The position numbers and the translations under genes are program-made. Below the pieces are notes generated by a model that saw nothing but the letters and a program-made list of their open reading frames with translations, was not told the DNA's origin and searched no databases. 64,000 bases of DNA, taken from NCBI GenBank assembly GCA_043804695.1, contig JAZDIV010000033.1:1907-65906 (forward strand). Direction: 5' to 3'. Shown one piece after another: positions 1 to 64,000 of this stretch (the first letter of the stretch is position 1; every line of letters starts with the position of its first letter). Source of the stretch: PVC group bacterium. GTDB lineage: Bacteria; Auribacterota; Erginobacteria; Erginobacterales; Erginobacteraceae.

Positions 1-1
1 G

Positions 2-790
2 GCCGTGGGCGGCTCCGCCGGCGGTCTCAGGTGGTCCCGCGGTGCGGCCGCCCTCCTGGCGTCCCGGGGATACGCGGCCCTGGCCCTGGCCTATTTCGGG
101 CTAAAAGGGCTCCCCCCGACCCTGAAGGAGATCCCCCTGGAATATTTTCAGAAAGCGATCGGGTGGCTGGAGAAACGTCCCGAGACCCGGAGCGGCACCC
201 TGCGCGTGATCGGGGTCTCGAAAGGCGGGGAACTGGCGCTCCTGCTCGGTTCCGTCTTCCCGGCCGTCACCGGGGTGGCCGCCTTCTCCGGGAGCGGACT
301 CGCCTTCAACTGCCTCGACCGGGCGGTAGTCTCATCGTGGACATTCCGGGGAAAGCCGATCCCGTTTGTTCCCTTCGCCGACGCCTCCTTCTTCTCCCGG
401 GCCGATTTCAGCCGTCCCCTCCGTTTCACCGGGTTCTATCTCGACAACATGAAAAACCCGGATGATCTCCGGGCCGCCGGGATCCCGGTGGAAAAAATCA
501 ACGGCCCCGTCTTCCTCGTCAGCGGGGGCGACGACGGGGTCTGGCCCGCCGGACAGCTGGCCGGGGCCGCCGTCCGGCGCCTGAAAGAGCACCATCATCC
601 CGTGACCCATCTCCACTATCCGGACGCCGGACATCTGACGAGATATCCCTTCCTGCCCACGACCTCTCTCTCCATGCGGATGGAAGAGATGGGTCTCACG
701 CTCGCCTTCGGGGGAAGCCCCGCGGCCAACCACCACGCCGCGGCCGACGCCTGGCCGCGGCTGCTGGATTTCCTGGAGCAGGGCCGGTGA
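2..790 (+). CDS. alpha/beta hydrolase, BAAT / acyl-CoA thioesterase C-terminal-like (5' end cut by window edge)
   Basis: The reading frame is open to the window edge. It has a nucleophile-elbow motif (VIGVSKGGELALLLGS) and a C-terminal DAGH, typical of the BAAT_C / dienelactone-hydrolase fold. Confidence 0.7.
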   Translation, partial: AVGGSAGGLRWSRGAAALLASRGYAALALAYFGLKGLPPTLKEIPLEYFQKAIGWLEKRPETRSGTLRVIGVSKGGELALLLGSVFPAVTGVAAFSGSGLAFNCLDRAVVSSWTFRGKPIPFVPFADASFFSRADFSRPLRFTGFYLDNMKNPDDLRAAGIPVEKINGPVFLVSGGDDGVWPAGQLAGAAVRRLKEHHHPVTHLHYPDAGHLTRYPFLPTTSLSMRMEEMGLTLAFGGSPAANHHAAADAWPRLLDFLEQGR

Positions 791-1509
791 AAGGCAAGGC
801 CCGCCTGAGATCGCTGCCGGCAGTGGCGACCGCCCTTTTTCTGGCCACCGCCGCGGTGCGGGCGGGGCAGGGAATGGCGAACAACACCGCCGTAACGGCA
901 ACCCCGTCGCCGGTGAGCGGAGAAGAGATTTCCGTACTCGATCATTTCCCCCTTCTCAACGGCCTGAGCTGGAAGTACCGTTCCAACCTGGGCGATGTCT
1001 CCTCCCGGGTCATCATCGACGGCGACCGGGTCACGATCATCTCCGAGTCGTCCCCCCTCGACATCAGGCAGACTCTCCAGCTCACGCCGGACGGACTCTT
1101 CCTGACCGAAGCCGAGAGCGACACCTTCCTCCTCTCCACCCGGAGAACCTATCACCCGTTCCTCCTCCGTTTCCCACGCCGGGTCGCGGTCGGCAAAAGC
1201 TGGGAATGGAAGGGGCGGGAAGTGGTGGACGGGGATATCATCGAGAGCCGGGTCGAGGGGGTCATTGACGGGTGGGAGACGGTCGCCGTCCCCGCCGGCG
1301 AGTTCAGATGCCTGAAAGTCACCGTCAGGACCGTCTCCGACGACGGGACGACCAGCTCTTCCACCCAGTGGCTCGCCTCCGGCATCGGGATCGTCCGGGC
1401 CGACATCAAGATCGATGCCGGCGGCCTCTCCGGTTTCATCATCTCCCTGCTCGGGTTCGATTCCTACCATCTGGAACTGGAAGAGATGAACCGGCCGGAG
1501 AAAAAATAA
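787..1509 (+). CDS. secreted hypothetical protein
   Basis: GTG start overlaps the upstream stop (GTGA). N-terminal signal-like segment LPAVATALFLATAAVRA. No family recognised. Confidence 0.55.
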   Translation: MKGKARLRSLPAVATALFLATAAVRAGQGMANNTAVTATPSPVSGEEISVLDHFPLLNGLSWKYRSNLGDVSSRVIIDGDRVTIISESSPLDIRQTLQLTPDGLFLTEAESDTFLLSTRRTYHPFLLRFPRRVAVGKSWEWKGREVVDGDIIESRVEGVIDGWETVAVPAGEFRCLKVTVRTVSDDGTTSSSTQWLASGIGIVRADIKIDAGGLSGFIISLLGFDSYHLELEEMNRPEKK

Positions 1510-1529
1510 TATTTGGAGGGGGGAAGAAA

Positions 1530-1729
1530 CGGTTTGACGGGAGGGCCGAAGCCCATTACCATATCCATTGTCTGGCTTGGGCCGGATCTCGGATATCCGG
1601 ATGAAGCCGCTCCCGGATCCGGCGGAGCGGATCGACGACCCCCGGGGGTTCACCGTCACCGGCCACACCCTGGAATGTGCCGGCATCTGCCCACAATGCC
1701 AAGCCGATTCCAAAAAAACCGGAGACTAG
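1530..1729 (+). pseudogene. Fur/PerR-family regulator remnant (C-terminal domain only, frameshifted)
   Basis: Frame 3 reads RFDGRAEAHYHIHCLAWAG. Frame 2 (ATG 1601 to TAG 1729) reads MKPLPDPAERIDDPRGFTVTGHTLECAGICPQCQ. Together these follow the Fur-family HxHxxCxxCG ... HxLxxxGxCxxC layout, with one Cys replaced by Trp. No winged-helix N-terminus is possible because the upstream gene ends at 1509. Confidence 0.45.
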
Positions 1730-1773
1730 TGGTTATGCGCGGATCAATAGCTTGCATAGATAGCAATAACAAG

Positions 1774-2005
1774 AAATTCCAAATCTCAAGCACCTCAGCC
1801 AAAGGCTGATCAGCCTCAGGCTGAAAATAACAAATAAATTCAAAATTACAATGACCGAAATTCCAAACAATTTACCAAAGTATGGGGGGAAACTCTCAAA
1901 TCCATTGTAAAGCCAATGCTCTTTGATGAGGCGACTTCGCTATCCCCGGCTCTGCCAGCCGGATTTGGAATTTGTGATTTGTGATTTATTTGTTATTTGG
2001 AATTT
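1774..2005. repeat. four copies of the 11-mer AAATTCCAAAY (two forward, two inverted) in the rbr upstream region
   Basis: aaattccaaat 1774-1784 and aaattccaaac 1858-1868. The inverted form atttggaattt is at 1963-1973 and 1995-2005. TCAGCC-N3-GGCTGA hairpins lie at 1796-1824. Confidence 0.7.
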
Positions 2006-2094
2006 GTAATTTAGTCATCTCGAACGGCGTTAGTAGTAATAATTAACATCATGACTAAAAACAAAAAATACTACCAACCTAAGGAGATATTGTC

Positions 2095-2673
2095 ATGGAA
2101 CTGAAAGGTTCACGGACAGCAAAAAATCTGATGACCGCCTTTACCGGCGAGTCTCAGGCCCGCAACCGTTATACCTATTTTGCCGGCAACGCGAGAAAAG
2201 AAGGGTTGGTCCAGATCTCCAATATCTTCGAGGAGACCGCCGGCCAGGAGAAAGAGCATGCGAACAGGCTCTTCAAGTTCATGACCGGCGGCGAAGAGGG
2301 GATTTTAGCGGAAGCAACTTTCCCCTTCGGGGTGATCGGGTCGACCGAGGAGAATTTGAAAGAGGCTGCCGGCGGCGAGCACTACGAGTGGACGGAGATG
2401 TACCCGGGTTTCGCCAAAATCGCCCGGGAGGAAGGCTTTGAGTCGATCGCGAAGGCGATGGAGTCGATCGCGGTGGCCGAGAAACAGCACGAAAAGCGCT
2501 ACCTCGGGCTGGCCGAGAACATCAAGCGGGGCCGGGTCTTCACGCGCGAGAAACCGGTGGTCTGGCGCTGCCTGAACTGCGGGTATCTCCACCAAGGTAC
2601 CGAGGCCCCGGAAATCTGCCCCGCCTGCGCTCATCCCCGGGCGTATTTCGAACTGCTGGGTGAAAACTGGTAA
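2095..2673 (+). CDS. rbr: rubrerythrin
   Basis: AAGGAG RBS. N-terminal diiron four-helix motifs (ESQARNRY, EKEH) plus a C-terminal rubredoxin-like CxxC...CxxC (WRCLNCGY...CPACAHP). Confidence 0.95.
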   Translation: MELKGSRTAKNLMTAFTGESQARNRYTYFAGNARKEGLVQISNIFEETAGQEKEHANRLFKFMTGGEEGILAEATFPFGVIGSTEENLKEAAGGEHYEWTEMYPGFAKIAREEGFESIAKAMESIAVAEKQHEKRYLGLAENIKRGRVFTREKPVVWRCLNCGYLHQGTEAPEICPACAHPRAYFELLGENW

Positions 2674-2681
2674 ATATTCTT

Positions 2682-2960
2682 CACCACCAAGACACGAAGA
2701 CACAAAAAAGGATCGGGGTTAACCTAAATTAGTTATGAAAATTAAATAATTCCATGAATAATTTAGGTTATTATTTGTCGTTCTATGTATTATGAATAGC
2801 AATCCTGTTATACGGCTACCGCACTCTGCTTTTTTCTTCTCCGGAAGGACAACATGTTATTCTTTTTGTTAACCCTGCCGGCAGAAATAGACCTTTGGCT
2901 GTAATTCATTGCCAAAGAATTTGATAAAATCAATCCTTCGTGTCTTAGTGTCTTTGTGGT
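2682..2960. repeat. split long inverted repeat of the ACCAAGACAC type with a nested palindrome
   Basis: Left arm caccaccaagacacgaagacac (2682-2703) is near-complementary to right arm gtgtcttagtgtctttgtggt (2940-2960). The right arm abuts the dfx RBS. Same arm sequence family as 16250-16340 and 56726-56820. Confidence 0.7.
2719..2770. repeat. palindromic intergenic element, ATTCATGAA family (variant copy a)
   Basis: ttaacctaaattagttatgaaaattaaataattccatgaataatttaggtta. The arms are complementary. Both arms carry cctaaatt where other copies have ccggatt. Confidence 0.75.
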
Positions 2961-2978
2961 TACAAAAGGAGGCCAGAG

Positions 2979-3359
2979 ATGACAAAGAGATTTGAGATCT
3001 ATAAATGCGAGGTCTGCGGGAACATCGTGGAAGTCCTCCACGCCGGCGCCGGGGCACTCGTCTGCTGCGGACAGGAAATGACCCTGATGGAGGAGAAGAC
3101 CGCCGACAAGACCATTGAGAAACACGTCCCGGTGATCGAAGAGGTGCAAGACGGTACGGTCGTCAAGGTCGGGTCCGTCCCCCACCCGATGGCGGATGCC
3201 CATTATATCGAGTGGATCCAGATGATCTCTCCCGACGGCGTTCACGCTCCCCGGCATTTCCTGAAGCCGGGCGAGCCGCCGGAGACAAAGTTCAAGATGA
3301 AGCCGGCCGGAGCCACCGCCCGCGAGTTCTGCAACGTCCACGGTCTCTGGAAGAGCTGA
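2979..3359 (+). CDS. dfx: desulfoferrodoxin (2Fe superoxide reductase)
   Basis: AAGGAGG RBS. N-terminal desulforedoxin motif YKCEVCGNIVEV...LVCCG, followed by an SOR domain (KHVPVIE...). Confidence 0.95.
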   Translation: MTKRFEIYKCEVCGNIVEVLHAGAGALVCCGQEMTLMEEKTADKTIEKHVPVIEEVQDGTVVKVGSVPHPMADAHYIEWIQMISPDGVHAPRHFLKPGEPPETKFKMKPAGATAREFCNVHGLWKS

Positions 3360-3511
3360 GCAAATGCCGAGGGGATGAACTTGCTTAAATCGTGATCTTC
3401 AACTTATTATCCATTTCCAAACATTACGGCAAGCGGTATGCAGTAAGCGGTACGCGGTTTTGACTGCTTACCGCTAACCGCTCGCTGCTTACCTGTTTTG
3501 AGGAGGTCCCC

Positions 3512-4024
3512 ATGCTGAGTAAAAAGATGCAGGAAGCGTTAAACACGCAGATCAATAAGGAGCTTTACTCGGCGTACCTTTATCTCTCGATGGCCGCCTA
3601 CTGCGAGACGGTCAACCTGAAGGGCTTCGCCAACTGGATGATGGTCCAGGTCCAGGAAGAGCTGAGCCACGCCCAAAAATTTTTTCACGTCGTCAACGAG
3701 AGGGGGGGCAGGGTCGTCCTCCAGCCGATCGACGGCCCCCCTGCCAAATGGGACTCCCCCCTGGCCGTCTTCAAAAATGTTTACGAGCACGAGCAGCTGG
3801 TCACCGGCCTGATCAACGGCCTGGTCAGGCTCGCGCGGGAAGAGAATGATTGCGCGACCGAAGCGGCGCTCCAGTGGTTTGTCACCGAACAGGTCGAGGA
3901 GGAAGCCTCTGCCGGCGAGGTGGTCGAGCAGCTGAAACTGGCCGGGGACCGGGGCGGAGAATTCTTCATGCTCGATCGCGAACTGGGAACACGCGTCTTC
4001 ACGCCGCCGGCGGCGTCGGGGTAG
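3512..4024 (+). CDS. ftn: bacterial non-heme ferritin
   Basis: GAGGAGG RBS. Ferritin-like diiron residues in LNTQINKELYSAYLYLSMA...QEELSHA...EHEQ. Confidence 0.9.
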   Translation: MLSKKMQEALNTQINKELYSAYLYLSMAAYCETVNLKGFANWMMVQVQEELSHAQKFFHVVNERGGRVVLQPIDGPPAKWDSPLAVFKNVYEHEQLVTGLINGLVRLAREENDCATEAALQWFVTEQVEEEASAGEVVEQLKLAGDRGGEFFMLDRELGTRVFTPPAASG

Positions 4025-4035
4025 TTCGAGAACTG

Positions 4036-4080
4036 CTTCGGAATATTCAGTAGCGGAGATCCGCATCTGATACACAATAA
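4036..4080. repeat. conserved-flank hairpin element (CTTCGGAATNTTCAG ... CTGAT.CACAATAA), variant copy
   Basis: cttcggaatattcag-tagcggagatccgcat-ctgatacacaataa. It shares both flanks with 18953-18999 and 56674-56720 but has a different internal hairpin (gcgga gat ccgc). Confidence 0.6.
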
Positions 4081-4106
4081 TTTTATTTTTCCGGAGGAAA
4101 AATAAC

Positions 4107-4328
4107 ATGAGAGAAAAAGTGGAAGCGGCTTTGAACAAGGTCCGGCCGTTTTTGCAGGCGGACGGCGGCGACGTGGAACTGATCGACGTGACTCCGGAGG
4201 GGTTGGTCAGGGTCAAGCTGACCGGCGCCTGCGGGGGCTGTCCGATGAGCCAGATGACGCTCAAGCACGGAGTGGAACGGGCGATCCGGGAAGAGGTCCC
4301 CGAGATCACCGGGGTTGAATCCGTATAA
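4107..4328 (+). CDS. NifU-like (Nfu C-terminal domain) Fe-S cluster carrier
   Basis: GGAGG RBS. 73 aa with RPFLQADGGDVELIDV...GACGGCPMS, the CxxC of the NifU_C domain. Confidence 0.85.
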   Translation: MREKVEAALNKVRPFLQADGGDVELIDVTPEGLVRVKLTGACGGCPMSQMTLKHGVERAIREEVPEITGVESV

Positions 4329-4446
4329 ATCGCATTATTTTCGTTTTACAAAATTTTTGGGCCGTAGTAGAGTGTCCCCGGTAATCTGGTTTGACTCCAC
4401 GGTCCACGCGATCACGATCAACCAGAAGCCATGAGGAGGAAAGCTG

Positions 4447-4764
4447 ATGGCCATCTTCCGTGAAGGAGCATATCTGGTCTGTATGCGCTGCGGGCGCGAG
4501 ATTGTAATCACCAACGCCGGATACTCGATGACCGATATCTGGTGCTGTATACCGACCAACCCCATGGTCACAAAGGCCACGGCGGCACAGTCAACCAGGG
4601 AAGCAGAAAAGGAGGCTCCCATGAAAGCGGCGAAAAAGAAAGCCCCGGCCAGAAAGGCCGCCAAGAAAAAAGTGGTGAAGACGGCAGCCAAGAAAAAAGT
4701 CATTAAGAAAAAAGCCCCGGCCAAAAAGGCAGCCAAGAAAAAAGTCGCTAGGAAGAAGAAATAG
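4447..4764 (+). CDS. desulforedoxin-like CxxC...CC domain fused to a Lys/Ala-rich histone-H1-like tail
   Basis: GAGGAGG RBS. The N-terminus YLVCMRCGREIVITNAG...WCC parallels the Dfx N-terminus YKCEVCGNIVEVLHAG...VCC in this window. The C-terminal ~50 aa are AKKKA/AAKKK repeats. An intrinsic terminator follows. Confidence 0.7.
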   Translation: MAIFREGAYLVCMRCGREIVITNAGYSMTDIWCCIPTNPMVTKATAAQSTREAEKEAPMKAAKKKAPARKAAKKKVVKTAAKKKVIKKKAPAKKAAKKKVARKKK

Positions 4765-4784
4765 CGATTCCTGTTTGCAAGGAA

Positions 4785-4818
4785 GGAGCCCCGGCCTGCC
4801 CGGGGCTCCTTTTCTTTT
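4785..4818 (+). terminator. rho-independent terminator
   Basis: ggagccccgg-cctgc-ccggggctcc stem-loop followed by ttttctttt. Confidence 0.75.
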
Positions 4819-4864
4819 ATCAAGATCTGCCGAGGGGGAAGGGGAATCTTCAACATCTTAAACC

Positions 4865-5551
4865 ATGAGCCTGAAGATCAACACCGGCCATAAACCATTC
4901 ATCATGGTCTTTGATTTCGACGGGACCATCACCGAGGAGGATATCTTCGACGCCGTCTTCGCCCGCTTCGCCGACCCGAAATGCTGGGAGGCACACCGGG
5001 CCTACCATGACCGGGAGATCAGCATGAAGGAGGCCTACCTGGCGATGGCTGAATACTTCCGGGGCAGCGCGGAAGAGGTCCGCGATTTTGTCCGGGAGTT
5101 CGCCCGCCTCCGCTCCGGCTTCAAGGAGCTGCAGGCGGCGCTCTTTGCCCGCGGGCTCCGGACGATGATCGTCTCCAACGGATTCGACATCTACCTCCAC
5201 TACCTCCTCGACTTCTGGGGACTCGACTTCGCCCCGGAAGATATTTTCTGCCACCACGCTGAGATTCAAGACGGCCGTTTCATCCCTTCCTTCCGCGAGC
5301 ACCGTGACCTCCGGCACGACCACTGCCTGATCGGGAAGGCGGAGATCATCCGGGAGCTTCAGGAGAAGGGCTCGTTTGTCGCCTTTGCCGGAAACGGCTG
5401 GAGCGACACGCCCGCCTCCCACGTCGCCGACCTGGTCTTTGCCCGGGATCGACTGGCCCGGTACTGCCGGGAGCACCGCCTCCCCTCCGTCCCCTTCTCG
5501 ACCTTTCATGAGGTGGGAACCTATCTCTTCGGGGGCAAAAGAAATGCGTGA
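4865..5551 (+). CDS. HAD-IB family phosphatase (MtnX / phosphoserine-phosphatase-like)
   Basis: Motif I FDFDGTIT. SNGF and GNGWSD motifs. Confidence 0.8.
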   Translation: MSLKINTGHKPFIMVFDFDGTITEEDIFDAVFARFADPKCWEAHRAYHDREISMKEAYLAMAEYFRGSAEEVRDFVREFARLRSGFKELQAALFARGLRTMIVSNGFDIYLHYLLDFWGLDFAPEDIFCHHAEIQDGRFIPSFREHRDLRHDHCLIGKAEIIRELQEKGSFVAFAGNGWSDTPASHVADLVFARDRLARYCREHRLPSVPFSTFHEVGTYLFGGKRNA

Positions 5552-7652
5552 TTCCGTCAAAGCGTCTGTCCGGATATTGCTGCCGCTGGCGATCATCATT
5601 CTGCTGACGGGTTTTTTTGCCGATTTGATATACCGGGCCACGGAAAAACAGCTGGTGAGCGATTTCGGCAGAGACCAGCTGGTGCTGGCGAGTTCCGCGT
5701 CCAAGAACATAGATTTCTACCTGCGCAGCCTGGGGACCGATTCGCTCCGGCTCTCCCGCGATCTCTCGGCGGGCGGTTGGAAGGAGGGGGAGACCGAGGC
5801 GAAGCTCGCCTTCACCTTCGCAAGCATGTTCCCGCGGGCGGACGTCCTGCTGGTGGCCGATCTGAGCGGCCAGATCCGTTCCGTCTTCCCGCGTGACTTT
5901 TTCCGGGGAGAGGAGAGGATAGCGTTAGTGGAAACGGACCAGGTGCTTCAGGGCCTGAAGAAAGGGACGCCGCATATTTTCTCCCGCTCCTTCCGCATCC
6001 GAAACAAAATCAGGTACCTGGTGTTTCTCGCGTCGCCGGTTTATCAGGCCGCCCTTCCCGGCTCTCCGGGCGGGCCGGCGGCGGTTCATGATTTGGATGG
6101 CCTCGTCTGCGTCGGGATCGCCATCGATGAGATAGTGGAGAACTTCATCCTTCCGGACGTCACCGGGTCGTTGCCGACTATTTATATCATTGACTCCGAC
6201 GGCACGTTCCTGGCGCACTCGACCGCGGATGTTGCCGGCCAAAACGCGCTCTCGCTCGCGCGGGAAGGAGGAAAAGGGCTATCTCTGGCCGGGATGGGGG
6301 AAAATCGCCTGCACGGGATCCTGCAAGGGGAGGAAAGCTCGGGGATCGTCCGGGGAGGAGACCCGGGCGATCAGATCGTCTCCTTCGCGTTTAGCACGGT
6401 GGGGGGATCCCGCTGGCTGGTCGGCGTGAGCCGGCCCCTCCGCCAGATCGCCCAATCCCTCAACCGGATCCAGAAGTACTACGTTTCTTTTCTCGCCTTT
6501 CTTCTCTGTCTGGGTTTCGTCTCCGGATATTTCCTCTTCAGGGCGCACCGGGCCCGGGTGCGGGCGGAAGAAGAAGCCCGCGTCCAGCGGAAGCTCAAGG
6601 AATCGGAGGAGCGGTACCGGACGCTGGTGGAGAGCAGTCCGGACGGTATCATCACCCTCGATCTGGAGGGCGGGATCGCGGATTTCAACCAGACCTTCGC
6701 TTCGATGCTGGGATATCCGCCCGCCGAAATCGCCGGCCTGGACCTGAGGCGGGTTGTCACTCCCCCCGGACAGGAACAGATTCCGCTGCCGGCCTTCTTG
6801 GCCGAGGGGCGGAGTGAATCCGGAATCGAACTGCAGCTTTACCGTCCCGACGGAAGGATTCTGCAGATTTCGATGGACGCGGCGCTCAAGTTCGATGAAG
6901 ACGGTTCTCCCCGGCATTACTTCGCGGTGCTGAGAGATGTCACGCAGAAAAAGGAACTGGAACAGAAACTCGCCTTCGCCGATAAAATGGCCGGCATCGG
7001 CCAGCTGGCGGCCGGCGTGGCTCACGAATTCAACAATCTCCTTTCCCTCATCCGGAGCTCGGCCGAGATCGTGGCCCATTTCATCGGAGACGGGAAAACC
7101 CGCCCCGAAGTGCTGAAAATCGTCAAAGCGTCGGACCGGGGCGCCGTCCTGGTCGACGGCCTACTCCATTTCGCCGGCCGCAAGTCCGGAGTCCGGGAAA
7201 AGATCGATCCGGTGCAGGCCCTAGAAGAAGTCCTGGAGCTGGTGGCGGCCGATTTCCACACCTCCGGTCTCACCGTGCGGAAGGAATACTCTCTCGTGCC
7301 GGAGGTAGCGGCGGACAAGGGGCAGCTCCAGCAGGTCTTTTTAAATCTTATCATCAACGCCCGGGAGGCGATGGCGCGGGAACATACGCTCACGCTCCGG
7401 GCCGGCCACCAGGGAGACGAGGTGATTCTGGAGTTCGAAAACAACGGGCGCCCCATTTCCGCGGAGGCGCTTCACCACATCTTCGAGCCGTTCTACAGTT
7501 CCCGGGAAAGCAGGCGGAGCGGGAAGCGGGGAACGGGGCTGGGGCTCTCCATCTCGCTGGGGATCATCAAAGCCCACGGCGGAACCATCGCGGTGGCGAG
7601 CGGGGAGGGACGGCCCACGGTTTTCACCGTCAAACTGCCGGCGGCTTCATGA
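5544..7652 (+). CDS. sensor histidine kinase (periplasmic Cache-like domain, PAS, HisKA, HATPase_c)
   Basis: Start moved to ATG 5544 (MRDSVKASVRILLPLAIIILL, a TM helix). H-box GVAHEFNNLL, N-box LIINAREAM, G-box GTGLGLSIS. PAS segment ERYRTLVESSPDGIITLD. Confidence 0.85.
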   Translation: MRDSVKASVRILLPLAIIILLTGFFADLIYRATEKQLVSDFGRDQLVLASSASKNIDFYLRSLGTDSLRLSRDLSAGGWKEGETEAKLAFTFASMFPRADVLLVADLSGQIRSVFPRDFFRGEERIALVETDQVLQGLKKGTPHIFSRSFRIRNKIRYLVFLASPVYQAALPGSPGGPAAVHDLDGLVCVGIAIDEIVENFILPDVTGSLPTIYIIDSDGTFLAHSTADVAGQNALSLAREGGKGLSLAGMGENRLHGILQGEESSGIVRGGDPGDQIVSFAFSTVGGSRWLVGVSRPLRQIAQSLNRIQKYYVSFLAFLLCLGFVSGYFLFRAHRARVRAEEEARVQRKLKESEERYRTLVESSPDGIITLDLEGGIADFNQTFASMLGYPPAEIAGLDLRRVVTPPGQEQIPLPAFLAEGRSESGIELQLYRPDGRILQISMDAALKFDEDGSPRHYFAVLRDVTQKKELEQKLAFADKMAGIGQLAAGVAHEFNNLLSLIRSSAEIVAHFIGDGKTRPEVLKIVKASDRGAVLVDGLLHFAGRKSGVREKIDPVQALEEVLELVAADFHTSGLTVRKEYSLVPEVAADKGQLQQVFLNLIINAREAMAREHTLTLRAGHQGDEVILEFENNGRPISAEALHHIFEPFYSSRESRRSGKRGTGLGLSISLGIIKAHGGTIAVASGEGRPTVFTVKLPAAS

Positions 7653-7676
7653 TGCCGCCCGGGGAGTTCCGAAACC

Positions 7677-8276
7677 ATGAGAAAGATACGGGTGCTGATT
7701 GTTGACGACGACCGCGACCTCTGCGACAACCTGAGCAAGATCCTCTCGCTGGACGATCGGGAAACGGAGGTCGCGTTCGACGGCGCCGACGCCCTGGTTA
7801 AACTGCGCCGCCGGGAATACGACGTGCTGGTTCTGGACATCAAAATGCCGGGGATGGACGGGATTCAGCTGCTGCAGGAGATCCAGGACCGGTCGGGGAA
7901 TACCGCGGTGATCATCCTCACCGCCTACCCCACGCTGGAGACGGCCATGGACGCGGTGGGGGACAGGATGATCATCGAATACGTCCGCAAGCCCTTTTCC
8001 ATGCAGCAGATCCGGAACGCGGTGGGGAAAGCCGCCGCGAGCATCGGCCTGGTGAGCTGCCCGCCCGAAAATCTCAACGAGCGGGTGGGGGCACTGGTTC
8101 GCCGCCGGCGGAACCTGAAGGAGATGGGCGGCCGGGAACTGGCCCGGGCCGCCGGTCTGTCTCCCAGCCTGCTCAGCCAGGTGGAATCGGGAAAGAGCGC
8201 CGCCTCGCTGAAAACGCTTTACCAGATCGCGAAAGCGCTGGATCTCAGCGTCTCTGATCTTCTGCAGGATTTGTGA
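7677..8276 (+). CDS. response regulator, REC domain with C-terminal XRE-type HTH
   Basis: VLIVDDD...DVLVLDIKMPGMDG receiver. C-terminus LKEMGGRELARAAGLSPSLLSQVESGK is an HTH_3. Confidence 0.85.
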   Translation: MRKIRVLIVDDDRDLCDNLSKILSLDDRETEVAFDGADALVKLRRREYDVLVLDIKMPGMDGIQLLQEIQDRSGNTAVIILTAYPTLETAMDAVGDRMIIEYVRKPFSMQQIRNAVGKAAASIGLVSCPPENLNERVGALVRRRRNLKEMGGRELARAAGLSPSLLSQVESGKSAASLKTLYQIAKALDLSVSDLLQDL

Positions 8277-8506
8277 GGAAGTATCTCATTGCCCATCCGC
8301 CCAATTCGGTCGGCCCCTGAAAATCCGGGATAACCTCCGCTCTCCCGCTTGATGCCGCGAACCTCCGGTCAGCCCCGGGCAGCGGCACGTCCATCCATCT
8401 CTTCTTGTTAGTTAGAACCCCCTGGTTTATCGCCCGGTGTTCAATGCCATGAAATTAAATTCATTCCCACTTTACATCTCTACGCTTGGATGCTACGCTT
8501 CCCGCC

Positions 8507-9952
8507 ATGATAAGAAAATCGCTCATCCAGAACGTTTTCCTCGCCGTTTTCGGGCTGCTGCTGGGAATGATCGCCCTCGAAGCCGGTTTGCGGGTTGCCG
8601 CTCGTGTGGTCATGTGGCAAAGAGACCGGGGGGCTTCGCCTTCTCCGGGTGAGCGCGGCCAGTTCACGATTTTATGCGTCGGGGAGTCGACCACCTACTG
8701 CGGCGACCGTTCGTATGCCTACCCCCGTCAGCTGGAATACATCCTGGGAGAACAACATCCCGGCCGCGGCATCCGGGTTATCAACAAAGGAAAACCGGGG
8801 TGCAATTCGGCTTATATAGCCCGCAAACTCCCGGAATGGCTGGCTGAAGATCAACCCGACCTGGTCGTCGCCATGATGGGAATCAATGACTCCCGGGAAC
8901 GGCTCGCAGCCTATTCCGCCGCCGGGGAGGAACCGGGGTTCTGGGAGCGCCTTCGCCTCGTCAAGGTTTTGCGTTTCGCCGGGCAGAACCTCGGATTCAT
9001 CCTGCGCTCCGGGATCAGGACTCTGACCTGGAATGCCGACGATTATGTTTTCGCAGGGATGCGTTTGCTTGAAATCGGGGATGATGAAGAGGCCACGCGT
9101 TTGTTCCGCCGCGCGCTCGAGCGTGACCCCCACTGTGCTGCCGCTCACACGGGCCTGGCCCGTTATTATCTGCACCGGCAGGATTTTAAAAAAATAATGA
9201 GTGAATGCGCTCTCGCGCTCACACACGATCCGAACAACGACCGGGCGATGACGGTCAAGGGGCGGGCGTGCATGGAACAGAGCAAATGGGGCGAGGCAGC
9301 CGGATATCTCGAGCAGGCATTGAGCATCAACCCCCTCAATGATGAAGCCCTCGGCGCCCTCGCCTGGTGCTATTACTGGAAGCAGAAACGTCTGCAGGAA
9401 GCCGAGGATCTTGCCCTCCGGGCTCTCCGGAGCGCCCCGGCGAACCACCTGGCGAACGCGGCGTTGTGGTCTGTGTACAGGAAGCGCGGGGAGACCGGGC
9501 GGGCGCTCGACGTTTGCCTGAAGGCCCACGAGGCCGAGCCCCTCAACGACCGCTACTGCGCCGAAATCGCTCAACTCTATGACGAACTGGGTGCCCCCGA
9601 ATCATCGGAGACATACCGCCAGAAAATCGAATCCGCGCGCCTGAGCGCCGTCAACCCCATGACGGTGGAGAGTTACCGGAAGATCAGGGAGATGTGCCGG
9701 GAGCGGGGGATCCTTCTGGTGGCGGTCCAGTACCCGATGCGAAGCGTTGAGCCGATCGAGAAGATCGTGGGGCCGGGCGAGGGGGTGATCGTCGTCGACA
9801 ACGAGCTCATCTTCAAGGAAGCGGTGAACCGGGACAGCTTTCAGGCATATTTTAAGGACAACTTCGCCGGAGATTTCGGACACTGCACCGCCGAGGGGAA
9901 CCGCCTCCTCGCCGACAACATCGCCCGGCATATCGGCCCGGAGATGAATTGA
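8507..9952 (+). CDS. SGNH/GDSL hydrolase with an internal TPR-repeat insertion
   Basis: N-terminal TM. Block I ILCVGESTTY. GINDS. About 200 aa of TPR-like repeats (ALERDPHCAAAHTGLARYY...). The C-terminus has GHCTAEGNRLLA (DxxH-type block V). Confidence 0.7.
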   Translation: MIRKSLIQNVFLAVFGLLLGMIALEAGLRVAARVVMWQRDRGASPSPGERGQFTILCVGESTTYCGDRSYAYPRQLEYILGEQHPGRGIRVINKGKPGCNSAYIARKLPEWLAEDQPDLVVAMMGINDSRERLAAYSAAGEEPGFWERLRLVKVLRFAGQNLGFILRSGIRTLTWNADDYVFAGMRLLEIGDDEEATRLFRRALERDPHCAAAHTGLARYYLHRQDFKKIMSECALALTHDPNNDRAMTVKGRACMEQSKWGEAAGYLEQALSINPLNDEALGALAWCYYWKQKRLQEAEDLALRALRSAPANHLANAALWSVYRKRGETGRALDVCLKAHEAEPLNDRYCAEIAQLYDELGAPESSETYRQKIESARLSAVNPMTVESYRKIREMCRERGILLVAVQYPMRSVEPIEKIVGPGEGVIVVDNELIFKEAVNRDSFQAYFKDNFAGDFGHCTAEGNRLLADNIARHIGPEMN

Positions 9953-9959
9953 AAGTCAA

Positions 9960-10223
9960 ATGGATCGTAAGCGAGCAGAGATCGACGTCCGCCATCTGAA
10001 GCGGGCGGTCTACGGGCCGGTCGTCGTCGCCTTCCTGGTTTTGATCGCCCTGGTATGGCTGGACGAAGCCCTTGACGTGCCTTTCCTTATCTATCGTACA
10101 TCCCAGACCGCGCCCGGATGGATAGAGGCGCTCGAAGAAACCCTTCTCATCTTCACCATCGCGTTCTTCACCATCGCGGCCCTGCGCGCCGGGCTTAACC
10201 GGCTCATCGACGGGACGAGATGA
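9960..10223 (+). CDS. small membrane protein, unknown function
   Basis: Two predicted TM helices. The stop overlaps the next start (ATGA). Confidence 0.45.
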   Translation: MDRKRAEIDVRHLKRAVYGPVVVAFLVLIALVWLDEALDVPFLIYRTSQTAPGWIEALEETLLIFTIAFFTIAALRAGLNRLIDGTR

Positions 10224-11782
10224 GAAAGCGGGTTGTTGTAGTGCTGCTCCTTATCCTCGTGACGGGAGCCTTTCTGCGGCTGTACCGGCTCGGGACCGTC
10301 CCCGGGGGCTTTTTCCGGGATGAGGCGTGGAACGGTTACAAAGCCTACTCTCTCCTGAAGACGGGAAAGGACACGCGGGGGAACGCTTTCCCGCTCTTCT
10401 TCGCCCAGTGGGGGGACATCTCTTTCAGCAGCCCCTTTGTGTACGCGTCCATCCCCTTCATTTACCTCTTCGGCCTCAACGAGACGGCCACCCGCCTTCC
10501 CGCCGCCCTTTTCGGCCTGCTAACGGTGGGGATGCTCTATCTCTGCGTGAAGGAATTTTTCGGTCGCGATCGTGCTCTGGCGGCCTCATTTCTGCTCGCC
10601 GTCTCCCCCTGGCATATCCAGTTCAGCCGGCTGGCATTTCGGGCGATTACCTTCCCGTTCTTCTTCCTGCTCGCGGTCTGCCTCTTGAAAAAGGGCCTTC
10701 GGCGGAAGGGATGGCTCCCTGTGGGGTTCGCGGTTCTGGGGGCGACTATTTACACCTACTCCTCTGCCATGGTTTTCATCCCGCTTTTCTGCGCGGTATA
10801 TCTCCTGGTTTACCGGCGCACCCTCTTCTGCCGGCAGACGGCGGTTGTGACGGTTCTTTCCCTTCTTCTCTTCTTAATCATTGTATATCCGGCGACGCTT
10901 CACAGCCGCACGTGGGAGGGGCAGCAATATTTCCGTGGAACGACCTATGTGGGCGATAAGCTGAGAGTGGGAGATCTTAAGGATTTCTTTTTAAGATACA
11001 TCGGCTATTTCTCTCCGGCGTATCTGGCCGGTTCCGGGCCGGAAGAGATTCCCTGGCCCAGCCCCTGGAAGTTCGGTCTGGTTTATTTCTTCGAGTACCC
11101 TCTTATCCTCCTTGGTCTCTATGTGTTCATGAGTCGCCGGACACGGGACCGCTGGCTCTTTATCGGCTGGCTTTTCCTCTATCCTTTTTCAGTGTCTCTC
11201 ACCGATGCCTATTTTCACAGCCTGCGCACCTTCATCGCGGCACCTCTCTGGCCGGTGCTGGGCGCCGAGGGGCTCTGCCGTGTGGTGGAGTTCGTTCGCC
11301 GTCGTCGAAGATGGTGGTTGGTTGCGGGATATTCGTTCGCTGCCGCCGCCCTGCTGAACATTGCTCTTTTCGTTCACGCGTTTTTCACAGGATACAGCGC
11401 TAAGTCGTCGGCGGCCCTCCAATACGGCTACCGGGAGGCCATCGGTTACATCGAGTCGATCCGAAAACCGGAGGACGTGGTGAAAGTGCACTCAGATCTG
11501 GTGCTTTCCTATATCTTTGTTATCTTTTACACCGAGTTCGACCCGGATTATTTCCACAAGGCTTCCTTTCGACTCTCTACCCGGCGGAGCGGGTGTTACT
11601 CCGCGTATGGCAACATCGGCCCGTATTACTTCTCCACGGACGATCTTGATTGGGAAAATCCAACGGGGAAAATATATTATCTCAGCAGGCCGAGCCGGAG
11701 GAAGGATGGCTGGAGAAAGCTCAAAACAATCACAGATCCGAGCGGCGCCGCCCAGCTCCAGATTTGGGAGTTGCGGAAATAA
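10220..11782 (+). CDS. GT39/ArnT-like membrane glycosyltransferase (PMT_2 family)
   Basis: Polytopic membrane protein. N-terminal RLYRLGTVPGGFFRDEAWNGYKAYSLL is typical of ArnT/PMT-like enzymes. Confidence 0.8.
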   Translation: MRKRVVVVLLLILVTGAFLRLYRLGTVPGGFFRDEAWNGYKAYSLLKTGKDTRGNAFPLFFAQWGDISFSSPFVYASIPFIYLFGLNETATRLPAALFGLLTVGMLYLCVKEFFGRDRALAASFLLAVSPWHIQFSRLAFRAITFPFFFLLAVCLLKKGLRRKGWLPVGFAVLGATIYTYSSAMVFIPLFCAVYLLVYRRTLFCRQTAVVTVLSLLLFLIIVYPATLHSRTWEGQQYFRGTTYVGDKLRVGDLKDFFLRYIGYFSPAYLAGSGPEEIPWPSPWKFGLVYFFEYPLILLGLYVFMSRRTRDRWLFIGWLFLYPFSVSLTDAYFHSLRTFIAAPLWPVLGAEGLCRVVEFVRRRRRWWLVAGYSFAAAALLNIALFVHAFFTGYSAKSSAALQYGYREAIGYIESIRKPEDVVKVHSDLVLSYIFVIFYTEFDPDYFHKASFRLSTRRSGCYSAYGNIGPYYFSTDDLDWENPTGKIYYLSRPSRRKDGWRKLKTITDPSGAAQLQIWELRK

Positions 11783-11818
11783 AGAAGAGGGATTATCTCT
11801 TCGGGACGGGGCCTGGTT

Positions 11819-11847
11819 AAATCAGATGGATCGGTCTGATTTTTTTC
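11819..11847 (+). terminator. rho-independent terminator
   Basis: aatcaga-tggatcgg-tctgatt followed by a T-run. Confidence 0.6.
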
Positions 11848-11874
11848 TTGCCCGACTTCGCCGGTTCAAAGAAA

Positions 11875-12648
11875 ATGAGCGCTGGCATGGAAAACCGGGG
11901 TAAATCCAGAAGACTTCGCCCCAGCGGAGGTTACCGGACACTCCGTTCATTCCGGGTGACAACGATCATCTACGACGCCACGGTCTCGTTCTGCGACCGT
12001 TTCCTGAACAAACGCTCACGCACCGTGGACCAGATGGTTCAGGCAGCCCGGAGCGGGCGCCAGAACATCGCCGAAGGCAGCCGGGCGGCGGCAACCTCGA
12101 GTCAGACCGAGCTGCGTCTGGTGAATGTCGCCCGGGCCAGCCTCGATGAACTCCTCCTCGATTATGAAGATTTCCTCCGACAGCGAGAGCTGGTTCAATG
12201 GGGAAAAGACGATCCGCGGGCAAGGGAAGTACGGGCGGTGGGGAAGCAGCATCAGACCAATCGGTCCGATCCGTCGGATTCCAAACCCTACGCCGCCTGG
12301 CTCAACCACACCGATCCGGCGGTGGTCGCCAACGCCGTGACCTGCCTGATTCACCAGGCCAATTACCTGCTCGATCGGCAAATTGCCGGGCTGGAACGGC
12401 AGTTCATCGAGGAAGGCGGCTACAGTGAGCGGCTGGCGGCGGCGCGAATTGAGAAGCGGCGGGGGATGAAAAATCAGTCGGATCAGTCCGATCAGACGGA
12501 TCCGACCGATAAAAACTTCCCCCCCTGCCCGCTCTGCGGTGGCCTGATGGTTCCGCGGACCGCCCGCAAGGGAAAGAACGCGGGGAGACAGTTCTGGGGC
12601 TGCGTCGCTTTCCCGGAGTGCAAAGGCACCCGACCATTTGAAGGATGA
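11875..12648 (+). CDS. four-helix-bundle protein (TIGR02436-like, with suffix region) fused to a topoisomerase-type C4 zinc finger
   Basis: RSFRVTTIIYDATVSFCDRF...QMVQAARSGRQNIAEGS. C-terminus CPLCGGLMVPRTARKGKNAGRQFWGCVAFPECKGT. The start is uncertain (TTG 11848 or ATG 11875). Confidence 0.75.
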   Translation: MSAGMENRGKSRRLRPSGGYRTLRSFRVTTIIYDATVSFCDRFLNKRSRTVDQMVQAARSGRQNIAEGSRAAATSSQTELRLVNVARASLDELLLDYEDFLRQRELVQWGKDDPRAREVRAVGKQHQTNRSDPSDSKPYAAWLNHTDPAVVANAVTCLIHQANYLLDRQIAGLERQFIEEGGYSERLAAARIEKRRGMKNQSDQSDQTDPTDKNFPPCPLCGGLMVPRTARKGKNAGRQFWGCVAFPECKGTRPFEG

Positions 12649-12721
12649 GAAGTTGAGGGGAGAAGTGCTCCCCATCCCGGTCCTCCCCCGCCTGCCGGGC
12701 ATAGCCGCTGACCTGACGGTA

Positions 12722-13987
12722 CTACTCCTCCGGCGCCCCCTTCATCCTCAGTTGAGCGCCAGTGACGCTATTTGATTCCGGCCGGCCGTACCCTTCGGGA
12801 TAGAGATAGGAGCCCCGCTCCGACTCCGGCTTCTCCTCTTCCACCTGGATCCGGTTATCCTCCGCCCAGGGGTCCCGGCGGATGCCGGTCACCTGCCAGG
12901 AGACCTCCATCCCGGGGGTCCCGCCGGCGATCCGGAAGCTGTTCCCGGACACCTTTTGCGAGATGTAAAGGTTCGGGCCGGGCGCCCCGAGCGGGGTGAG
13001 CTGATAGCGGAAATCGCGGTTGAGGGCCTCGAACCAGTCCGGGAGCGTCACCGCCGCTTCCCCGCTCCCGTCGAGGACCGCGGTGCCATTGTAAATATTC
13101 ATCATGTCCGGCGACTCGACGAAGGAGTGGCTCAGGTAGCGGTTCTCCGGGTCGAGGGGATGGTCGATCCGGAAGCTGCCGCCGGTTTTGTAAAGGGTGC
13201 CCGTGATATTAACATCCCCATTGAACCAGCCGGCGTAACCGGAGGAACTTTCACCATAGATACCCACCCCGAAGTTACTTTTTCCTCCGACGGCTCTCCC
13301 GTTGCTTGCTGTGGTTTCAAACCATCCGGCGTCGTTGGAACCTCCCCGCACCTCTAATTGATAGGTGGGGCTCGCCGTTCCGATGCCAACCCGGCCGGTG
13401 CTCTGCACGATGAAGGCTGACCCCCCCGGCCCGGCGGAGATGAAATTCTGTCCGCAGTCGATAATATCGATTCCGTTATAGGGAGTATCATGGATATAGA
13501 GGGCGCTCCAGCCGGTATTGGCAATTTCAACGCCGTGCCAGGGAGAATTCACGAAGTATCCCCGGCCGCCGTCAACGGTGAGGCGATCCTGGACATAAAG
13601 AGAGTCGGTCCCGATCCCGACGTTTCCCGCGGTAAAATAAAGATTATTCCCTTTCGGGGTCCAGCGGCCGCCCGGCGCGCTGAGGGGGATATCGGTGCCC
13701 CCGCCGTAGTAGGCCCGGGTCAGCCCCCGCACCGCCCAGAGACCGGTTACCGGGCGGAAGATGGCGATATCGTCTTTCCCGTTGTTATTATAGTCCCCGG
13801 GGACCGGGATGTCGCCCGAACCGCCGAAATAGACCCGGGTTATCCCCCGCACCGACCAGAGCCCGCTGGCGGGCCGGAAGATCCCGATGTCATCCCTGCC
13901 ATCCCCGCCGAAGTCCGCTCCCGCCACCGCCCAATTCCAGCTCAAACCGAGCACTGCAACCGCCAGCACCGCCGCCGTTCTTTTCAT
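12722..13987 (-). CDS. secreted protein: two GDYDGDG/GLWAVRG repeat units, a GNVGIGT fibre-like region, and a conserved C-terminal domain
   Basis: AAGGAGG RBS before ATG 13987. Signal peptide MKRTAAVLAVAVLGLS. Two repeat units. C-terminus SFRIDHPLDPENRYLSHSFVESPDMMNIYNG...SWQVTGIRRD. Confidence 0.8.
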   Translation of the reverse strand: MKRTAAVLAVAVLGLSWNWAVAGADFGGDGRDDIGIFRPASGLWSVRGITRVYFGGSGDIPVPGDYNNNGKDDIAIFRPVTGLWAVRGLTRAYYGGGTDIPLSAPGGRWTPKGNNLYFTAGNVGIGTDSLYVQDRLTVDGGRGYFVNSPWHGVEIANTGWSALYIHDTPYNGIDIIDCGQNFISAGPGGSAFIVQSTGRVGIGTASPTYQLEVRGGSNDAGWFETTASNGRAVGGKSNFGVGIYGESSSGYAGWFNGDVNITGTLYKTGGSFRIDHPLDPENRYLSHSFVESPDMMNIYNGTAVLDGSGEAAVTLPDWFEALNRDFRYQLTPLGAPGPNLYISQKVSGNSFRIAGGTPGMEVSWQVTGIRRDPWAEDNRIQVEEEKPESERGSYLYPEGYGRPESNSVTGAQLRMKGAPEE

Positions 13988-14218
13988 ACCACTGCCTCCT
14001 TTTTTCTCTCCTGCGACCACGACGGTGCGCGGCCCTCCAGACTTGCCGCTGGAGGGACGCGCTCTGCCGCGTCAGAAGCAGCTTGTTTACCCTGCAGATA
14101 CAGCCGTTATTCTCCTGATAGCCCTCTTCCGGCAGTTTCGCCGTCTTTTCAGTGGGAGGGCGTTTCCTGTTCATAGGGCTTCCTTCCATCGGGTTATCGG
14201 ATGCTGAAAACGGCGTTT

Positions 14219-14503
14219 CTACTCCTTTGTCTTCAAGCGGCAGCAGCCCGGCGAACCCATATCCAGGCCGCAGTGGGGGCACTTCTCGGCGCCCGCCCGG
14301 CAGCAGAGCTCGGTTCCCTTGACCTGACCGCATTTGGAACAGAGGGCCTTCATGTCCACCGCGGCGGCCGCGACCGCAGGCATGCCGCAGCCCTGTTTCC
14401 CGGCCGATTGTTTTGCCGGGCAGCAGCCGGCCATGGCCGGGGTCGCCGCCAGGCAACCGATCACCAGGACCAGACCGCAGATGATGAGATGTCTTGGCAT
14501 CAT
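14219..14503 (-). CDS. small Cys-rich secreted protein or lipoprotein (putative metal-binding)
   Basis: AAGGAGG RBS 5 nt before ATG 14503. Signal segment LIICGLVLVIGC. Contains GCCPAK, CSKCG, LCCRAG, CPHCG and GCCRLK. Lies 45 nt downstream of hcp on the same strand. Confidence 0.6.
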   Translation of the reverse strand: MMPRHLIICGLVLVIGCLAATPAMAGCCPAKQSAGKQGCGMPAVAAAAVDMKALCSKCGQVKGTELCCRAGAEKCPHCGLDMGSPGCCRLKTKE

Positions 14504-14566
14504 TGCATCCTCCTTATTCATTTTGTTGCTTCTTTTTTAACGGCGCCGGCATTCCGGCCGCCGGAA

Positions 14567-16207
14567 TTATGAACTTAGAATCTCTGCCAGGTCCTCTTCC
14601 GGATCCCCGATCGGCCTGATCGCGAATTTCTTCACCAGGACCTGGAGGACGCCGGGCGAGACAAACGCCGGGAGGCTGGGGCCAAGGCGGATACCCTTGA
14701 TCCCGAGGTGGAGGAGGGAGAGGAGGACCACCACCGCCTTCTGCTCGTACCAAGAGATGATCAGGGAGAGCGGAAGATCGTTGACCCCGCACTCAAACGC
14801 CCCGGCCAGGGCCTGGGCAATCCGCACCGCCGAGTAGGCGTCGTTGCACTGCCCGACGTCGAGGAGCCGCGGGATCCCGCCAATCTCGCCGAAGTCTCGG
14901 GTATTGAAACGGTACTTTCCGCAGGCCAGCGTCAGGATCACGGTGTCTTTCGGCGTCAGTTCGGCAAATTTTGTGAAGTAGTTCCGCCCGGGCTTGGCCC
15001 CGTCGCAGCCGCCGATCAGGAAGAAATGTTTGATGGCTCCGGTCTTCACCGCTTCGACTACCTGGCCGGCCACGGAGAGAACCGCCTCGTGGGCGAACCC
15101 GACGGTGATGGTCTTCCCCGCCGACTCCTCGAACCCTCCCAGCTTTTTCGCCTTCGCAATCACCGCCGAGAAGTCCTTCGGGCCCCCGTCACGGTCCGGG
15201 ATGTGCGTCACACCCGGCCAGGCGACCAGACCGGTGGTAAAGACCCGGTCCCGGTAGGAGTCGAGCGGCTTCTGGATGCAGTTGGTGGTGAAGAGGATGG
15301 CGGCGGGCACGCCGTCGAACTCCTTTTGCTGGTTCTGCCAGGCGGTGCCGAAGTTCCCCGCCAGATGCCGGTTTTTCTTCAGACCGGGGTACCCGTGGGC
15401 GGGGAGCATCTCCCCGTGGGTGTAAACGTTGACCCCGGTGCCCTCGGTCTGCCGGAGCAGCTCTGCCAGGTCCTTGAGGTCGTGCCCGGTGATGATGATG
15501 GCCGGTCCCTTCCGGGTCCCCAGGAAGACCGGAGACGGTTCCGGAACCCCGAAGTGCTCCCGGTGTCCCTCCGAGAGGAGCGCCATCGCGATGATGTTCA
15601 CCCTCCCGCACTCCAGGTTCAGGGAAACCAGTTCGTCGGCGGAACGGTCGCCTTCCGCCAGGACGGCAAGAGCCCGATTGATAAAATCGTACACCTCGTT
15701 CGAGTCGCTGCCCAGAATACGCGCGTGGTCAGTGTAGGCGGAGAGCCCCTTCAGCCCGAAGAGCAGAAGATGCTCCAGCGAGCGGAGATCTTCGGGCTTT
15801 TTGGGGTCGGCCATCAAGCCGACGCCCGCCGCCTGCTCCAGAAGCTCCGCCCTTGTCCCCGCGGGCTCCCAGGCGGCCGCGGCCGGCGGCCGGAGGCCGG
15901 GATCGGGGGACAGCCCCCGGGCTTTCTCTTTGACTTCCGCCGCCCGGCGGATCAGTCCCTCCAGGCGATCGGGATCGAAGTCGACGTTGGTGATCGTACT
16001 GAAGAGGGCCCGCACGATGAATTCGTTCACCTCCGGGTCCCGTTTCCCCGCCGCCGCACCGAGGGCGGCATACCAGCCGATCCCTTTCACTGCGTGGACC
16101 AGCAGATCCTGCAGGGCGGCTGTCTCCGGGGTCTTCCCGCAGACTCCTCCCACCGTGCAGCCGGTACCTTTGGCCGTCTGTTCACACTGGTAACAAAACA
16201 TGTTCAT
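14567..16207 (-). CDS. hcp: hybrid cluster protein / hydroxylamine reductase
   Basis: N-terminus MFCYQCEQTAKGTGCT. Full-length (546 aa) prismane-family architecture. Confidence 0.95.
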   Translation of the reverse strand: MNMFCYQCEQTAKGTGCTVGGVCGKTPETAALQDLLVHAVKGIGWYAALGAAAGKRDPEVNEFIVRALFSTITNVDFDPDRLEGLIRRAAEVKEKARGLSPDPGLRPPAAAAWEPAGTRAELLEQAAGVGLMADPKKPEDLRSLEHLLLFGLKGLSAYTDHARILGSDSNEVYDFINRALAVLAEGDRSADELVSLNLECGRVNIIAMALLSEGHREHFGVPEPSPVFLGTRKGPAIIITGHDLKDLAELLRQTEGTGVNVYTHGEMLPAHGYPGLKKNRHLAGNFGTAWQNQQKEFDGVPAAILFTTNCIQKPLDSYRDRVFTTGLVAWPGVTHIPDRDGGPKDFSAVIAKAKKLGGFEESAGKTITVGFAHEAVLSVAGQVVEAVKTGAIKHFFLIGGCDGAKPGRNYFTKFAELTPKDTVILTLACGKYRFNTRDFGEIGGIPRLLDVGQCNDAYSAVRIAQALAGAFECGVNDLPLSLIISWYEQKAVVVLLSLLHLGIKGIRLGPSLPAFVSPGVLQVLVKKFAIRPIGDPEEDLAEILSS

Positions 16208-16361
16208 CTCGTACCTCCTTATAAATTACTCGCTTCGCTCACAACTTTTGCCACTAAGACACCAAGACACCAAGAAAAACCAAATAAAGTGAGTATTTTT
16301 CTTTTCCCTCTTTTCTTGGTGTCTTTGTGCCTTGGTGGCTAATAATTTTTAAATTCCGAAA
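16208..16361 (-). repeat. leader cassette copy A (long ACCAAGACAC hairpin plus conserved 5' and 3' flanks) upstream of hcp
   Basis: 16250-16340 matches the reverse complement of 56726-56820, with 2 mismatches by eye in the first ~50 nt. The flanks tggctaata...aaattccgaaacag and aaaagtt... are shared. Both copies have the same orientation relative to the downstream ORF, with the hairpin ending about 41-43 nt before the start codon. Confidence 0.8.
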
Positions 16362-16368
16362 CAGCGTC

Positions 16369-16806
16369 TTATTCCACACCGCAACTGGTGGACTGTTTCA
16401 TTTTTTCCGGATGCGGGGTTTTGATGATCAGGAACGTCGCGTCTTCCCCGGATTGGTTGACGATGTTCATCGGGGTCCCGTTGGCCACCGGGACCAGGTC
16501 GCCTTCCCGCGCCCGGATCTTCTCCCCGGCCAGGTCCACGACCACCTCGCCTTTGACCACCAGGAGGTGAATGTTTGAGTTGGCGTTGTGCTGGGGGACC
16601 ATCTGACCCGGTTTCAAGGCTGCCTGCATCAGCAGCAGGTAGTCCTCGTCCACCAGCTTTCTCTTTCCCACCCCCTCGTCCTGGCATGGTATTTCTTTCA
16701 ACACGTTTATCTCCGGCATCATCACCTCCTCGCCACCGTCACACCGGGGGCCCAGTATTGTTACGGCTATCAAACCGCATACAACCGTTAAGCTCTTCTT
16801 TATCAT
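16369..16806 (-). CDS. cupin-domain protein with N-terminal signal/TM segment
   Basis: GGAAGGAG RBS before ATG 16806. Cupin core PGQMVPQHNANSNIHLLVVKGEVVVDLAG. Confidence 0.7.
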   Translation of the reverse strand: MIKKSLTVVCGLIAVTILGPRCDGGEEVMMPEINVLKEIPCQDEGVGKRKLVDEDYLLLMQAALKPGQMVPQHNANSNIHLLVVKGEVVVDLAGEKIRAREGDLVPVANGTPMNIVNQSGEDATFLIIKTPHPEKMKQSTSCGVE

Positions 16807-17018
16807 CTTCTTACCTTTCTCCTTCCTGTTTCTGTCCTTGCCTTCGCCGACGTCCCTGGTGCAGACGATCGTATTTTTCCGGGCCCTCCGACAACAGACC
16901 CCCGCGGCCTTGTGCCGCGGGTGAATCAGTTCACTGGCTACCCCCGACGCCCCCCCTTCCCAGGAGCTGGGGTTGTTTGGACACCCATTGTAGCCTGTGA
17001 ACTTCCGCTCCGGCGGGA

Positions 17019-17064
17019 CTCCTTCGACTCCGCTCCCTTCGACTGCGCTCAGGGTCTTCGACAG
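17019..17064. repeat. AGTCGAAGG / CCCTGAGCG element (related in inverted orientation to 40041-40100)
   Basis: The reverse complement of 17019-17064 shares accctgagcg, cagtcgaagg and ggagtcgaag, in that order, with 40048-40095. Confidence 0.6.
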
Positions 17065-17120
17065 GATCTTCGAAAAGCCGCCGGGGGCGGGTGCTGCTTT
17101 GCGGCCGGTTGTAATATTCC

Positions 17121-17561
17121 TCAATCCTGATTACCTTTCTCTTCATGGGATACTCCTTCAACATCCCTTACCAGGCCGCCGATGGTGATCCCCGCCAGGT
17201 CGGCCAGGACATTTTCTTCGATCTTTTTCAGCTGGCGGCGAAGGGGGCAGCGGGAGCGGTTTGGGCACACATGATTCCTGAAGAGGCACTCCGCCAGGTC
17301 AAGCTTCCCCTGAAAAATCCCGATCAGACGGATGAGCTCGATCCGGCCGGGGTCCCCGGCCAGGCGGACGCCCCCCCCCGCGCCCTCCCGGCTGGAGACC
17401 AGCCCTTCCCGGGCGAGATCCTGGAGAAGTCGGCGGAGATAGGAGAGCGGAATCTTCTCCCGCTCCGCGATCTCCCGCGAGGAGACATATCGCCCCTTCT
17501 CCCGGGCCAGGCAGATCAACGCCCGGACCGCGTAATCGGTATTCTTGGTCAGCAATTTCAT
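17121..17561 (-). CDS. Rrf2-family transcriptional regulator (NsrR/IscR-like, three-Cys cluster motif)
   Basis: MKLLTKNTDYAVRALICLA wHTH. C-x6-C-x5-C (CLFRNHVCPNRSRC). Confidence 0.9.
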   Translation of the reverse strand: MKLLTKNTDYAVRALICLAREKGRYVSSREIAEREKIPLSYLRRLLQDLAREGLVSSREGAGGGVRLAGDPGRIELIRLIGIFQGKLDLAECLFRNHVCPNRSRCPLRRQLKKIEENVLADLAGITIGGLVRDVEGVSHEEKGNQD

Positions 17562-17578
17562 TGTCCTTTTCCCGGTTA

Positions 17579-17603
17579 AACTAATACTAATATAGTATTA
17601 GTT
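17579..17603. promoter_or_regulatory. perfect 11-3-11 palindrome, candidate Rrf2 operator in the divergent rrf2/fprA promoter region
   Basis: aactaatacta-ata-tagtattagtt. It lies 18 nt upstream of the rrf2 start and about 120 nt upstream of the flavodiiron gene. Confidence 0.5.
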
Positions 17604-17723
17604 AGACGAACTGTCAAGTATTCCGTTCATTTGTTTTTCATTTTTCTCTACCCCGTTATAGCTTTTCATTAAGCTCTAAAATATGGTATGTAGTACCTCA
17701 GGGAACATTAAACAGGGAGAGAA

Positions 17724-18911
17724 ATGAAGATGAAACCGCGGAAGATAACCGAAGGCGTCTCCTGGGTAGGAGCGATCGACTGGGACCGAAAGCTCTTCGA
17801 TGCCCTGATCCCCCTGCCCGACGGGACCAGCTACAACTCTTACCTGATCGAGGGTGATGAGAAAACGGCCCTGATCGATTCCGTCGATCCCCCGTTTTCC
17901 GGTCTGCTGCTCGAAAAACTGGCCGGGGTGGAAAAAATCGACTACCTTGTCTCCAACCACGCGGAACAGGACCACTCCGGGTCCATCCCGCGCGTCCTCG
18001 ATAGATACCCGGAAGCGAAGGTCGTCACCAACCCGAAATGCCAGGGGATGCTGATCGATCTCCTCCGGATCCCGGAGGAGAAGTTCATCACCGTCGAAGA
18101 CGGCGGGATTCTCTCGCTGGGCAACCGGACCCTGGAGTTCATCTACACCCCCTGGGTCCACTGGCCGGAGACGATGTCCACCTTCCTGCGGGAGGAGAGA
18201 ATTCTCTTCTCCTGCGACTTCTTCGGCTCCCACCTGGCAACCTCCGATCTCTTCGCCTCCGATGATGACCGGGTGGCCGAAGCCGCCAAGAGGTACTACG
18301 GGGAGATCATGATGCCCTTCCGGCCGACGATCGTCAGGAACCTGGATAAAATCAAGGGGCGGGATATCTTTCTGATCGCGCCCAGCCACGGGCCGATATA
18401 CAACCATCCGTCGTTTATCATCAGCGCTTACCGCAAGTGGGTGGCGGACACCTGTGAAAATTCAGTGGTGCTGCCGTTCGTGACCATGCACGGGAGCACC
18501 GGCCTGATGGTGGAGCATTTACTCAGCGCCCTGCTGGAAAAGGGGATCACCGTTTATCCCTTCAACCTGGCGGTCACCGATGTCGGCAAGCTGGTGATCG
18601 CTCTGGTGGAAGCCGCCACCATCGTCATCGGCACGCCGACCGTGCTGGCCGGTCCCCACCCGCTGGCACTAAACGCGGCCGCCCTGGTCAACGCCCTGCG
18701 TCCCAAGGCCCGGTTCGCCTCGATCATCGGCTCCTACGGGTGGGGGGGGAAAACCGTCGAGCAGATCACCGGGGCCATCGCCAATCTGAAGATTGAGCTG
18801 CTGGAGCCGATTCTCTGCCAGGGACTCCCCGGGTCGGATGACTTCAGGGCCCTGGACGGCCTGGCCGATGCCATCGCCGCGAAGCACCGGCAAGTTGGCG
18901 CGAAGCCCTAA
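17724..18911 (+). CDS. fprA: flavodiiron protein (FprA-type; metallo-beta-lactamase plus flavodoxin domains)
   Basis: WDRKLFD...GTSYNSYLI...SNHAEQDHSGS diiron motif. C-terminal flavodoxin-like domain. Confidence 0.9.
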   Translation: MKMKPRKITEGVSWVGAIDWDRKLFDALIPLPDGTSYNSYLIEGDEKTALIDSVDPPFSGLLLEKLAGVEKIDYLVSNHAEQDHSGSIPRVLDRYPEAKVVTNPKCQGMLIDLLRIPEEKFITVEDGGILSLGNRTLEFIYTPWVHWPETMSTFLREERILFSCDFFGSHLATSDLFASDDDRVAEAAKRYYGEIMMPFRPTIVRNLDKIKGRDIFLIAPSHGPIYNHPSFIISAYRKWVADTCENSVVLPFVTMHGSTGLMVEHLLSALLEKGITVYPFNLAVTDVGKLVIALVEAATIVIGTPTVLAGPHPLALNAAALVNALRPKARFASIIGSYGWGGKTVEQITGAIANLKIELLEPILCQGLPGSDDFRALDGLADAIAAKHRQVGAKP

Positions 18912-18952
18912 CTTGTTGTAGCGAAGCGGAAATCCCGATGTATCGGGGCTGC

Positions 18953-18999
18953 TTCGGAATTTTCAGCCAGAGGCTGATGCGCCTCTGGAGCACAATAAA
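18953..18999. repeat. 47-nt double-hairpin element
   Basis: ttcggaattttcagccagaggctgatgcgcctctggagcacaataaa differs by eye at 2 positions from 56674-56720. Hairpins are tcagcc-N3-ggctga and tgcgcc-tct-ggNgca. Confidence 0.8.
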
Positions 19000-19140
19000 T
19001 TAACAAAACGGCTATCGTTGAACGGTTGCGCTGCTCGAAACGTTGAACGGCGTACGGTTACGTGCGGCTCGCCCCCGCAACCGATTCCAGCTGCGCAACC
19101 GCAACCTTTTAACCCGAACGTTGCCCGAGCGAAGCGAGGG

Positions 19141-19569
19141 CTAAGTTCTAAGTATCCGCACCACCCGGGCTTCTCCCTCTTTCCGCCGGCGCCGCCGCTC
19201 ACAGCGGCGGATAAATAAGAACGCGGCAGAAAGAAGAACCACCCCCAGGCCCAGGCCGGGCAGGGACGGATCCCATCCCCGGAGGGAAGCCAGACCGTAT
19301 CCCGCGGCGACGCCGATAAAAAACCCGAGCAGGGGAAGGCCGAAGAGAAGCAGGGCGGACCGAAGGGGATCACGGGGGGAAATTTCCACCTCGACCTCGT
19401 CCCCCGGACGGGCGGCCGCCGGGTTCAGGGCATCGAGGACCATGTATTTCCCCCCTTCCCCTGCCGCGCAGCGCCCGCAGCCGGCGCAGCCCGACTGCCG
19501 GGGCAGACGGACCATCGCGCGGCCTACCGTTATCCCGACAACCCGTCCTCTTTCCATCCTCAAACCCAT
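19141..19569 (-). CDS. RseC/MucC-family (SoxR-reducing system) membrane protein
   Basis: N-terminus GRVVGITVGRAMVRLPRQSGCAGCGRC followed by two TM helices. The start is uncertain (19557, 19569 or 19593). Confidence 0.7.
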   Translation of the reverse strand: MGLRMERGRVVGITVGRAMVRLPRQSGCAGCGRCAAGEGGKYMVLDALNPAAARPGDEVEVEISPRDPLRSALLLFGLPLLGFFIGVAAGYGLASLRGWDPSLPGLGLGVVLLSAAFLFIRRCERRRRRKEGEARVVRILRT

Positions 19570-19623
19570 GCCATCAGCAGGTGCGATTGACAATCACCAA
19601 TCCATCTATTATTCTGGTTCTCT

Positions 19624-19791
19624 TTCATTTTGTGTGGGTAGATACCGGTATTCAAAGCATCATTATATAATGACGAGATCCTCAGCCTCTGGCTGAGGAT
19701 TGATTTAGTCATTAACAATCCAAGCTAACCGCCAAGGTATGTAAGAGCATCAGATCATTTGAATTCCCCACACGAAACGGCAGAGAACCAT
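19624..19791. repeat. imperfect 25-nt inverted repeat enclosing a TCAGCC-N3-GGCTGA hairpin (nested element)
   Basis: Arm ctggttctctttcattttgtgtggg (19624-19648) pairs with cccacacgaaacggcagagaaccat (19767-19791), about 20 of 25 complementary by eye. Inner hairpin cctcagcctctggctgagg lies near 19680-19698. Confidence 0.55.
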
Positions 19792-19834
19792 TATCCTTTG
19801 ATCATGGCATCGATAGAAACCACCATCCCGACGC

Positions 19835-19885
19835 TTAATCCAGATTATTCATGAAAATTAAATACTTTCAAGAATAATCCAGGTT
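19835..19885. repeat. palindromic intergenic element, ATTCATGAA family (copy b, degenerate)
   Basis: ttaatccagattattcatgaaaattaaatactttcaagaataatccaggtt, 25 nt upstream of the tamA start. Confidence 0.7.
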
Positions 19886-19909
19886 GCTGCGAAGGGGCTG
19901 CTGTCCTCA

Positions 19910-21745
19910 ATGAAGATTTTTTACTGGATACCGTGCTTCTTTTTCATCTTCTGCGGGGCGGTTCTGACCGACGATACCTCCGGGGATTGGACCCCTGCTC
20001 CCTATTCTGTCTCCATCCATCTCCACGGCGAAAAAAGCGACCCTCTCAAGCAGCTGCTCCTGGACGTCTCCACCACCGCCGCCAGCCAAAAAAATCCGCC
20101 CCCGACCCTGAGCCTGCTGGAGGCGATCGCCCAGAATGACGCGGAAAAGATGGTGAAAGTTCTCCGCGCGGAAAGCTTCTACACCGGGACGGTGCGGCCT
20201 GATTTCAAAAGGAACAAAAATGAACTCCACATCATCTTCTCGGTAACGACCGGGAAACCGTTCCTTCTCGGCACCGCCCATATCAATATCGCGGGGGAGG
20301 CGCTGCCGGCGGCGGTCGCGGTCCCCGACGGAACCGCGATCGGGCTGAAAGCCGGCGAACGGGGAACCTCCACCACGATCGTTTCCGCGGGAGACAGGCT
20401 TCTAAAATTTTTCCAGAAAAACGGATACCCCTTCGTGCAGATCCGCGACCGGCAGGTGGTGGTGGATTACGCGACCGAGACGGTCGCCGCCACCTTCACG
20501 ATCGACCCGGGGGAACGGGCGTCCTTCGCCTGGACAACTTTCACCGGGCTGAAGGACGTGGACCCGGAGTTCGTCCGGAAGAAGATCCCCTGGCAGGAGG
20601 GCCAGCTGTACGACCCGGCGTTGGTACAGGAACTCCGGAACCGGCTCAGCCGGACCGGTCTCTTCACCACGGTCCTGGTCTCGCACGGGCAGGAAGAAGA
20701 AAAAACCGAGGAGGCGGATCACCGGACCGGGGAGAATACGGACGTCCCCCTCGTTCCTCTCCCGGTCACGGTCACGGTCCGGGAGAGGGACCGCCACACG
20801 GTCGGGCTGATGGCAGGATACAGCACCGACATCGGCTTCGGGGGGGGGGCCTCCTGGGAGGACCGGAACCTGCTGGGGCAGGGAGAACTGCTGCATCTGG
20901 AGTTTTTCGTCAGCCAGCAGATGTATCTCGGGGAAGGCCGGTTCCGGCTGCCGGAATTTCTCAGTCCCGACCAGTCGCTGACCCTGGCCGTCCAACCGGT
21001 CTATGACGATCCCAAGGCATACACCAGCTACCGGATCCGCAACTCGGCCGTCATTCAGCATGACTTCAGCGATGCCTTTTCCGTGAGCGGCGGCGCCGCC
21101 TTCACCTTGGACGCGGTCGAGCAGCTTGATCAGGAGAAAGACTATCTTCTTTTCTCAATCCCCATCTCGGCGAACTGGAGTCTCGGCGGCATTCAGCCGT
21201 TCCCCCGGGCGGGCGCCCTTTTCTCCGTGATGGGCGAGCCCTACTACGACCTGCACAGCGATCGCCTCTTCATCAAAACGCTGCTCAACACCAACCTTCT
21301 CTACCGGTTCCCCGGGGCCGATTTCCTGACCGCCGTCGGCCGGATCTCCTTCGGGAGCATCCCCGAGGCGTCCCCGGGAGAAGTCCCGGCCGACCTTCGG
21401 TTCTACGCGGGGGGGGCGAACTCGATCCGGGGGTACGCCTACCAGATGGTGGGCCCCCTGGTGAAGAGAGACCCGGTCGGCGGACGGTCGCTTTTCACTT
21501 TCTCCTTCGAGTGCGACGTCCAGATGATCGGGGACTTCGGGGGGGCCGTTTTTCTCGACGGCGGCTCCGCGTTCGAAGATGCACTGCCCGGCCCGTGGGA
21601 CGAGGTTCGCTATGGAACAGGCATGGGGCTGCGGTACTTCACCCCGATCGGACCGATCGGGCTGGACATCGGCTTTCCCCTCAACGGGCGCAAAGGGATC
21701 GACAAAGATTTCCAGGTGTACGTCAGCATCGCGCAGATTTACTGA
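19910..21745 (+). CDS. tamA: TamA/BamA-family (Omp85) outer-membrane protein
   Basis: POTRA-like N-terminal repeats. C-terminal Bac_surface_Ag barrel (FYAGGANSIRGYAY...). Paired with the tamB-like gene downstream. Confidence 0.85.
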   Translation: MKIFYWIPCFFFIFCGAVLTDDTSGDWTPAPYSVSIHLHGEKSDPLKQLLLDVSTTAASQKNPPPTLSLLEAIAQNDAEKMVKVLRAESFYTGTVRPDFKRNKNELHIIFSVTTGKPFLLGTAHINIAGEALPAAVAVPDGTAIGLKAGERGTSTTIVSAGDRLLKFFQKNGYPFVQIRDRQVVVDYATETVAATFTIDPGERASFAWTTFTGLKDVDPEFVRKKIPWQEGQLYDPALVQELRNRLSRTGLFTTVLVSHGQEEEKTEEADHRTGENTDVPLVPLPVTVTVRERDRHTVGLMAGYSTDIGFGGGASWEDRNLLGQGELLHLEFFVSQQMYLGEGRFRLPEFLSPDQSLTLAVQPVYDDPKAYTSYRIRNSAVIQHDFSDAFSVSGGAAFTLDAVEQLDQEKDYLLFSIPISANWSLGGIQPFPRAGALFSVMGEPYYDLHSDRLFIKTLLNTNLLYRFPGADFLTAVGRISFGSIPEASPGEVPADLRFYAGGANSIRGYAYQMVGPLVKRDPVGGRSLFTFSFECDVQMIGDFGGAVFLDGGSAFEDALPGPWDEVRYGTGMGLRYFTPIGPIGLDIGFPLNGRKGIDKDFQVYVSIAQIY

Positions 21746-21777
21746 CCACTTTTTATTAACCATGAAGAACATGGATA

Positions 21778-21850
21778 GGGAATAGGGATTGGGGAATGGT
21801 GAATGGGTTATGAGCTGGCGTCTATTCCCCATTCCCTAATCCCCATTCCC
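21778..21850. repeat. ~30-bp-stem hairpin built from GGGAATAGGGA-type words between tamA and tamB
   Basis: gggaatagggattggggaatggtgaatggg pairs with ctattccccattccctaatccccattccc, about 26 of 30 complementary by eye. A related word, ggaatagggaacagggaata, occurs at 36687-36706. Confidence 0.65.
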
Positions 21851-21877
21851 CAAATGTCCTTCGTGGTCGGTACCTTT

Positions 21878-24562
21878 ATGAAAGTGACTCGTATATTAAA
21901 AACCATAATAAAATACGTCTTCCGCGCTCTGATGCTGCTCCTGGCACTGGTCGCGGTGCTCCTGGGCGTGATCCAGACCCCGGCCGGGAAGAGGCTGCTC
22001 GCCGACGGGATTACCGCTCTGGCGAGTTCGGACGACGGGTCGGGAGTGACTTTCAGATCGCTCTCCGGTTTCATCCCCTTCCGCTTCGGTGTCGGCGAAT
22101 TCAAAATCAGCGACCCGGAAGGTGACTGGCTGGTGGCAGAGGACATATCGCTGCGCATGGACGCGGGGAGCCTCCTCCTTTTCCGCCTCCGGGCGGAAGA
22201 GGTGACCGCCGGGAGGGTCACCTGGCGGAGGCTGCCGGCAGGGACGGATGACGACAGGAGAGCAGAGGACCCGGAGGAGGAGGGTTTCACCCCCCGGGAC
22301 ATCCCCTCCTTTGCCGTGGAGCGCCTGTGGATAAAAAACCTGACCGCGGAAGAATCCCTGCCGGGGAAACGGATTGTCGCCGAGCTGAAAGGACATGTCC
22401 GCAACGATTCGGCCGGCGGCGCCGGCGTCAACCTGGCCCTGAAACCGGTCGGTCGGGATGGTGATGACCTGACCGTGGCGGGGATGGCGGCGGCCGATCT
22501 GTCATCCCTTTCCCTGGACATCAAGCTCGACGAAGAAGCGGGAGGGAACCTGGGAAGCCTGATCATTCCCGGGGACTCCGTGCCTCTCTCCCTCCGGCTG
22601 CATGGCGGGGGACCGTGGGAAGCCTGCCGGGTCAGGCTGGCGGTCCGGGCCGCGGAGCGCGGAGAGCTGGACCTGGACGTCGTCTTCGACATCTCCCGCA
22701 CGCTGGCGGAGGGCACGCTGACGGCGGCCATTACCCGGCTGCCGGGGCCGGCGGGCGGAATCGAGAGCGGGCGGCTGTCGGCCCGGCTGGCCGTCGAAAA
22801 CGGCCGGCAGAACATATCCGCCCGGATCGAGGCGGACGGCCTGAAAACGCCCCTGGGGCACGTCGAACGGATCGAGGCGACCGTTGACGGCACCGACATC
22901 CTGCAGGATCCCCGCGGGACCGTCGAGTTCACCGCCCACGGCCTTCGCCCCGCTCCTCCGGGAGCGGAAGAGATGGCGGAGGCAGAGCTGGCCCGAACCG
23001 TCACCGGCCGGCTCACCCTCCGGGACACGGATCACCGGCCCCGGGCTGACCTGGAGATTCAGATCGAAAAATACGCCCTGCCCGGATCGCCCATCAGCCC
23101 GGCGGGGACGCGGCGGCTTACGATCCAGGCTCACCTCGAGGACGGCCAAATCCACGCCGAGCTCGACAGCGGCCGGGAGGGGGACATCCTTCTGCAGGCG
23201 AAGATGACCGCGAAGGCCGACTTCTCCCTCGCTCCCCTCATCTTCCGCCTCGACGAAGGGGGGCCGATCGAAGGCGAGCTTTCGGCGCGGCTCGATCTTT
23301 CTTTTCTGAACAACCGCCTGGCCCTCTCCCGCCAGAGCCTCCGCGGCACTCTCAGCGCCGACCTCACCGCCGGGGGCACCATCCGGAAACCGGAGCTGAA
23401 CGGAGAGATCAGCCTCCGCAAGGGAGAATATCAGAACCTGGTTTCCGGGACGGTCCTCAGCGGCCTGACCGCGACCGTGAAAGCCAAGTCAGACCGCCTG
23501 GAAATCACCGAGCTGTCGGCCCGGACGCCGGCGGGGGGAAAGATCTCCCTGACCGGCCATGCCCGGCTCTCTCCCCGGGACGGTTTTCCCCTTTCCCTGT
23601 CACTCCTGCTGACAGATGCCCAGCTGGTGGACATGGAGATGGTAACGGCAGCGCTGGCCGGGAAGATAGACCTGGAAGGAAGCCTGGAAAAGAGCCGCCT
23701 CGGCGGAAAGATAACGATCAAGAAAGCGGAAGGGCGCATCCCGAGCAAATTGTCCTCCGGGGTACCGGAGATCACCGTCACCGAGATCAACAAACCGGGG
23801 GGGACGGCGGTTCCTCACCCCGCGGCTTCCTCTTCCTTCCTGAAAACGGTCGCCCTCGATCTCCGCCTCACGGCCCCGGAAGACGTATTCATCAAAGGCC
23901 GGGGACTGGATTCCGAGTGGAAGGCCGATGTCACCGCCACCGGGACGGCCGACGCCCCTTCCCTGCGCGGCGGCATCACCCTGCTCGACGGCATCTTTAT
24001 TTTCATGGGGGAAGAGCTCAAGCTGGAAAACTGCAGCATCATGATGGACGGCGGCTTCCCCCCGGTCCCGCAGCTGAAGATCAACGCCCGGATCGTGAAG
24101 TCGGACATCACGATCACGCTCCAGGTAGTCGGCCCGGTCAACGCCCCGGAGGTGATCCTCTCATCCCAGCCCCCCTACCCGGCCGACGAGATCCTCGCCC
24201 GGCTCCTTTACGGGCGCCCGGCATCTCAGCTGAGCGGCCTCCAGGCTTTGCGGATAGCCGACGGGCTCCGGACACTGCAGGGGAAAGGAGGCATCCTTGA
24301 CCGCCTGACCGGATGGACTTCCTTCCTGGGGAATGTCCAGGTTGATTTCACGGAGCTGGAGGGAAGCACCGACCAGACCGCGGTCCGGGTCCGGTGGAGC
24401 CTGAGCAAGAACTTCTATGTTGAAAACCAGCACTCCATTGATGCCCGCGACAATCTCTTCCTGGCCCGCTGGGACCTGACCCGAAGACTCCAGCTCCGCA
24501 CCCAGTCGGGCTACGGTTTTCTCGGGGACGCCGTTTACCTGCGTTACCAGTGGGATTATTAA
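21878..24562 (+). CDS. tamB: TamB-like translocation and assembly module protein (DUF490)
   Basis: N-terminal TM (FRALMLLLALVAVLLGV). C-terminus WSLSKNFYVENQHS...YLRYQWDY is typical of DUF490. The start was chosen downstream of the hairpin; 21803 and 21854 are alternatives. Confidence 0.8.
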   Translation: MKVTRILKTIIKYVFRALMLLLALVAVLLGVIQTPAGKRLLADGITALASSDDGSGVTFRSLSGFIPFRFGVGEFKISDPEGDWLVAEDISLRMDAGSLLLFRLRAEEVTAGRVTWRRLPAGTDDDRRAEDPEEEGFTPRDIPSFAVERLWIKNLTAEESLPGKRIVAELKGHVRNDSAGGAGVNLALKPVGRDGDDLTVAGMAAADLSSLSLDIKLDEEAGGNLGSLIIPGDSVPLSLRLHGGGPWEACRVRLAVRAAERGELDLDVVFDISRTLAEGTLTAAITRLPGPAGGIESGRLSARLAVENGRQNISARIEADGLKTPLGHVERIEATVDGTDILQDPRGTVEFTAHGLRPAPPGAEEMAEAELARTVTGRLTLRDTDHRPRADLEIQIEKYALPGSPISPAGTRRLTIQAHLEDGQIHAELDSGREGDILLQAKMTAKADFSLAPLIFRLDEGGPIEGELSARLDLSFLNNRLALSRQSLRGTLSADLTAGGTIRKPELNGEISLRKGEYQNLVSGTVLSGLTATVKAKSDRLEITELSARTPAGGKISLTGHARLSPRDGFPLSLSLLLTDAQLVDMEMVTAALAGKIDLEGSLEKSRLGGKITIKKAEGRIPSKLSSGVPEITVTEINKPGGTAVPHPAASSSFLKTVALDLRLTAPEDVFIKGRGLDSEWKADVTATGTADAPSLRGGITLLDGIFIFMGEELKLENCSIMMDGGFPPVPQLKINARIVKSDITITLQVVGPVNAPEVILSSQPPYPADEILARLLYGRPASQLSGLQALRIADGLRTLQGKGGILDRLTGWTSFLGNVQVDFTELEGSTDQTAVRVRWSLSKNFYVENQHSIDARDNLFLARWDLTRRLQLRTQSGYGFLGDAVYLRYQWDY

Positions 24563-24611
24563 ACCGGATTATTCATGAAAATTTTCAATTTCCATGAATA
24601 ATCCGGTTTAA
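24560..24611. repeat. palindromic intergenic element, ATTCATGAA family (copy c)
   Basis: taaaccggattattcatgaaaattttcaatttccatgaataatccggtttaa. The tamB stop codon TAA is part of the left arm. Confidence 0.8.
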
Positions 24612-24680
24612 TTAATCGTTGATCACGATGTCGACCGGTGATAGAGTATTTGTTCCTTAATCTTCGTCATTGTTTAAAAC

Positions 24681-24724
24681 TAATCCGATTTCTGCCTGCC
24701 TGTCGGCAGGCAGAAATCGGATTA
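24681..24724 (+). promoter_or_regulatory. perfect 20-bp stem / 4-nt loop hairpin in the 5' leader of CDS 24741
   Basis: taatccgatttctgcctgcc-tgtc-ggcaggcagaaatcggatta, ending 5 nt before the AAGGAGA RBS. Confidence 0.55.
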
Positions 24725-24740
24725 ACAAGGAGAAAGATGC

Positions 24741-25499
24741 ATGAAAACACCGCCGCCGGTCAAGGTATCCCAGGACAAGATCACCTTCGATGTCAGCGAG
24801 ATCGAGGCTGTTCTCCAGGCCCCCCCGATGGACGTCAAGCCGTTCGAACCACGCTCGGTCCTGCTGAAGAACAAGGCGGGCGCGACCAAGACCATGCTGG
24901 TCCGAGAGGCGAGGCTGGAAGAGGCCACGCCGCTGCTTAAACTCATCCGGGAGAAATTTCTCCAGGAAGAGAACCTGGAAGACGTGCCGGACTTCTATGA
25001 CATCGTCGGGGCCCGGGTCTACGCCGAGATCCTGGGCTGGTACCGTCGCCGCCTGAAAGACCCCTACACGCTGGTCGGCCTCTGCGACGGGGAGCTGACC
25101 GCCTTTTGCAACGGCCGGCTGATGAACGAGGAGATCAACATCAGTCTCCACACGATGGCGTTCGACCGCGGCTTCCGGGCCGGGGCGGCCATGTACTTCA
25201 TCAAGTGCCAGTACTGCTTCGACGACCTCGGACAGGACGAGTTCTGGTCGACGTTCGAGAGCTACAACGGCTGGAAGCGCTGGGGCTTCGGGATGGCGCA
25301 GCCGTCGTACCCCTGGCCCGATCTCCAGCATGAACTGGGGGGGGGCCGGGTCTATTACATCACCAAGAAGTACTGGGAGACCTCCGTCAAGAACTACCTG
25401 GTCCAGATGTACGACATCACGGTCGACCGGGATGTTTCCGAGGAGCTGCTGGCGAAGAACGAGGTCCTCCATCTTCCCGAGGATGTAGCCGGAGAGTAA
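24741..25499 (+). CDS. hypothetical protein (possible acyltransferase-like fold, unassigned)
   Basis: Good RBS, an intrinsic terminator downstream, and an amino-acid composition that looks like a genuine protein. No motif I can name. Confidence 0.65.
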   Translation: MKTPPPVKVSQDKITFDVSEIEAVLQAPPMDVKPFEPRSVLLKNKAGATKTMLVREARLEEATPLLKLIREKFLQEENLEDVPDFYDIVGARVYAEILGWYRRRLKDPYTLVGLCDGELTAFCNGRLMNEEINISLHTMAFDRGFRAGAAMYFIKCQYCFDDLGQDEFWSTFESYNGWKRWGFGMAQPSYPWPDLQHELGGGRVYYITKKYWETSVKNYLVQMYDITVDRDVSEELLAKNEVLHLPEDVAGE

Positions 25500-25536
25500 C
25501 CGGTCAACCCTGAGGGACTGTTGCTCATGGTCACGC

Positions 25537-25572
25537 AAAAGGTGGTGCCGCCGCGGTGGCACCACCTTTTTT
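25537..25572 (+). terminator. rho-independent terminator
   Basis: aaaaggtggtgcc-gccgc-ggtggcaccacctttttt. Confidence 0.8.
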
Positions 25573-25698
25573 ATTCAATTCATTAAGAATTGGCATTGAT
25601 ATTATACATTGGTAGCCGCAGACTTTAGAGGCAACTATAAAAAAGCGAGTAAAGTGATTTTTCTCTCGTAAAATTTTTTTCGGAGTAAAAATTTTAAA

Positions 25699-26334
25699 AT
25701 GCTCGAAACCGTCATCTCCCACCTGAACTCGGTGGACCCGTTCTGGATCTACGTCATCCTCATCTTCTTCTCCTTCATCGAGAATATCTTTCCCCCCTCT
25801 CCCAGCGACGTGGTGGTGATCGCGGGAGCATCGCTGATCGCCTCCACCACGATCAGCTTCATACCGGTGGTCGTCCTCACCGCCCTCGCCAGCGCGCTGG
25901 GTTTCATGGTGATGTACCTGATCGGAAAGTACCTGGGGGAGAAGATCGTGCGGACGGGGAAGCTCCGATTCATCTCTCCGGAGGCCTTGAAGAAGAGCGA
26001 GCGGTGGTTCGGCCGCTACGGCTACGCCTTCATCCTCGCCAACCGGTTTCTGCCGGGAACGAGGGCCGCGATCAGCTTCGTCTCCGGACTGCTGGAACTC
26101 CGTCCCGGCAGGACTTTTTTCTGCGCCCTGGCCAGCGCTCTCCTCTGGAACACGCTGATCATCTATGCCGGGATGGCGCTCGGCGACAACGTCGCCCTGA
26201 TCGACCGTTATCTCTCCGCCTACCGAAACGTCATCCTGCTGATCGCGGGGGCTGTTCTGGTGATTTTAATCGTCAGACACTTCATCATTCGACGGGGGAA
26301 AAACCGGTCGGACGTTCGCCGGGATAAAACGTAG
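25699..26334 (+). CDS. DedA-family (SNARE-associated) membrane protein
   Basis: FFSFIENIFPPSPSDVVVIAGASL signature. Multiple TM helices. Confidence 0.9.
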   Translation: MLETVISHLNSVDPFWIYVILIFFSFIENIFPPSPSDVVVIAGASLIASTTISFIPVVVLTALASALGFMVMYLIGKYLGEKIVRTGKLRFISPEALKKSERWFGRYGYAFILANRFLPGTRAAISFVSGLLELRPGRTFFCALASALLWNTLIIYAGMALGDNVALIDRYLSAYRNVILLIAGAVLVILIVRHFIIRRGKNRSDVRRDKT

Positions 26335-26357
26335 CTTCGCGAATGTCCGGGGAGCCG

Positions 26358-27488
26358 TTACTGCGCCGGGATATCCGGCGGGGACGGCCCGGTCTCTTTC
26401 CCGGCATAGAAGAGCATAAAATAATTATCCAGTTTTCCCCGGGAGCCTCTCAGGAGCTCAACCAGGTAATATCTTCCCGCCAGGCCCCCGTAATTCTCCG
26501 TGAACCGGCCGAAGAACACCGCCCCGCGGCCGTTGGCATCGATGATCAGTACCCGGATCGTTCGGGCGGCCGGGTCTTCATCTTCCACCGTGTACCCGGC
26601 GTCATATAATTTCCCTCCCATCACCTCCTTAAATCGGCCTTCTCCGGTAAAATAGATGTGCTGAAGGTTTTTTCCGCGAGACCGGGATCCCTCGAAGGAT
26701 GAGATGGTATTTTCCGATATCCAGTGACCGACCAGGGCCGCCGCGGGTGTCTGAACGGCCCTCTCCTTCCCCGGGACAACATCGGTCCGGAAGTAATAGC
26801 TCCACTCCCTGAGCTCGCCGCCCTCATCCTCATCCACCGGTTCCCGGTAAGTCCACTCCCCTGTCTCCAGGCCGTCGGCGAAATCTCCTTCGCACTTCAG
26901 CCGCCCGTCTTCATACCAGGACCGCCACCGGCCGTTTTCCCAGCCGTTCCGGTACTCCCCCTCCCGTCGTTTGCGGCCGTTCTCGTACCAGTAGGTCCAG
27001 GGGCCGTCCGGCTTCCCCCGGGCATACCTGCCCTCCTGCCGATTCTGTCCGTCCCGGTCATCGTACCGGTAGGTCCAGGGACCGTTTTCAACCCCGGCCT
27101 CGTACCAGCCCTCTTTCCAGTCCAGCCCGTTTTTATACCAGAACTTCCAGAAACCGGTCCGGCGACCGTATTCGTCAAACGAACCCTTCTTCTCCCGGAT
27201 CCCGTTATTGTACCAGTACGACCACTCCCCGACCCGGTCGCCGTCCCTGAACTCCCCTTCCATCATCTTCCGGCCGTTCCGATACCAGTAGGCCCAGGGG
27301 CCGACCTCCCGGTAATAATCATCACCCGGTTTCCCGGTCACCTCCACCCTCCCCAGCGCCCGCGGACGCCCGAGCCCCCACAGTCGAAGAGGGCAGTCGG
27401 CCGCCGCCGGGCGGCAGAAGTGACCCATCAAGCCCACCGTGCCGACAAGAATCATAAATGCAGAAATAAGTTTATTGAAGCGGTGCAT
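26358..27488 (-). CDS. secreted MORN-variant / YwqK-like repeat protein
   Basis: Tandem GxWxYWYxNGxxxxEGxY units (GPWAYWYRNGRKMMEGEF, GPWTYWYENGRKRREGEY, and others). Confidence 0.8.
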   Translation of the reverse strand: MHRFNKLISAFMILVGTVGLMGHFCRPAAADCPLRLWGLGRPRALGRVEVTGKPGDDYYREVGPWAYWYRNGRKMMEGEFRDGDRVGEWSYWYNNGIREKKGSFDEYGRRTGFWKFWYKNGLDWKEGWYEAGVENGPWTYRYDDRDGQNRQEGRYARGKPDGPWTYWYENGRKRREGEYRNGWENGRWRSWYEDGRLKCEGDFADGLETGEWTYREPVDEDEGGELREWSYYFRTDVVPGKERAVQTPAAALVGHWISENTISSFEGSRSRGKNLQHIYFTGEGRFKEVMGGKLYDAGYTVEDEDPAARTIRVLIIDANGRGAVFFGRFTENYGGLAGRYYLVELLRGSRGKLDNYFMLFYAGKETGPSPPDIPAQ

Positions 27489-28596
27489 AATTGCTTTCGC
27501 CCACGGTTATCCCTTCTTCGAAAAGAATCTCGATAAAAAGAATCAGCGAAGGGGTCGCGTTCTTCCAATATTCCTGAAAATGTTCATCGTCGCCGGGAAC
27601 CTCCCGCTTCCAGGTCAGGCGCGGGCCGAGACCGATCCGGAACCAGGGGCGCCAGATGGAACGATAATAGCGGAGGGTCAGCTGGTGCTGGTTGTCCTTG
27701 AAGGAGGGCCAGGTGTGGAAGTTGCTCTCCCACTCCAGGCTGACCGCGTAATTGGTGCCGTGGCGGATGTCGAAGTTCAGGTACTGCAGGTTGAATTCCT
27801 GGGAAAGGTCGATCCCGTTGCTGGTGTTCGAATATGTTGACTGGGTGTAACTCCGGGCCAGGAACCGGGAGCCGAGGTAGCGGTTAATCTCCAGTTTGGT
27901 CGTCTCACCCGGACCGTCATCGGTATAATAATACACGTACTGGATCGGCCGGAAGAGCCAGCGGCCGGTGACATGGGTGTACTGCAGACGGGGCTTGATA
28001 TAGACCGCCGGGGGAATCGTGAATTTCAGACCGAGGTTGGTGCTGAACTGCCAGTCTTTCGTCCGCGCGTGGCTGAAGCGCAGGCCGGCGGTGAAGTTGT
28101 TGTCGGAGTCATCATTCTCCCGGTCGAAATAATCCTGGTCGTCCTCATACTCGTCATCGGCGTCACGGCCGATAAAGACACCAAGCCGGTTCTCCAGAAG
28201 CGGAAGAGGAGCAAACACCCAGAAGCGGTTTTTGAATTCAAACTCCGGGCCTTCCTTCAGTTCGCCGCCCAGGCGGACCTGCAGCCACGGCTTATCGATC
28301 TCAGACTCCAGCGTGTCGGGATCCCCGAACCAGTTGTCAAACGAGAAAACCTGGCTGGCCATGAATGACGACATCCAGCCGTGGGTGACATCGATGAGCG
28401 TCTCTCCCGGGACGACGGCGCCCGGGGACGGGAACACCGCGGGAGTGGGTGAAGAGGCAGGAAGGGACGGCTCTCCCTGCGGCGCCTCGGGAGCGACCGT
28501 CGGGACCGGACCGGCCTCTCCCCCCCGGGTCGTAGTCCCCCCGATCATCAGGGCCGGCAGGACAAGAAAAATCATGATTTCCGCCGGGCGTCTCAT
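27472..28596 (-). CDS. hypothetical outer-membrane/secreted protein (beta-rich, acidic insert)
   Basis: Signal-like N-terminus, a Pro-rich linker, a FDNWFGDPD motif, and an aromatic-rich alternating sequence. The start is uncertain (28596 or 28575). Confidence 0.6.
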   Translation of the reverse strand: MRRPAEIMIFLVLPALMIGGTTTRGGEAGPVPTVAPEAPQGEPSLPASSPTPAVFPSPGAVVPGETLIDVTHGWMSSFMASQVFSFDNWFGDPDTLESEIDKPWLQVRLGGELKEGPEFEFKNRFWVFAPLPLLENRLGVFIGRDADDEYEDDQDYFDRENDDSDNNFTAGLRFSHARTKDWQFSTNLGLKFTIPPAVYIKPRLQYTHVTGRWLFRPIQYVYYYTDDGPGETTKLEINRYLGSRFLARSYTQSTYSNTSNGIDLSQEFNLQYLNFDIRHGTNYAVSLEWESNFHTWPSFKDNQHQLTLRYYRSIWRPWFRIGLGPRLTWKREVPGDDEHFQEYWKNATPSLILFIEILFEEGITVGESNYAPLQ

Positions 28597-28662
28597 TGTA
28601 TCATATTATCACATTACAATGATTCTTCACCCTCTTTAGAGAACAGATCCTCGAAGAGGACC

Positions 28663-29061
28663 TCAAGATAGAGGAAGAGCACGGGCGTCCTGCTCCAGCT
28701 TGGGGCTTCCGAAGTAGTTGTCGAACTTGTAGACCTCTTCCGCGACCAAATGGGAGATCGACCGGTGGACCTCGTCGACCGTGGTCTCCTGGGAGGAGCC
28801 GGGAACGGGGGTTGTCCAGCGCGGGGGGGTCGGGGTTATGACCCATACGGGAGTCAGGGTCGACGAGGGAGAGGGGACCGGCGTCCGGGTCGGCGCTGGT
28901 GAGAGAGTGGGGGAGGACACCGGGGGAGACGACAGCGTCCCGGGAGTCGGCATGGTCTCTATTGCAGCAAAGATCACTCCGGTTAAAAAAAGCGGGATGA
29001 GAGCAGTTAAAACCCCGGCTATCCGGGGAGGACGATTACTGAGGAGATTATAACATGCCAT
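28663..29061 (-). CDS. membrane-anchored Pro/Ser/Thr-rich protein; truncated paralogue of the N-terminus of 27472-28596
   Basis: HRSISHLVAEEVYKFDNYFGSPKLEQD parallels HGWMSSFMASQVFSFDNWFGDPDTLES in the downstream gene. It ends immediately after this shared motif. Confidence 0.45.
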   Translation of the reverse strand: MACYNLLSNRPPRIAGVLTALIPLFLTGVIFAAIETMPTPGTLSSPPVSSPTLSPAPTRTPVPSPSSTLTPVWVITPTPPRWTTPVPGSSQETTVDEVHRSISHLVAEEVYKFDNYFGSPKLEQDARALPLS

Positions 29062-29226
29062 GACACGGGCATCTGCTGTGCACTATAAAGTAGCGGGCCA
29101 ACTTGATGCTTCGGAATTTCAAAAACGGTAACGGCTGCCTCGCCGGGCGCACGTAACCCTAACCGGCAGACGAAACGGGCAGCGTCACCGTAACCGTAAC
29201 CACGTTGCGCCGAAGGCGCTAATTTA

Positions 29227-29688
29227 TTATTCCAGCAGACGGGGACAGATCGAAAAGAGCACCTGCCAGCTGCCATCTCCGTTCTGCTCCAGTCCGACGA
29301 CCTCCCCCGGTTTAAAACGGAAGATCTGGGATTCTTCGGGGCAGCCCAGGAGCAGATTGGCCAGGCGCGAGAGAAAGGGTAGATGGCCGACCAGGAGCAG
29401 ATCTTCTTCCCGGTCGATGATATCGGCGCGGACCGGGCCGACCGGATCAAGGGGGGCCAGGCCCGGTCTTTCCAGGAGGCGGGTGATCCCCGCCGCCTGG
29501 GCGATGATCTCGGCGGTCTCCCTGACCCGGGCTTTCTCGCTGTGCCAGATCTCGGGGATGGACAGACCGTTCTGTTCCAGGAAGCGGCCGATGACGGCGA
29601 CGTCAAGCCGGCCCCGCTTCGTCAGTCTCTGCTCCGGATCCTTCTTCATCGCCTGCGGTTCGCCGTGGCGGACAAGGTACAGTTTCAC
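29227..29688 (-). CDS. sixA: phosphohistidine phosphatase SixA
   Basis: MKLYLVRHGE (RHG motif) and the histidine-phosphatase-family layout, 153 aa. Confidence 0.85.
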   Translation of the reverse strand: MKLYLVRHGEPQAMKKDPEQRLTKRGRLDVAVIGRFLEQNGLSIPEIWHSEKARVRETAEIIAQAAGITRLLERPGLAPLDPVGPVRADIIDREEDLLLVGHLPFLSRLANLLLGCPEESQIFRFKPGEVVGLEQNGDGSWQVLFSICPRLLE

Positions 29689-29971
29689 GCTCTCCCTCCT
29701 TCAAGGTCAAGAGAAACTCCCGACACCGCCGATACCTCCGGACCCCCGCTATCCCGGCCAGGAGCGCCAGGGGGAGGAAAAAACATCCGGTGATTATCAG
29801 AACGGTGTTCTGAAAAAACTTAATAAAAGACACCCCGACCACGAACAGGGTCAGCGACAGCCGCAGATAGGCCAGCAGCGTCCGCTCGTTGGCGAGGATG
29901 GTCCGATCGGCGGCCAGGTGGTCCCTGACATCGGCCAGGCTGAAATGTCTGATCTTCCCGTGCTCTTCCAT
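29603..29971 (-). CDS. DUF202 (YidH-like) membrane protein
   Basis: DHLAADRTILANERTLLAYLRLSL signature plus TM helices. The 3' tail overlaps the sixA start by 86 nt. Confidence 0.6.
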   Translation of the reverse strand: MEEHGKIRHFSLADVRDHLAADRTILANERTLLAYLRLSLTLFVVGVSFIKFFQNTVLIITGCFFLPLALLAGIAGVRRYRRCREFLLTLKEGERETVPCPPRRTAGDEEGSGAETDEAGPA

Positions 29972-29988
29972 CGCGCGCCTTCTGTCAG

Positions 29989-30033
29989 CCCGGATTATTC
30001 ATGAAAATTAAAAATGTTCATGAATAATCCAGG
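29989..30033. repeat. palindromic intergenic element, ATTCATGAA family (copy d)
   Basis: cccggattattcatgaaaattaaaaatgttcatgaataatccagg. Confidence 0.8.
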
Positions 30034-30071
30034 TAATCGCTTATCGTTCCCTGTATTAGGAATACATCGGG

Positions 30072-30776
30072 TTACCACGCGAAAAAATCGTAGAGTGTCT
30101 CCACCCGGTCCGCGTAGAGGTCGATCGACTCTTTCAGCTCCTGTCGGGCGGCGGGACATCCCAGGCCGAACGCGGCCCCGATCGAGATCACTTCATCGAT
30201 ATGATCTTTCGGGTTGTCGCCGATGGTGATCACGTCCGGGAAAGACCGGCCATACTGATCGAGGATGTAGCGGATCGCCTCCGGCTTCTTCCCCTCGATC
30301 ACCCCGTCCTTCTGCAGCCGGGTCATGCTGAAATACCCGTCCACCGGTATCCGGTAGTTTGTCAGCCACTTCCCATCCCCTTCGCTGACCGTGAGAATGA
30401 TAATCAGGCTCCCCGCCGCCTTCAGTTTCCGGATAAAATCATCCATCCCCGGGATCAGGAGGTTGAACCGGTCGTGCTGGTTATTGTTCAGGTAGTACTG
30501 CCAGCTGACTTCGCCCACCTGTATCAGCTGCCCTTCGTTCAAGCCGGGGTAATACACCTCGTAAACGCCGGTCCGATGAAAGGGATGGTATTCCCGAGTG
30601 TACTTCTCTTTGCTCAGCTTGGCCGCGGGGGGATAGACTTGCGATATCACCTTGTCAAACGCCTCCTCGAAACAGCCGTAGGCGATCTCCCGGCTGGAAA
30701 TGATCGTGGCGTCCCGGTCCAGGATGACCAGCCGGTCCCGGGACGGCAGGGGCAGTGAAAGGTCTTTTCTTCTCAT
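30072..30776 (-). CDS. HAD-superfamily hydrolase
   Basis: Motif I VILDRDAT. Motif IV-like ITIGDNPKDH. No SD sequence; preceded by the conserved TATAAATTAGCTCGCT leader. Confidence 0.7.
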   Translation of the reverse strand: MRRKDLSLPLPSRDRLVILDRDATIISSREIAYGCFEEAFDKVISQVYPPAAKLSKEKYTREYHPFHRTGVYEVYYPGLNEGQLIQVGEVSWQYYLNNNQHDRFNLLIPGMDDFIRKLKAAGSLIIILTVSEGDGKWLTNYRIPVDGYFSMTRLQKDGVIEGKKPEAIRYILDQYGRSFPDVITIGDNPKDHIDEVISIGAAFGLGCPAARQELKESIDLYADRVETLYDFFAW

Positions 30777-30841
30777 AATATAAATTAGCTCGCTGCGCTC
30801 GCAAATTTATAATGGCCCCCCGACTGATTTAGTCGGGGGGG
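30777..30841 (-). promoter_or_regulatory. conserved TATAAA..AGCTCGCT..TTTATA leader plus a 10-bp G/C hairpin
   Basis: tataaattagctcgctgcgctcgcaaatttata, then ccccccgact-gattt-agtcgggggg. Related leaders are at 61291-61371 and 16219-16245. Confidence 0.55.
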
Positions 30842-31070
30842 CTATAGCTTGAACAAAAATGGTTCCATCGAGGCTATCTCACAAAAAGCCTCTTCCCACT
30901 TCCAGCCGACACCACATTGCCGACTTATAACTCATTGGCTGGCTATACTGTATAACTATTATTTTTTCGTAGAAAAATAATATTAAAACAGCGAGTCAGC
31001 GCCTCCGGCGTTATTGTTTAGTTATACCGGGGTAATGTCAAACAATTAATACCACGGTGTCCGGCCTGGA

Positions 31071-31934
31071 TCAGCCCTGTTCAATATGCAGCGCCACCGG
31101 CGACCGCCACCCGGTATCGAAACCCAGCTCCTCCAGGAGGGCGATCCCTTCCTTGATCCCCTGCCCGGCCGTCGCCGCGCAGTGGGAGTCATCCCCGGGG
31201 ACAACGTCGATCCCCTTTTCGCGGGCCGCCTCCAGGATAGGCCGGCACGGGTATGGCTCGCCGCCTTCCGGCAGCTCCCGGCAGTCGCAGTCCAGGATCA
31301 ACCCCAGTTCTCCGATCCGATCCAGGTTGCGGCGGAGACGGCTCCCGATGGCGGGCCGGCCCAGTCGTCCGCGGTAGTCGGGGTCAAAAATCCTGATCAG
31401 GTCGAGATGCCCCACCACCGCCGGGCGGAGGGCGTTGATCATCTCGAACTGCAGATCGAAATACCGGCAGTAAAGGCCGTCGAGGCCGCCCGCGCGGACG
31501 GCGGCTTCCCCGTACCTCTCCGGTGAGTAGTCAAAGGGTATCTCCCCGACATGATGAACGGAGCCGACGATGTAATCGGGCCGGAACGTCTTCACCAGGC
31601 CGCGAACGGCCATCCGGTACCCGCTGAAACTCTCCGTCTCGAACCCCAGGTAGATGGTCAGGGAGGAGGCGTACTTCTTGCGGAGTTCGCGCCCGACCAT
31701 CATGTAGCGGGCGAAACGGCGGTAGACGGCGGCGGCATCGAGGCCGGCGGCGATCTCCTCCGGGAAGAGATACCGGTCGCTGACGGGGGGCATGTGCTCC
31801 GTGATTCCGACCCGCCGGAAACCCCGTTCAATATACGCCCGGACCGTCTCCTCCAGGGTGCCCTCGGCATGGCTGCAGAACACGCCGCTGTGGCCGCCAT
31901 GGAGGGAAATGAGTTCAGGTTTTGCGATCGGCAT
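31071..31934 (-). CDS. hisK: histidinol-phosphatase, PHP family
   Basis: ISLHGGHSGVFCSHAEGTLEE...GITEHMP metal ligands. HisJ/HisK-type length. Confidence 0.85.
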   Translation of the reverse strand: MPIAKPELISLHGGHSGVFCSHAEGTLEETVRAYIERGFRRVGITEHMPPVSDRYLFPEEIAAGLDAAAVYRRFARYMMVGRELRKKYASSLTIYLGFETESFSGYRMAVRGLVKTFRPDYIVGSVHHVGEIPFDYSPERYGEAAVRAGGLDGLYCRYFDLQFEMINALRPAVVGHLDLIRIFDPDYRGRLGRPAIGSRLRRNLDRIGELGLILDCDCRELPEGGEPYPCRPILEAAREKGIDVVPGDDSHCAATAGQGIKEGIALLEELGFDTGWRSPVALHIEQG

Positions 31935-32154
31935 CGCGCGCGCCAGCTATAAAAGCGGAGTTTGTCCACCTTCCCACGTTTAATTCGTTGATTATCATCA
32001 TATTATTTTCCCGCAGGGAAAATAATTTTACCACTTGCCCTGAAGGGTGTATGCCAGATGCAAGACAAAATACCCTTGTCCTTACTTCCTGGCGAGAGAA
32101 AAGGCGTCGGTCCGGAGCCGGTTGTTCCGCCGATCCCCGGGGCCCGGGCATGGT

Positions 32155-32730
32155 TCAAAACTCACCAGATGTAGTCATAAATCGGGTTAAAGGGAAATAC
32201 CCGATATGGATGGCGACCCGACTGTCTTTTTCGGTCAGCTGGAGATAGATCCGGGTGCGGCCGGACGTCCAGACGGTCAACGGGCCCATCGCCTTCCGGA
32301 GCACCAGCTGATACCGGTCCCCCGGGTCGGCGGGGTCGAGATCGCCGACGGCCTCCTCTTTCAGGTTCAGCTCCTCCTCCGCCGGTTCCCCGTACTCCTT
32401 GAGCAGGTACGCCCGGATCCCTTCATAATCATCCATCACCGCGTCCTGCCCCGGCGGCTCGACCGTGCAGATGCCCCGGGCCAGCTTACCCTGGTCGAAG
32501 AGATAAAAGATCGAGGCCCGGACCCCGGCGATATCCCCCTCGTAGAGAAGAAGCTCCGGCATCTCTCCGCTCTGCCGGGCCTCCGTCTCCGTCTTCTTAA
32601 CCTCGTCCGGGGACATCCCCCAGCGGGCCTGCCGGAAGTCGGGAGGGCCGGTTTCTTCTTCAGCCCCGGCCGGTACGCTAATCAATAAAGCAATGACAAT
32701 CACGCTTGCCGCACATAGTGCCTTCATCAT
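32155..32730 (-). CDS. secreted hypothetical protein
   Basis: AGGAGA RBS before ATG 32730. Signal peptide MMKALCAASVIVIALLISVPAGA. Confidence 0.6.
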   Translation of the reverse strand: MMKALCAASVIVIALLISVPAGAEEETGPPDFRQARWGMSPDEVKKTETEARQSGEMPELLLYEGDIAGVRASIFYLFDQGKLARGICTVEPPGQDAVMDDYEGIRAYLLKEYGEPAEEELNLKEEAVGDLDPADPGDRYQLVLRKAMGPLTVWTSGRTRIYLQLTEKDSRVAIHIGYFPLTRFMTTSGEF

Positions 32731-32785
32731 TATTCTCCTGGTCTGATTGTTTTTCACTCTATTTTATAGGTTTTATTCAAAACTA

Positions 32786-32809
32786 ACCCGATTTATGCAT
32801 AAATCGGGT
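32786..32809. repeat. short palindrome acccgatttatgcataaatcgggt
   Basis: Perfect 10-bp arms. It overlaps the stop codon of the upstream (minus-strand) gene. Confidence 0.6.
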
Positions 32810-34611
32810 CAGCGCGTCACCGGGATGTCGCCGGCGGACCCGAAATACAGCCGGGTGACGCCCCGGATCGCCCACAGCCCGGAAGCAGCCCGGAAGATAC
32901 CGATCTCCTGATTGCCGTTCCCGGAGTACCCGGCGGGGACCGGACGGTCGTTCCCGCTCCCGAAGTAGGCCCGGGTTATCCCACGGATCGCCCATAGACC
33001 CCCCGCCCCGGCGGGGCGGAAGATACCCGCCTCGGCCGTCCCGTCGCCGTCAAAATCCCCCGGAACCGGCTGACCGCTCCCGAAATAGAACCGGCTGATG
33101 CCCCGGACCGCCCAGAGACCGTTGGCGGAGCGGAAGACGGCGAGATCGAAAGCTCCGTCCCCATTGTAATCTTCCGGGACCGCCGTGTCGAGGGACGACC
33201 CGAAATAGGCCCGGGTTATCCCCCGGGCCGTCCAGAGCCCTCCTGAAGACCGGAAGATCGCGATGTCGGCGCCCCCGGCGCCGTCGTAGTCGCCGGGCAC
33301 CGGCTGGTCGCCCGGTCTCCCGAAGTAGGCTCGGGTCAGACCCCTCACCGCCCAGAGACCGGCGGAGGAACGAAAGACCGCAATCTCGGCGCTCCCGTTG
33401 CCGTCATAATCGCCGGGAGCGGTGGTGGTGCCGGAGTCGCCGAAGTAGGACCGGGTCACCCCCCGGACCGCCCAGAGGCCGGTCTCCCCCCGGAAGATAG
33501 CGATGTCGGCGGTGCCGTCGCCGTCGTAGTCCCCTCCGGCCAGGACCGGAGGAGCTTCCGGGCGCCCCCGGTAGTAGTCGGAAGCGATGCCGGCGGTGTA
33601 CGCGGTCCAGGCGGCGGGGGACGAGTTGATCCGAAGGTCCGACCAGCTCCCGTCGTCATTCTCCCACCGCTCGGAGTAGACGACCGCGACCCGGACCCGG
33701 GGATAAACGGACGGCAGGGAGGCCAGCGCCCCCGTATACCAGGCCGCCTTGTCCCCCTTCAGCGGGTACTCCCCCACCCCCCATTCGGCCAGGATCAGCG
33801 GTTTCTCGGCGGAAAGAGCACAGATCGCGCTGTACGCCGGCGTCATCAGGGCTTCGAAACTCTCCCAGTCCTCATCGGCATACTGGACCCCGTAAACGCT
33901 GAAGCCGAGCCAGTCGACATAGCCGTCCCCGGGGTAGTAGGCGGCGATCGAGTTCCAGGGCTCATCAGGAAACGACTCGTGGTTGGCGTGAAAATACCAG
34001 GTGACATTGTCCGCCCCCCGGGTCCGGAAAAGATCGACGATGTGGCGGAAGGCGTCGACGAACCGTTCCGGCCCGTCGGCTTTCGTTGGGTCGCCGTAAC
34101 CGGTGGCGGCGGCGCCGCCCTGATAGGTCCCGGACCAGGGGAACCAGTCGCCGTTCATCTCCACCCCGAAGTTGACCATCACCGGCCTCCCGAAGGCCTT
34201 CACCCGATCGGCCCAGGCGGAGAGAAAAACATCAAAGTCCCCGTCAATGATCTTCTGGAGCGAATAGGCCGGCTGATATCCTTCCGTCCAGTAGGGCTCC
34301 CCCCAGGGCATCAGCCGGAGCATCGGTACCGCCCCGTACCGCCCCATCGCCTCCAGCTGCTCCCCGGAGACCGTCTGCTCCCCCCAGAAGACCGAGAAGG
34401 GGGAGAAGGCGACCGCCTTCCCGGTCAGCTGCTCGAGATTCTCCAATTCCCCCGCGGTAACATCGTCCTCGTGTTCGCCCCAGCCCGGGAAGACCCCGGT
34501 GTAGCAGCCGTACCCGGGCGGGAGGACCGCCCCCCGGGCGCCGGGCGCGCCGGGGGGAGAAAAGACGGCGAACCCTGCCGCCAGCATAATGGCTGTGAGT
34601 TTCTTGCCCAT
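32809..34611 (-). CDS. secreted GH26-like glycoside hydrolase fused to six GDYDGDG/GLWAVRG repeat units
   Basis: GGGGGAGG RBS before ATG 34611. Signal peptide. VMVNFGVEMNGDWFPWSG and LAEWGVGEY segments are GH26/mannanase-like. Six ~40-aa repeats end in GDIPVTR-stop. Confidence 0.85.
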   Translation of the reverse strand: MGKKLTAIMLAAGFAVFSPPGAPGARGAVLPPGYGCYTGVFPGWGEHEDDVTAGELENLEQLTGKAVAFSPFSVFWGEQTVSGEQLEAMGRYGAVPMLRLMPWGEPYWTEGYQPAYSLQKIIDGDFDVFLSAWADRVKAFGRPVMVNFGVEMNGDWFPWSGTYQGGAAATGYGDPTKADGPERFVDAFRHIVDLFRTRGADNVTWYFHANHESFPDEPWNSIAAYYPGDGYVDWLGFSVYGVQYADEDWESFEALMTPAYSAICALSAEKPLILAEWGVGEYPLKGDKAAWYTGALASLPSVYPRVRVAVVYSERWENDDGSWSDLRINSSPAAWTAYTAGIASDYYRGRPEAPPVLAGGDYDGDGTADIAIFRGETGLWAVRGVTRSYFGDSGTTTAPGDYDGNGSAEIAVFRSSAGLWAVRGLTRAYFGRPGDQPVPGDYDGAGGADIAIFRSSGGLWTARGITRAYFGSSLDTAVPEDYNGDGAFDLAVFRSANGLWAVRGISRFYFGSGQPVPGDFDGDGTAEAGIFRPAGAGGLWAIRGITRAYFGSGNDRPVPAGYSGNGNQEIGIFRAASGLWAIRGVTRLYFGSAGDIPVTR

Positions 34612-34706
34612 GTCTTCTGCCTCCCCCATTGCAAACATACCATATTGCATCCCGGAGGGGATACTCACCGGGCGATGAGGAGCGCCATGATCCATCCGTC
34701 AACAGC

Positions 34707-36635
34707 CTATCTCGTCACCGGCAGGTCACCGGCCGTTCCGTAATAGACCCGGGAGCCGTCCCGGACGGCCCAGAGTCCGAAGTCCTGCCGGAAAACGCCG
34801 GGGTCATCGGCCCCGTCGCCGTTGAAATCGGCCCGGAGTGGGTAGTCGGTGCACCGGCCGAAGTAGAAGCGGGTGACGCCGCGGACCGCCCAAAGGCCGG
34901 TCGACCAGGGGCGGAAGACGGCCGCCTCCCAGGTTCCGTCGGCGTCGTAGTCCCCGGGGAGCGGCCAATCGTCGGCCCCGCCGAAGTATATCCGGGTGAC
35001 CCCCCGAATCGCCCAGAGGCCGGAGGATGGACGGAAGATGCCGAAGGCCGCCCTTCCGGCACCCTCATAGTCGCCGGGGACGGCCGAATCCCCGGAGGCG
35101 CCGAAGTAGGCGCGGGTGACCCCGCGGGCGGACCAGAGGCCGGCGGGCGGACGGAAGATGGTGACGTCGGCGGTGCCGTCACCGTCATAGTCGGCCGGGG
35201 CCGGCGTGTCGCCGGCCACGCCGTAGTAGCTGCGGGTGACCCCGCGGACCGCCCAGAGGCCGGAAGCGGAGCGGAAGATGCCGATGTCGGCGGTGCCGTC
35301 ACCGTCATAGTCCCCGGAGACGGGCGCGTCCCCTGACCCTCCGAAGTAAGATCGGGTGATATCTCTCACCGCCCAGAGACCGGTGTTCCCCCGGAAGACG
35401 GCGATGTCGGCGGTGCCGTCGCCGTCGTAGTCACCCGCCTCCAGGATGAAGCCGGGGCGGGGCACGGTCGGTCCGCAGGTCGGGGTGGGGCCGGGGGTCC
35501 GGGGTGTTGCCGTCGGTGAAGATATCGGAGCAGGCGTCCGGGACGGCGGGGGGCTCGCGGTCGGGAACGGGGCAGCCGTTGCCGAGGGGGAGGGGGATGG
35601 AGTGCCGGTGACCATCGGCGTAGGCGACGGCAAAGGAAGCATATACGTGTCGACGATGCCCCCCCCGCGGGAGACAAACGTGAAAGTGATGTACCCTCCA
35701 TCGGCTTCGATCAACATGGCCCCGTAATCCCCGTTGTAACGGACCCTGCTCTCAGGCAGCGGGGTGTCGAAGCTGTAAATGCTCCGCCCCCCCAGCCCAT
35801 TGACGAAATAGGGAAGATCGCCTACCAGGAGGCGCTCATACGTATGCGCGTGCCCGCTGATGACCGCCGACGCCCCCCAGGGACCGAAGGGCCACTGCAT
35901 TCGGACGGTTGATCCATGAACCTCGTCTGACGAGTAGGGCGGCTCGTGAAAGCTCACAATCTTCCAGGGAGCGGCGGAAGCAGCCAGGCCGGACTGGAGC
36001 CACGCGGCCTGAACCGAGGTATCGTCGGTGCCGTCGGGCTCGCGGATGTCGCTGTCGAGAAAAAAAAGATGAACCGGCCCGTACTCGAAGTCATAATAGC
36101 GCTCGTTGCCGGGCAGGGTGAAATAGTTGAAGTACGGGCCGCTGCAACCGCCGGCGCAGGTTAGGGAATCCCAGTCGTGGTTCCCGAGCGAGGGAAAGAA
36201 GCGGTTCGACTCCGCCCCGGGCCCGTACGCGCCGGTATAAGGATACATAAATTCGTGGTAATACTGCCCGATGTTGTCGTCGATAGTGGAGGCGGCTCCG
36301 GACGGGTAGTTATTGTCGCCGGCGGTGATAATCAGGTCCGGCCCCCAGCCCTGCACCAGGACAGCGACGTCTTCCTCCGGGGCGCCCGCCCACCCGAAAT
36401 CGCCGATGACCGCAATCCGGACGGAGAGGGGCGGTGAAGGTGAGGGCAACGGGGCGCTGCCCCCGTAAACGGCATCAACGTAATAACGATTAAACGTGAA
36501 CCCGGTCGACGGGAAAAGGGCGGAGGGATAGCCCAGAAGACCGATAAGAAAGAGCATCGCCAGAGACAGGCCGAAGAAAAGACGGGAGAACCTCAGGGAG
36601 CGGCCGTAAAATTCTGTCGAGGAGATTGCCATCAT
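34707..36635 (-). CDS. secreted calcineurin-like metallophosphoesterase fused via a Pro/Thr/Ser linker to six GDYDGDG/GLWAVRG repeat units
   Basis: IAVIGDFG...AGDNNY...GNHDW...HEPPYSS...SGHAHTYER motifs. Linker PSPTPMVTGTPSPSPSATAAP... Six repeats end in GDLPVTR-stop. Confidence 0.85.
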   Translation of the reverse strand: MMAISSTEFYGRSLRFSRLFFGLSLAMLFLIGLLGYPSALFPSTGFTFNRYYVDAVYGGSAPLPSPSPPLSVRIAVIGDFGWAGAPEEDVAVLVQGWGPDLIITAGDNNYPSGAASTIDDNIGQYYHEFMYPYTGAYGPGAESNRFFPSLGNHDWDSLTCAGGCSGPYFNYFTLPGNERYYDFEYGPVHLFFLDSDIREPDGTDDTSVQAAWLQSGLAASAAPWKIVSFHEPPYSSDEVHGSTVRMQWPFGPWGASAVISGHAHTYERLLVGDLPYFVNGLGGRSIYSFDTPLPESRVRYNGDYGAMLIEADGGYITFTFVSRGGGIVDTYMLPLPSPTPMVTGTPSPSPSATAAPFPTASPPPSRTPAPISSPTATPRTPGPTPTCGPTVPRPGFILEAGDYDGDGTADIAVFRGNTGLWAVRDITRSYFGGSGDAPVSGDYDGDGTADIGIFRSASGLWAVRGVTRSYYGVAGDTPAPADYDGDGTADVTIFRPPAGLWSARGVTRAYFGASGDSAVPGDYEGAGRAAFGIFRPSSGLWAIRGVTRIYFGGADDWPLPGDYDADGTWEAAVFRPWSTGLWAVRGVTRFYFGRCTDYPLRADFNGDGADDPGVFRQDFGLWAVRDGSRVYYGTAGDLPVTR

Positions 36636-36805
36636 GGTTCATTCTTGAGTTATTATACCATGACGGGCAAGGTGGAGCAATGTGGAATAGGGAACAGGGA
36701 ATAAAGGACGGAGCAAATATTTCAATTTACTCATCCGGCTGTCTGCTTCCGGTTTTCGGCGAGAGGACGTAAAGAAGTAAAGACCGTCCCTTTTTCTCCC
36801 AACAT

Positions 36806-39800
36806 TCAGGTCCGGTTCAAGCGGATCAGACGCCGCTCCTCCCGCCAGGAGTAGAGACAGGGGATGATGAACCAGGTGACCATTTCGATCACCATCCCTC
36901 CCAGGGAAGGGATCGCCATCGGCCGCATCACTTCGCTCCCCGTGCCCCGGATGAACATGATCGGCAGCAGCGCGACGATGGTGGTGATGGTGGTGAGGAA
37001 GGCCGGGCGGATCCGGCCGAGGCCCGCGAAGACCGTTGCTTCGACCACGTCCCGGCGGGTCTTGATCTCGGCGGCCCGCTCCTTAAAGACGTTGTCCAGA
37101 TAAGTGGTCATCAGCACCCCGTCATCCACCGCTATCCCGAACAGGGCGATGAAGCCCACCCAGACGGCCACCGAAAAATTATACCCGGAGAGGGCGAGGA
37201 GCCAGAGCCCCCCGGAGAGCGTCACGGGGATGGCGATGAATATGAACGCGCTCTTGGTCAGGCTGCGGAAGTTCATATAGATCAGGAGGAAATTGAGGAG
37301 GAGGCTCACCGGCACGAGCACCTCGAGTTTCTTCCGGGCGCGGACCTGGTTCTCAAACTGCCCCGACCATTCCAGAAAATAGCCGGCCGGAAGCTTGACC
37401 TTCTCCCTCACCCGGGCCGCGGCCTCCTCGACGAAACCCACCATGTCCCGTCCCCGGACGTTCATCAGGACATAAGCCCTCAGTTGCCCGTTCTCGGAGT
37501 TGATCATCGCCGGCCCGGTGACGAAGTAGATGTCGGCCAGCTGCGTGATGGGGATCTGCTGGCCGCCGGGGGTCGGGACCAGCACGCGCTTGAGGTCTTC
37601 GATCGTCTCCCGGGACTCCCGCGGATAGCGGACCCGGACCGGGTAGCGCTCCCTTCCCTCGACGGTGAAGGTGATGTTCTGCCCCCCGATCCCCGTCTCG
37701 ATCACCTCCTGGACGTCCTTCACCGTCAGACCGTAGCGCGCGATCTGGTCGCGCTTGATGCCGAACTCGAGGTAGGGTTTCCCCACGATCTTCTCCGCGT
37801 AAAGATCGGCGGCCCCCGGCACGTCCTGGACCACCGCCGCCACCTCCTCCGCGATCTGCTGGATCATCTTTAAGTCGGGGCCGAAGACCTTCACCCCGAC
37901 CGACGTCCGGATCCCGGTGGAGAGCATGTCGATCCGGTTGACGATCGGCTGGGTCCAGATGTTGGTCACCCCGGGGATCTGGAGCGCCGCGTTCAGATCC
38001 CGGACGAGCTTTTCCTTGGTCATCCCCTTCCGCCAGAGCTTCTTCGGCTTGAGCGTGATGATCGTCTCGAACATCTCCACCGGCGCGGGGTCGGTGGGCG
38101 TCTCCGCCCGGCCGAGTTTTCCCACCACCATCTCGACCTCGGGGAACTCCCGGATGATACTGTCCTGGAGCCGGAGCACGCGGTGGGCCTCGGTCAGGGA
38201 AACCGCCGGTTGCATCACCGGCATGAACAGGATGCTCCCCTCGTCGAACGGAGGCATGAACTCCTTTCCCACCTTAAGCGATACGATCAGCGAGCCGATG
38301 AGCACCGCCGCCGGAAGGGCGAGGAATATCCGGCGGTGACCCAGCACCCAGCGGAGAATCCGCTCGTAGGTCCGGTGCAGCCGCCGGACCAGGGGGTTTT
38401 CCTCCGGGTCGCGGAGCTTCCCCCGCAGCCCGTAGAGGCAGAGGACGGGGGTGAAGGTCAGGGCGACGGTGAGGGAAGAGAGGAGGACGAGGGTCTTGGT
38501 CCAGGCGAGGGGGTGAAAGAGCTTCCCCTCCTGGGCCTGGAGGGCGAAGACGGGGATAAAGGAGACGACCGTGGTCAGAACCGCGGTCAGCAGCGCGCTT
38601 CCCACCTCCGAGGCCGCCTCGAAGACTACCTCCCGGCGGGTCACCGCTTTAATCCTGATCTCCTCCGCCCGCAGGCGGAGGCGGCGGTAGGCGTTCTCGG
38701 TCATGACGATCCCCATGTCCACCAGGGTGCCGATGGCGATGGCGATCCCGCTTAAGGACATGATGTTGGAGTCGATTCCGAGATAGTACATGGCGATGAA
38801 GGCCATCAGGACGGAGAAGGGAAGGGTGAGGCAGATGGCCGCTCCCGCGAAGAGATGGGCCATGAAGGGAATAACCACCGCGAGAGTGACGAGCACCTCC
38901 AGAATGAGGGCTTCCCGCAGTGTCCCGACGGTACGCCCGATCAGCTCGGTCCGGTCGTAGAAGGCGACGATCTTCACCCCGGGAGGCAATCCGGCCTCGA
39001 TCTCCGGGATCTTCGCCTTGACCCGATCGATGACTTTCCGGGCGTTCTCCCCGAAGCGCATCACCACCACCCCGCCCACCGCCTCCCGGCCGTCCTTGTC
39101 GAGCAGGCCCCGGCGGAACTCCGGGCCGAGACGGACCGTGGCGATGTTCTTGAGATAGATGGGGGTGCCGTCCTGATCGCCCACGGCGATGCTTTCGATG
39201 TCCTCAATCGAGGTGATGAACCCCCGGCCGCGGACGATGTATTCCACCGGCCCGGCCTCCACCACCTTGGCGCCGATGTCGATGTTCGACTTCCGCACCG
39301 CCTCGATGATGGCGCCGAGGGAGACCTTTTGGGCGAACATTTTCCCGGGATCGACGTCGATCTGGTACTGGCGGAGGAACCCCCCCACCGTGGCCACTTC
39401 CGAGACCCCTTCCACCGAGTTGAGCTGGAAGCGGATGAACCAGTCCTGGAGGCGGCGAAGCTCGTCCAGGCTCCGCCCCTCCCCTTCGACCGTGTACCAG
39501 AAGACCTGGCCGAGGCCCGTGGCGTCCGGGCCCAGGATCGGCGTCACTCCCTCCGGGAGCTGGGTGGAGGCGCCGTTGAGCCTCTCCAGCGCTCGCGACC
39601 GCGCCCAGTAGTAGTCAATCCGGTCGTCGAAGATGAGGTACACCTCGGAGAAACCGAAGGCTGAGCTGGCGCGGACGGTCTTGACCCCGGGGATGCCGCG
39701 CAGGGCGACGGAGAGCGGATAGGTGACCTGGTCCTCGACGTCCTGGGCGGAGCGCCCCGGCCAGTCGGTGTAGACCAGGACCTGCTTCTCCCCGATATCG

Positions 39801-39919
39801 GGGATGGCGTCCACGGGGACGCGGGAGATAGCCCACAAGCCCCAGAAGAAGATCGCCGCGTACGCCACCGCGACGACGAAAGGCGTTTTCAGGCAATAGG
39901 ATATGAGGCGATTGATCAT
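36806..39919 (-). CDS. cusA: CusA/CzcA-family heavy-metal efflux RND pump
   Basis: 1037 aa, 12-TM RND layout. N-terminus MINRLISYCLKTPFVV...VDAIPDIGEKQV is typical of the HME-RND family. Confidence 0.95.
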   Translation of the reverse strand: MINRLISYCLKTPFVVAVAYAAIFFWGLWAISRVPVDAIPDIGEKQVLVYTDWPGRSAQDVEDQVTYPLSVALRGIPGVKTVRASSAFGFSEVYLIFDDRIDYYWARSRALERLNGASTQLPEGVTPILGPDATGLGQVFWYTVEGEGRSLDELRRLQDWFIRFQLNSVEGVSEVATVGGFLRQYQIDVDPGKMFAQKVSLGAIIEAVRKSNIDIGAKVVEAGPVEYIVRGRGFITSIEDIESIAVGDQDGTPIYLKNIATVRLGPEFRRGLLDKDGREAVGGVVVMRFGENARKVIDRVKAKIPEIEAGLPPGVKIVAFYDRTELIGRTVGTLREALILEVLVTLAVVIPFMAHLFAGAAICLTLPFSVLMAFIAMYYLGIDSNIMSLSGIAIAIGTLVDMGIVMTENAYRRLRLRAEEIRIKAVTRREVVFEAASEVGSALLTAVLTTVVSFIPVFALQAQEGKLFHPLAWTKTLVLLSSLTVALTFTPVLCLYGLRGKLRDPEENPLVRRLHRTYERILRWVLGHRRIFLALPAAVLIGSLIVSLKVGKEFMPPFDEGSILFMPVMQPAVSLTEAHRVLRLQDSIIREFPEVEMVVGKLGRAETPTDPAPVEMFETIITLKPKKLWRKGMTKEKLVRDLNAALQIPGVTNIWTQPIVNRIDMLSTGIRTSVGVKVFGPDLKMIQQIAEEVAAVVQDVPGAADLYAEKIVGKPYLEFGIKRDQIARYGLTVKDVQEVIETGIGGQNITFTVEGRERYPVRVRYPRESRETIEDLKRVLVPTPGGQQIPITQLADIYFVTGPAMINSENGQLRAYVLMNVRGRDMVGFVEEAAARVREKVKLPAGYFLEWSGQFENQVRARKKLEVLVPVSLLLNFLLIYMNFRSLTKSAFIFIAIPVTLSGGLWLLALSGYNFSVAVWVGFIALFGIAVDDGVLMTTYLDNVFKERAAEIKTRRDVVEATVFAGLGRIRPAFLTTITTIVALLPIMFIRGTGSEVMRPMAIPSLGGMVIEMVTWFIIPCLYSWREERRLIRLNRT

Positions 39920-39941
39920 GGCTGATCCCAGGCCGGGCGTC

Positions 39942-40149
39942 TTAACCCGGATTATTCACGAAAACTTCGTTTTCGCTCATAACCGCCTGTGAGAAAGCAG
40001 ATTGCTTTCTCACAGGCTTCGACGCGGTGCTTCGCACCTTGCTCAGGGTTAACCCTGAGCGGAATCCTGAGCCAGTCGAAGGATGGAGTCGAAGCCCGGA
40101 GGGCGACTTGTTCAGGGAACCGTCAGGTTTCATGAATAAGTCGGGTTAA
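39942..40149. mobile_element. ~200-bp MITE-like long form of the ATTCATGAA palindromic element, between cusB and cusA
   Basis: Terminal inverted repeats are ttaacccggattattcacgaaaa (39942-39964) and tttcatgaataagtcgggttaa (40128-40149). The interior is a chain of hairpins (39986-40016 perfect 13-bp stem; 40041-40060). The right end supplies the cusB stop codon. Confidence 0.55.
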
Positions 40150-41498
40150 TGCCGGTGCTGGGTTTGGATTGGCCCGCTCTCCTCCTTCGGTGGCGCGGTT
40201 TCGGCATCGAACTCCACCGCCCCGCCCCAGAGAGCCGACATGCCCCCGGTCAGCTGGCTCTGGGAATCGATCAGGAAATTTCCCCGGGTGACCACCCGCT
40301 CACCTTCGGCAAGCCCGGAGAGCACCGGGAAGAATCTCGTCCGGACGCCCTCCACGTCGGCGTAGGCCAGCGGACCGGCGACGATCTCCCTGCCCAGGTA
40401 CTCGCCCTCCCGGTTACCCTGGATGTAAACGATCTTGCGGCGGCCGGTGTCCAGGACCGCCTCCTCCGGAACGGCCGGGACCATGTGCTCGCCCCGGGGA
40501 GAGAGGTACCTGCTTTCGATTTCGACGTCCACGTACATCTCCGGTTTGAGCTTGAGCCCGGGGTTCTCCACCCGGAGCCGCGCTTTGAAGGAACGGGTCC
40601 CCGGGTCGACCACGGGACTGAGGGAAACGACTTCCCCGGCGAAGCTTTCCCCGGGATAAGCAGGAGCGGTGACGTTCGCGGACTGGCCGGACTTGACCCA
40701 GCCGATCTCGTATTCATAGATGCTGGCGTACACCCACATCTTTTCCCGGGGAAGCAGAAGGCTCTGGTCGGGGGAGCGTTCGTTGACCAGGCGGGCGATT
40801 TCCTCCTCGCTCAGGCCGAAAAGACGGAGCCGGGTCTTTCCCTTTTCCACCAGGTCCTTCGCCCGGGCGCGGACGTCCGGGTCCGTCCCCCCGGCGGCCG
40901 CCCCGTCCAGCGTTTGCAGGGAGGAAATGAACTCCTGCTCGGCCACCGAGAGTTCAGGGTCGTAGGCGACCACACCCGCCGCGCGGACGTTCTGGAAGAG
41001 ATGCTGTTTTCCCACCGGCGCCAGCTCGATGCCCCCCAGTTCAACCTGTTGCGCCGTCAGCTTCACCCAGGAGAGGGCTTCCGGCTGCTTCAGATCCGCG
41101 GGGGCAATAAGCTTCAGCGGCTGGTGGCAGACCGGGCACTGCGAGAGCCCTTTCCCCTGGAAGGAAAAGGAATGGCCCCCGCAGACGCACCGGGCGTCGG
41201 GCTTCCCTTCGTCGCAGTGGGGGCAATGCCCTTCCGTCTTGACGCCGCAGCCGTATACGGCCTGCTCCTCCGCCGCCGGTTCGGCCGACTCCCGGTACAC
41301 GGGAATCAGCTCCATGCCGCAGAGCGGGCACTTCCCGGGCCGATCCTGGCTGACCGAGGGGTGCATGGAACAGGTCCAGTGATCGACTTCCTGGACTGCC
41401 TCCGCCGCGTGCGACTCACTTCCCGTCTCCAGTTCTCCGCTCGCGGGCAGGAGCACCAGCAAAGCGCCCAGACACCCTGCCAATCTCAGTATATTCAT
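40146..41498 (-). CDS. cusB: CusB-like RND periplasmic adaptor with N-terminal heavy-metal-binding motifs
   Basis: HWTCSMHPSV...CPLCGMELIP (YHS-like). An extra Cys/His-rich stretch GHCPHCDEG...CVCGGH...CPVCHQPL. HlyD-like barrel-sandwich C-terminus. Confidence 0.9.
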   Translation of the reverse strand: MNILRLAGCLGALLVLLPASGELETGSESHAAEAVQEVDHWTCSMHPSVSQDRPGKCPLCGMELIPVYRESAEPAAEEQAVYGCGVKTEGHCPHCDEGKPDARCVCGGHSFSFQGKGLSQCPVCHQPLKLIAPADLKQPEALSWVKLTAQQVELGGIELAPVGKQHLFQNVRAAGVVAYDPELSVAEQEFISSLQTLDGAAAGGTDPDVRARAKDLVEKGKTRLRLFGLSEEEIARLVNERSPDQSLLLPREKMWVYASIYEYEIGWVKSGQSANVTAPAYPGESFAGEVVSLSPVVDPGTRSFKARLRVENPGLKLKPEMYVDVEIESRYLSPRGEHMVPAVPEEAVLDTGRRKIVYIQGNREGEYLGREIVAGPLAYADVEGVRTRFFPVLSGLAEGERVVTRGNFLIDSQSQLTGGMSALWGGAVEFDAETAPPKEESGPIQTQHRH

Positions 41499-42805
41499 TC
41501 CTTGTTCCCTCCCTCGACTGATTCCGGCTCTTCCCCGCCTTCCCCCCTCCCCCCGCCCTGGAACCGCCCCACCGCCATTTCCAGGTCGGCCCGGGCCACT
41601 TCCCCTTCCGTCAGGGCCGCGTAATACTCCTGTTTCAAGTCCAGCAATACCCCGATGCCGGTGAGAGGTTCTTCGACGTCTCCCCGGTTGACCTCGTAGG
41701 CGGCCAGCGCCGAGCGATAGCTCGCCTCCGCCTGCGGCAGATAGGCGGTCCGGTACAGAAGGACGAGGCGGTTCAGGGCTTCGACCCGCGAGAAGGCTTC
41801 CCTCACCTCGAGGCTGACCCGGTTTTCACGTTCCTTCAACTCCGCCTCCATCGCCTTCAGCTCCGCGGCCATTTCCCGGACGTTGAAATTCTGCTTCTGC
41901 CAGAACCAGAGCGGCAGGGTGATTCCGATCATGCCCGCCCAGTCGGAAAGGTGTCCGTCCTTTTCCATGGCTTCATACCTGAGCGTGAAATCGGGGAGGT
42001 ACTCCTGCCGCGCCAGTTGATGAAGGCGCTGGGCCCTCTCGACCGCCAGGTGCAGCGCGCGGAGCTCCGGTCGGTTTTGCCGGGCAATGCGGTAGAGTTC
42101 GGGAAGTCTCATCACGGCCGGCGGATTTTCGCGCACCAACGGGCGGGCGAGTTCCGTTTCCGGATCCCGGTTGAGAAGCAGATTTAATTTCGCCCGCTGC
42201 GACTGCCGCTCGCCTTCCATCCGGATCAGCTCACCGTCGATCCGGGAGACCTCCAGCTGGATCCGGAGGACGTCCCGCTGCTTTCCCTTCCCCGCCGCGT
42301 AGCTTTCACTCGCCGACCCGAATATCTGCTCCAGAAGGCTCTTGCTCTCGCGGGCGATCTCGATCTTCTTCTCGATCAGCGCGAGATTGGCATAGGCGGT
42401 CTTCACCCGGGCGATAACCTCGTTTTCCTTTTCCTGTAAGTCTTCATAGGCCATCTGGGCTTCCCGGACGGCGACCTGCCTTCTCATGATGAGCTTCGTG
42501 GGAAAGGGGATTTCCTGCGACACGCCGAAGACCCGCATCGGGCCGAGGTCGCCTTCCATCAGAGCTTCGCGGCTCAAGGTCATCTTGTCGTACGTAAAAT
42601 TAAAGCCCGGGTCGGAAAGGCTCAGGGCGGGCTCGATCCGGGCCCGGGCGGCCTCGTACCTCTGGCGGGCGGCCTCGATCCCGGGGTTGCTCGACCGCGC
42701 CTCCTCGATCAGGGTTTCGAGGTCGAGAACGCCCTCCCCCGGGGCGGCCGGCGGTCCCGGCCAAACCGAGGCGAAGATCAGAAAGATGACGGCGATTGTT
42801 TTCAC
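41495..42805 (-). CDS. cusC: TolC-family outer-membrane efflux protein (CusC/CzcC-like)
   Basis: Signal peptide and two OEP repeats. Start and stop overlap the neighbouring genes. Confidence 0.85.
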   Translation of the reverse strand: MKTIAVIFLIFASVWPGPPAAPGEGVLDLETLIEEARSSNPGIEAARQRYEAARARIEPALSLSDPGFNFTYDKMTLSREALMEGDLGPMRVFGVSQEIPFPTKLIMRRQVAVREAQMAYEDLQEKENEVIARVKTAYANLALIEKKIEIARESKSLLEQIFGSASESYAAGKGKQRDVLRIQLEVSRIDGELIRMEGERQSQRAKLNLLLNRDPETELARPLVRENPPAVMRLPELYRIARQNRPELRALHLAVERAQRLHQLARQEYLPDFTLRYEAMEKDGHLSDWAGMIGITLPLWFWQKQNFNVREMAAELKAMEAELKERENRVSLEVREAFSRVEALNRLVLLYRTAYLPQAEASYRSALAAYEVNRGDVEEPLTGIGVLLDLKQEYYAALTEGEVARADLEMAVGRFQGGGRGEGGEEPESVEGGNKE

Positions 42806-43089
42806 AGCTTATGGAGCCTCCGGATCAAATCCATGATCTCCTCGGCTTTCTCCCGCTTCCCCCGCTCCGAGCGTCCCCGGAATGCGTCGCTGACGCAGTG
42901 CTCGAGATGGCGGGAGAGGATGTTCTCCGCCACCCGGTGGAGGGCGTTGATCACCGCGTGAACCTGAAAGATGATGTCCATGCAATACTTCTTCTCCTCG
43001 ATCATCTTCTGCAAACCCCGGACCTGCCCCTCGATCCTCCTCAGGGAAATCTGCTCCTGCTCATGGGTTGCGGGTGGAAATTTTACCAT
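42802..43089 (-). CDS. csoR: CsoR/RcnR-family metal-sensing repressor (DUF156)
   Basis: LRRIEGQVRGLQKMIEEKKYCMDIIFQVHAVINAL...HLEHC, the C-H-C metal-site pattern. Confidence 0.85.
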   Translation of the reverse strand: MVKFPPATHEQEQISLRRIEGQVRGLQKMIEEKKYCMDIIFQVHAVINALHRVAENILSRHLEHCVSDAFRGRSERGKREKAEEIMDLIRRLHKL

Positions 43090-43227
43090 CTGTCACCCCC
43101 GATGTTTAAAAGGAATTGTTCGTCATTCGACATTCGGCTTTCGATATTTTCTCGTTTTCAGCACTGTCAATTCCTACTCCGCTCGATGGATGAACACGTT
43201 CACGCAGCTTTCTCCGCTTTCCGTTTA

Positions 43228-43250
43228 ATATACCCTACCCCCCCATGGTG
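43228..43250. promoter_or_regulatory. C7 tract flanked by TACCCTA / ATGGTG, candidate CsoR-family operator
   Basis: atataccctacccccccatggtg lies about 140-160 nt upstream of the csoR start. CsoR/RcnR operators are known to be G/C tracts with flanking inverted AT-containing arms. Confidence 0.3.
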
Positions 43251-43263
43251 TCAACTCCGGGGA

Positions 43264-43402
43264 GTGATTTTTTTCGTACCGGGAAGCTCCCTCTGGGCGG
43301 TTCCGGGCGGCAGCCGGGTCTATTTCGGCGCCGCGGGAGACACGCCCGTGCCCGGGGACTACGCCGGGAACATCATCGATGACATCACTCGGTTCGATGG
43401 CG
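43264..43402 (+). pseudogene. orphan fragment (~1.3 units) of the GDYDGDG/GLWAVRG repeat
   Basis: Reads IFFVPGSSLWAVPGGSRVYFGAAGDTPVPGDYAGNIIDDITRFDGG, with no start codon, signal peptide or catalytic head. Confidence 0.45.
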
Positions 43403-43647
43403 GAGCGAACCCTCATTTGGGGCGTGTTTTCGAATCTGACCGCCGGCGGTTGGGGCGCGAATTCCGGGGACAGGACTATTCCGCAATTCCGGCCCGGCGG
43501 CAGCTCAAAGACCGCCCGAAAAGTTTTCTTTTAACTTGTCCGGCGGGCAAGTTTGCATTCTTATAGCCGGCTGAACATTATGCTGGTATAGTTTCTCATG
43601 CAGGGAGTTCTTTAATCATAAATTTCAAAGGAGGTTGAGATATCGGG

Positions 43648-45426
43648 ATGAAAAAGCTGCTGGTAGCCGTCATCTTTTCCGTGATCCAGTTGGGTGCTGA
43701 TGGAAAGGCCGAGGCCTGTTCGGATGTTTTCGTCAACCAGGGGAGCGAGAAAGTTTCAGGCCGGAACATCGACTGGCCGATCGGCAATGCCATCCGGATG
43801 TCGCTGAATCCCCGGGGCGTGTACCAGACCGCCGTGCCCCTGCTGCCCGGAGATCAACCGGTAAGCTGGGTCTCCCGGTACGGGAGTATCACGCTGGGAT
43901 TGTATTTTATCGGCTCCTATATTCACCTGGACGGGATGAACGAGCACGGTTTGAGTGTGGGGATGCTGATGATGCTCGATGCGGTCTATCCGCCCCCCGA
44001 TTCCCGGCCGTACCTGAACGATGACAGATGGCCGCAGTACTACCTCGACAACTGCCGGACCGTCGCCGAGGTGGTGGCCATTGCGCCCACAATGAGAGTA
44101 TTCTGCCTGGTGGGGGGACACCTGGTTTTACACGATGCCTCCGGCGACTCCGCCGTAATGGAGTATGTTAACGGCGAATTGAAAATATACCTACCCCCGG
44201 AATATAACGGCGTGCTGACCAACGATCCCGACTATGAAGAACAATTGGCCAATCTCGCCAATTATGCGGGGTTCGGAGGGGACCTCCCTCTGCCCGGCGG
44301 CGTTGAATCCGAGTCCCGCTTCGTGCGGGCCTCCTGGTACCTCCAGACGCTCCCCGTGCCGGAATCGCTCGAAGAGACGATCGGCTCGACCCTGGCCATC
44401 ATGCAGAATGTAGCCAAACCTCTCTTCGACCGGGAGCAAAGTTGTACCCTGAGCACCAGCATTCGCGACCACACCGCTAAAAGGTATTACTGGCGCTCGT
44501 TCTGCCAGCCCAATCTCAGATACGTTGATCTGGATGCGGTGGACTTTTCGCCCGGCAACCCGGTAAGAGTGCTCGACCTCTATGCCGACCTGGTGGGCGA
44601 TGTTGAAAGCTACTTCAAGCCTGATCCCTCGCAACTGGTTATCCCCCGGGGGGACTATGACGGGGACGGGACCTCGGATATCGCCGTCTTCCGGGCGTTA
44701 TCCGGGATGTGGGCGGTCCGGGGGATAACCCGGGTTTACTTCGGTTCTCCGAAGGACCTGCCGGTGCCCGCAGATTATAGGGGTGACGGCACCACGGACA
44801 TCGCGGTTTATCGGGGCAATTCCGCCCTCTGGGCGATTAGAAACGTAACCCGGGATTACTTCGGAGGCCCGGCCGGCCGACCGGTCCCCGGAGATTACAA
44901 TGGTGACGGCAGTTCCGACATCGCCGTCTTTCAGGATAGAATTGGCCTCTGGGCTATCAAAGGCATAACCAGGACCTATTTCGGAAGCAGGGGTGATTTG
45001 CCGGTTGCCGGGGACTATGACGGGGACGGGACGATCGATATCGGGGTTCTCCGGCGCCGGATCGGCAGTGACCAATGGATCATTAAGGATCTCAGCCGCT
45101 TCTATTTCGGGGACGGGATGGGGATAGCTGTGCCCGGAGATTACGACGGCGACGGAACCTGGGAAGCCGCCCGTTACGCTCCTCTTACCTACGACTCCGC
45201 GCTCGGACGATGGGTAGTAAGGGGAATGAGCGATGTAATTTACGGCCTGGCTACCGATCTGCCGGTCCCGGCCGATTATGCCGGCGACGGCTCCGTCCGC
45301 CCGGCGATCTTCCGGGAGGATTCCGGCCTGTGGGCGGTCCGGGACCTGACCCGCTGCTACTTCGGCACCTGGTACGATCTGCCCTCCACCCGCCATAACT
45401 CACGGAAGCATGCTCGCCCCCGGTAA
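43648..45426 (+). CDS. secreted Ntn-hydrolase (choloylglycine hydrolase / linear amide C-N hydrolase family) fused to six repeat units
   Basis: AAAGGAGG RBS. The signal peptide ends ...GKAEA-CSDVFV, with the nucleophile Cys at the mature N-terminus. Six more divergent repeat units follow. Confidence 0.85.
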   Translation: MKKLLVAVIFSVIQLGADGKAEACSDVFVNQGSEKVSGRNIDWPIGNAIRMSLNPRGVYQTAVPLLPGDQPVSWVSRYGSITLGLYFIGSYIHLDGMNEHGLSVGMLMMLDAVYPPPDSRPYLNDDRWPQYYLDNCRTVAEVVAIAPTMRVFCLVGGHLVLHDASGDSAVMEYVNGELKIYLPPEYNGVLTNDPDYEEQLANLANYAGFGGDLPLPGGVESESRFVRASWYLQTLPVPESLEETIGSTLAIMQNVAKPLFDREQSCTLSTSIRDHTAKRYYWRSFCQPNLRYVDLDAVDFSPGNPVRVLDLYADLVGDVESYFKPDPSQLVIPRGDYDGDGTSDIAVFRALSGMWAVRGITRVYFGSPKDLPVPADYRGDGTTDIAVYRGNSALWAIRNVTRDYFGGPAGRPVPGDYNGDGSSDIAVFQDRIGLWAIKGITRTYFGSRGDLPVAGDYDGDGTIDIGVLRRRIGSDQWIIKDLSRFYFGDGMGIAVPGDYDGDGTWEAARYAPLTYDSALGRWVVRGMSDVIYGLATDLPVPADYAGDGSVRPAIFREDSGLWAVRDLTRCYFGTWYDLPSTRHNSRKHARPR

Positions 45427-45544
45427 GATCCGGGGTCAGGTCTGTCTTTCGGCTCTAGAGGCTCCAACGAGATACGGTGTTCCCCGCGGCAAATGTGGCA
45501 GGGGAATATCGGGAAATTGACCTTGAAAAAAGTTGTGCAGCTCG

Positions 45545-45588
45545 GGGAGTGAAAAAGCCGGCCTTTGTGGGCCGGCTTTTTCACTCCC
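45545..45588. terminator. bidirectional intrinsic terminator between convergent genes
   Basis: Perfect 19-bp stem gggagtgaaaaagccggcc / ggccggctttttcactccc with A- and T-runs on both sides. Confidence 0.8.
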
Positions 45589-46357
45589 TTCTCAGGTCGG
45601 TTATAGTAAAGCGGGTCTCCCCTATTTCACGCCGACCGAGACCCAGATCATAGTCGAGTGGGGGCGTCGAGCTTCCTCCCCGGACGACAAGACCCGGCTG
45701 GCTGGTATCACCATATACATGAAGTTTTGCGCCGGGACTGGTGGTCCCGATACCGACGTTCCCGGTCCGCTGGAAGGTGACCCGGTAGGCATCCTGAGTC
45801 TCATCGTAGAGGTAGAGCTTGTTGGCGGAACCATTGTAATAAATGCTCATGGCAATGGCGCCGCTCTCCCAGAATTCCACCAAGGAATTAGAGTTGACGC
45901 CGGATCCGTGAAGCGCCAGGGTGGCAGCATTGCCAGCGTCACCGGTATCCCAGACGTCCAGGTCGGAAGCGGAGGCAGTTGTCCCGATACCAACGGTGCC
46001 CGAATTGTAATAGATACCGCTTCCGCTCGGGAGCCAACGCCCGCCGTCACCCCCCAGGGAAATATCAGCGGAATTTCCGAAATAGGCCCGGGTCACGCCA
46101 CGGACGGCCCATAAACCGGTGCCCGGCCGGTTGACGGCTATCTCGTCGGTTCCGTCGCCGTTGTAGTCCCCGGGAGCCGGGTTGTCTCCCGTACCGCCGA
46201 AGTAAGCCCGGGTCACGCCACGGACGGCCCACAGACCGACATTGGGCCGGAATATACTGATGTCGTCGGTCTCATCGCCGTTAAAGTCGGCGGCCGGGGA
46301 GACTAGTCCGCGACTCAAGCTGAACAATACGACCAAAATCATCGCCGATCTCTTCAT
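45581..46357 (-). CDS. secreted protein: two repeat units plus a GTVGIGT/GNVGIGT fibre-like region
   Basis: Signal peptide MKRSAMILVVLFSLS. Two repeat units (ADFNGDETDDISIFRPNVGLWAVRGVTRAYFG...). Resembles the N-terminal half of 12722-13987. Confidence 0.75.
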   Translation of the reverse strand: MKRSAMILVVLFSLSRGLVSPAADFNGDETDDISIFRPNVGLWAVRGVTRAYFGGTGDNPAPGDYNGDGTDEIAVNRPGTGLWAVRGVTRAYFGNSADISLGGDGGRWLPSGSGIYYNSGTVGIGTTASASDLDVWDTGDAGNAATLALHGSGVNSNSLVEFWESGAIAMSIYYNGSANKLYLYDETQDAYRVTFQRTGNVGIGTTSPGAKLHVYGDTSQPGLVVRGGSSTPPLDYDLGLGRREIGETRFTITDLRRE

Positions 46358-46438
46358 CTCCTCTTCTCCTTGTTTATTTTCACTCGCTTGCTATGTGTAA
46401 AAAACAACCCGGTTGGACAGGAAGCCCACAAAGGAAAT

Positions 46439-46678
46439 TTATACCTTAATATAAAAGCATTCATCAAGGAAAAGCAAAAATCCTGCCAGCTTCCGGGCGA
46501 TGCCGAGCGTCCCTGACATGCCGGGTATCCCCTGGGAGAAGCTCGAGGGATGCCAGGATATTTCCTGGATCGTTCCTTCGATGGTCATCGGATCGATCGG
46601 TATCCTGGGGGCGGAAAAAGACGGGCTAACCAGGAGCACGGACAACATGGGCAGGGCGACGGAGAGGGCACGTTTCAT
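46439..46678 (-). CDS. small secreted hypothetical protein
   Basis: AAGGAGG RBS before ATG 46678. Signal peptide [23 protein letters not shown]. Confidence 0.45.
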
Positions 46679-46748
46679 GGCTTCCTCCTTTGTTCTCTTG
46701 TTTTCTGTCGGACGATGGGGGTGGAGTCCGGGTCTTCCCGCCCGGAGG

Positions 46749-47051
46749 TCACTCCTGCAGTTTGACCTCGTTCCCGGTGGCCAGGCTCCGGAGCCTGACG
46801 GCGCCCCCAGGGGTCCGGGTGGTGAAGAGGGGACCCTGCGGAGCGAAGGAATCGAACGATTCGCCCTCGATCCGCAGGAGCGTTTTCCCGGTGGCGCTCT
46901 CCCACAGTATCACCTCGCGCGGCGCATCGACGGTCTTTCCCAGCACCGATTCGATCGTGATGATTTTGCCGTCGGGAGAGAAGGCTGCAGCCGACCCGGG
47001 GAGCGGACGGCCCTTTTCCGGGGCCGCATAAAGTGATATACTGTGCTGGGG
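46749..47051 (-). pseudogene. 5'-truncated WD40/PD40-like repeat fragment
   Basis: The stop-to-stop frame reads ...[43 protein letters not shown]... There is no ATG. It abuts the divergent gene at 47058. Confidence 0.35.
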
Positions 47052-47057
47052 TCATAC

Positions 47058-48821
47058 ATGAAACCGAAGTTACCATCCTGGTGGAGCATCTTCTTCTTTC
47101 TTCTGTCGGTGTGCGACGGCGCAGGCGATACGGTGTGTGCCGGCACAAATCCCCTCACCGGCTTCGAGACCCGTTCCGACGGGGCGACCCGGATCACCGA
47201 CGCGCTCCCCCGCAGCTGCCAGAACCCGGTCTTTTCTCCCGACAGTCAATACATCCTCTTCACGCGATTCATCAACGGCTACAATGACGGCCCCTCAGAA
47301 TTGGTGCGGATACGGATCGATGCCACGGCTGAGACGGTGATCGTCTCTTCCGCCGATGCCGATAACGTCAACGTACCCTTCGGCTCCTGGGCCTCGGGGA
47401 AGATCTGCTGGGCATCGGACCGGGGCGGGGGGGCGGAAGAGGTCTTCGTCGCCGACGAAGACGGGACGAACATCCGCCAGGTGACCGACCACCCCACGAG
47501 CCAGGGATACTATATCGAACCGGTCTTCAACCCCGCCGACACCAACAAAATCCTCTTTGAGATTTCTCCCTCTGACTCATCGGCACACCTGATCGCGCTG
47601 GTCGAGCGAGACAAAGGAGACCGGGTCACCATCCTGACCGGTGGTACAACGTATGACGACCGCCTTCCGTCCTGGTCACGCGACGGCTCGAAGATTCTCT
47701 TTCAGAGAACCGGCATCTCCGGCCCGGAGAACTGGGAGATTTACACCGCGGCTATAACTCTCGGCGACTCACCCTGCCTCAGTAATTATGTCAACATCTC
47801 CAATGCCACGTCACAGGAAACCGACAACTCCTGGTCATACCTGGACACACGGGTTCTCTCCTCCAGCGATTACGGGAACCTTCCCGTCCCCAATATCTAT
47901 GCCTTTCCCTCGAGCGGGGCGGGCCGGCCGCGCCGGGTGACTTACTCCAATGTTTACGAAGACGGCGCCCCTGCCTATTCCCCCGATGGGAAATGGATCG
48001 CGTTCGAGTCGCATTCCACCGTCAACGAGGACTCGCCATCGGCGATCTGGATCATCCCCGCCCGGCCGACGGCCGACCCGATATCTTTTCGCGGGGGTGA
48101 TTACACTGGCGACGGTACGTCCGACATCGCCGTCTTCCGGCCTGTGTCGGGTCTCTGGGCGGTCCGGGGTATCAGCAGGGCTTACTTCGGAGGAGCTTGC
48201 GACCTCCCCAAACCCGGAGATTATGATGGAGACGGGACGGGAGAGGCCGGTATCTTCCGCCCGGAGGCAGGTCTCTGGGCGATCCGCGGTGTCACCCGGT
48301 GCTATTACGGCTCCGCCGATGCTCAGCCGGTGCCCGGCGACTACAACGGTGACCGTCTGTGCGATCTCGCTCTTTTCCGTTGGGGCGCCGGTCTCTGGGC
48401 GGTCCGGGGGATAACACGTGGATACTTCGGCTCCGCGGACGATCAGCCGGTCTCCGGTGATTATAATGGTGATGGAACTCTGGATCCGGCCATTTTTCGG
48501 CCCCTGACAGGTCTCTGGGCAATCCGGAAGATCAGCAGATTCTACTTCGGGGCGGTGAGCGACGGCGCTTTCCCGGGAGATTACAACGGAGACGGAACCG
48601 CAGAGGCCGCGGTCTTCCGGGGCGTCTCCGGCCTCTGGGCGGTCCGGGGTGTCACCCGGAGATACTTCGGGGCCGCAACCGACCATCCTGTCCCCGCCGA
48701 TTACAACGGAAACGGCGGGGATGATATCGGGATATTCCGCGCCAGTTCCGGCCTCTGGGCGGTCCGGGGTATCAGCCGGGTCTATTTCGGCGCCCCGGGA
48801 GACCTCCCCGTCACCCGCTGA
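47058..48821 (+). CDS. secreted TolB/PD40-like beta-propeller protein fused to six repeat units
   Basis: Signal MKPKLPSWWSIFFFLLSV. PD40-type FSPDSQYILF, PSWSRDGSKILF and YSPDGKWIAFES. Six repeat units end in GDLPVTR-stop. Confidence 0.85.
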   Translation: MKPKLPSWWSIFFFLLSVCDGAGDTVCAGTNPLTGFETRSDGATRITDALPRSCQNPVFSPDSQYILFTRFINGYNDGPSELVRIRIDATAETVIVSSADADNVNVPFGSWASGKICWASDRGGGAEEVFVADEDGTNIRQVTDHPTSQGYYIEPVFNPADTNKILFEISPSDSSAHLIALVERDKGDRVTILTGGTTYDDRLPSWSRDGSKILFQRTGISGPENWEIYTAAITLGDSPCLSNYVNISNATSQETDNSWSYLDTRVLSSSDYGNLPVPNIYAFPSSGAGRPRRVTYSNVYEDGAPAYSPDGKWIAFESHSTVNEDSPSAIWIIPARPTADPISFRGGDYTGDGTSDIAVFRPVSGLWAVRGISRAYFGGACDLPKPGDYDGDGTGEAGIFRPEAGLWAIRGVTRCYYGSADAQPVPGDYNGDRLCDLALFRWGAGLWAVRGITRGYFGSADDQPVSGDYNGDGTLDPAIFRPLTGLWAIRKISRFYFGAVSDGAFPGDYNGDGTAEAAVFRGVSGLWAVRGVTRRYFGAATDHPVPADYNGNGGDDIGIFRASSGLWAVRGISRVYFGAPGDLPVTR

Positions 48822-49039
48822 TCCGGATCCGGCTTATTCAATCTCGCAGGCTGGCCGCTTCGCGTCCATGCCGTGCAGGTGATTACACACTAAAATAACT
48901 CCCCCGGCAGTTCCCCTCCCCGTCAGAACCGTTCCTCCCAGGCGTCTATTGTTTAACGGCATCTGCCTCAAGGCAGTTGCCGGGTTTATACTCCTCATCT
49001 TTTCCTCCCTTAAAAAATTAAAAAAAATCAAAAAAAGTA

Positions 49040-49068
49040 TTGACTACTTCGTCTAAATCGACTATATG
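49040..49068 (+). promoter_or_regulatory. candidate sigma70-type promoter with an A-rich upstream tract
   Basis: TTGACT - 17 nt - TATATG, preceded by aaaaaattaaaaaaaatcaaaaaaag. Confidence 0.4.
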
Positions 49069-49240
49069 GTCATAATCAACTAAATAGTCGATCATGACCA
49101 AGTTGTCGTACTCAACCAATCAGTCAATATCGACCGATGTGTCGTACTCAACCAATCAGTCGATTATGACCAATGTGTCGTACTCAACCAATCAGTCGAT
49201 TATGACGATGTTGTCGTATTAGACTGATCGGTCATTATGT
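49069..49240. repeat. tandem 36-bp repeats (three near-identical units plus degenerate flanking copies) filling the tetR leader
   Basis: Units start at 49103, 49139, 49175 and 49210, e.g. gtgtcgtactcaaccaatcagtcgattatgaccaat. An internal 18-bp half-period shares ACCAATnnGTCG. Confidence 0.85.
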
Positions 49241-49906
49241 ATGAATGCAACGCTGAAAAGCCGGCACACCCGGCGAGCCCTGGCTACCCGGGGCAAACTG
49301 CTCGAAGCCGCCCGGACCCTTTTCACGGAACGGGGGTTTGAACTCACCTCCATTGACGACATAACGCGCCGGGCCGATGTCGGGAAGGGGACTTTCTATT
49401 ACCACTTCACCGACCGGGAAGAGATCATCAAGGCCCTGATCGAGTGGGTGATCGGAGAACTGCTGGCCGTTATCGATAACACGTGCCGGGAAGCCACGGA
49501 TCTGAAAACAACTCTGGAGGGTTTGATCGAAGCTCACATCAAGTTCTTTTCGAACCGGTGGGAGGACTTCGTGCTCTTCTTCCAGGGGAGAACCGAGCTT
49601 ACCATCGAGCTGAGTTATGACGGGATTGAGACTCCGTTCCTGAAGTACCTGGAGCGGGTCGAAGAGCTGCTGGTACCTTTTCTCCAGCGAAGGCTGCCGC
49701 CGCCGATCATGCGACGGATCGCCTGCGCGGTAGTGGGGCTGGTCTCCGGTTATTACTCTTTCGCGGCCATCGAATCGCTGGATGACGGTATAGATGCCAC
49801 GTTCGCCTCGCTCCGCGAGGCGATGGTGGCGAGCATGATGCGCTTCGTCCAGGAAGCAAGCACCACGACCGAGAATAGGAGCCAGGAGAAAGAGGCTGGA
49901 CAATAA
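49241..49906 (+). CDS. TetR/AcrR-family transcriptional regulator
   Basis: N-terminal HTH TRGKLLEAARTLFTERGFELTSIDDITRRADVGKGTFYYHF. Confidence 0.9.
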   Translation: MNATLKSRHTRRALATRGKLLEAARTLFTERGFELTSIDDITRRADVGKGTFYYHFTDREEIIKALIEWVIGELLAVIDNTCREATDLKTTLEGLIEAHIKFFSNRWEDFVLFFQGRTELTIELSYDGIETPFLKYLERVEELLVPFLQRRLPPPIMRRIACAVVGLVSGYYSFAAIESLDDGIDATFASLREAMVASMMRFVQEASTTTENRSQEKEAGQ

Positions 49907-49983
49907 TTTACACATTAACAGGCGCACAGCACCGAGGCCATTCGGCCCGCTGACTGTGCGGTAACCTCAAGAGGAGAACCTCA

Positions 49984-50487
49984 TTGAAAACTATCGATGA
50001 GATAGAAAAAACCGATCCGATCGCCATTCCGGGAACCCGGCGACGGCGTCTTAACGGAATCAATCGGAAACCCGGCGACGGGCCAACGATTAAAGAGGCG
50101 GAAGGACGGCGCGTCTTCAATGAAGCGGTCAAGAAGTCCGTCTGGGGGATGGCGGCCAGCATCGACATCTACAACTGCGATCCGGCCACGATCCGGGACG
50201 CCGACAAGATCCGCCGGTTCGTCGCCGAACTCTGCGACCTGATCGGGATGAAGAGGTTCGGCGAAACTCAGGTGGTCCACTTCGGCGAGGACGAGCGGGT
50301 GGCGGGCTACTCCATGATCCAGCTGATCGAGACCTCGCTGATCTCCGCCCATTTCGCCAATCTGACCAACACCGTTTACCTCGACGTCTTCAGCTGCAAA
50401 CCGTACGATCCCGTCAAGGCGGAACGGTTCGCCCTCAAGTTCTTCGGGGGCACCCGCTGCATCACCAAGATCAACCTGAGGATGTGA
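49984..50487 (+). CDS. AdoMetDC-like (SpeH family, PF02675-type) pyruvoyl-dependent decarboxylase homologue
   Basis: Core IDIYNCDP...AGYSMIQLIETSLISAHFAN...YLDVFSCKPYDP parallels the SpeH self-cleavage region (E-S). The start is uncertain: TTG 49984 gives a ~55-aa extension, and ATG 50149 is the alternative. Confidence 0.7.
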   Translation: MKTIDEIEKTDPIAIPGTRRRRLNGINRKPGDGPTIKEAEGRRVFNEAVKKSVWGMAASIDIYNCDPATIRDADKIRRFVAELCDLIGMKRFGETQVVHFGEDERVAGYSMIQLIETSLISAHFANLTNTVYLDVFSCKPYDPVKAERFALKFFGGTRCITKINLRM

Positions 50488-50490
50488 CCC

Positions 50491-51447
50491 GTGCTCGAAT
50501 TCCGCATCATCACCGACCCGGACGAGTGCCGGGAGATCTGGGAACGGGTCATCCCCCGGGAAACCGTGACGGATCTCTGGGAGATCCGGGACTGCTTTCA
50601 CCGGCACTTCCGGCGTCCGTCCTGCTTCATAACGGCCGTCAGCGGGGGGGAGGTCGTCGGCTTCCTCCCCGTGAGCCGGATCGAGGAGGCCGGCGTCTAC
50701 GGCTACTTCCCCGGCGAGACCTGGGAGGGCGAAACCTGGCTGGAACAGAACCGGATCATCGCCCGGGATGACGGGATCCTCCGGGGTCTGCTCGAACGCT
50801 GCCCGGGGCGGCATCACCTCCGCTACCTCGTCAACGGGGGGGAGGGGTGCGCCGTGGATGAGATCGGCTACCTTTTCTCCCCCCCTTCCTACGGGTACGA
50901 CTTCGATAAGTACCTGGCCGAGTTCTCCGGCAAATCGCGGAAACGCCTGAAGCGGGACCTGGAATCACTTGAGAACCGCGGTGTCGAGTACCTCCATGAC
51001 CGGGTCGAGGATTTTGATCACATCGTGCGTCTCAACATCGGGCGGTTCGGCGAGCGGTCATACTTTTCCGACCCCCGTTTCACGCAGAGCTTCTACAGCA
51101 TTCTCGATCTCCTCCGGGAACGGGGATGGCTCCGCCTGACCACCGTCCTAATCGAGGGCCGGGTGGCCGCGGTCGACATCGGCTGCGTGTACAACGGCGT
51201 CTATACCCTGCTCGGCGGGGGGACGGACGGCGATTACCCCGGGGTGGCCAAGCTGATCAACATCCACCATATCCGCCGGGCGTGCCGCGAGCGGCTGGAC
51301 CTGGTCGATTTCCTCTGCGGCGATTTTTCCTGGAAATCGCTCTTCCATCTCTCGGTGCGCCCGCTTTATCTCCTGTCCGGCTCTTTTCCCCGGGAAGCGC
51401 ACAGACCGGCGCCGGCCGACCGGAGGGAAATGGTGTATGCCGGATGA
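50491..51447 (+). CDS. GNAT-fold acyl/aminoacyl transferase (Acetyltransf_6 / FemAB-CelD-like)
   Basis: GTG start 3 nt after the upstream stop. C-terminal half RVAAVDIGCVYNGVYTLLGGGTDGDYPGVAKLINIHHIRRA. Confidence 0.7.
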   Translation: MLEFRIITDPDECREIWERVIPRETVTDLWEIRDCFHRHFRRPSCFITAVSGGEVVGFLPVSRIEEAGVYGYFPGETWEGETWLEQNRIIARDDGILRGLLERCPGRHHLRYLVNGGEGCAVDEIGYLFSPPSYGYDFDKYLAEFSGKSRKRLKRDLESLENRGVEYLHDRVEDFDHIVRLNIGRFGERSYFSDPRFTQSFYSILDLLRERGWLRLTTVLIEGRVAAVDIGCVYNGVYTLLGGGTDGDYPGVAKLINIHHIRRACRERLDLVDFLCGDFSWKSLFHLSVRPLYLLSGSFPREAHRPAPADRREMVYAG

Positions 51448-52726
51448 GCGCGTCCTGGTCGCGGGGACAACGGCCGACTACATCGACCTCATCCGTCGCC
51501 GCTTTCCCGGCCGGGCGGTTTTCCTGACCGATCCGGCGGAACGGGCCAAACCTTCCCCCTACCCGGCACCCGACCGGGCATCCGAAATTCTCTGCGGCCT
51601 GTCCTCCCCCCGGGAGGCGCTGGCCGCCCTCGACGGTCATCTCCGGAGGCAGAAGCAACGGCTCACCGGGGTCGCCTGTTTCGACTGCGAATCCCTCTCC
51701 CTGGCGGCGGAGATCGCCCGCTCTTTTTCGCTCCCTTTCCCTTCCCTGGAAGCCGTGGACGCTTCCCGGAACAAGTTCTTTTCCAAGCGCCTCTGGCTGG
51801 AAGCCGGTCTCCCCTGCCCGGAGGTGCGGCTGGCGCGGACGGCGGACGCCGCGGCGGATTTCCTCCGGGGGATGACCCGGGCGGCCGTCATGAAGCCTCT
51901 GACCGGGAGCGGGAGCGAGCTGATCTTTCTCTGCCGTGATGAAAAGGACTGCCGGAGAGCATTCGCCACCTTAAGCGAAAAGCTATCCTCCCATCCTAAC
52001 AGCAGGATGTATGAACCGCGGACCTGGCGGGGGGAGGAGATCGATCCCCGCAAAGCCTTCGTGATCGAGGAGATGGTGGAGGGAGAAGAGCTGAGTTGCG
52101 ATTTCGCGCTCGATCACGGCGCGGTGAAGATCATCCGGATCGCGAGAAAGATACTCGCCCGGAACCAGACCTTCGGCACGGTCCTGGCCTACATCCTGAC
52201 GAACGCGCTCCCTTCCGGCATCGATCCGGCCGGTTTCCGCCGGCAGATGGCGGAGGCGGCCCGGGCCCTCGGCATTTCCCGCAGCATCTGCATGATCGAC
52301 TTCATGGTCTCCCGGGGAAGGGCCCTGATGCTGGAAATGACCCCCCGGCCGGGGGGCGACTGCCTGGTCTCCCTGGAACGGCTGAGCGCCGGCTTCGACA
52401 TGCTGGGCTACGCGCTCGATTTCGCCGAGGGACGTCAGGAAGATCCGCCCCCGGCCGGGAGCTGGCAGCCGCTGGTGGGGATCCATTTACTGGCGGACCG
52501 TCCCGGCACGATCCGGGCGATCGACGACCGGAAGCTCCGGGGCGATCCCCGGGTGCTCGAATACAGCCTGACGGCCGGGCCCGGCCGGCGGGTGCTGATG
52601 CCCCCCGACGACTACGATTCCCGTAAACTGGGGCACGCGGTCTTCCGGCCGCGCGATCCGGCCGGGATCGAAAAAGAGTGCCTCGAACTGTCCGCCCGAC
52701 TTATAGTGGAATTTGAGCCTGAATGA
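51437..52726 (+). CDS. ATP-grasp domain ligase
   Basis: NKFFSKRLWLEAGLPCPE...AVMKPLTGSGSELIF...EEMVEGEELSCDF is the ATP-grasp core. It overlaps both neighbouring genes. Confidence 0.8.
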   Translation: MPDERVLVAGTTADYIDLIRRRFPGRAVFLTDPAERAKPSPYPAPDRASEILCGLSSPREALAALDGHLRRQKQRLTGVACFDCESLSLAAEIARSFSLPFPSLEAVDASRNKFFSKRLWLEAGLPCPEVRLARTADAAADFLRGMTRAAVMKPLTGSGSELIFLCRDEKDCRRAFATLSEKLSSHPNSRMYEPRTWRGEEIDPRKAFVIEEMVEGEELSCDFALDHGAVKIIRIARKILARNQTFGTVLAYILTNALPSGIDPAGFRRQMAEAARALGISRSICMIDFMVSRGRALMLEMTPRPGGDCLVSLERLSAGFDMLGYALDFAEGRQEDPPPAGSWQPLVGIHLLADRPGTIRAIDDRKLRGDPRVLEYSLTAGPGRRVLMPPDDYDSRKLGHAVFRPRDPAGIEKECLELSARLIVEFEPE

Positions 52727-54039
52727 TGAAAAACACCAAAAAAACCCGGGCCGGCGCATCGGTTACCCCATCCGAAAATCTTCCCCTTGATGGGGATACC
52801 CTAAAACGGTTCGTGCGGAAGTTCCTGGACCGGCGGGAGCTGTATCTGCGGGCCGCGGAGAGGTGCGGCTCACCCCTTTACCTGATCGAGAAACCGATCC
52901 TGACCGCCCGGGCGAAACAGTTCACGGAAGCCTTCCGGGCCGTGCTCCCGGACATCCGTGTTTACTTCGCCGTCAAGAGCAACAATCACCCGGCGGTCGC
53001 CCGGACGCTGGTCAAGGCGGGGCTTGGATTGGATGTCTCCAGCGGCCGCGAGCTCCGGATGGCGCTGGACAGCGGGGCAGAAGATATCGTCTTCAGCGGT
53101 CCGGGGAAGACCGGCGAGGAGCTTTTCCTGGCAGTCGAACACCGCGACCGGGTGACGGTCCTGATAGACAGTCTCGGTGAACTGGAGCACCTGGAGTCGA
53201 TCGCCGGTGAGACCGGAGCTGCTGTCCGGGCCGGGGTGCGGCTGACCACCGATGAGCGGGCCCTCTGGGCCAAGTTCGGCATCCCCCTCTCCTCCCTGCC
53301 GGCCTTTCTGGCCGCCGCCGGGCAGACCGGGCATGTCCGGCTGAGAGGATTCCAGTTCCATACCAGCTGGAATATGACCCCGGACAACCAGGTCAGCTTC
53401 ATCATCCGTCTGGCCGGGGCGATCGGAAGCCTGGATGATGAGTCTCGGAAAAAGATCGAGTTCATCGATATCGGCGGGGGCTTCTGGCCGGAAGACGGGG
53501 AGTGGCTCCACCGGGAGGACGGGGGAGTGGTCAACCCGGACAACCGTGACCGGGACCCCCTCCTTCACTTCCGGAAGCCCTCCGTCCCGATTCGGGAGTT
53601 CGCGGAAAAAATCGGCCGAGCCTTCAGGGAGAAGATCCTCCCCCTGACCGGCTGCCGTCTCTGTGCCGAGCCGGGACGATGGCTCTGTCATCCGGCCATG
53701 CAGATCCTGCTCCGGGTCACGGACAGGAAAGGGCCGGATTTGGTCATTACCGACGCCGGGACCAATGCGATCGGCTGGGAGCGCTTCGAGACTGATTACT
53801 TCCCGGTGATCAACCTTTCCCGGCCCGGGCTGACCGAACATCCCTGCCGGGTCCTCGGCTCGCTCTGCACGCCGCACGACGTCTGGGGCTACTCCTACCA
53901 CGGAGAGGACATCCGGCCGGGGGACCTGCTCCTGCTTCCCAACCAGGGGGCTTATACCTACAGCCTCCGCCAGGAGTTCATCAAGCCGCTCCCCGGGGTG
54001 GCAACGGTGGATGCGGCGGGGGAGATCGCCTCGTCGTAA
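52723..54039 (+). CDS. fold-type III PLP-dependent decarboxylase (Orn/DAP/Arg decarboxylase family)
   Basis: GSPLYLIEKPIL...YFAVKSNNHPAV (PLP Lys)...GLDVSSGREL...IDIGGGF...EPGRWL. Confidence 0.9.
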   Translation: MMKNTKKTRAGASVTPSENLPLDGDTLKRFVRKFLDRRELYLRAAERCGSPLYLIEKPILTARAKQFTEAFRAVLPDIRVYFAVKSNNHPAVARTLVKAGLGLDVSSGRELRMALDSGAEDIVFSGPGKTGEELFLAVEHRDRVTVLIDSLGELEHLESIAGETGAAVRAGVRLTTDERALWAKFGIPLSSLPAFLAAAGQTGHVRLRGFQFHTSWNMTPDNQVSFIIRLAGAIGSLDDESRKKIEFIDIGGGFWPEDGEWLHREDGGVVNPDNRDRDPLLHFRKPSVPIREFAEKIGRAFREKILPLTGCRLCAEPGRWLCHPAMQILLRVTDRKGPDLVITDAGTNAIGWERFETDYFPVINLSRPGLTEHPCRVLGSLCTPHDVWGYSYHGEDIRPGDLLLLPNQGAYTYSLRQEFIKPLPGVATVDAAGEIASS

Positions 54040-54090
54040 CCGGCGCAAAACAGAAGAACAGTCGAGCGCAAGTTGCTCCTCAGGTCAAAT

Positions 54091-54115
54091 AAAAACCGGT
54101 CACAGCCGGTTTTTC
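54091..54115 (+). terminator. rho-independent terminator
   Basis: aaaaaccgg-tcacag-ccggttttt. Confidence 0.75.
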
Positions 54116-54124
54116 ATTTCCTTT

Positions 54125-54167
54125 CCTTATTTAACAAATAAGGTCAAACCTTATTTGTTAAATAAGG
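54125..54167. repeat. pair of mutually complementary 19-nt palindromes
   Basis: ccttatttaacaaataagg - tcaaa - ccttatttgttaaataagg, between convergent genes. Confidence 0.7.
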
Positions 54168-54199
54168 AGGTGGGGCAACGCACCGCCGGCACCTTTTCG

Positions 54200-55189
54200 T
54201 TAGAACCTGCTCACCGCCCGGACGGAGAGAACAGGCCCGTCGCCAACGTCAACCCGGTTGTCCGTCCGGTCGTCGTTGTAGCTCTCGCCTTCGAAGAAGA
54301 AGCGGTCGAAAGCGTAACCCCCGGACAGTGTCACTTCAATATCACCAGCAGGATGTAGGGAGATCCCTCCTTCAGCCCGCTGCTCGTACCAGAAGAGCCG
54401 GTCATCACGATCTTCCCTCCCGGCCCGGTAATAGCGGTCGTTCTCCCAGCGGAAGGAGGCAAAGATGCCGATCAGCGGAGAAAGCTGATACTCGCACCCG
54501 GCAAAGACGCTGTGGATGGGGAAATAGAACCCCCGAAGCTGCAGTCCCTTCGCGGGGCTATAATTCACGAAGAGCAGAGGAATCCCGACCAGAGCGCTGA
54601 AATCGCGGGAAGGGGCGTGGAGATACCCGGCCCCCGGGATGGGCACGTGGGGGAGGAACTCCCGGTTGGTGGAGTAGTTGAGGAAGAAGACCCAGGAATC
54701 CCGTCCAGCCGCGGGGATGTTGAGATAACCGTTGAGCATGACGGCCGTTTCGTACCAGCCGTTGAACGGCCGGTCGGAAGGCGAGGAAAGGGAGAGATTG
54801 CCCCCGATTATCCAGTTTCCGGAAAGGCGCCGGCGATACACCGCTCCGAAATGAAGATCCCAGAGTTCGGCAGGCATCTCGTCTCCCGTGTTCGGGAGAA
54901 CGGCTCGGGTATGGATGTCACGGAGGCCGAGGCGTGAGACAGCGGTCCATTCCCGGTCCGGCCCCTGGACCAGCGGGATGAGAATCGACGCCTCCCAGCG
55001 TGACTCCTCCAGACCGGTAACCTGGTCCTTAACCCGCTCCCGCGGGCTGTACTCGAACCGGCCCGAAACCGCCGTCCCCTGTTTCCCCGTCAGCGGCTGA
55101 AACCAGTGGGAGATCCCCTCCTGACCGGAGACGGTCATCGGTATGAATGCCAGGAAAAACATGTACATTAATATTATAATTCTTCTCAT
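54200..55189 (-). CDS. outer-membrane beta-barrel protein, unknown function
   Basis: Signal peptide MRRIIILMYMFFLAFIPMTVSG. Alternating aromatic-rich strands. C-terminal ...AVSRF (terminal Phe). Confidence 0.7.
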   Translation of the reverse strand: MRRIIILMYMFFLAFIPMTVSGQEGISHWFQPLTGKQGTAVSGRFEYSPRERVKDQVTGLEESRWEASILIPLVQGPDREWTAVSRLGLRDIHTRAVLPNTGDEMPAELWDLHFGAVYRRRLSGNWIIGGNLSLSSPSDRPFNGWYETAVMLNGYLNIPAAGRDSWVFFLNYSTNREFLPHVPIPGAGYLHAPSRDFSALVGIPLLFVNYSPAKGLQLRGFYFPIHSVFAGCEYQLSPLIGIFASFRWENDRYYRAGREDRDDRLFWYEQRAEGGISLHPAGDIEVTLSGGYAFDRFFFEGESYNDDRTDNRVDVGDGPVLSVRAVSRF

Positions 55190-55278
55190 TATATTTATCT
55201 TCTCGCTGGCTGAAGAGGCTGTCCGATAATTCGGATTTTAAGCATTTAGAGGTCATTCAGACTGTGTCGTAACCATCA

Positions 55279-55410
55279 AAATGTCATCGCGAGGAGCCCC
55301 GATAAATCGGGGTAGACTGCGCGACGAAGCGATCTCAATTTGAGAACAGAATATGTTATCTTCCAAAGGATTGAGATTGCTTCGCCCCTCCGGGGCTCGC
55401 AATGACATTT
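55279..55410. repeat. ~130-nt long hairpin element (AAATGTCATYGCGAG termini)
   Basis: aaatgtcatcgcgag (55279-93) pairs with ctcgcaatgacattt (55396-410). gaagcgatctcaat (55326-39) pairs with attgagattgcttc (55370-83). There are inner small hairpins. Confidence 0.7.
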
Positions 55411-55533
55411 CAGGATTTATCGGACAACCTCTGAAGCCTGCGGCTACCAAAATCGGGTTTATCGAACAGCCACTGAAGTCCCGCATTACGAGCCGGGTCA
55501 CAGCTCGAAATCGGGAAACAGGCCCTCACCCTG

Positions 55534-56322
55534 TTATTGCAAAAATCCCCGAATTGCCGCCGCCAGCTTTTCCGGTTCTTCATACTCGCTCACGTGGCCG
55601 CCGGGAAGTCTCGCGATCCGGGAGCCTGCGATTTTTCCGGCCAGGGCTTCCGATTCGCGCGGCAGGGCAATAATATCGTCATCCGATATGATGACCAGAG
55701 TGGGCGCCTTGATCTTATGGAGAAACCCCGACGAGTCGAAGCCGGCAAGTACGGGATACTGCCTTTCCATTTCCCCGATTGTGGGCGGAGTCGGGTTATC
55801 GAGCAGCCTCTTCCTGAGTGCTTCCGCCCTGTCTTTATTGGCCAGCGCAGATGCGCCGAAGAGCCAGGGCATGGCGATATCCAGCTGGCAGTCAACGGAT
55901 ACTCCGTGTTTGATGGCCCGGATCAGACCCCTCTGGGCCATCAGCATCCGTTCGTCCCACCGGGCGGCGGAGTTGACGATCACCAGTCGGCCGACGGCAT
56001 CCGGATAGTTGACGGCCAGCATCTGGGCGATCGTTCCCCCCATGGAATGGCCGACAATGTGCGGTTTCTCCAGAGCCAGCTCCCTGATCAACCCCGCCGT
56101 TCCTTCGGCCATCGACTCCGCCGTCAAGGGGCCTCCGCTGTCCCGGGTGCGGCCCGAACCGGGATTGTCGAAAATGAGTACCCGGCAGCGGTCGGTAAAC
56201 AGGGGGTACATCTCCCTCCAGGCGGTGTGATTGGCCCCATATCCGGCTATGAAGACCAACGGTTTTCCTTCACCATGGAGTTCGTAATAGTAAGAAACGC
56301 TATCAACCTTTATCCGCGGCAT
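55534..56322 (-). CDS. alpha/beta hydrolase
   Basis: GGAGGG RBS favours ATG 56322 over 56337. HIVGHSMGG nucleophile elbow. Confidence 0.85.
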   Translation of the reverse strand: MPRIKVDSVSYYYELHGEGKPLVFIAGYGANHTAWREMYPLFTDRCRVLIFDNPGSGRTRDSGGPLTAESMAEGTAGLIRELALEKPHIVGHSMGGTIAQMLAVNYPDAVGRLVIVNSAARWDERMLMAQRGLIRAIKHGVSVDCQLDIAMPWLFGASALANKDRAEALRKRLLDNPTPPTIGEMERQYPVLAGFDSSGFLHKIKAPTLVIISDDDIIALPRESEALAGKIAGSRIARLPGGHVSEYEEPEKLAAAIRGFLQ

Positions 56323-56340
56323 CTTTCCCTCCTGCATGGC

Positions 56341-56382
56341 CCGGATTACTCATGAAAATTTTCTTTTTCATGAGTAATCCGG
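56341..56382. repeat. palindromic intergenic element, ATTCATGAA family (copy f, compensated variant)
   Basis: ccggattactcatgaaaa-ttttct-ttttcatgagtaatccgg is a perfect 18-bp stem. Both arms carry the T-to-C / A-to-G change relative to other copies. Confidence 0.8.
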
Positions 56383-56458
56383 ACTACCATTTATCGTTCA
56401 ACGCGTTACATATAGTAATTCCGATTATGCGGATACAGCAAACTATTTTTAAAATACC

Positions 56459-56489
56459 TTGTCTGTCAGACCGGCCTGTGGTATAGAAT
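56459..56489 (+). promoter_or_regulatory. candidate promoter (TTGTCT -35; extended -10 TGGTATAGA)
   Basis: ttgtct-17 nt-tataga with an upstream TG. It lies about 35 nt before the candidate riboswitch. Confidence 0.45.
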
Positions 56490-56519
56490 TTCTGTTTTTA
56501 CCGAGATAAAACTCTGTAA

Positions 56520-56668
56520 TCCGTATCTCCGACTCTGCGTCACTACGCCTCCGGGTATGTGCTCAGAGCGACAGGGTCCGGCTGGAAACGGCTGTGCCTC
56601 CCGCGTTTGGAAAGGAGATCGGCGGACCATTTTGCCGGCCCCCTCCGCGGGGGCCGGTTTTATTTTTA
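56520..56668 (+). ncRNA. candidate Moco/Tuco riboswitch with an intrinsic terminator expression platform
   Basis: Contains CCUCCGGG ... CCUCCCGCGUUUGGAAAGGAGAU, which resembles my recollection of the Moco motif conserved cores (CCUCCGAG ... CCCGCCUGGAAAGGAG). atctcc/ggagat could form P1. Followed by ccggccccc-tccgc-gggggccgg plus ttttattttt. It is upstream of tupABC. Not verified by covariance search. Confidence 0.5.
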
Positions 56669-56673
56669 ACTGT

Positions 56674-56860
56674 TTCGGAATTTTCAGCCTGAGGCTGATG
56701 CGCCTCTGGCGCACAATAAAATATTAGCCACCAAGACACAAAGGCACCAAAATAAAGAGGAAAAGGGGCAAAATACTCACCTTATTTGGTTTTTCTTAGT
56801 GTCTTGGTGTCTTAGTGGCGAAAAGTTAGCGCGGAGGCGCTAAGTTCTTCCAATCGGAAG
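56674..56860 (+). repeat. leader cassette copy B: 47-nt double hairpin, long ACCAAGACAC hairpin (56726-56820), and ttagcgc-ggag-gcgctaa leader upstream of tupA
   Basis: See 16208-16361. Copy A lacks only the ~37-nt double-hairpin segment; the flanks on either side align. Confidence 0.8.
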
Positions 56861-57765
56861 GTGGGGAACATGTCGAAAAGAATCGTCGTATTTATTGCTC
56901 TGCTCTGTTCCCTCATCGTCCCGGCTGGACCGGCCAGGGCGGAGGAACGGTTCAAGCTGGCCACCACCACCAGCACGGAAAATTCGGGGCTGCTGGGCGT
57001 CCTCATCCCGCCGTTCGAGAAAAAGTTCGGCTATAACGTCGATGTGATAGCCGTCGGGACCGGCGCCGCCCTCAAACTGGGGGAGAACGGCGACGCGGAC
57101 GTCGTTCTGGTCCATGCGCCCGATCAGGAAGCGGCCTTTGTCGAGGCCGGCTTCGGCGTCAACCGGCGCAGCGTGATGTACAATGACTTCATCATCGTCG
57201 GGCCCGGGGACGATCCGGCCGGCATCCGGGGGGAGAAGGACGCGGCCCGGGCCATGGCCCTGATCGCGGGCAGGAAGTCACCCTTCGTCTCCCGGGAGAT
57301 GATTCCGGGACTCATATCAAGGAGCAATTTCTCTGGAAAGAATCCGGCCTTCCGCTAAAAGAGGTTAAGAAACTGCTCTCCAAAAAAGACACGGAGAGTG
57401 AAGTGCAGTACGTGGCCCCGGAGGGCGATTGGTACTTCTCCATCGGGCAGGGGATGGGATCCGCACTGATGATGGCGGACGAGAAACGGGCCTACTGCCT
57501 GGCCGACCGGGGCACCTATCTCGCCTACCGGGACAAGATCAAGCTGGATGTCCTGACCGAGGGTGATCCCCGGCTGTACAATCCGTACGGCGTGATGGCC
57601 GTCAACCCGGAGCGGTTCCCCCGGATCCAGTATTTCGGCGCCATGGCCCTGATCGCCTGGATGACATCGGTGGAAGGGCAGAAGATCATCGCGGATTTCC
57701 GCCGGGACGGTGAGGTTCTCTTTCACCCCCTGGCGGTACGTCCCGATTTTCTTGGTAAACGATAA
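56861..57765 (+). pseudogene. tupA: tungstate ABC transporter substrate-binding protein TupA, frameshifted
   Basis: Frame 2 reads ...FKLATTTSTENSGLLGVLIP...SPFVSR and then goes out of frame. Frame 1 continues GDDSGTHIKEQFLW...WYFSIGQGMGSALMMADEKRAY...NPYGVMAVNP. One G appears to be missing in the run at 57291-57297. Confidence 0.8.
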
Positions 57766-57769
57766 AATC

Positions 57770-58462
57770 ATGGAATATCTTTTTACGGGAATCACTGACG
57801 CCGGCCGGCTGATCATCCATTGCAATCCGGAACTGCTGCGGATTGTCTGGGTATCGATCCGGGTTTCCGGCACCGCTCTTCTTTTCGCCGCCCTGGCCGG
57901 CATCCCGCTCGGGTTCTGGGTCGCCGTCACCACCTTCCCGGGAAAACGGGCGGCGGTGACGCTGCTCAACACGCTGATGGGCCTGCCCACGGTGGTGGTC
58001 GGCCTCTGGGGCTACTCTTTCCTCTCCCGGCGGGGATTGCTGGGAAGCTGGGGGCTTCTCTACACACCTGGTGCCATGATCATCGGCCAGTTCGTCCTCG
58101 CCACCCCGATTATCGCCGCCCTTTCCCTGGCTGCCGTCCAGGGGATCAACCGGCAGGTTGCATTGACCGCGCTCACGCTGGGAGCTTCACCCCGTCAGAA
58201 AAACTGGAAGGTCCTCTCCGAAGCGAAATTCGCCATCCTGGCCGCCGTCATCGCCGGATTCGGCCGGATCTTCGCCGAGATCGGTGCCTCCACCATGCTG
58301 GGCGGGAACATCCAGGGCTACACCAGGAATATCACCACCGCCATCGCCTACGAAACCGGCAAGGGGGAGTTTTCGCTCGGGATCGCCCTCGGCATCATCC
58401 TCCTGGTCATCGCGCTCGGCATCAACATCCTGCTCCAGGTCTGGCAGGGGAAACTGGAATGA
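57770..58462 (+). CDS. tupB: tungstate ABC transporter permease
   Basis: Start moved to ATG 57770. BPD-transporter permease with the EAA-like loop LGASPRQ. Confidence 0.85.
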   Translation: MEYLFTGITDAGRLIIHCNPELLRIVWVSIRVSGTALLFAALAGIPLGFWVAVTTFPGKRAAVTLLNTLMGLPTVVVGLWGYSFLSRRGLLGSWGLLYTPGAMIIGQFVLATPIIAALSLAAVQGINRQVALTALTLGASPRQKNWKVLSEAKFAILAAVIAGFGRIFAEIGASTMLGGNIQGYTRNITTAIAYETGKGEFSLGIALGIILLVIALGINILLQVWQGKLE

Positions 58463-59478
58463 GCGGAAACACGCCATTACTCTCCCTGACTGCGCTCGAT
58501 TTCCGCTATCCCGGCGGCTTTTCCCTCCGGATACCGAGCCTGGAGCTGGCGGACGGCGTCATCCACGCTCTTTCCGGGCCGAACGGGGCCGGGAAGACAA
58601 CTCTTCTTCACATCCTGGCCCTTCTCCTGCCCGCCGGGACGGACGGCTACCGGTACCGGGGGCAACCCCTCCCGAAAACACCACGGCAGCAGCTGGACAT
58701 CCGGCGCTCGATGACCCTGGTCGAGCAGAACCCCTGTTTTTTCCGGGCCACCATCGGGGAAAACATCGCCTATGGATTGAGACTCCGGCGCTGGAAGGAA
58801 CGGGACATCCGGAAAGCGGTCGCCGCCGCCGGGGACGACCTCGGCATCGGCAGCCTGCTCGATCGGAAACCGGACCGTCTTTCCGCGGGGGAGAAGCAGA
58901 AGGCCGCCCTGGCCCGGGCGCTGGTCCTCCGCCCCGAAATCCTGTTTCTCGATGAGCCCACGGCCAACGTGGACCGGCAGAGTGTCTCCCTGATCGAAGA
59001 AGCGGTCAAAGGATTCCACCGGAAACGCGGGGGAACCGCAGTCTGGGCCACCCACAATCTCCGGCAGGCCTTCCGGGTCGGCGACCGGGTGATGAGCCTG
59101 GTGAACGGAAAGCTGGCGCCGGGAACCATCGACAACCTCTTTGCCGGCCGGGTCGAAAAACGGGGGGAGGAGTCGATCTTCTACTTCGGGCCGGGGCTCT
59201 CGGCGGTCGTCCCCTCGTCGAATGAAGGAACGGCCCGGATGCTCATCCTCCCCGAGGAGATCATCGTCTCTCCGGAACCCCTCCAGTCCAGCGCGCGCAA
59301 CTGCTTCCCGGGCCGGGTGGTAGGGATGGAAGAGCGGGGAAGTAATGTCGCGGTTCTGGCGGATATCGGTGTGCCGATCACTGCGCTCATCACCCCCCCA
59401 TCGTATCGCAAACTCGGCCTTCATCTGAGCTCAAAAGTGTATATCAGCTTCAAGGCCACCGCGGCGTCTGTCTTTTAG
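58459..59478 (+). CDS. tupC: tungstate/molybdate ABC transporter ATPase with a C-terminal TOBE-like domain
   Basis: ATGA overlap with tupB. Walker A GPNGAGKTT, signature LSAGEKQ, Walker B ILFLDEP. C-terminal TOBE-like domain (RVVGMEERGSNVAVLADIG). Confidence 0.85.
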   Translation: MSGNTPLLSLTALDFRYPGGFSLRIPSLELADGVIHALSGPNGAGKTTLLHILALLLPAGTDGYRYRGQPLPKTPRQQLDIRRSMTLVEQNPCFFRATIGENIAYGLRLRRWKERDIRKAVAAAGDDLGIGSLLDRKPDRLSAGEKQKAALARALVLRPEILFLDEPTANVDRQSVSLIEEAVKGFHRKRGGTAVWATHNLRQAFRVGDRVMSLVNGKLAPGTIDNLFAGRVEKRGEESIFYFGPGLSAVVPSSNEGTARMLILPEEIIVSPEPLQSSARNCFPGRVVGMEERGSNVAVLADIGVPITALITPPSYRKLGLHLSSKVYISFKATAASVF

Positions 59479-59534
59479 TGTTCTCTGTTAGAATACCCGA
59501 GAGAAACTTCTTCTTGATAAAGGAAGGCACTGAT

Positions 59535-60671
59535 ATGGCAAGCATCCTGTTTGAACCGATAACAATCAACACCATCGAGCTGAGAAACCGTTTCGTCATG
59601 TCGGCCGCCGCCGACAACCTGTCCGGGGAGGATGGAGAGGTGACGGACGCCCAGGTCGCCCGGTACAGAGAACTGGCCGAAGGAGGGGTGGGGCTGATCA
59701 TCAGCGGGGGCATCACCGTGCATCCGACCGGGACCTCTCATCCCGGATCCCCGGCCCTGGCGAACGACGCCGCGGTGTCCGGCTGGAAAACGTTAACCAC
59801 CGCGGTTCACGGCCGGGGGGGAAAGATCGCCGCCCAGCTCGTCCACTCCGGGATCTGGACCTCCCGGTACCAGAACAGCCTCGGCCGGGACGGCATCGCC
59901 CCCTCGGTTCTGCCGCCGGACTGCTATTACCTGAACCGGGGCTGGATGACCGCGGGCCGGTACAGGGCAGCGACCGATGATGACCTGACAGTGATCATCA
60001 CCGCCTTCGGTGCCGCCGCCCGGCGGGCCAAGGAAGCCGGATTCGACGCGGTCCAGTTCCACGGAGCGCACGACAGTTTACTGAGCCAGTTTCTCTCCCC
60101 TCACACCAACCGGCGTACCGACCGGTGGGGAAGGTCACCGGAGAACCGTCTCCGTCTTCATCGAGAATTGTACCGCTCTGTCCGCGAGCGCGTCGGGGCA
60201 GAATACCCGGTCATGATCAAACTGGGTGTGGAAGACGGGTTCAGTGGGGGGCTCACCTTCGCTGAAGGGAAAGCCGCGGCAGCCGCCCTCGGCGGGCTGG
60301 GCGTCGATGCTATTGAGGTGAGTTTGGGCCTTCAGGGCGAACTCTTCGCGGGGACCGTCCTCAGAACCGGCATCAACACGATCAGTAAAGAGGCGTACTA
60401 TAGAAACTGGTCTCGGGAGATTAAGAAGACTGTCGCTCTCCCCATCATGCTGGTCGGCGGGCTACGGTCTTTTGAGCTGATCGAGGAGATTGTCCGGAAC
60501 GGCGAGGCCGATCTCGCCTCACTCTGCCGCCCCCTGGTCAGGGAGCCGGGACTGATCGGCGATTGGGAGAGCGGGGACAGGCACCGGGCGACCTGCGTCT
60601 CCTGCAACCTCTGCGTGAAAGCTATCGGGGAGGGGAAACCCCTGGCCTGTTACCTGGACACCGCTGAGTAG
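59535..60671 (+). CDS. Old-Yellow-Enzyme family NADH:flavin oxidoreductase with a C-terminal Cys motif
   Basis: AAGGAAGG RBS. FEPITINTIELRNRFVMSA...GGVGLIISGG...HGAHDSLLSQFLSP. C-terminus CVSCNLCVKAIGEGKPLAC. Confidence 0.85.
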   Translation: MASILFEPITINTIELRNRFVMSAAADNLSGEDGEVTDAQVARYRELAEGGVGLIISGGITVHPTGTSHPGSPALANDAAVSGWKTLTTAVHGRGGKIAAQLVHSGIWTSRYQNSLGRDGIAPSVLPPDCYYLNRGWMTAGRYRAATDDDLTVIITAFGAAARRAKEAGFDAVQFHGAHDSLLSQFLSPHTNRRTDRWGRSPENRLRLHRELYRSVRERVGAEYPVMIKLGVEDGFSGGLTFAEGKAAAAALGGLGVDAIEVSLGLQGELFAGTVLRTGINTISKEAYYRNWSREIKKTVALPIMLVGGLRSFELIEEIVRNGEADLASLCRPLVREPGLIGDWESGDRHRATCVSCNLCVKAIGEGKPLACYLDTAE

Positions 60672-60705
60672 CATTCTCCCCTGATTCCGAGGACACAATA
60701 CTTTG

Positions 60706-60757
60706 ATTCCGGGGACACACTTAATTCAAATTACGTCATTCATTGTGTCCCCGGAAT
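60706..60757. terminator. hairpin between convergent genes (possible bidirectional terminator)
   Basis: attccggggacaca / tgtgtccccggaat, a 14-bp stem with a 24-nt AT-rich loop. A direct half-copy, gattccgaggacacaa, lies at 60683-98. Confidence 0.5.
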
Positions 60758-60786
60758 GTAAATGTTAACCGGCCTCCTTCCCGTCG

Positions 60787-61290
60787 TCAGTCCAGGCCGA
60801 TCTCTTCCAGGTATTCTTCGATCCTGACCCGGACAGCATCCCAGTCACCGTCCACGAAAAAGTCGGTGATTCCGCATGCTGTGTACGCGATCAGGTCGGT
60901 GTCTTTATCCCCCACCCCGAAGAGAACGTTGTACTGCTCCTGGAGGGAACGGATCTCCCGGGTTTTATACAGAGAAGACTCTTCGTCGGGATCTTCTTTT
61001 AAGATGAGTCTGCCGGAAGGGAAGTCCCATTTTTGTAATATCCACTCCGTCTCCTCGCGCCTGTCCGTCGTCCGGGCGCTCAGGTAGACGATGGTTATTT
61101 CCCGCGATTTGATCCACTTTATCGTCTCCAGCGCGCCGAGGACCGGGCTGGCGGGTCTTTTAAAATTGAAGAGGGTGCCGTCGACATCGATGACGCAGGA
61201 GGGTGGTTTGGACTGTCCGCACCCGGAAATGTACAGAAGGCAGCAGTACAGGAATGGAATAACGCCGATGTAATAATACCTTTTTCTCAT
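60787..61290 (-). CDS. HAD-superfamily phosphatase lipoprotein
   Basis: Lipobox LLYISGC. Motif I IDVDGTL. GVGDKDTD. No SD sequence; preceded by the conserved TATAAACTAGCTCGCT leader. Confidence 0.7.
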   Translation of the reverse strand: MRKRYYYIGVIPFLYCCLLYISGCGQSKPPSCVIDVDGTLFNFKRPASPVLGALETIKWIKSREITIVYLSARTTDRREETEWILQKWDFPSGRLILKEDPDEESSLYKTREIRSLQEQYNVLFGVGDKDTDLIAYTACGITDFFVDGDWDAVRVRIEEYLEEIGLD

Positions 61291-61371
61291 CTATAAACTA
61301 GCTCGCTAAGTTTACCCTCGGTTTACCGGGGCTCGCTACTTTATATGAGCCCCCCGATTGATTCAATCGGG
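61291..61371 (-). promoter_or_regulatory. conserved TATAAA..AGCTCGCT..TTTATA leader (expanded) plus a G/C hairpin
   Basis: ctataaactagctcgct...gctcgctactttata, then cccgattg-att-caatcggg. Parallels 30777-30841. Confidence 0.5.
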
Positions 61372-61552
61372 TATTTTCTAACCTTTCGTTTGAAGAGGAG
61401 TCAAGACCTATCCTTCCAATAACGGTTCGTCATGGACATTGGGCTTTTCCTACGGTATTTTCAAGGTATTCCATGTTCACGCTGTATTTTCATCAATCAA
61501 AAAGTTCAAACCTGAGCCAATGTATGATTACATCGAATTAAGGAGGAGTCCG

Positions 61553-62083
61553 ATGAAATATTTCCTGTTACCGGTTCTGCTGGTCATTCTGGCGCCCCCG
61601 GCATCGGCCGGGGAATCCGACTGGAGGACTTTTACCTCGGAAGCGGGCGGCTTCACGGTTCTTCTGCCCGGAACCCCCATCTTCAGCGACACAACCGACC
61701 ACACCGTGGTCGGCGCGGTCGGGGAGAACCTCTACAGCCTGGAGACGGCGGCGGCTTCCTTCAGCGCCGAGTATTCCGACCTGCCGGGGGTTGCCACCTT
61801 CTTCGAGAGCGCCGATTCCCTTTATAACGATGCCCGGGAGGGCTTGCTCAAGCAGACCGGGGCCCGTCAAACCGGCTATTACGGGATCGAACAGGAGAGC
61901 ATCCGGGGGAAGGAGATAACCTACGAGGTTCCCGCCAACCGGAATTCCCCCCTCCTGCACGGGAAAGCGCGCTTTCTTCTCAGGGACAAACGACTCTATG
62001 TTCTTGTTGTCACCACCCCGGAGATGAGCGATGCGGATGGGATCGTTTCCCGATACCTGGATTCATTCCGCTTACTCAAGTAG
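61553..62083 (+). CDS. secreted hypothetical protein
   Basis: AAGGAGG RBS before ATG 61553. Signal peptide MKYFLLPVLLVILAPPASA. Confidence 0.6.
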   Translation: MKYFLLPVLLVILAPPASAGESDWRTFTSEAGGFTVLLPGTPIFSDTTDHTVVGAVGENLYSLETAAASFSAEYSDLPGVATFFESADSLYNDAREGLLKQTGARQTGYYGIEQESIRGKEITYEVPANRNSPLLHGKARFLLRDKRLYVLVVTTPEMSDADGIVSRYLDSFRLLK

Positions 62084-62167
62084 CTTGAGGCTGTCCGAAA
62101 ACGTATCAATTTGAGAAAAACTAATTAAAACCACGAAGGTCACGAAGCAAAGAATTAAATCAGATTC

Positions 62168-62796
62168 ATGTACGGCGCGGTTCTTCTGGCAGTGGCCGGA
62201 ATCGCGCTCTGGATCATCACCTCCGACCACGGCGAGGGGATGGGGAACCATCACTACATCGAGCACAGTCAGAAGATCTACAATGAACAGCTCCATGTTC
62301 CCCTGATCTTCCACCGCGGCGACGGGGGGCTGAAGCCGCGTGAGATCAGCGAGCTGGTCCGGCACGTTGACATTCTTCCCACCCCGGCGGAACTGGTCGG
62401 GTACCCCCTGGGTGATGGGTCGCCGCATGTCCAGGGTGATACCCTGGTCCCCTTTCTCCGGGGGGAGGAAATTCTACCGGACCGGTCTGCTTTTCCTCAA
62501 CGCCGTCCCCCGACCGGGCGCGGCAAGAAGCGTGGGGATCCGAGCGGGTGTACTCCATCCAGAACCGCGACTATAAATACATCTACAACTCTGATAAGCA
62601 AGACGAGTTTTACCACCTGTCGGAAGATCCCCTGGAAAGACACAACCTGATCGACACCCCTTCGGCGGAAAAAGACCGGATGGGAAAGAGCCTCCAGCGA
62701 TACCATGACCTGCTTCTTTCCTGAACGTCTTTTGCCGCCCAGTCCGAACTCAATCCCCGATACAGGAAAACGCTGAAATCCCTCGGCTACCTGTAG
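62168..62796 (+). pseudogene. sulfatase gene remnant (C-terminal half only, with at least two frameshifts)
   Basis: ITSDHGEGMGNHHY...LHVPLIFH...VRHVDILPTPAELVG. Then in other frames VYSIQNRDYKYIYNSDKQDEFYHLSEDPLERHNL and ...LKSLGYL-stop. The N-terminal catalytic half is absent. Confidence 0.7.
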
Positions 62797-62898
62797 GGGG
62801 CCGGGAGCCTTTCCGAGTAATGACTCCTACTATTCGAAAGCAGCCGATACCGTGGCAGCGGCGGCGTCTTTTCATTGATTCAGAGACCGTCTACAGAT

Positions 62899-63834
62899 TT
62901 ATAATCTGTATAAGCGCATGAATAACCCACGGGCGATACCGGTCAGCACGCCCAGATGGATAATAGCCAGGATCAGCGGCACCCGGTAGAGCGTCTTCCA
63001 CCCCGGCACCCCGAAGCAGCCGGTCCGTGCTTTCCTGAAGAGATAGACGCCGATCGCGGCGACCATCAGGACCCAGGGGAGCGGTCCGGGCATCACCAGG
63101 CCCCAGAGCAACAGGCCGGCCAGGAGGACGTCCTGAAATAATGTCCAGAGATACATGCGGGAGGTCCGGCCGCCGCGCGTGGTATCGCGGGCATAGAGAT
63201 GAAACTGCCGCAGTACGGCCCGGTATGATGACCGGGGGCGCCAGCCCACGATCGCGGCGGACGCCGTCTTCAGCTTACCGCCACAGTCGACCAGAGAAAG
63301 CACGAAGCCGAGGTCGTCCAGAACGTGAGTCTCCTCGGGAAAGCCCCCCGCCTTCTCCCACGCCGCCCGCGTGAAGGCCAGCGAACGGGCCGTGGGGCGG
63401 ACATACTGTCCCTGGAGCCGCAACCGGGCCGACCCGGAACATCGCCCCACACAGTCTTCAAAATCGGTCCGGGGAATCAGCCGGTAGCTGCCGCAGACCA
63501 GGTCGGTGCCGGACCGGTCTTCAAGGGGAGCCAGCAACCGCTCCAGCCACCCGGAGAAGGGCCGGCAGCCGGCGTCGGTCACGGCCAAGAGGTCATGGGC
63601 GCTTTCCCGGACGGATCGGTTCCGCCCCCGGGATATGCCGGCGCCGGGGTCGACCACCACCCGCAGGGGCAGACCGGCGCCGGTGGCCTCGAGGGCGGCA
63701 ACGGTACCGTCGGTGGAGCCGCCGTCGACGAACACAATCTCATCCGGCGGTCGGGTCTGGGCCCGCAACCCTTCGAGCAGATCGGCGACCGTTCCGGCCT
63801 CGTTCAATACGGTAATAATGACAGTGACCTGCAT
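62899..63834 (-). CDS. family 2 glycosyltransferase with a C-terminal membrane segment
   Basis: VTVIITVLNEAGTVADLL...IVFVDGGSTDGT...AVTDAGC. Confidence 0.85.
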   Translation of the reverse strand: MQVTVIITVLNEAGTVADLLEGLRAQTRPPDEIVFVDGGSTDGTVAALEATGAGLPLRVVVDPGAGISRGRNRSVRESAHDLLAVTDAGCRPFSGWLERLLAPLEDRSGTDLVCGSYRLIPRTDFEDCVGRCSGSARLRLQGQYVRPTARSLAFTRAAWEKAGGFPEETHVLDDLGFVLSLVDCGGKLKTASAAIVGWRPRSSYRAVLRQFHLYARDTTRGGRTSRMYLWTLFQDVLLAGLLLWGLVMPGPLPWVLMVAAIGVYLFRKARTGCFGVPGWKTLYRVPLILAIIHLGVLTGIARGLFMRLYRL

Positions 63835-63885
63835 TATCGGGTGGCCGGAAGATCACCCGTCATGCCGTAATAGCAGCGGGTAACG

Positions 63886-64000
63886 TTATGCAGCTTCTCC
63901 GGACAGCGTGTAAATCTCTTCCCTCATCGTGGTCAATTTTCCGAAACAGAGCAGGACATCCCCTAAAAGAATCTTGGTGTCTGCCGCCGGATTGGCGATC
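63886..64000 (-). CDS. 3' end of a gene cut by the window edge (TrkA-C/RCK_C-like C-terminus)
   Basis: The reverse frame reads IANPAADTKILLGDVLLCFGKLTTMREEIYTLSGEAA-stop. Only 38 codons are visible. Confidence 0.3.
   Translation of the reverse strand, partial: IANPAADTKILLGDVLLCFGKLTTMREEIYTLSGEAA

Follow-up and report, generated by a model that had tools for sequence, protein, structure and literature searches.

A widespread four-enzyme cassette headed by a SpeDC-type pyruvoyl enzyme, with a putative role in the biosynthesis of a putrescine amide

The operon described here lies in a window of 64,000 nucleotides (the whole stretch of DNA analysed), where an open reading frame scan delimits one TetR-family gene and four enzyme genes, all on the forward strand (Table 1). 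The tight coupling of the enzyme genes reported in the first-pass annotation was reproduced exactly, with a gap of 3 nt between gene 1 and the GNAT gene and overlaps of 11 nt between the GNAT and ATP-grasp genes and 4 nt between the ATP-grasp and PLP decarboxylase genes. Its placement of the four genes behind a TetR gene and ahead of an intrinsic terminator was likewise borne out: the TetR gene is directly upstream on the same strand, and a hairpin at 54091–54114 (AAAAACCGGT-CACA-GCCGGTTTTT), 52 nt past the stop codon, is followed by the T-run CATTTCCTTT. Gene 1 starts with TTG, preceded by the Shine-Dalgarno sequence GAGGAG, and no separate carrier-protein gene was found among the open reading frames of the operon. 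The 77-nt spacer between the TetR gene and gene 1 contains a GC-rich hairpin (fold energy -32 kcal/mol, z-score -5.6), and hairpins of differing sequence occupy the same spacer in other loci (L001, L005, L006, L007, L011, L024 and L045); it is a candidate partial terminator, or an element for mRNA processing or stability.

Table 1. Features of the operon and its flanks, in window coordinates
Feature	Position	Strand	Remarks
Putative sigma-70-type promoter of the operon	49040-49068	+	sequence reading
Operator-like array, 11 sites RAC-N6-GTY	49042-49233		exact 18-nt register
TetR-family repressor gene	49241-49906	+	221 aa, first gene of the unit
GC-rich hairpin, TetR-SpeDC spacer	49921-49962	+	no U tract after hairpin
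Gene 1, SpeDC-type pyruvoyl L-ornithine decarboxylase	49984-50487	+	167 aa
FemAB-like tandem-GNAT transferase gene	50491-51447	+	318 aa
ATP-grasp ligase gene, Lal type	51437-52726	+	429 aa
Fold-type III PLP-dependent decarboxylase gene	52723-54039	+	438 aa
Intrinsic terminator closing the operon	54091-54124	+	10-bp stem, 4-nt loop, T-rich tail

Upstream of the TetR gene, TTGACT (49040–49045) and TATATG (49063–49068) are separated by a 17-nt spacer. A consensus promoter scan did not report this site because the last base of its -10 hexamer is G; the layout TTGAC(T/C/A/G)-N17-(TATAYG, TAAAT(G/T) or GATATA) recurs upstream of TetR in all but one (L016) of 12 related loci drawn from several phyla, and we infer that TTGACT-N17-TATATG is the operon promoter. 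All 11 RAC-N6-GTY sites of the accompanying array, which is also visible as 36-nt direct repeats, keep register, and the exact form GAC-N6-GTC matches 7 times within these 192 nt compared to 34 times across the other 63.8 kb. Chains of 2 to 5 such sites at 18-nt spacing occur in 11 of 12 homologous loci checked. The sites overlap the -35 and -10 elements and are presumed to be bound by TetR, which matches Pfam TetR_N above the gathering score (E 2.5e-16) and, over its full length, a ScbR-type model at 67 bits, below the cut-off of 150. Among 85 gene-1-anchored loci (84 loci and the window itself), 45 have a TetR orthologue upstream in the same orientation, as do 58 of 59 GNAT-anchored loci; in about 40% of genome loci the place of TetR is taken by a sigma-54 activator, accompanied by GG-N10-GC promoters. 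TetR, by which the operon was earlier proposed to be gated, is therefore just one of two alternative regulators.

All four enzyme domain assignments of the first-pass annotation were upheld by Pfam, each above the gathering score. Gene 1 matches AdoMet_dc (E 9e-22), and its AlphaFold2 model (core pLDDT about 90 or above) has its best Foldseek matches in Thermotoga maritima AdoMetDC (1vr7, 1tlu; target-normalised TM-score 0.84, rmsd 1.7 Å), giving it a modelled class 1b AdoMetDC fold. Residues S118, H123, C138 and S110 align with Ser63, His68, Cys83 and Ser55 of the T. maritima enzyme, the first three being invariant across the gene-1 family. The self-processing serine anticipated around IETS is therefore present as S118, with catalytic H123 and C138 also intact, and self-cleavage is predicted between T117 and S118 (IET/S). 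SpeDC proteins, a family of pyruvoyl-dependent L-ornithine decarboxylases that arose from class 1b AdoMetDC, were described by Li, Liang, Phillips and Michael (J Biol Chem 2023; PMC10407285); the assayed SpeD2 domains of the family decarboxylate L-ornithine and show no activity on Arg or Lys, and in one of them, a close gene-1 homologue, the S229A substitution in the QLIETS motif removed detectable activity (PMC10407285). Gene 1 is at least 61% identical (over 94 aa) to the assayed SpeD2 domain of D. phosphitoxidans and at least 51% identical (over 112 aa) to that of Ca. Omnitrophica OLB16, both values being lower bounds with reference sequences machine-read from a figure. It shares with these domains the pattern FGEDERVxG(F/Y)SMxQLIETSLISxHFAN..NTVYLDVFSC..YDP, including the same processing serine, His and Cys. 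Judged by this homology, gene 1 belongs to the already characterised SpeDC L-ornithine decarboxylase family, which narrows its earlier description as an AdoMetDC-like pyruvoyl enzyme and makes putrescine the most likely amine. Its setting differs, since speDC genes are reported in speD/speE, casdh/casdc and hss clusters only, and the cassette of GNAT, ATP-grasp and PLP decarboxylase genes that gene 1 heads is absent from that study (PMC10407285). No later literature using the name SpeDC was found. Median identity to the window protein is 70% for gene 1 versus 50, 43 and 54% for the other three enzymes, and gene 1 is also found in the archaeon Methanosaeta.

The FemAB/CelD-like GNAT falls in Pfam Acetyltransf_6 (E 5e-24), a GNAT family related to FemAB. 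A sequence search against solved structures gave no match; the best Foldseek matches of its AlphaFold2 model (pLDDT 82) are the aminoacyl-tRNA-dependent, streptothricin-type peptide synthases Sbb17 and Sba18 (1e-11), and the next are FemX, A-PGS/MprF and a clavulanate-pathway tandem GNAT. The model thus suggests the tandem-GNAT fold of the aminoacyl-tRNA-dependent transferases (Sbb17/Sba18, FemX/FemA and the MprF/A-PGS catalytic domain, E 1e-11 to 1e-9), although identity to this group is only 10–19% and TM-scores are about 0.5–0.6. None of the NCBIfam Fem and PEP-CTERM models was reached. The protein is a candidate amide-forming enzyme whose donor may be either aminoacyl-tRNA or acyl-CoA, as TM-scores are just ~0.6 and acyl-CoA enzymes share the fold, the acyl-CoA-dependent VipF and the clavulanate-pathway GNAT appearing in the same Foldseek list.

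The domains ATP-grasp_4 (1e-12) and LAL_C2 (4e-7) of the ATP-grasp ligase are those of L-amino acid ligases (BacD/YwfE, BL00235, RizA, TabS, DdaF). Over nearly its whole length, the family profile matches 4dim (7e-27), BL00235 (an L-amino acid ligase; 3vot, 3.5e-25), BacD and the L-amino acid ligase 4wd3, with 3wo1 among these full-length matches, and there is a weak match to the DdaF model. These matches place it with the L-amino-acid-ligase (Lal) type, although its scores all lie far below the equivalog cut-offs. It is further set apart by its pairing with a FemAB-like GNAT, to which it is fused in L004, L087 and L163 (749–756 aa); to our knowledge no described Lal is paired or fused with such a protein. 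In the reactions of known Lal ligases both partners are alpha-amino acids; an amino acid is not joined to a diamine. A GNAT and an ATP-grasp are also combined in the bifunctional enzyme Ngg, which acts in the synthesis of N-acetylglutaminylglutamine amide, a small N-acylated dipeptide osmolyte. Compared by description only, Ngg resembles the three fusions in carrying both activities in one polypeptide, but has a simple acetyl-CoA GNAT, a RimK-like ATP-grasp and an amidotransferase partner instead of decarboxylases.

The last enzyme matches Orn_Arg_deC_N (4e-28) and Orn_DAP_Arg_deC (3e-7), and its PLP lysine K85, H213, GGG 251–253, EPGR 316–319, C382 and D386 are invariant in the family. Its assignment to fold-type III PLP decarboxylases stands, but the family profile brings it nearer to FslC, SbnH and BtrK than to LysA: against solved structures FslC ranks first (7kh2, 1.8e-40) and DAP decarboxylase second (2p3e), followed by SbnH in third place (6knh) and BtrK in fourth to fifth (7ru7). 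With the single protein as query, DAP decarboxylase and BtrK score equal. The enzyme is not a DAP decarboxylase, judging by the lysA equivalog score (146 bits, cut-off 298) and by GWERFE in place of the distal-carboxylate residues LIRPALY; the DAP-binding Arg and Tyr are absent. The motif LCTPHD compares with LCTPKD in SbnH, LCTPED in BtrK and CETGD in DAP decarboxylase, the substrate-loop motif shared with the FslC, SbnH and BtrK group being LCTPxD (SbnH and BtrK) or CxxHD. These enzymes decarboxylate tethered amino acids, namely N-citrylornithine (FslC, rhizoferrin), citryl-diaminopropionate (SbnH, staphyloferrin B) and gamma-glutamyl-ACP (BtrK, butirosin), and it is to them that the PLP enzyme shows the closest resemblance in its family profile. 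Their pathways differ in using NIS synthetases (FslA, SbnC/E/F) or an ACP with BtrJ, which are missing here, and the present operon has neither citrate chemistry nor a carrier protein. The second NCBIfam match is the decarboxylase associated with the exosortase A system, which, going by TIGRFAM descriptions, presumably neighbours FemAB-like genes in exopolysaccharide loci; the NCBIfam carboxy(nor)spermidine decarboxylase model gave no match.

Neighbourhoods were counted from two anchors, gene 1 in genome loci and GNAT in metagenome loci. The four-gene order is intact in 65 of the 67 genome loci holding enough DNA, from more than 15 phyla, and in the GNAT-anchored sample both downstream genes are present in 41/41 loci and gene 1 lies upstream in 70/73, bearing out the expected co-conservation. 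The cassette occurs in at least 592 species genomes and is common to hundreds of uncultured anaerobic bacteria. A few rare variants are without SpeDC (L087, L145 and L163), which fits SpeDC as a replaceable amine supplier, and in one genome the cassette is present twice, with one copy decayed (L025 and L040). In 9 loci an MFS transporter gene comes after the cassette; no other gene recurs beside the cassette in the loci surveyed, and the substrates must therefore be common metabolites. Nor did these loci contain a conserved exporter, hydrolase or immunity gene hinting at the use of the product. The earlier view of an unassigned pathway agrees with these searches: no characterised cluster matching the four-gene set was found, none of the four enzymes scores above the cut-off of an NCBIfam equivalog, and searches of literature full text returned no description of the set.

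We propose, with a probability of roughly one half, that the operon directs the self-contained, ligand-gated biosynthesis of a small cationic amide built on putrescine. SpeDC would process itself to generate its pyruvoyl cofactor and convert L-ornithine to putrescine, a step proposed because gene 1 is closely homologous to assayed enzymes; it could also take conjugated rather than free ornithine. Beyond ornithine, the substrates, the order of steps and the role of the product are suggested as follows. The GNAT and the ATP-grasp ligase, probably a complex because they are occasionally fused, would act in succession and together add one or two amino acids to the diamine, the FemAB-type tandem GNAT drawing on aminoacyl-tRNA or possibly acyl-CoA and the Lal-type ligase using ATP and a free amino-acid carboxylate. 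The PLP decarboxylase would then strip the alpha-carboxylate from an amino acid tethered via another group, plausibly a gamma-Glu, beta-Asp, DAP, Orn or Lys unit, to leave an aminoacyl- or (omega-aminoacyl)-putrescine, a polyamine-like pseudo-peptide. Transcription of the whole unit would start from the promoter embedded in the operator array once a ligand frees TetR, with the sigma-54 activator filling this part in other lineages. The product had been read before as an N-acylated or peptidyl amine or a polyamine conjugate, which we also favour, and it may serve as a stress protectant, polyamine substitute, signal or antibiotic. Sitting uneasily with a putrescine amide are the Lal precedent, the ambiguous GNAT donor, the standing of DAP decarboxylase (level with BtrK for the single protein and second in the profile ranking), the possible use of conjugated ornithine by SpeDC, and the want of a conserved exporter, hydrolase or immunity gene.

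The same enzymes might instead form a housekeeping polyamine route replacing CASDH/CASDC or SpeD/SpeE, in which the ATP-grasp ligase couples putrescine from SpeDC with Asp or Glu at the side-chain carboxylate, decarboxylation by the PLP enzyme gives beta-alanyl- or 4-aminobutanoyl-putrescine as the amide counterpart of spermidine or homospermidine, and the GNAT acylates the product for storage or homeostasis. SpeDC genes otherwise lie in polyamine clusters, often adjoining the fold-III decarboxylase CASDC (PMC10407285), the PLP enzyme is like decarboxylases that work after conjugation, BtrJ and BtrK offer a precedent for gamma-glutamylation followed by decarboxylation, and the spread over so many species is as expected of a core trait. 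We consider this unlikely, however, as gating by a repressor or sigma-54 activator would be unusual for an essential polyamine, the operon has no reductase for converting the amide to an amine, the PLP enzyme does not fit the carboxy(nor)spermidine decarboxylase model, known polyamine synthesis has no place for a FemAB-like transferase, and the duplicate copies, one decayed, suggest an accessory trait. Modification of the cell envelope appears quite improbable. Here the ATP-grasp, working like Ddl or a Mur ligase, would act with the FemX-like enzyme to alter a peptidoglycan precursor or lipid, putrescine from SpeDC would be attached covalently as in the peptidoglycan-linked diamines of some anaerobes, and the LysA-like enzyme would trim a DAP residue. 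The fold neighbours of the GNAT include FemX, acting on peptidoglycan precursor, and MprF, which aminoacylates phosphatidylglycerol; DAP decarboxylase resembles the PLP enzyme about as closely as the other top matches do, and the exosortase-A-associated match of the PLP enzyme points the same way. Yet mur, fem, flippase, glycosyltransferase and membrane-protein genes are not recurrent beside the cassette in the loci surveyed, no Fem or PEP-CTERM model is reached, the DAP-binding Arg and Tyr are lost, the ATP-grasp is of Lal rather than Ddl or Mur type, and the phyla carrying the cassette differ greatly in their envelopes, gene 1 occurring in an archaeon too.

Gene 1 could also, instead of acting as a decarboxylase, serve as a scaffold or carrier, with the ATP-grasp and GNAT modifying its newly formed C-terminus or its pyruvoyl end, much as LysW and BtrI carry intermediates; it is far better conserved than its partners, a BtrK-like decarboxylase normally requires a carrier-bound substrate, and the operon has no separate carrier gene. 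This is very improbable given that close homologues are active alone as ornithine decarboxylases (PMC10407285), that the catalytic residues are all invariant, and that module variants without gene 1 exist, which a carrier-dependent pathway would not tolerate. The operon might alternatively make a secondary metabolite that acts as a diffusible signal or an antibiotic, with an aminoacyl-amine autoinducer or toxin being perceived by the operon's own TetR, much as happens in the ScbR and ArpA circuits. This reading bears on what the product does and is compatible with putrescine-amide chemistry. It finds some encouragement in the full-length, sub-threshold ScbR autoregulator-receptor match, the promoter-overlapping operators that imply autoregulation, the pairing of an ATP-grasp with a tRNA-dependent transferase typical of small peptide natural products, the phosphonate-peptide papers among the literature matches and the downstream MFS transporters. 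We nevertheless doubt this role, since most loci are without a conserved resistance or export gene, a strict four-gene core with no tailoring enzymes across so many phyla is broader and more uniform than usual for antibiotic clusters, and a large share of the genome loci carry the sigma-54 activator, not TetR.

The four enzyme genes of the cassette and the TetR gene in front of them are co-directional on the + strand, and the set ends at a hairpin terminator (see table). The first-pass annotation had described a 3-nt gap followed by overlaps of 11 and 4 nt between the enzyme genes, which the ORF coordinates match exactly, and each of its domain calls scores above the Pfam gathering cut-off: TetR_N in the regulator (60 bits versus 24), AdoMet_dc in gene 1 (78 versus 25), Acetyltransf_6 in the GNAT (86 versus 22), ATP-grasp_4 and LAL_C2 in the ligase (48 versus 27 and 30.6 versus 29.4) and both domains of the PLP decarboxylase. 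An NCBI protein of a "PVC group bacterium" MAG has a sequence 100% identical to that of the GNAT. Sequence searches of the solved structures returned no match for gene 1 (single sequence and profile), the GNAT or the single ATP-grasp sequence, and fold or profile searches were therefore used.

Positions of the cassette, its control elements and neighbouring features in the window
Feature	Position (nt)	Strand	Description
FG-GAP-like repeat genes	12722-14020(-), 32809-34695(-), 34707-36635(-), 43648-45426(+), 45581-46357(-), 47043-48821(+)		40-aa repeat
Putative promoter TTGACT-N17-TATATG	49040-49068		upstream of TetR; sequence reading
11 RAC-N6-GTY sites	49042-49233		exact 18-nt register, overlapping -35 and -10; also visible as 36-nt direct repeats
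TetR	49241-49906	+	221 aa; ORF reading
GC-rich hairpin without U tract	49921-49962		TetR-gene 1 spacer; -32 kcal/mol, z-score -5.6
Gene 1, AdoMetDC-like	49984-50487	+	167 aa; TTG start 7 nt past GAGGAG
GNAT	50491-51447	+	318 aa; ORF reading
ATP-grasp	51437-52726	+	429 aa; ORF reading
PLP decarboxylase	52723-54039	+	438 aa; ORF reading
10-bp hairpin	54091-54124	+	operon terminator; GC-containing, T-rich tail
Perfect 22-bp hairpin	54123-54169		directly past the operon terminator
Convergent gene	54200-55189		faced by the 22-bp hairpin

Gene 1 is, by its sequence, a member of the known SpeDC family of pyruvoyl L-ornithine decarboxylases. Its AlphaFold2 model (core pLDDT about 90 or above) is closest in Foldseek to the Thermotoga maritima AdoMetDC structures 1vr7 and 1tlu (target-normalised TM-score 0.84, rmsd 1.7 A, 19% identity), and model and Pfam match together place it in the four-layer alpha-beta-beta-alpha fold of the small prokaryotic AdoMetDC (class 1b). 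In a profile-sequence alignment (hhalign) S118, H123, C138 and S110, all invariant in the family (the first three among 22 homologues), pair with T. maritima Ser63, His68, Cys83 and Ser55, the first three of which are described as essential for self-cleavage and catalysis by Li et al. (J Biol Chem 2023, PMC10407285). Glu62, His64 and WPE of the T. maritima enzyme are replaced, ESH becoming ETSL and WPE becoming ANL. The processing site that had been suggested around "IETS" is thus borne out, and self-cleavage is expected between T117 and S118. A true AdoMetDC (SpeD) was considered and rejected: gene 1 scores 27 bits against the NCBIfam SAM_DCase_Bsu cut-off of 75.65, and the ES|H...HTWPE signature with its conserved Pro and Glu is absent.

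According to Li et al. (PMC10407285), many AdoMetDC homologues are pyruvoyl L-ornithine (SpeDC) or L-arginine (SpeDA) decarboxylases. Fig. S5 of that paper presents two SpeD1-SpeD2 fusion proteins in which ornithine decarboxylase activity resides in the SpeD2 half (kcat/Km 3600 and 600 M-1 s-1, with zero activity on Arg or Lys), and activity is reported as undetectable in an S229A mutant, a residue that our own count places in the ...QLIETS motif. The SpeD2 half reads ...IRDADKIKQFVHELCDKIEMKRFGECQVVHFGEDERVEGFSMTQLIETSLISGHFAN..NTVYLDVFSC..YDP. In BLASTP, gene 1 matches the SpeD2 of D. phosphitoxidans over 94 aa (identity at least 61%) and that of Ca. Omnitrophica OLB16 over 112 aa (at least 51%), both values being lower bounds because the text of Fig. 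S5 was damaged by machine reading. On these alignments gene 1 plainly belongs to the same family as the assayed SpeD2 domains. It has Q113, T117, F124 and Y132, all but position 124 conserved in 22 of 22 sequences, which may correspond to the Gln, Thr, Phe and Tyr of the central region that PMC10407285 names as diagnostic of SpeDC, the mapping to its Fig. 8 positions being our own. Formation of putrescine from ornithine by this enzyme is supported by homology.

The GNAT, the ATP-grasp enzyme and the PLP enzyme fall in known superfamilies and none reaches a curated equivalog; among the NCBIfam models the GNAT has no match, and the ATP-grasp protein reaches 23 bits with DdaF, where 840 would be needed. 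The structural model of the GNAT (pLDDT 82) settles its predicted fold class as a two-domain (tandem) GNAT of FemAB-like type: its nearest Foldseek neighbours are the aminoacyl-tRNA-dependent peptide synthases Sbb17 and Sba18, followed by FemX and the MprF/A-PGS domain, with acyl-CoA-using tandem GNATs also close, so that the neighbours span both tRNA-dependent and acyl-CoA-dependent enzymes. A more distant second subfamily (protein representatives P0277-P0388 and loci L085 and L086; about 295 aa, 28% identity) scores 120-200 bits against the profile of the cassette GNAT, and the contigs fetched for it are all shorter than 2 kb. For the ATP-grasp protein, the family profile over residues 64-425 finds 4dim (7e-27), BL00235 (3vot; 3.5e-25), BacD and a further L-amino acid ligase, 4wd3; with its ATP-grasp core, a C-terminal domain specific to Lal enzymes and its likeness to solved Lal structures, it is a predicted ligase of the Lal type.

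K85, H213, G251-G253, E316-R319, C382 and Y411 are invariant among 25 members of the PLP decarboxylase family and represent the PLP lysine, the cofactor-stacking His, the Gly-rich phosphate loop, EPGR, the catalytic Cys and GAY, so the full fold-type III catalytic set is retained. Assignment as LysA was rejected on a score of 146 bits against a cut-off of 298 and on the replacement of the residues for the distal carboxylate of DAP (Arg and Tyr of ...LIRPALY..., CESGD), the segment aligned to LIRPALY reading GWERFE and the loop CTPHD. The best solved relatives of the family profile are FslC (1.8e-40), then DAP decarboxylase, SbnH (6knh; PMC7139808) and BtrK. The substrate loop is LCTPHD here, LCTPKD in SbnH, LCTPED in BtrK, CMQHD in FslC and CETGD in DAP decarboxylase. 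FslC is an N-citrylornithine decarboxylase, and three of these four relatives act on an amino acid previously joined to another group.

The four genes are conserved together far beyond the present lineage. Gene 1 has 3,907 relatives in the protein collection and is present in at least 592 genomes in a scan of one genome per species; the best 80 of these are all MAGs, from more than 15 phyla, and include PVC bacteria, Omnitrophota, Zixibacteria, Planctomycetota, Desulfobacterota, Deferribacteres, Ignavibacteria, Lentisphaerae, Nitrospirota, Armatimonadota, Acidobacteriota, Sumerlaeota and Krumholzibacteriota. When the window proteins were used as tblastn queries, the order gene 1, GNAT, ATP-grasp, PLP decarboxylase was found in 65 of the 67 loci with at least 4.1 kb downstream, the exceptions being locus L072, where gene 1 stands alone, and L025, a decayed second copy whose genome holds an intact cassette as well (L040). 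These last two, both TetR-type, lie about 22 kb apart on one Deltaproteobacteria MAG chromosome (CP070689.1), where one copy has a truncated ATP-grasp gene and no PLP decarboxylase. A second sample, of metagenome contigs, was anchored on the GNAT to avoid anchor bias; here gene 1 was directly upstream in 70 of 73 loci, and ATP-grasp and PLP decarboxylase followed downstream in all 41 of 41. The GNAT occurs on at least 497 metagenome contigs and its family is absent from viral contigs.

Gene 1 is missing from three or four loci (L087, L145, L163 and perhaps L118), and the GNAT is fused to the ATP-grasp protein in three (L004, L087 and L163). In two of the variants without SpeDC (L087 7001-10575 and L163 6001-8271) the fusion is one protein of 752 or 756 aa, followed in L087 by the PLP decarboxylase, while L163 is read only as far as the fusion; in the third (L145 302-2067) the GNAT gene comes straight after the TetR gene, with no SpeDC between. 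An Omnitrophota MAG locus (L060) carries, besides its complete cassette (3192-7166), a second, solo SpeDC gene 3 kb downstream (9977-10390), beside a Fur-family regulator and cysS and separated from the cassette by a DUF4914 gene.

Clustering all ORFs of 84 loci revealed no further conserved partner gene, most of the recurrent clusters being antisense shadow ORFs. Recurrent neighbours are limited to a TetR gene (45 of 85 loci), a sigma-54 activator gene in divergent orientation (33 of 85), an MFS transporter gene (9) and, in Zixibacteria, a RimK-type module (6). In two Zixibacteria loci (L002 12012-16233 and L003 8653-12874) the cassette is continued on the same strand by an RLAN-domain protein, a RimK-like ATP-grasp, a GNAT-DUF3335-peptidase_C39 protein and an MFS transporter, which may be an extension of the pathway or just an adjoining module.

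We rate the proposed chemistry of the cassette as NRPS-independent amide assembly with decarboxylases. SpeDC would convert ornithine to putrescine, the FemAB-like transferase and the Lal-type ligase would make one amide bond apiece, with the diamine or the first adduct as acceptor, and the PLP enzyme would take the alpha-carboxylate off a tethered amino acid, leaving a small cationic product, an aminoacyl or omega-aminoacyl-putrescine. The order of the genes and the orientation of the GNAT-to-ATP-grasp fusion fit a sequence of decarboxylase, transferase, ligase and decarboxylase, the two amide steps being equally possible in reverse, and the variants without SpeDC fit a role for it as a replaceable supplier of the amine. 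Taken furthest, the products would be a new metabolite class of tRNA-dependently aminoacylated, amide-linked putrescine "pseudo-polyamines", common among uncultured anaerobic phyla (PVC, Omnitrophota, Zixibacteria, Desulfobacterota, Planctomycetota and others) and made on induction to replace polyamines, protect against stress or carry a signal, under a TetR that spreads over the array of operators phased at 18 nt; we hold this tentatively, at a probability of roughly 0.3.

Several alternatives compete with this reading. The cassette might belong to another polyamine route. PMC10407285 places speDC genes only with speD/speE, casdh/casdc or hss and leaves the present cassette unmentioned; no speE was found among the scanned window neighbours of the operon. 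Envelope modification would accord with FemX and MprF among the fold neighbours of the GNAT. A signal or antibiotic is a further alternative. Within the cassette, likeness to BtrK is confined to the PLP decarboxylase; unlike the BtrI/BtrJ/BtrK module of butirosin, which has a dedicated gamma-glutamyl acyl carrier protein, the cassette is without one. Neither the operon nor 160 related loci contain an ACP-like or other small conserved ORF, and a BtrI/J/K-type carrier pathway was rejected for want of a carrier. Gene 1 itself might be proposed to fill the carrier's place; its processing site and the residues paired with the catalytic residues of AdoMetDC are invariant in the family. The amide-linked putrescine conjugate remains our preferred product.

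In the literature that could be searched by full text, neither the four-gene combination nor its spread and operator architecture is described, and no later paper there uses the name SpeDC. The cassette is among the more widely conserved small operons without an assigned pathway, and it gives the recently discovered pyruvoyl ornithine decarboxylases a second context outside polyamine clusters, which suggests that some members of the "SpeDC" family supply a conjugate pathway instead of the synthesis of spermidine. What the cassette makes could prove to be a new analogue of polyamines, or a new signal, in phyla without cultured members. As a 4-kb unit with no special precursors and a dedicated repressor with an obvious operator, the system is directly testable, and we regard its interest as moderate to high because it is also widespread and compact.

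The sigma-70 consensus scan of 48700-54400 returned no promoter, and the one ahead of the TetR gene is proposed on its conservation across loci. Of 12 TetR-type loci examined among PVC bacteria, Planctomycetota, Zixibacteria, Ignavibacteria and Armatimonadota, 11 have chains of two to five RAC-N6-GTY sites at 18-nt spacing, and in most of these the first two sites overlap a TTGAC -35 and a TATA-like -10. Since this operator-like array over the promoter is conserved, the TetR is very likely a dedicated autoregulated repressor, with the RAC-N6-GTY sites as its predicted operators. In the loci with a sigma-54 activator, TGGCAY-N6-TGCT promoters precede gene 1 in place of the TetR arrangement; a strict TGGCAC-N5-TTGCW pattern recovers few of them, and the looser form was seen by reading the spacers. 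The N-terminal domain of these activators has weak receiver-like matches only, and therefore gives no clue to a ligand. Two such loci (L074 about 9279-10010 and L051 about 1893-2650) have a small, highly charged ORF between the promoter and SpeDC, with Asp/Glu runs followed by Lys/Arg.

The hairpin in the TetR-gene 1 spacer has counterparts of other sequence at the same place in seven loci (L001, L005, L006, L007, L011, L024 and L045), and may set the ratio of repressor to enzymes; an Rfam scan of 48800-54300 gave no RNA family and a single chance-level match. The 22-bp hairpin past the operon terminator (arms CCTTATTTAACAAATAAGG.. / ..CCTTATTTGTTAAATAAGG) may be the terminator of the convergent gene or a protein-binding palindrome. 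The flanking genes are unrelated (RND efflux, secreted FG-GAP/PD40 repeat proteins, the convergent gene of unknown function, a hydrolase and a Mo/W-type ABC transporter), and the RND efflux, FG-GAP, hydrolase and transporter genes were rejected as parts of the system, being conserved with the cassette in its closest relatives only. Six genes of the window share 21 copies of a 40-aa FG-GAP-like repeat, GDY(D/N)GDGT.D.A.FR...GLWAVRG.TR.YFG, joined to differing N-terminal domains (choloylglycine-hydrolase-type amidase, PD40), and encode a lineage-expanded family of presumably secreted proteins.
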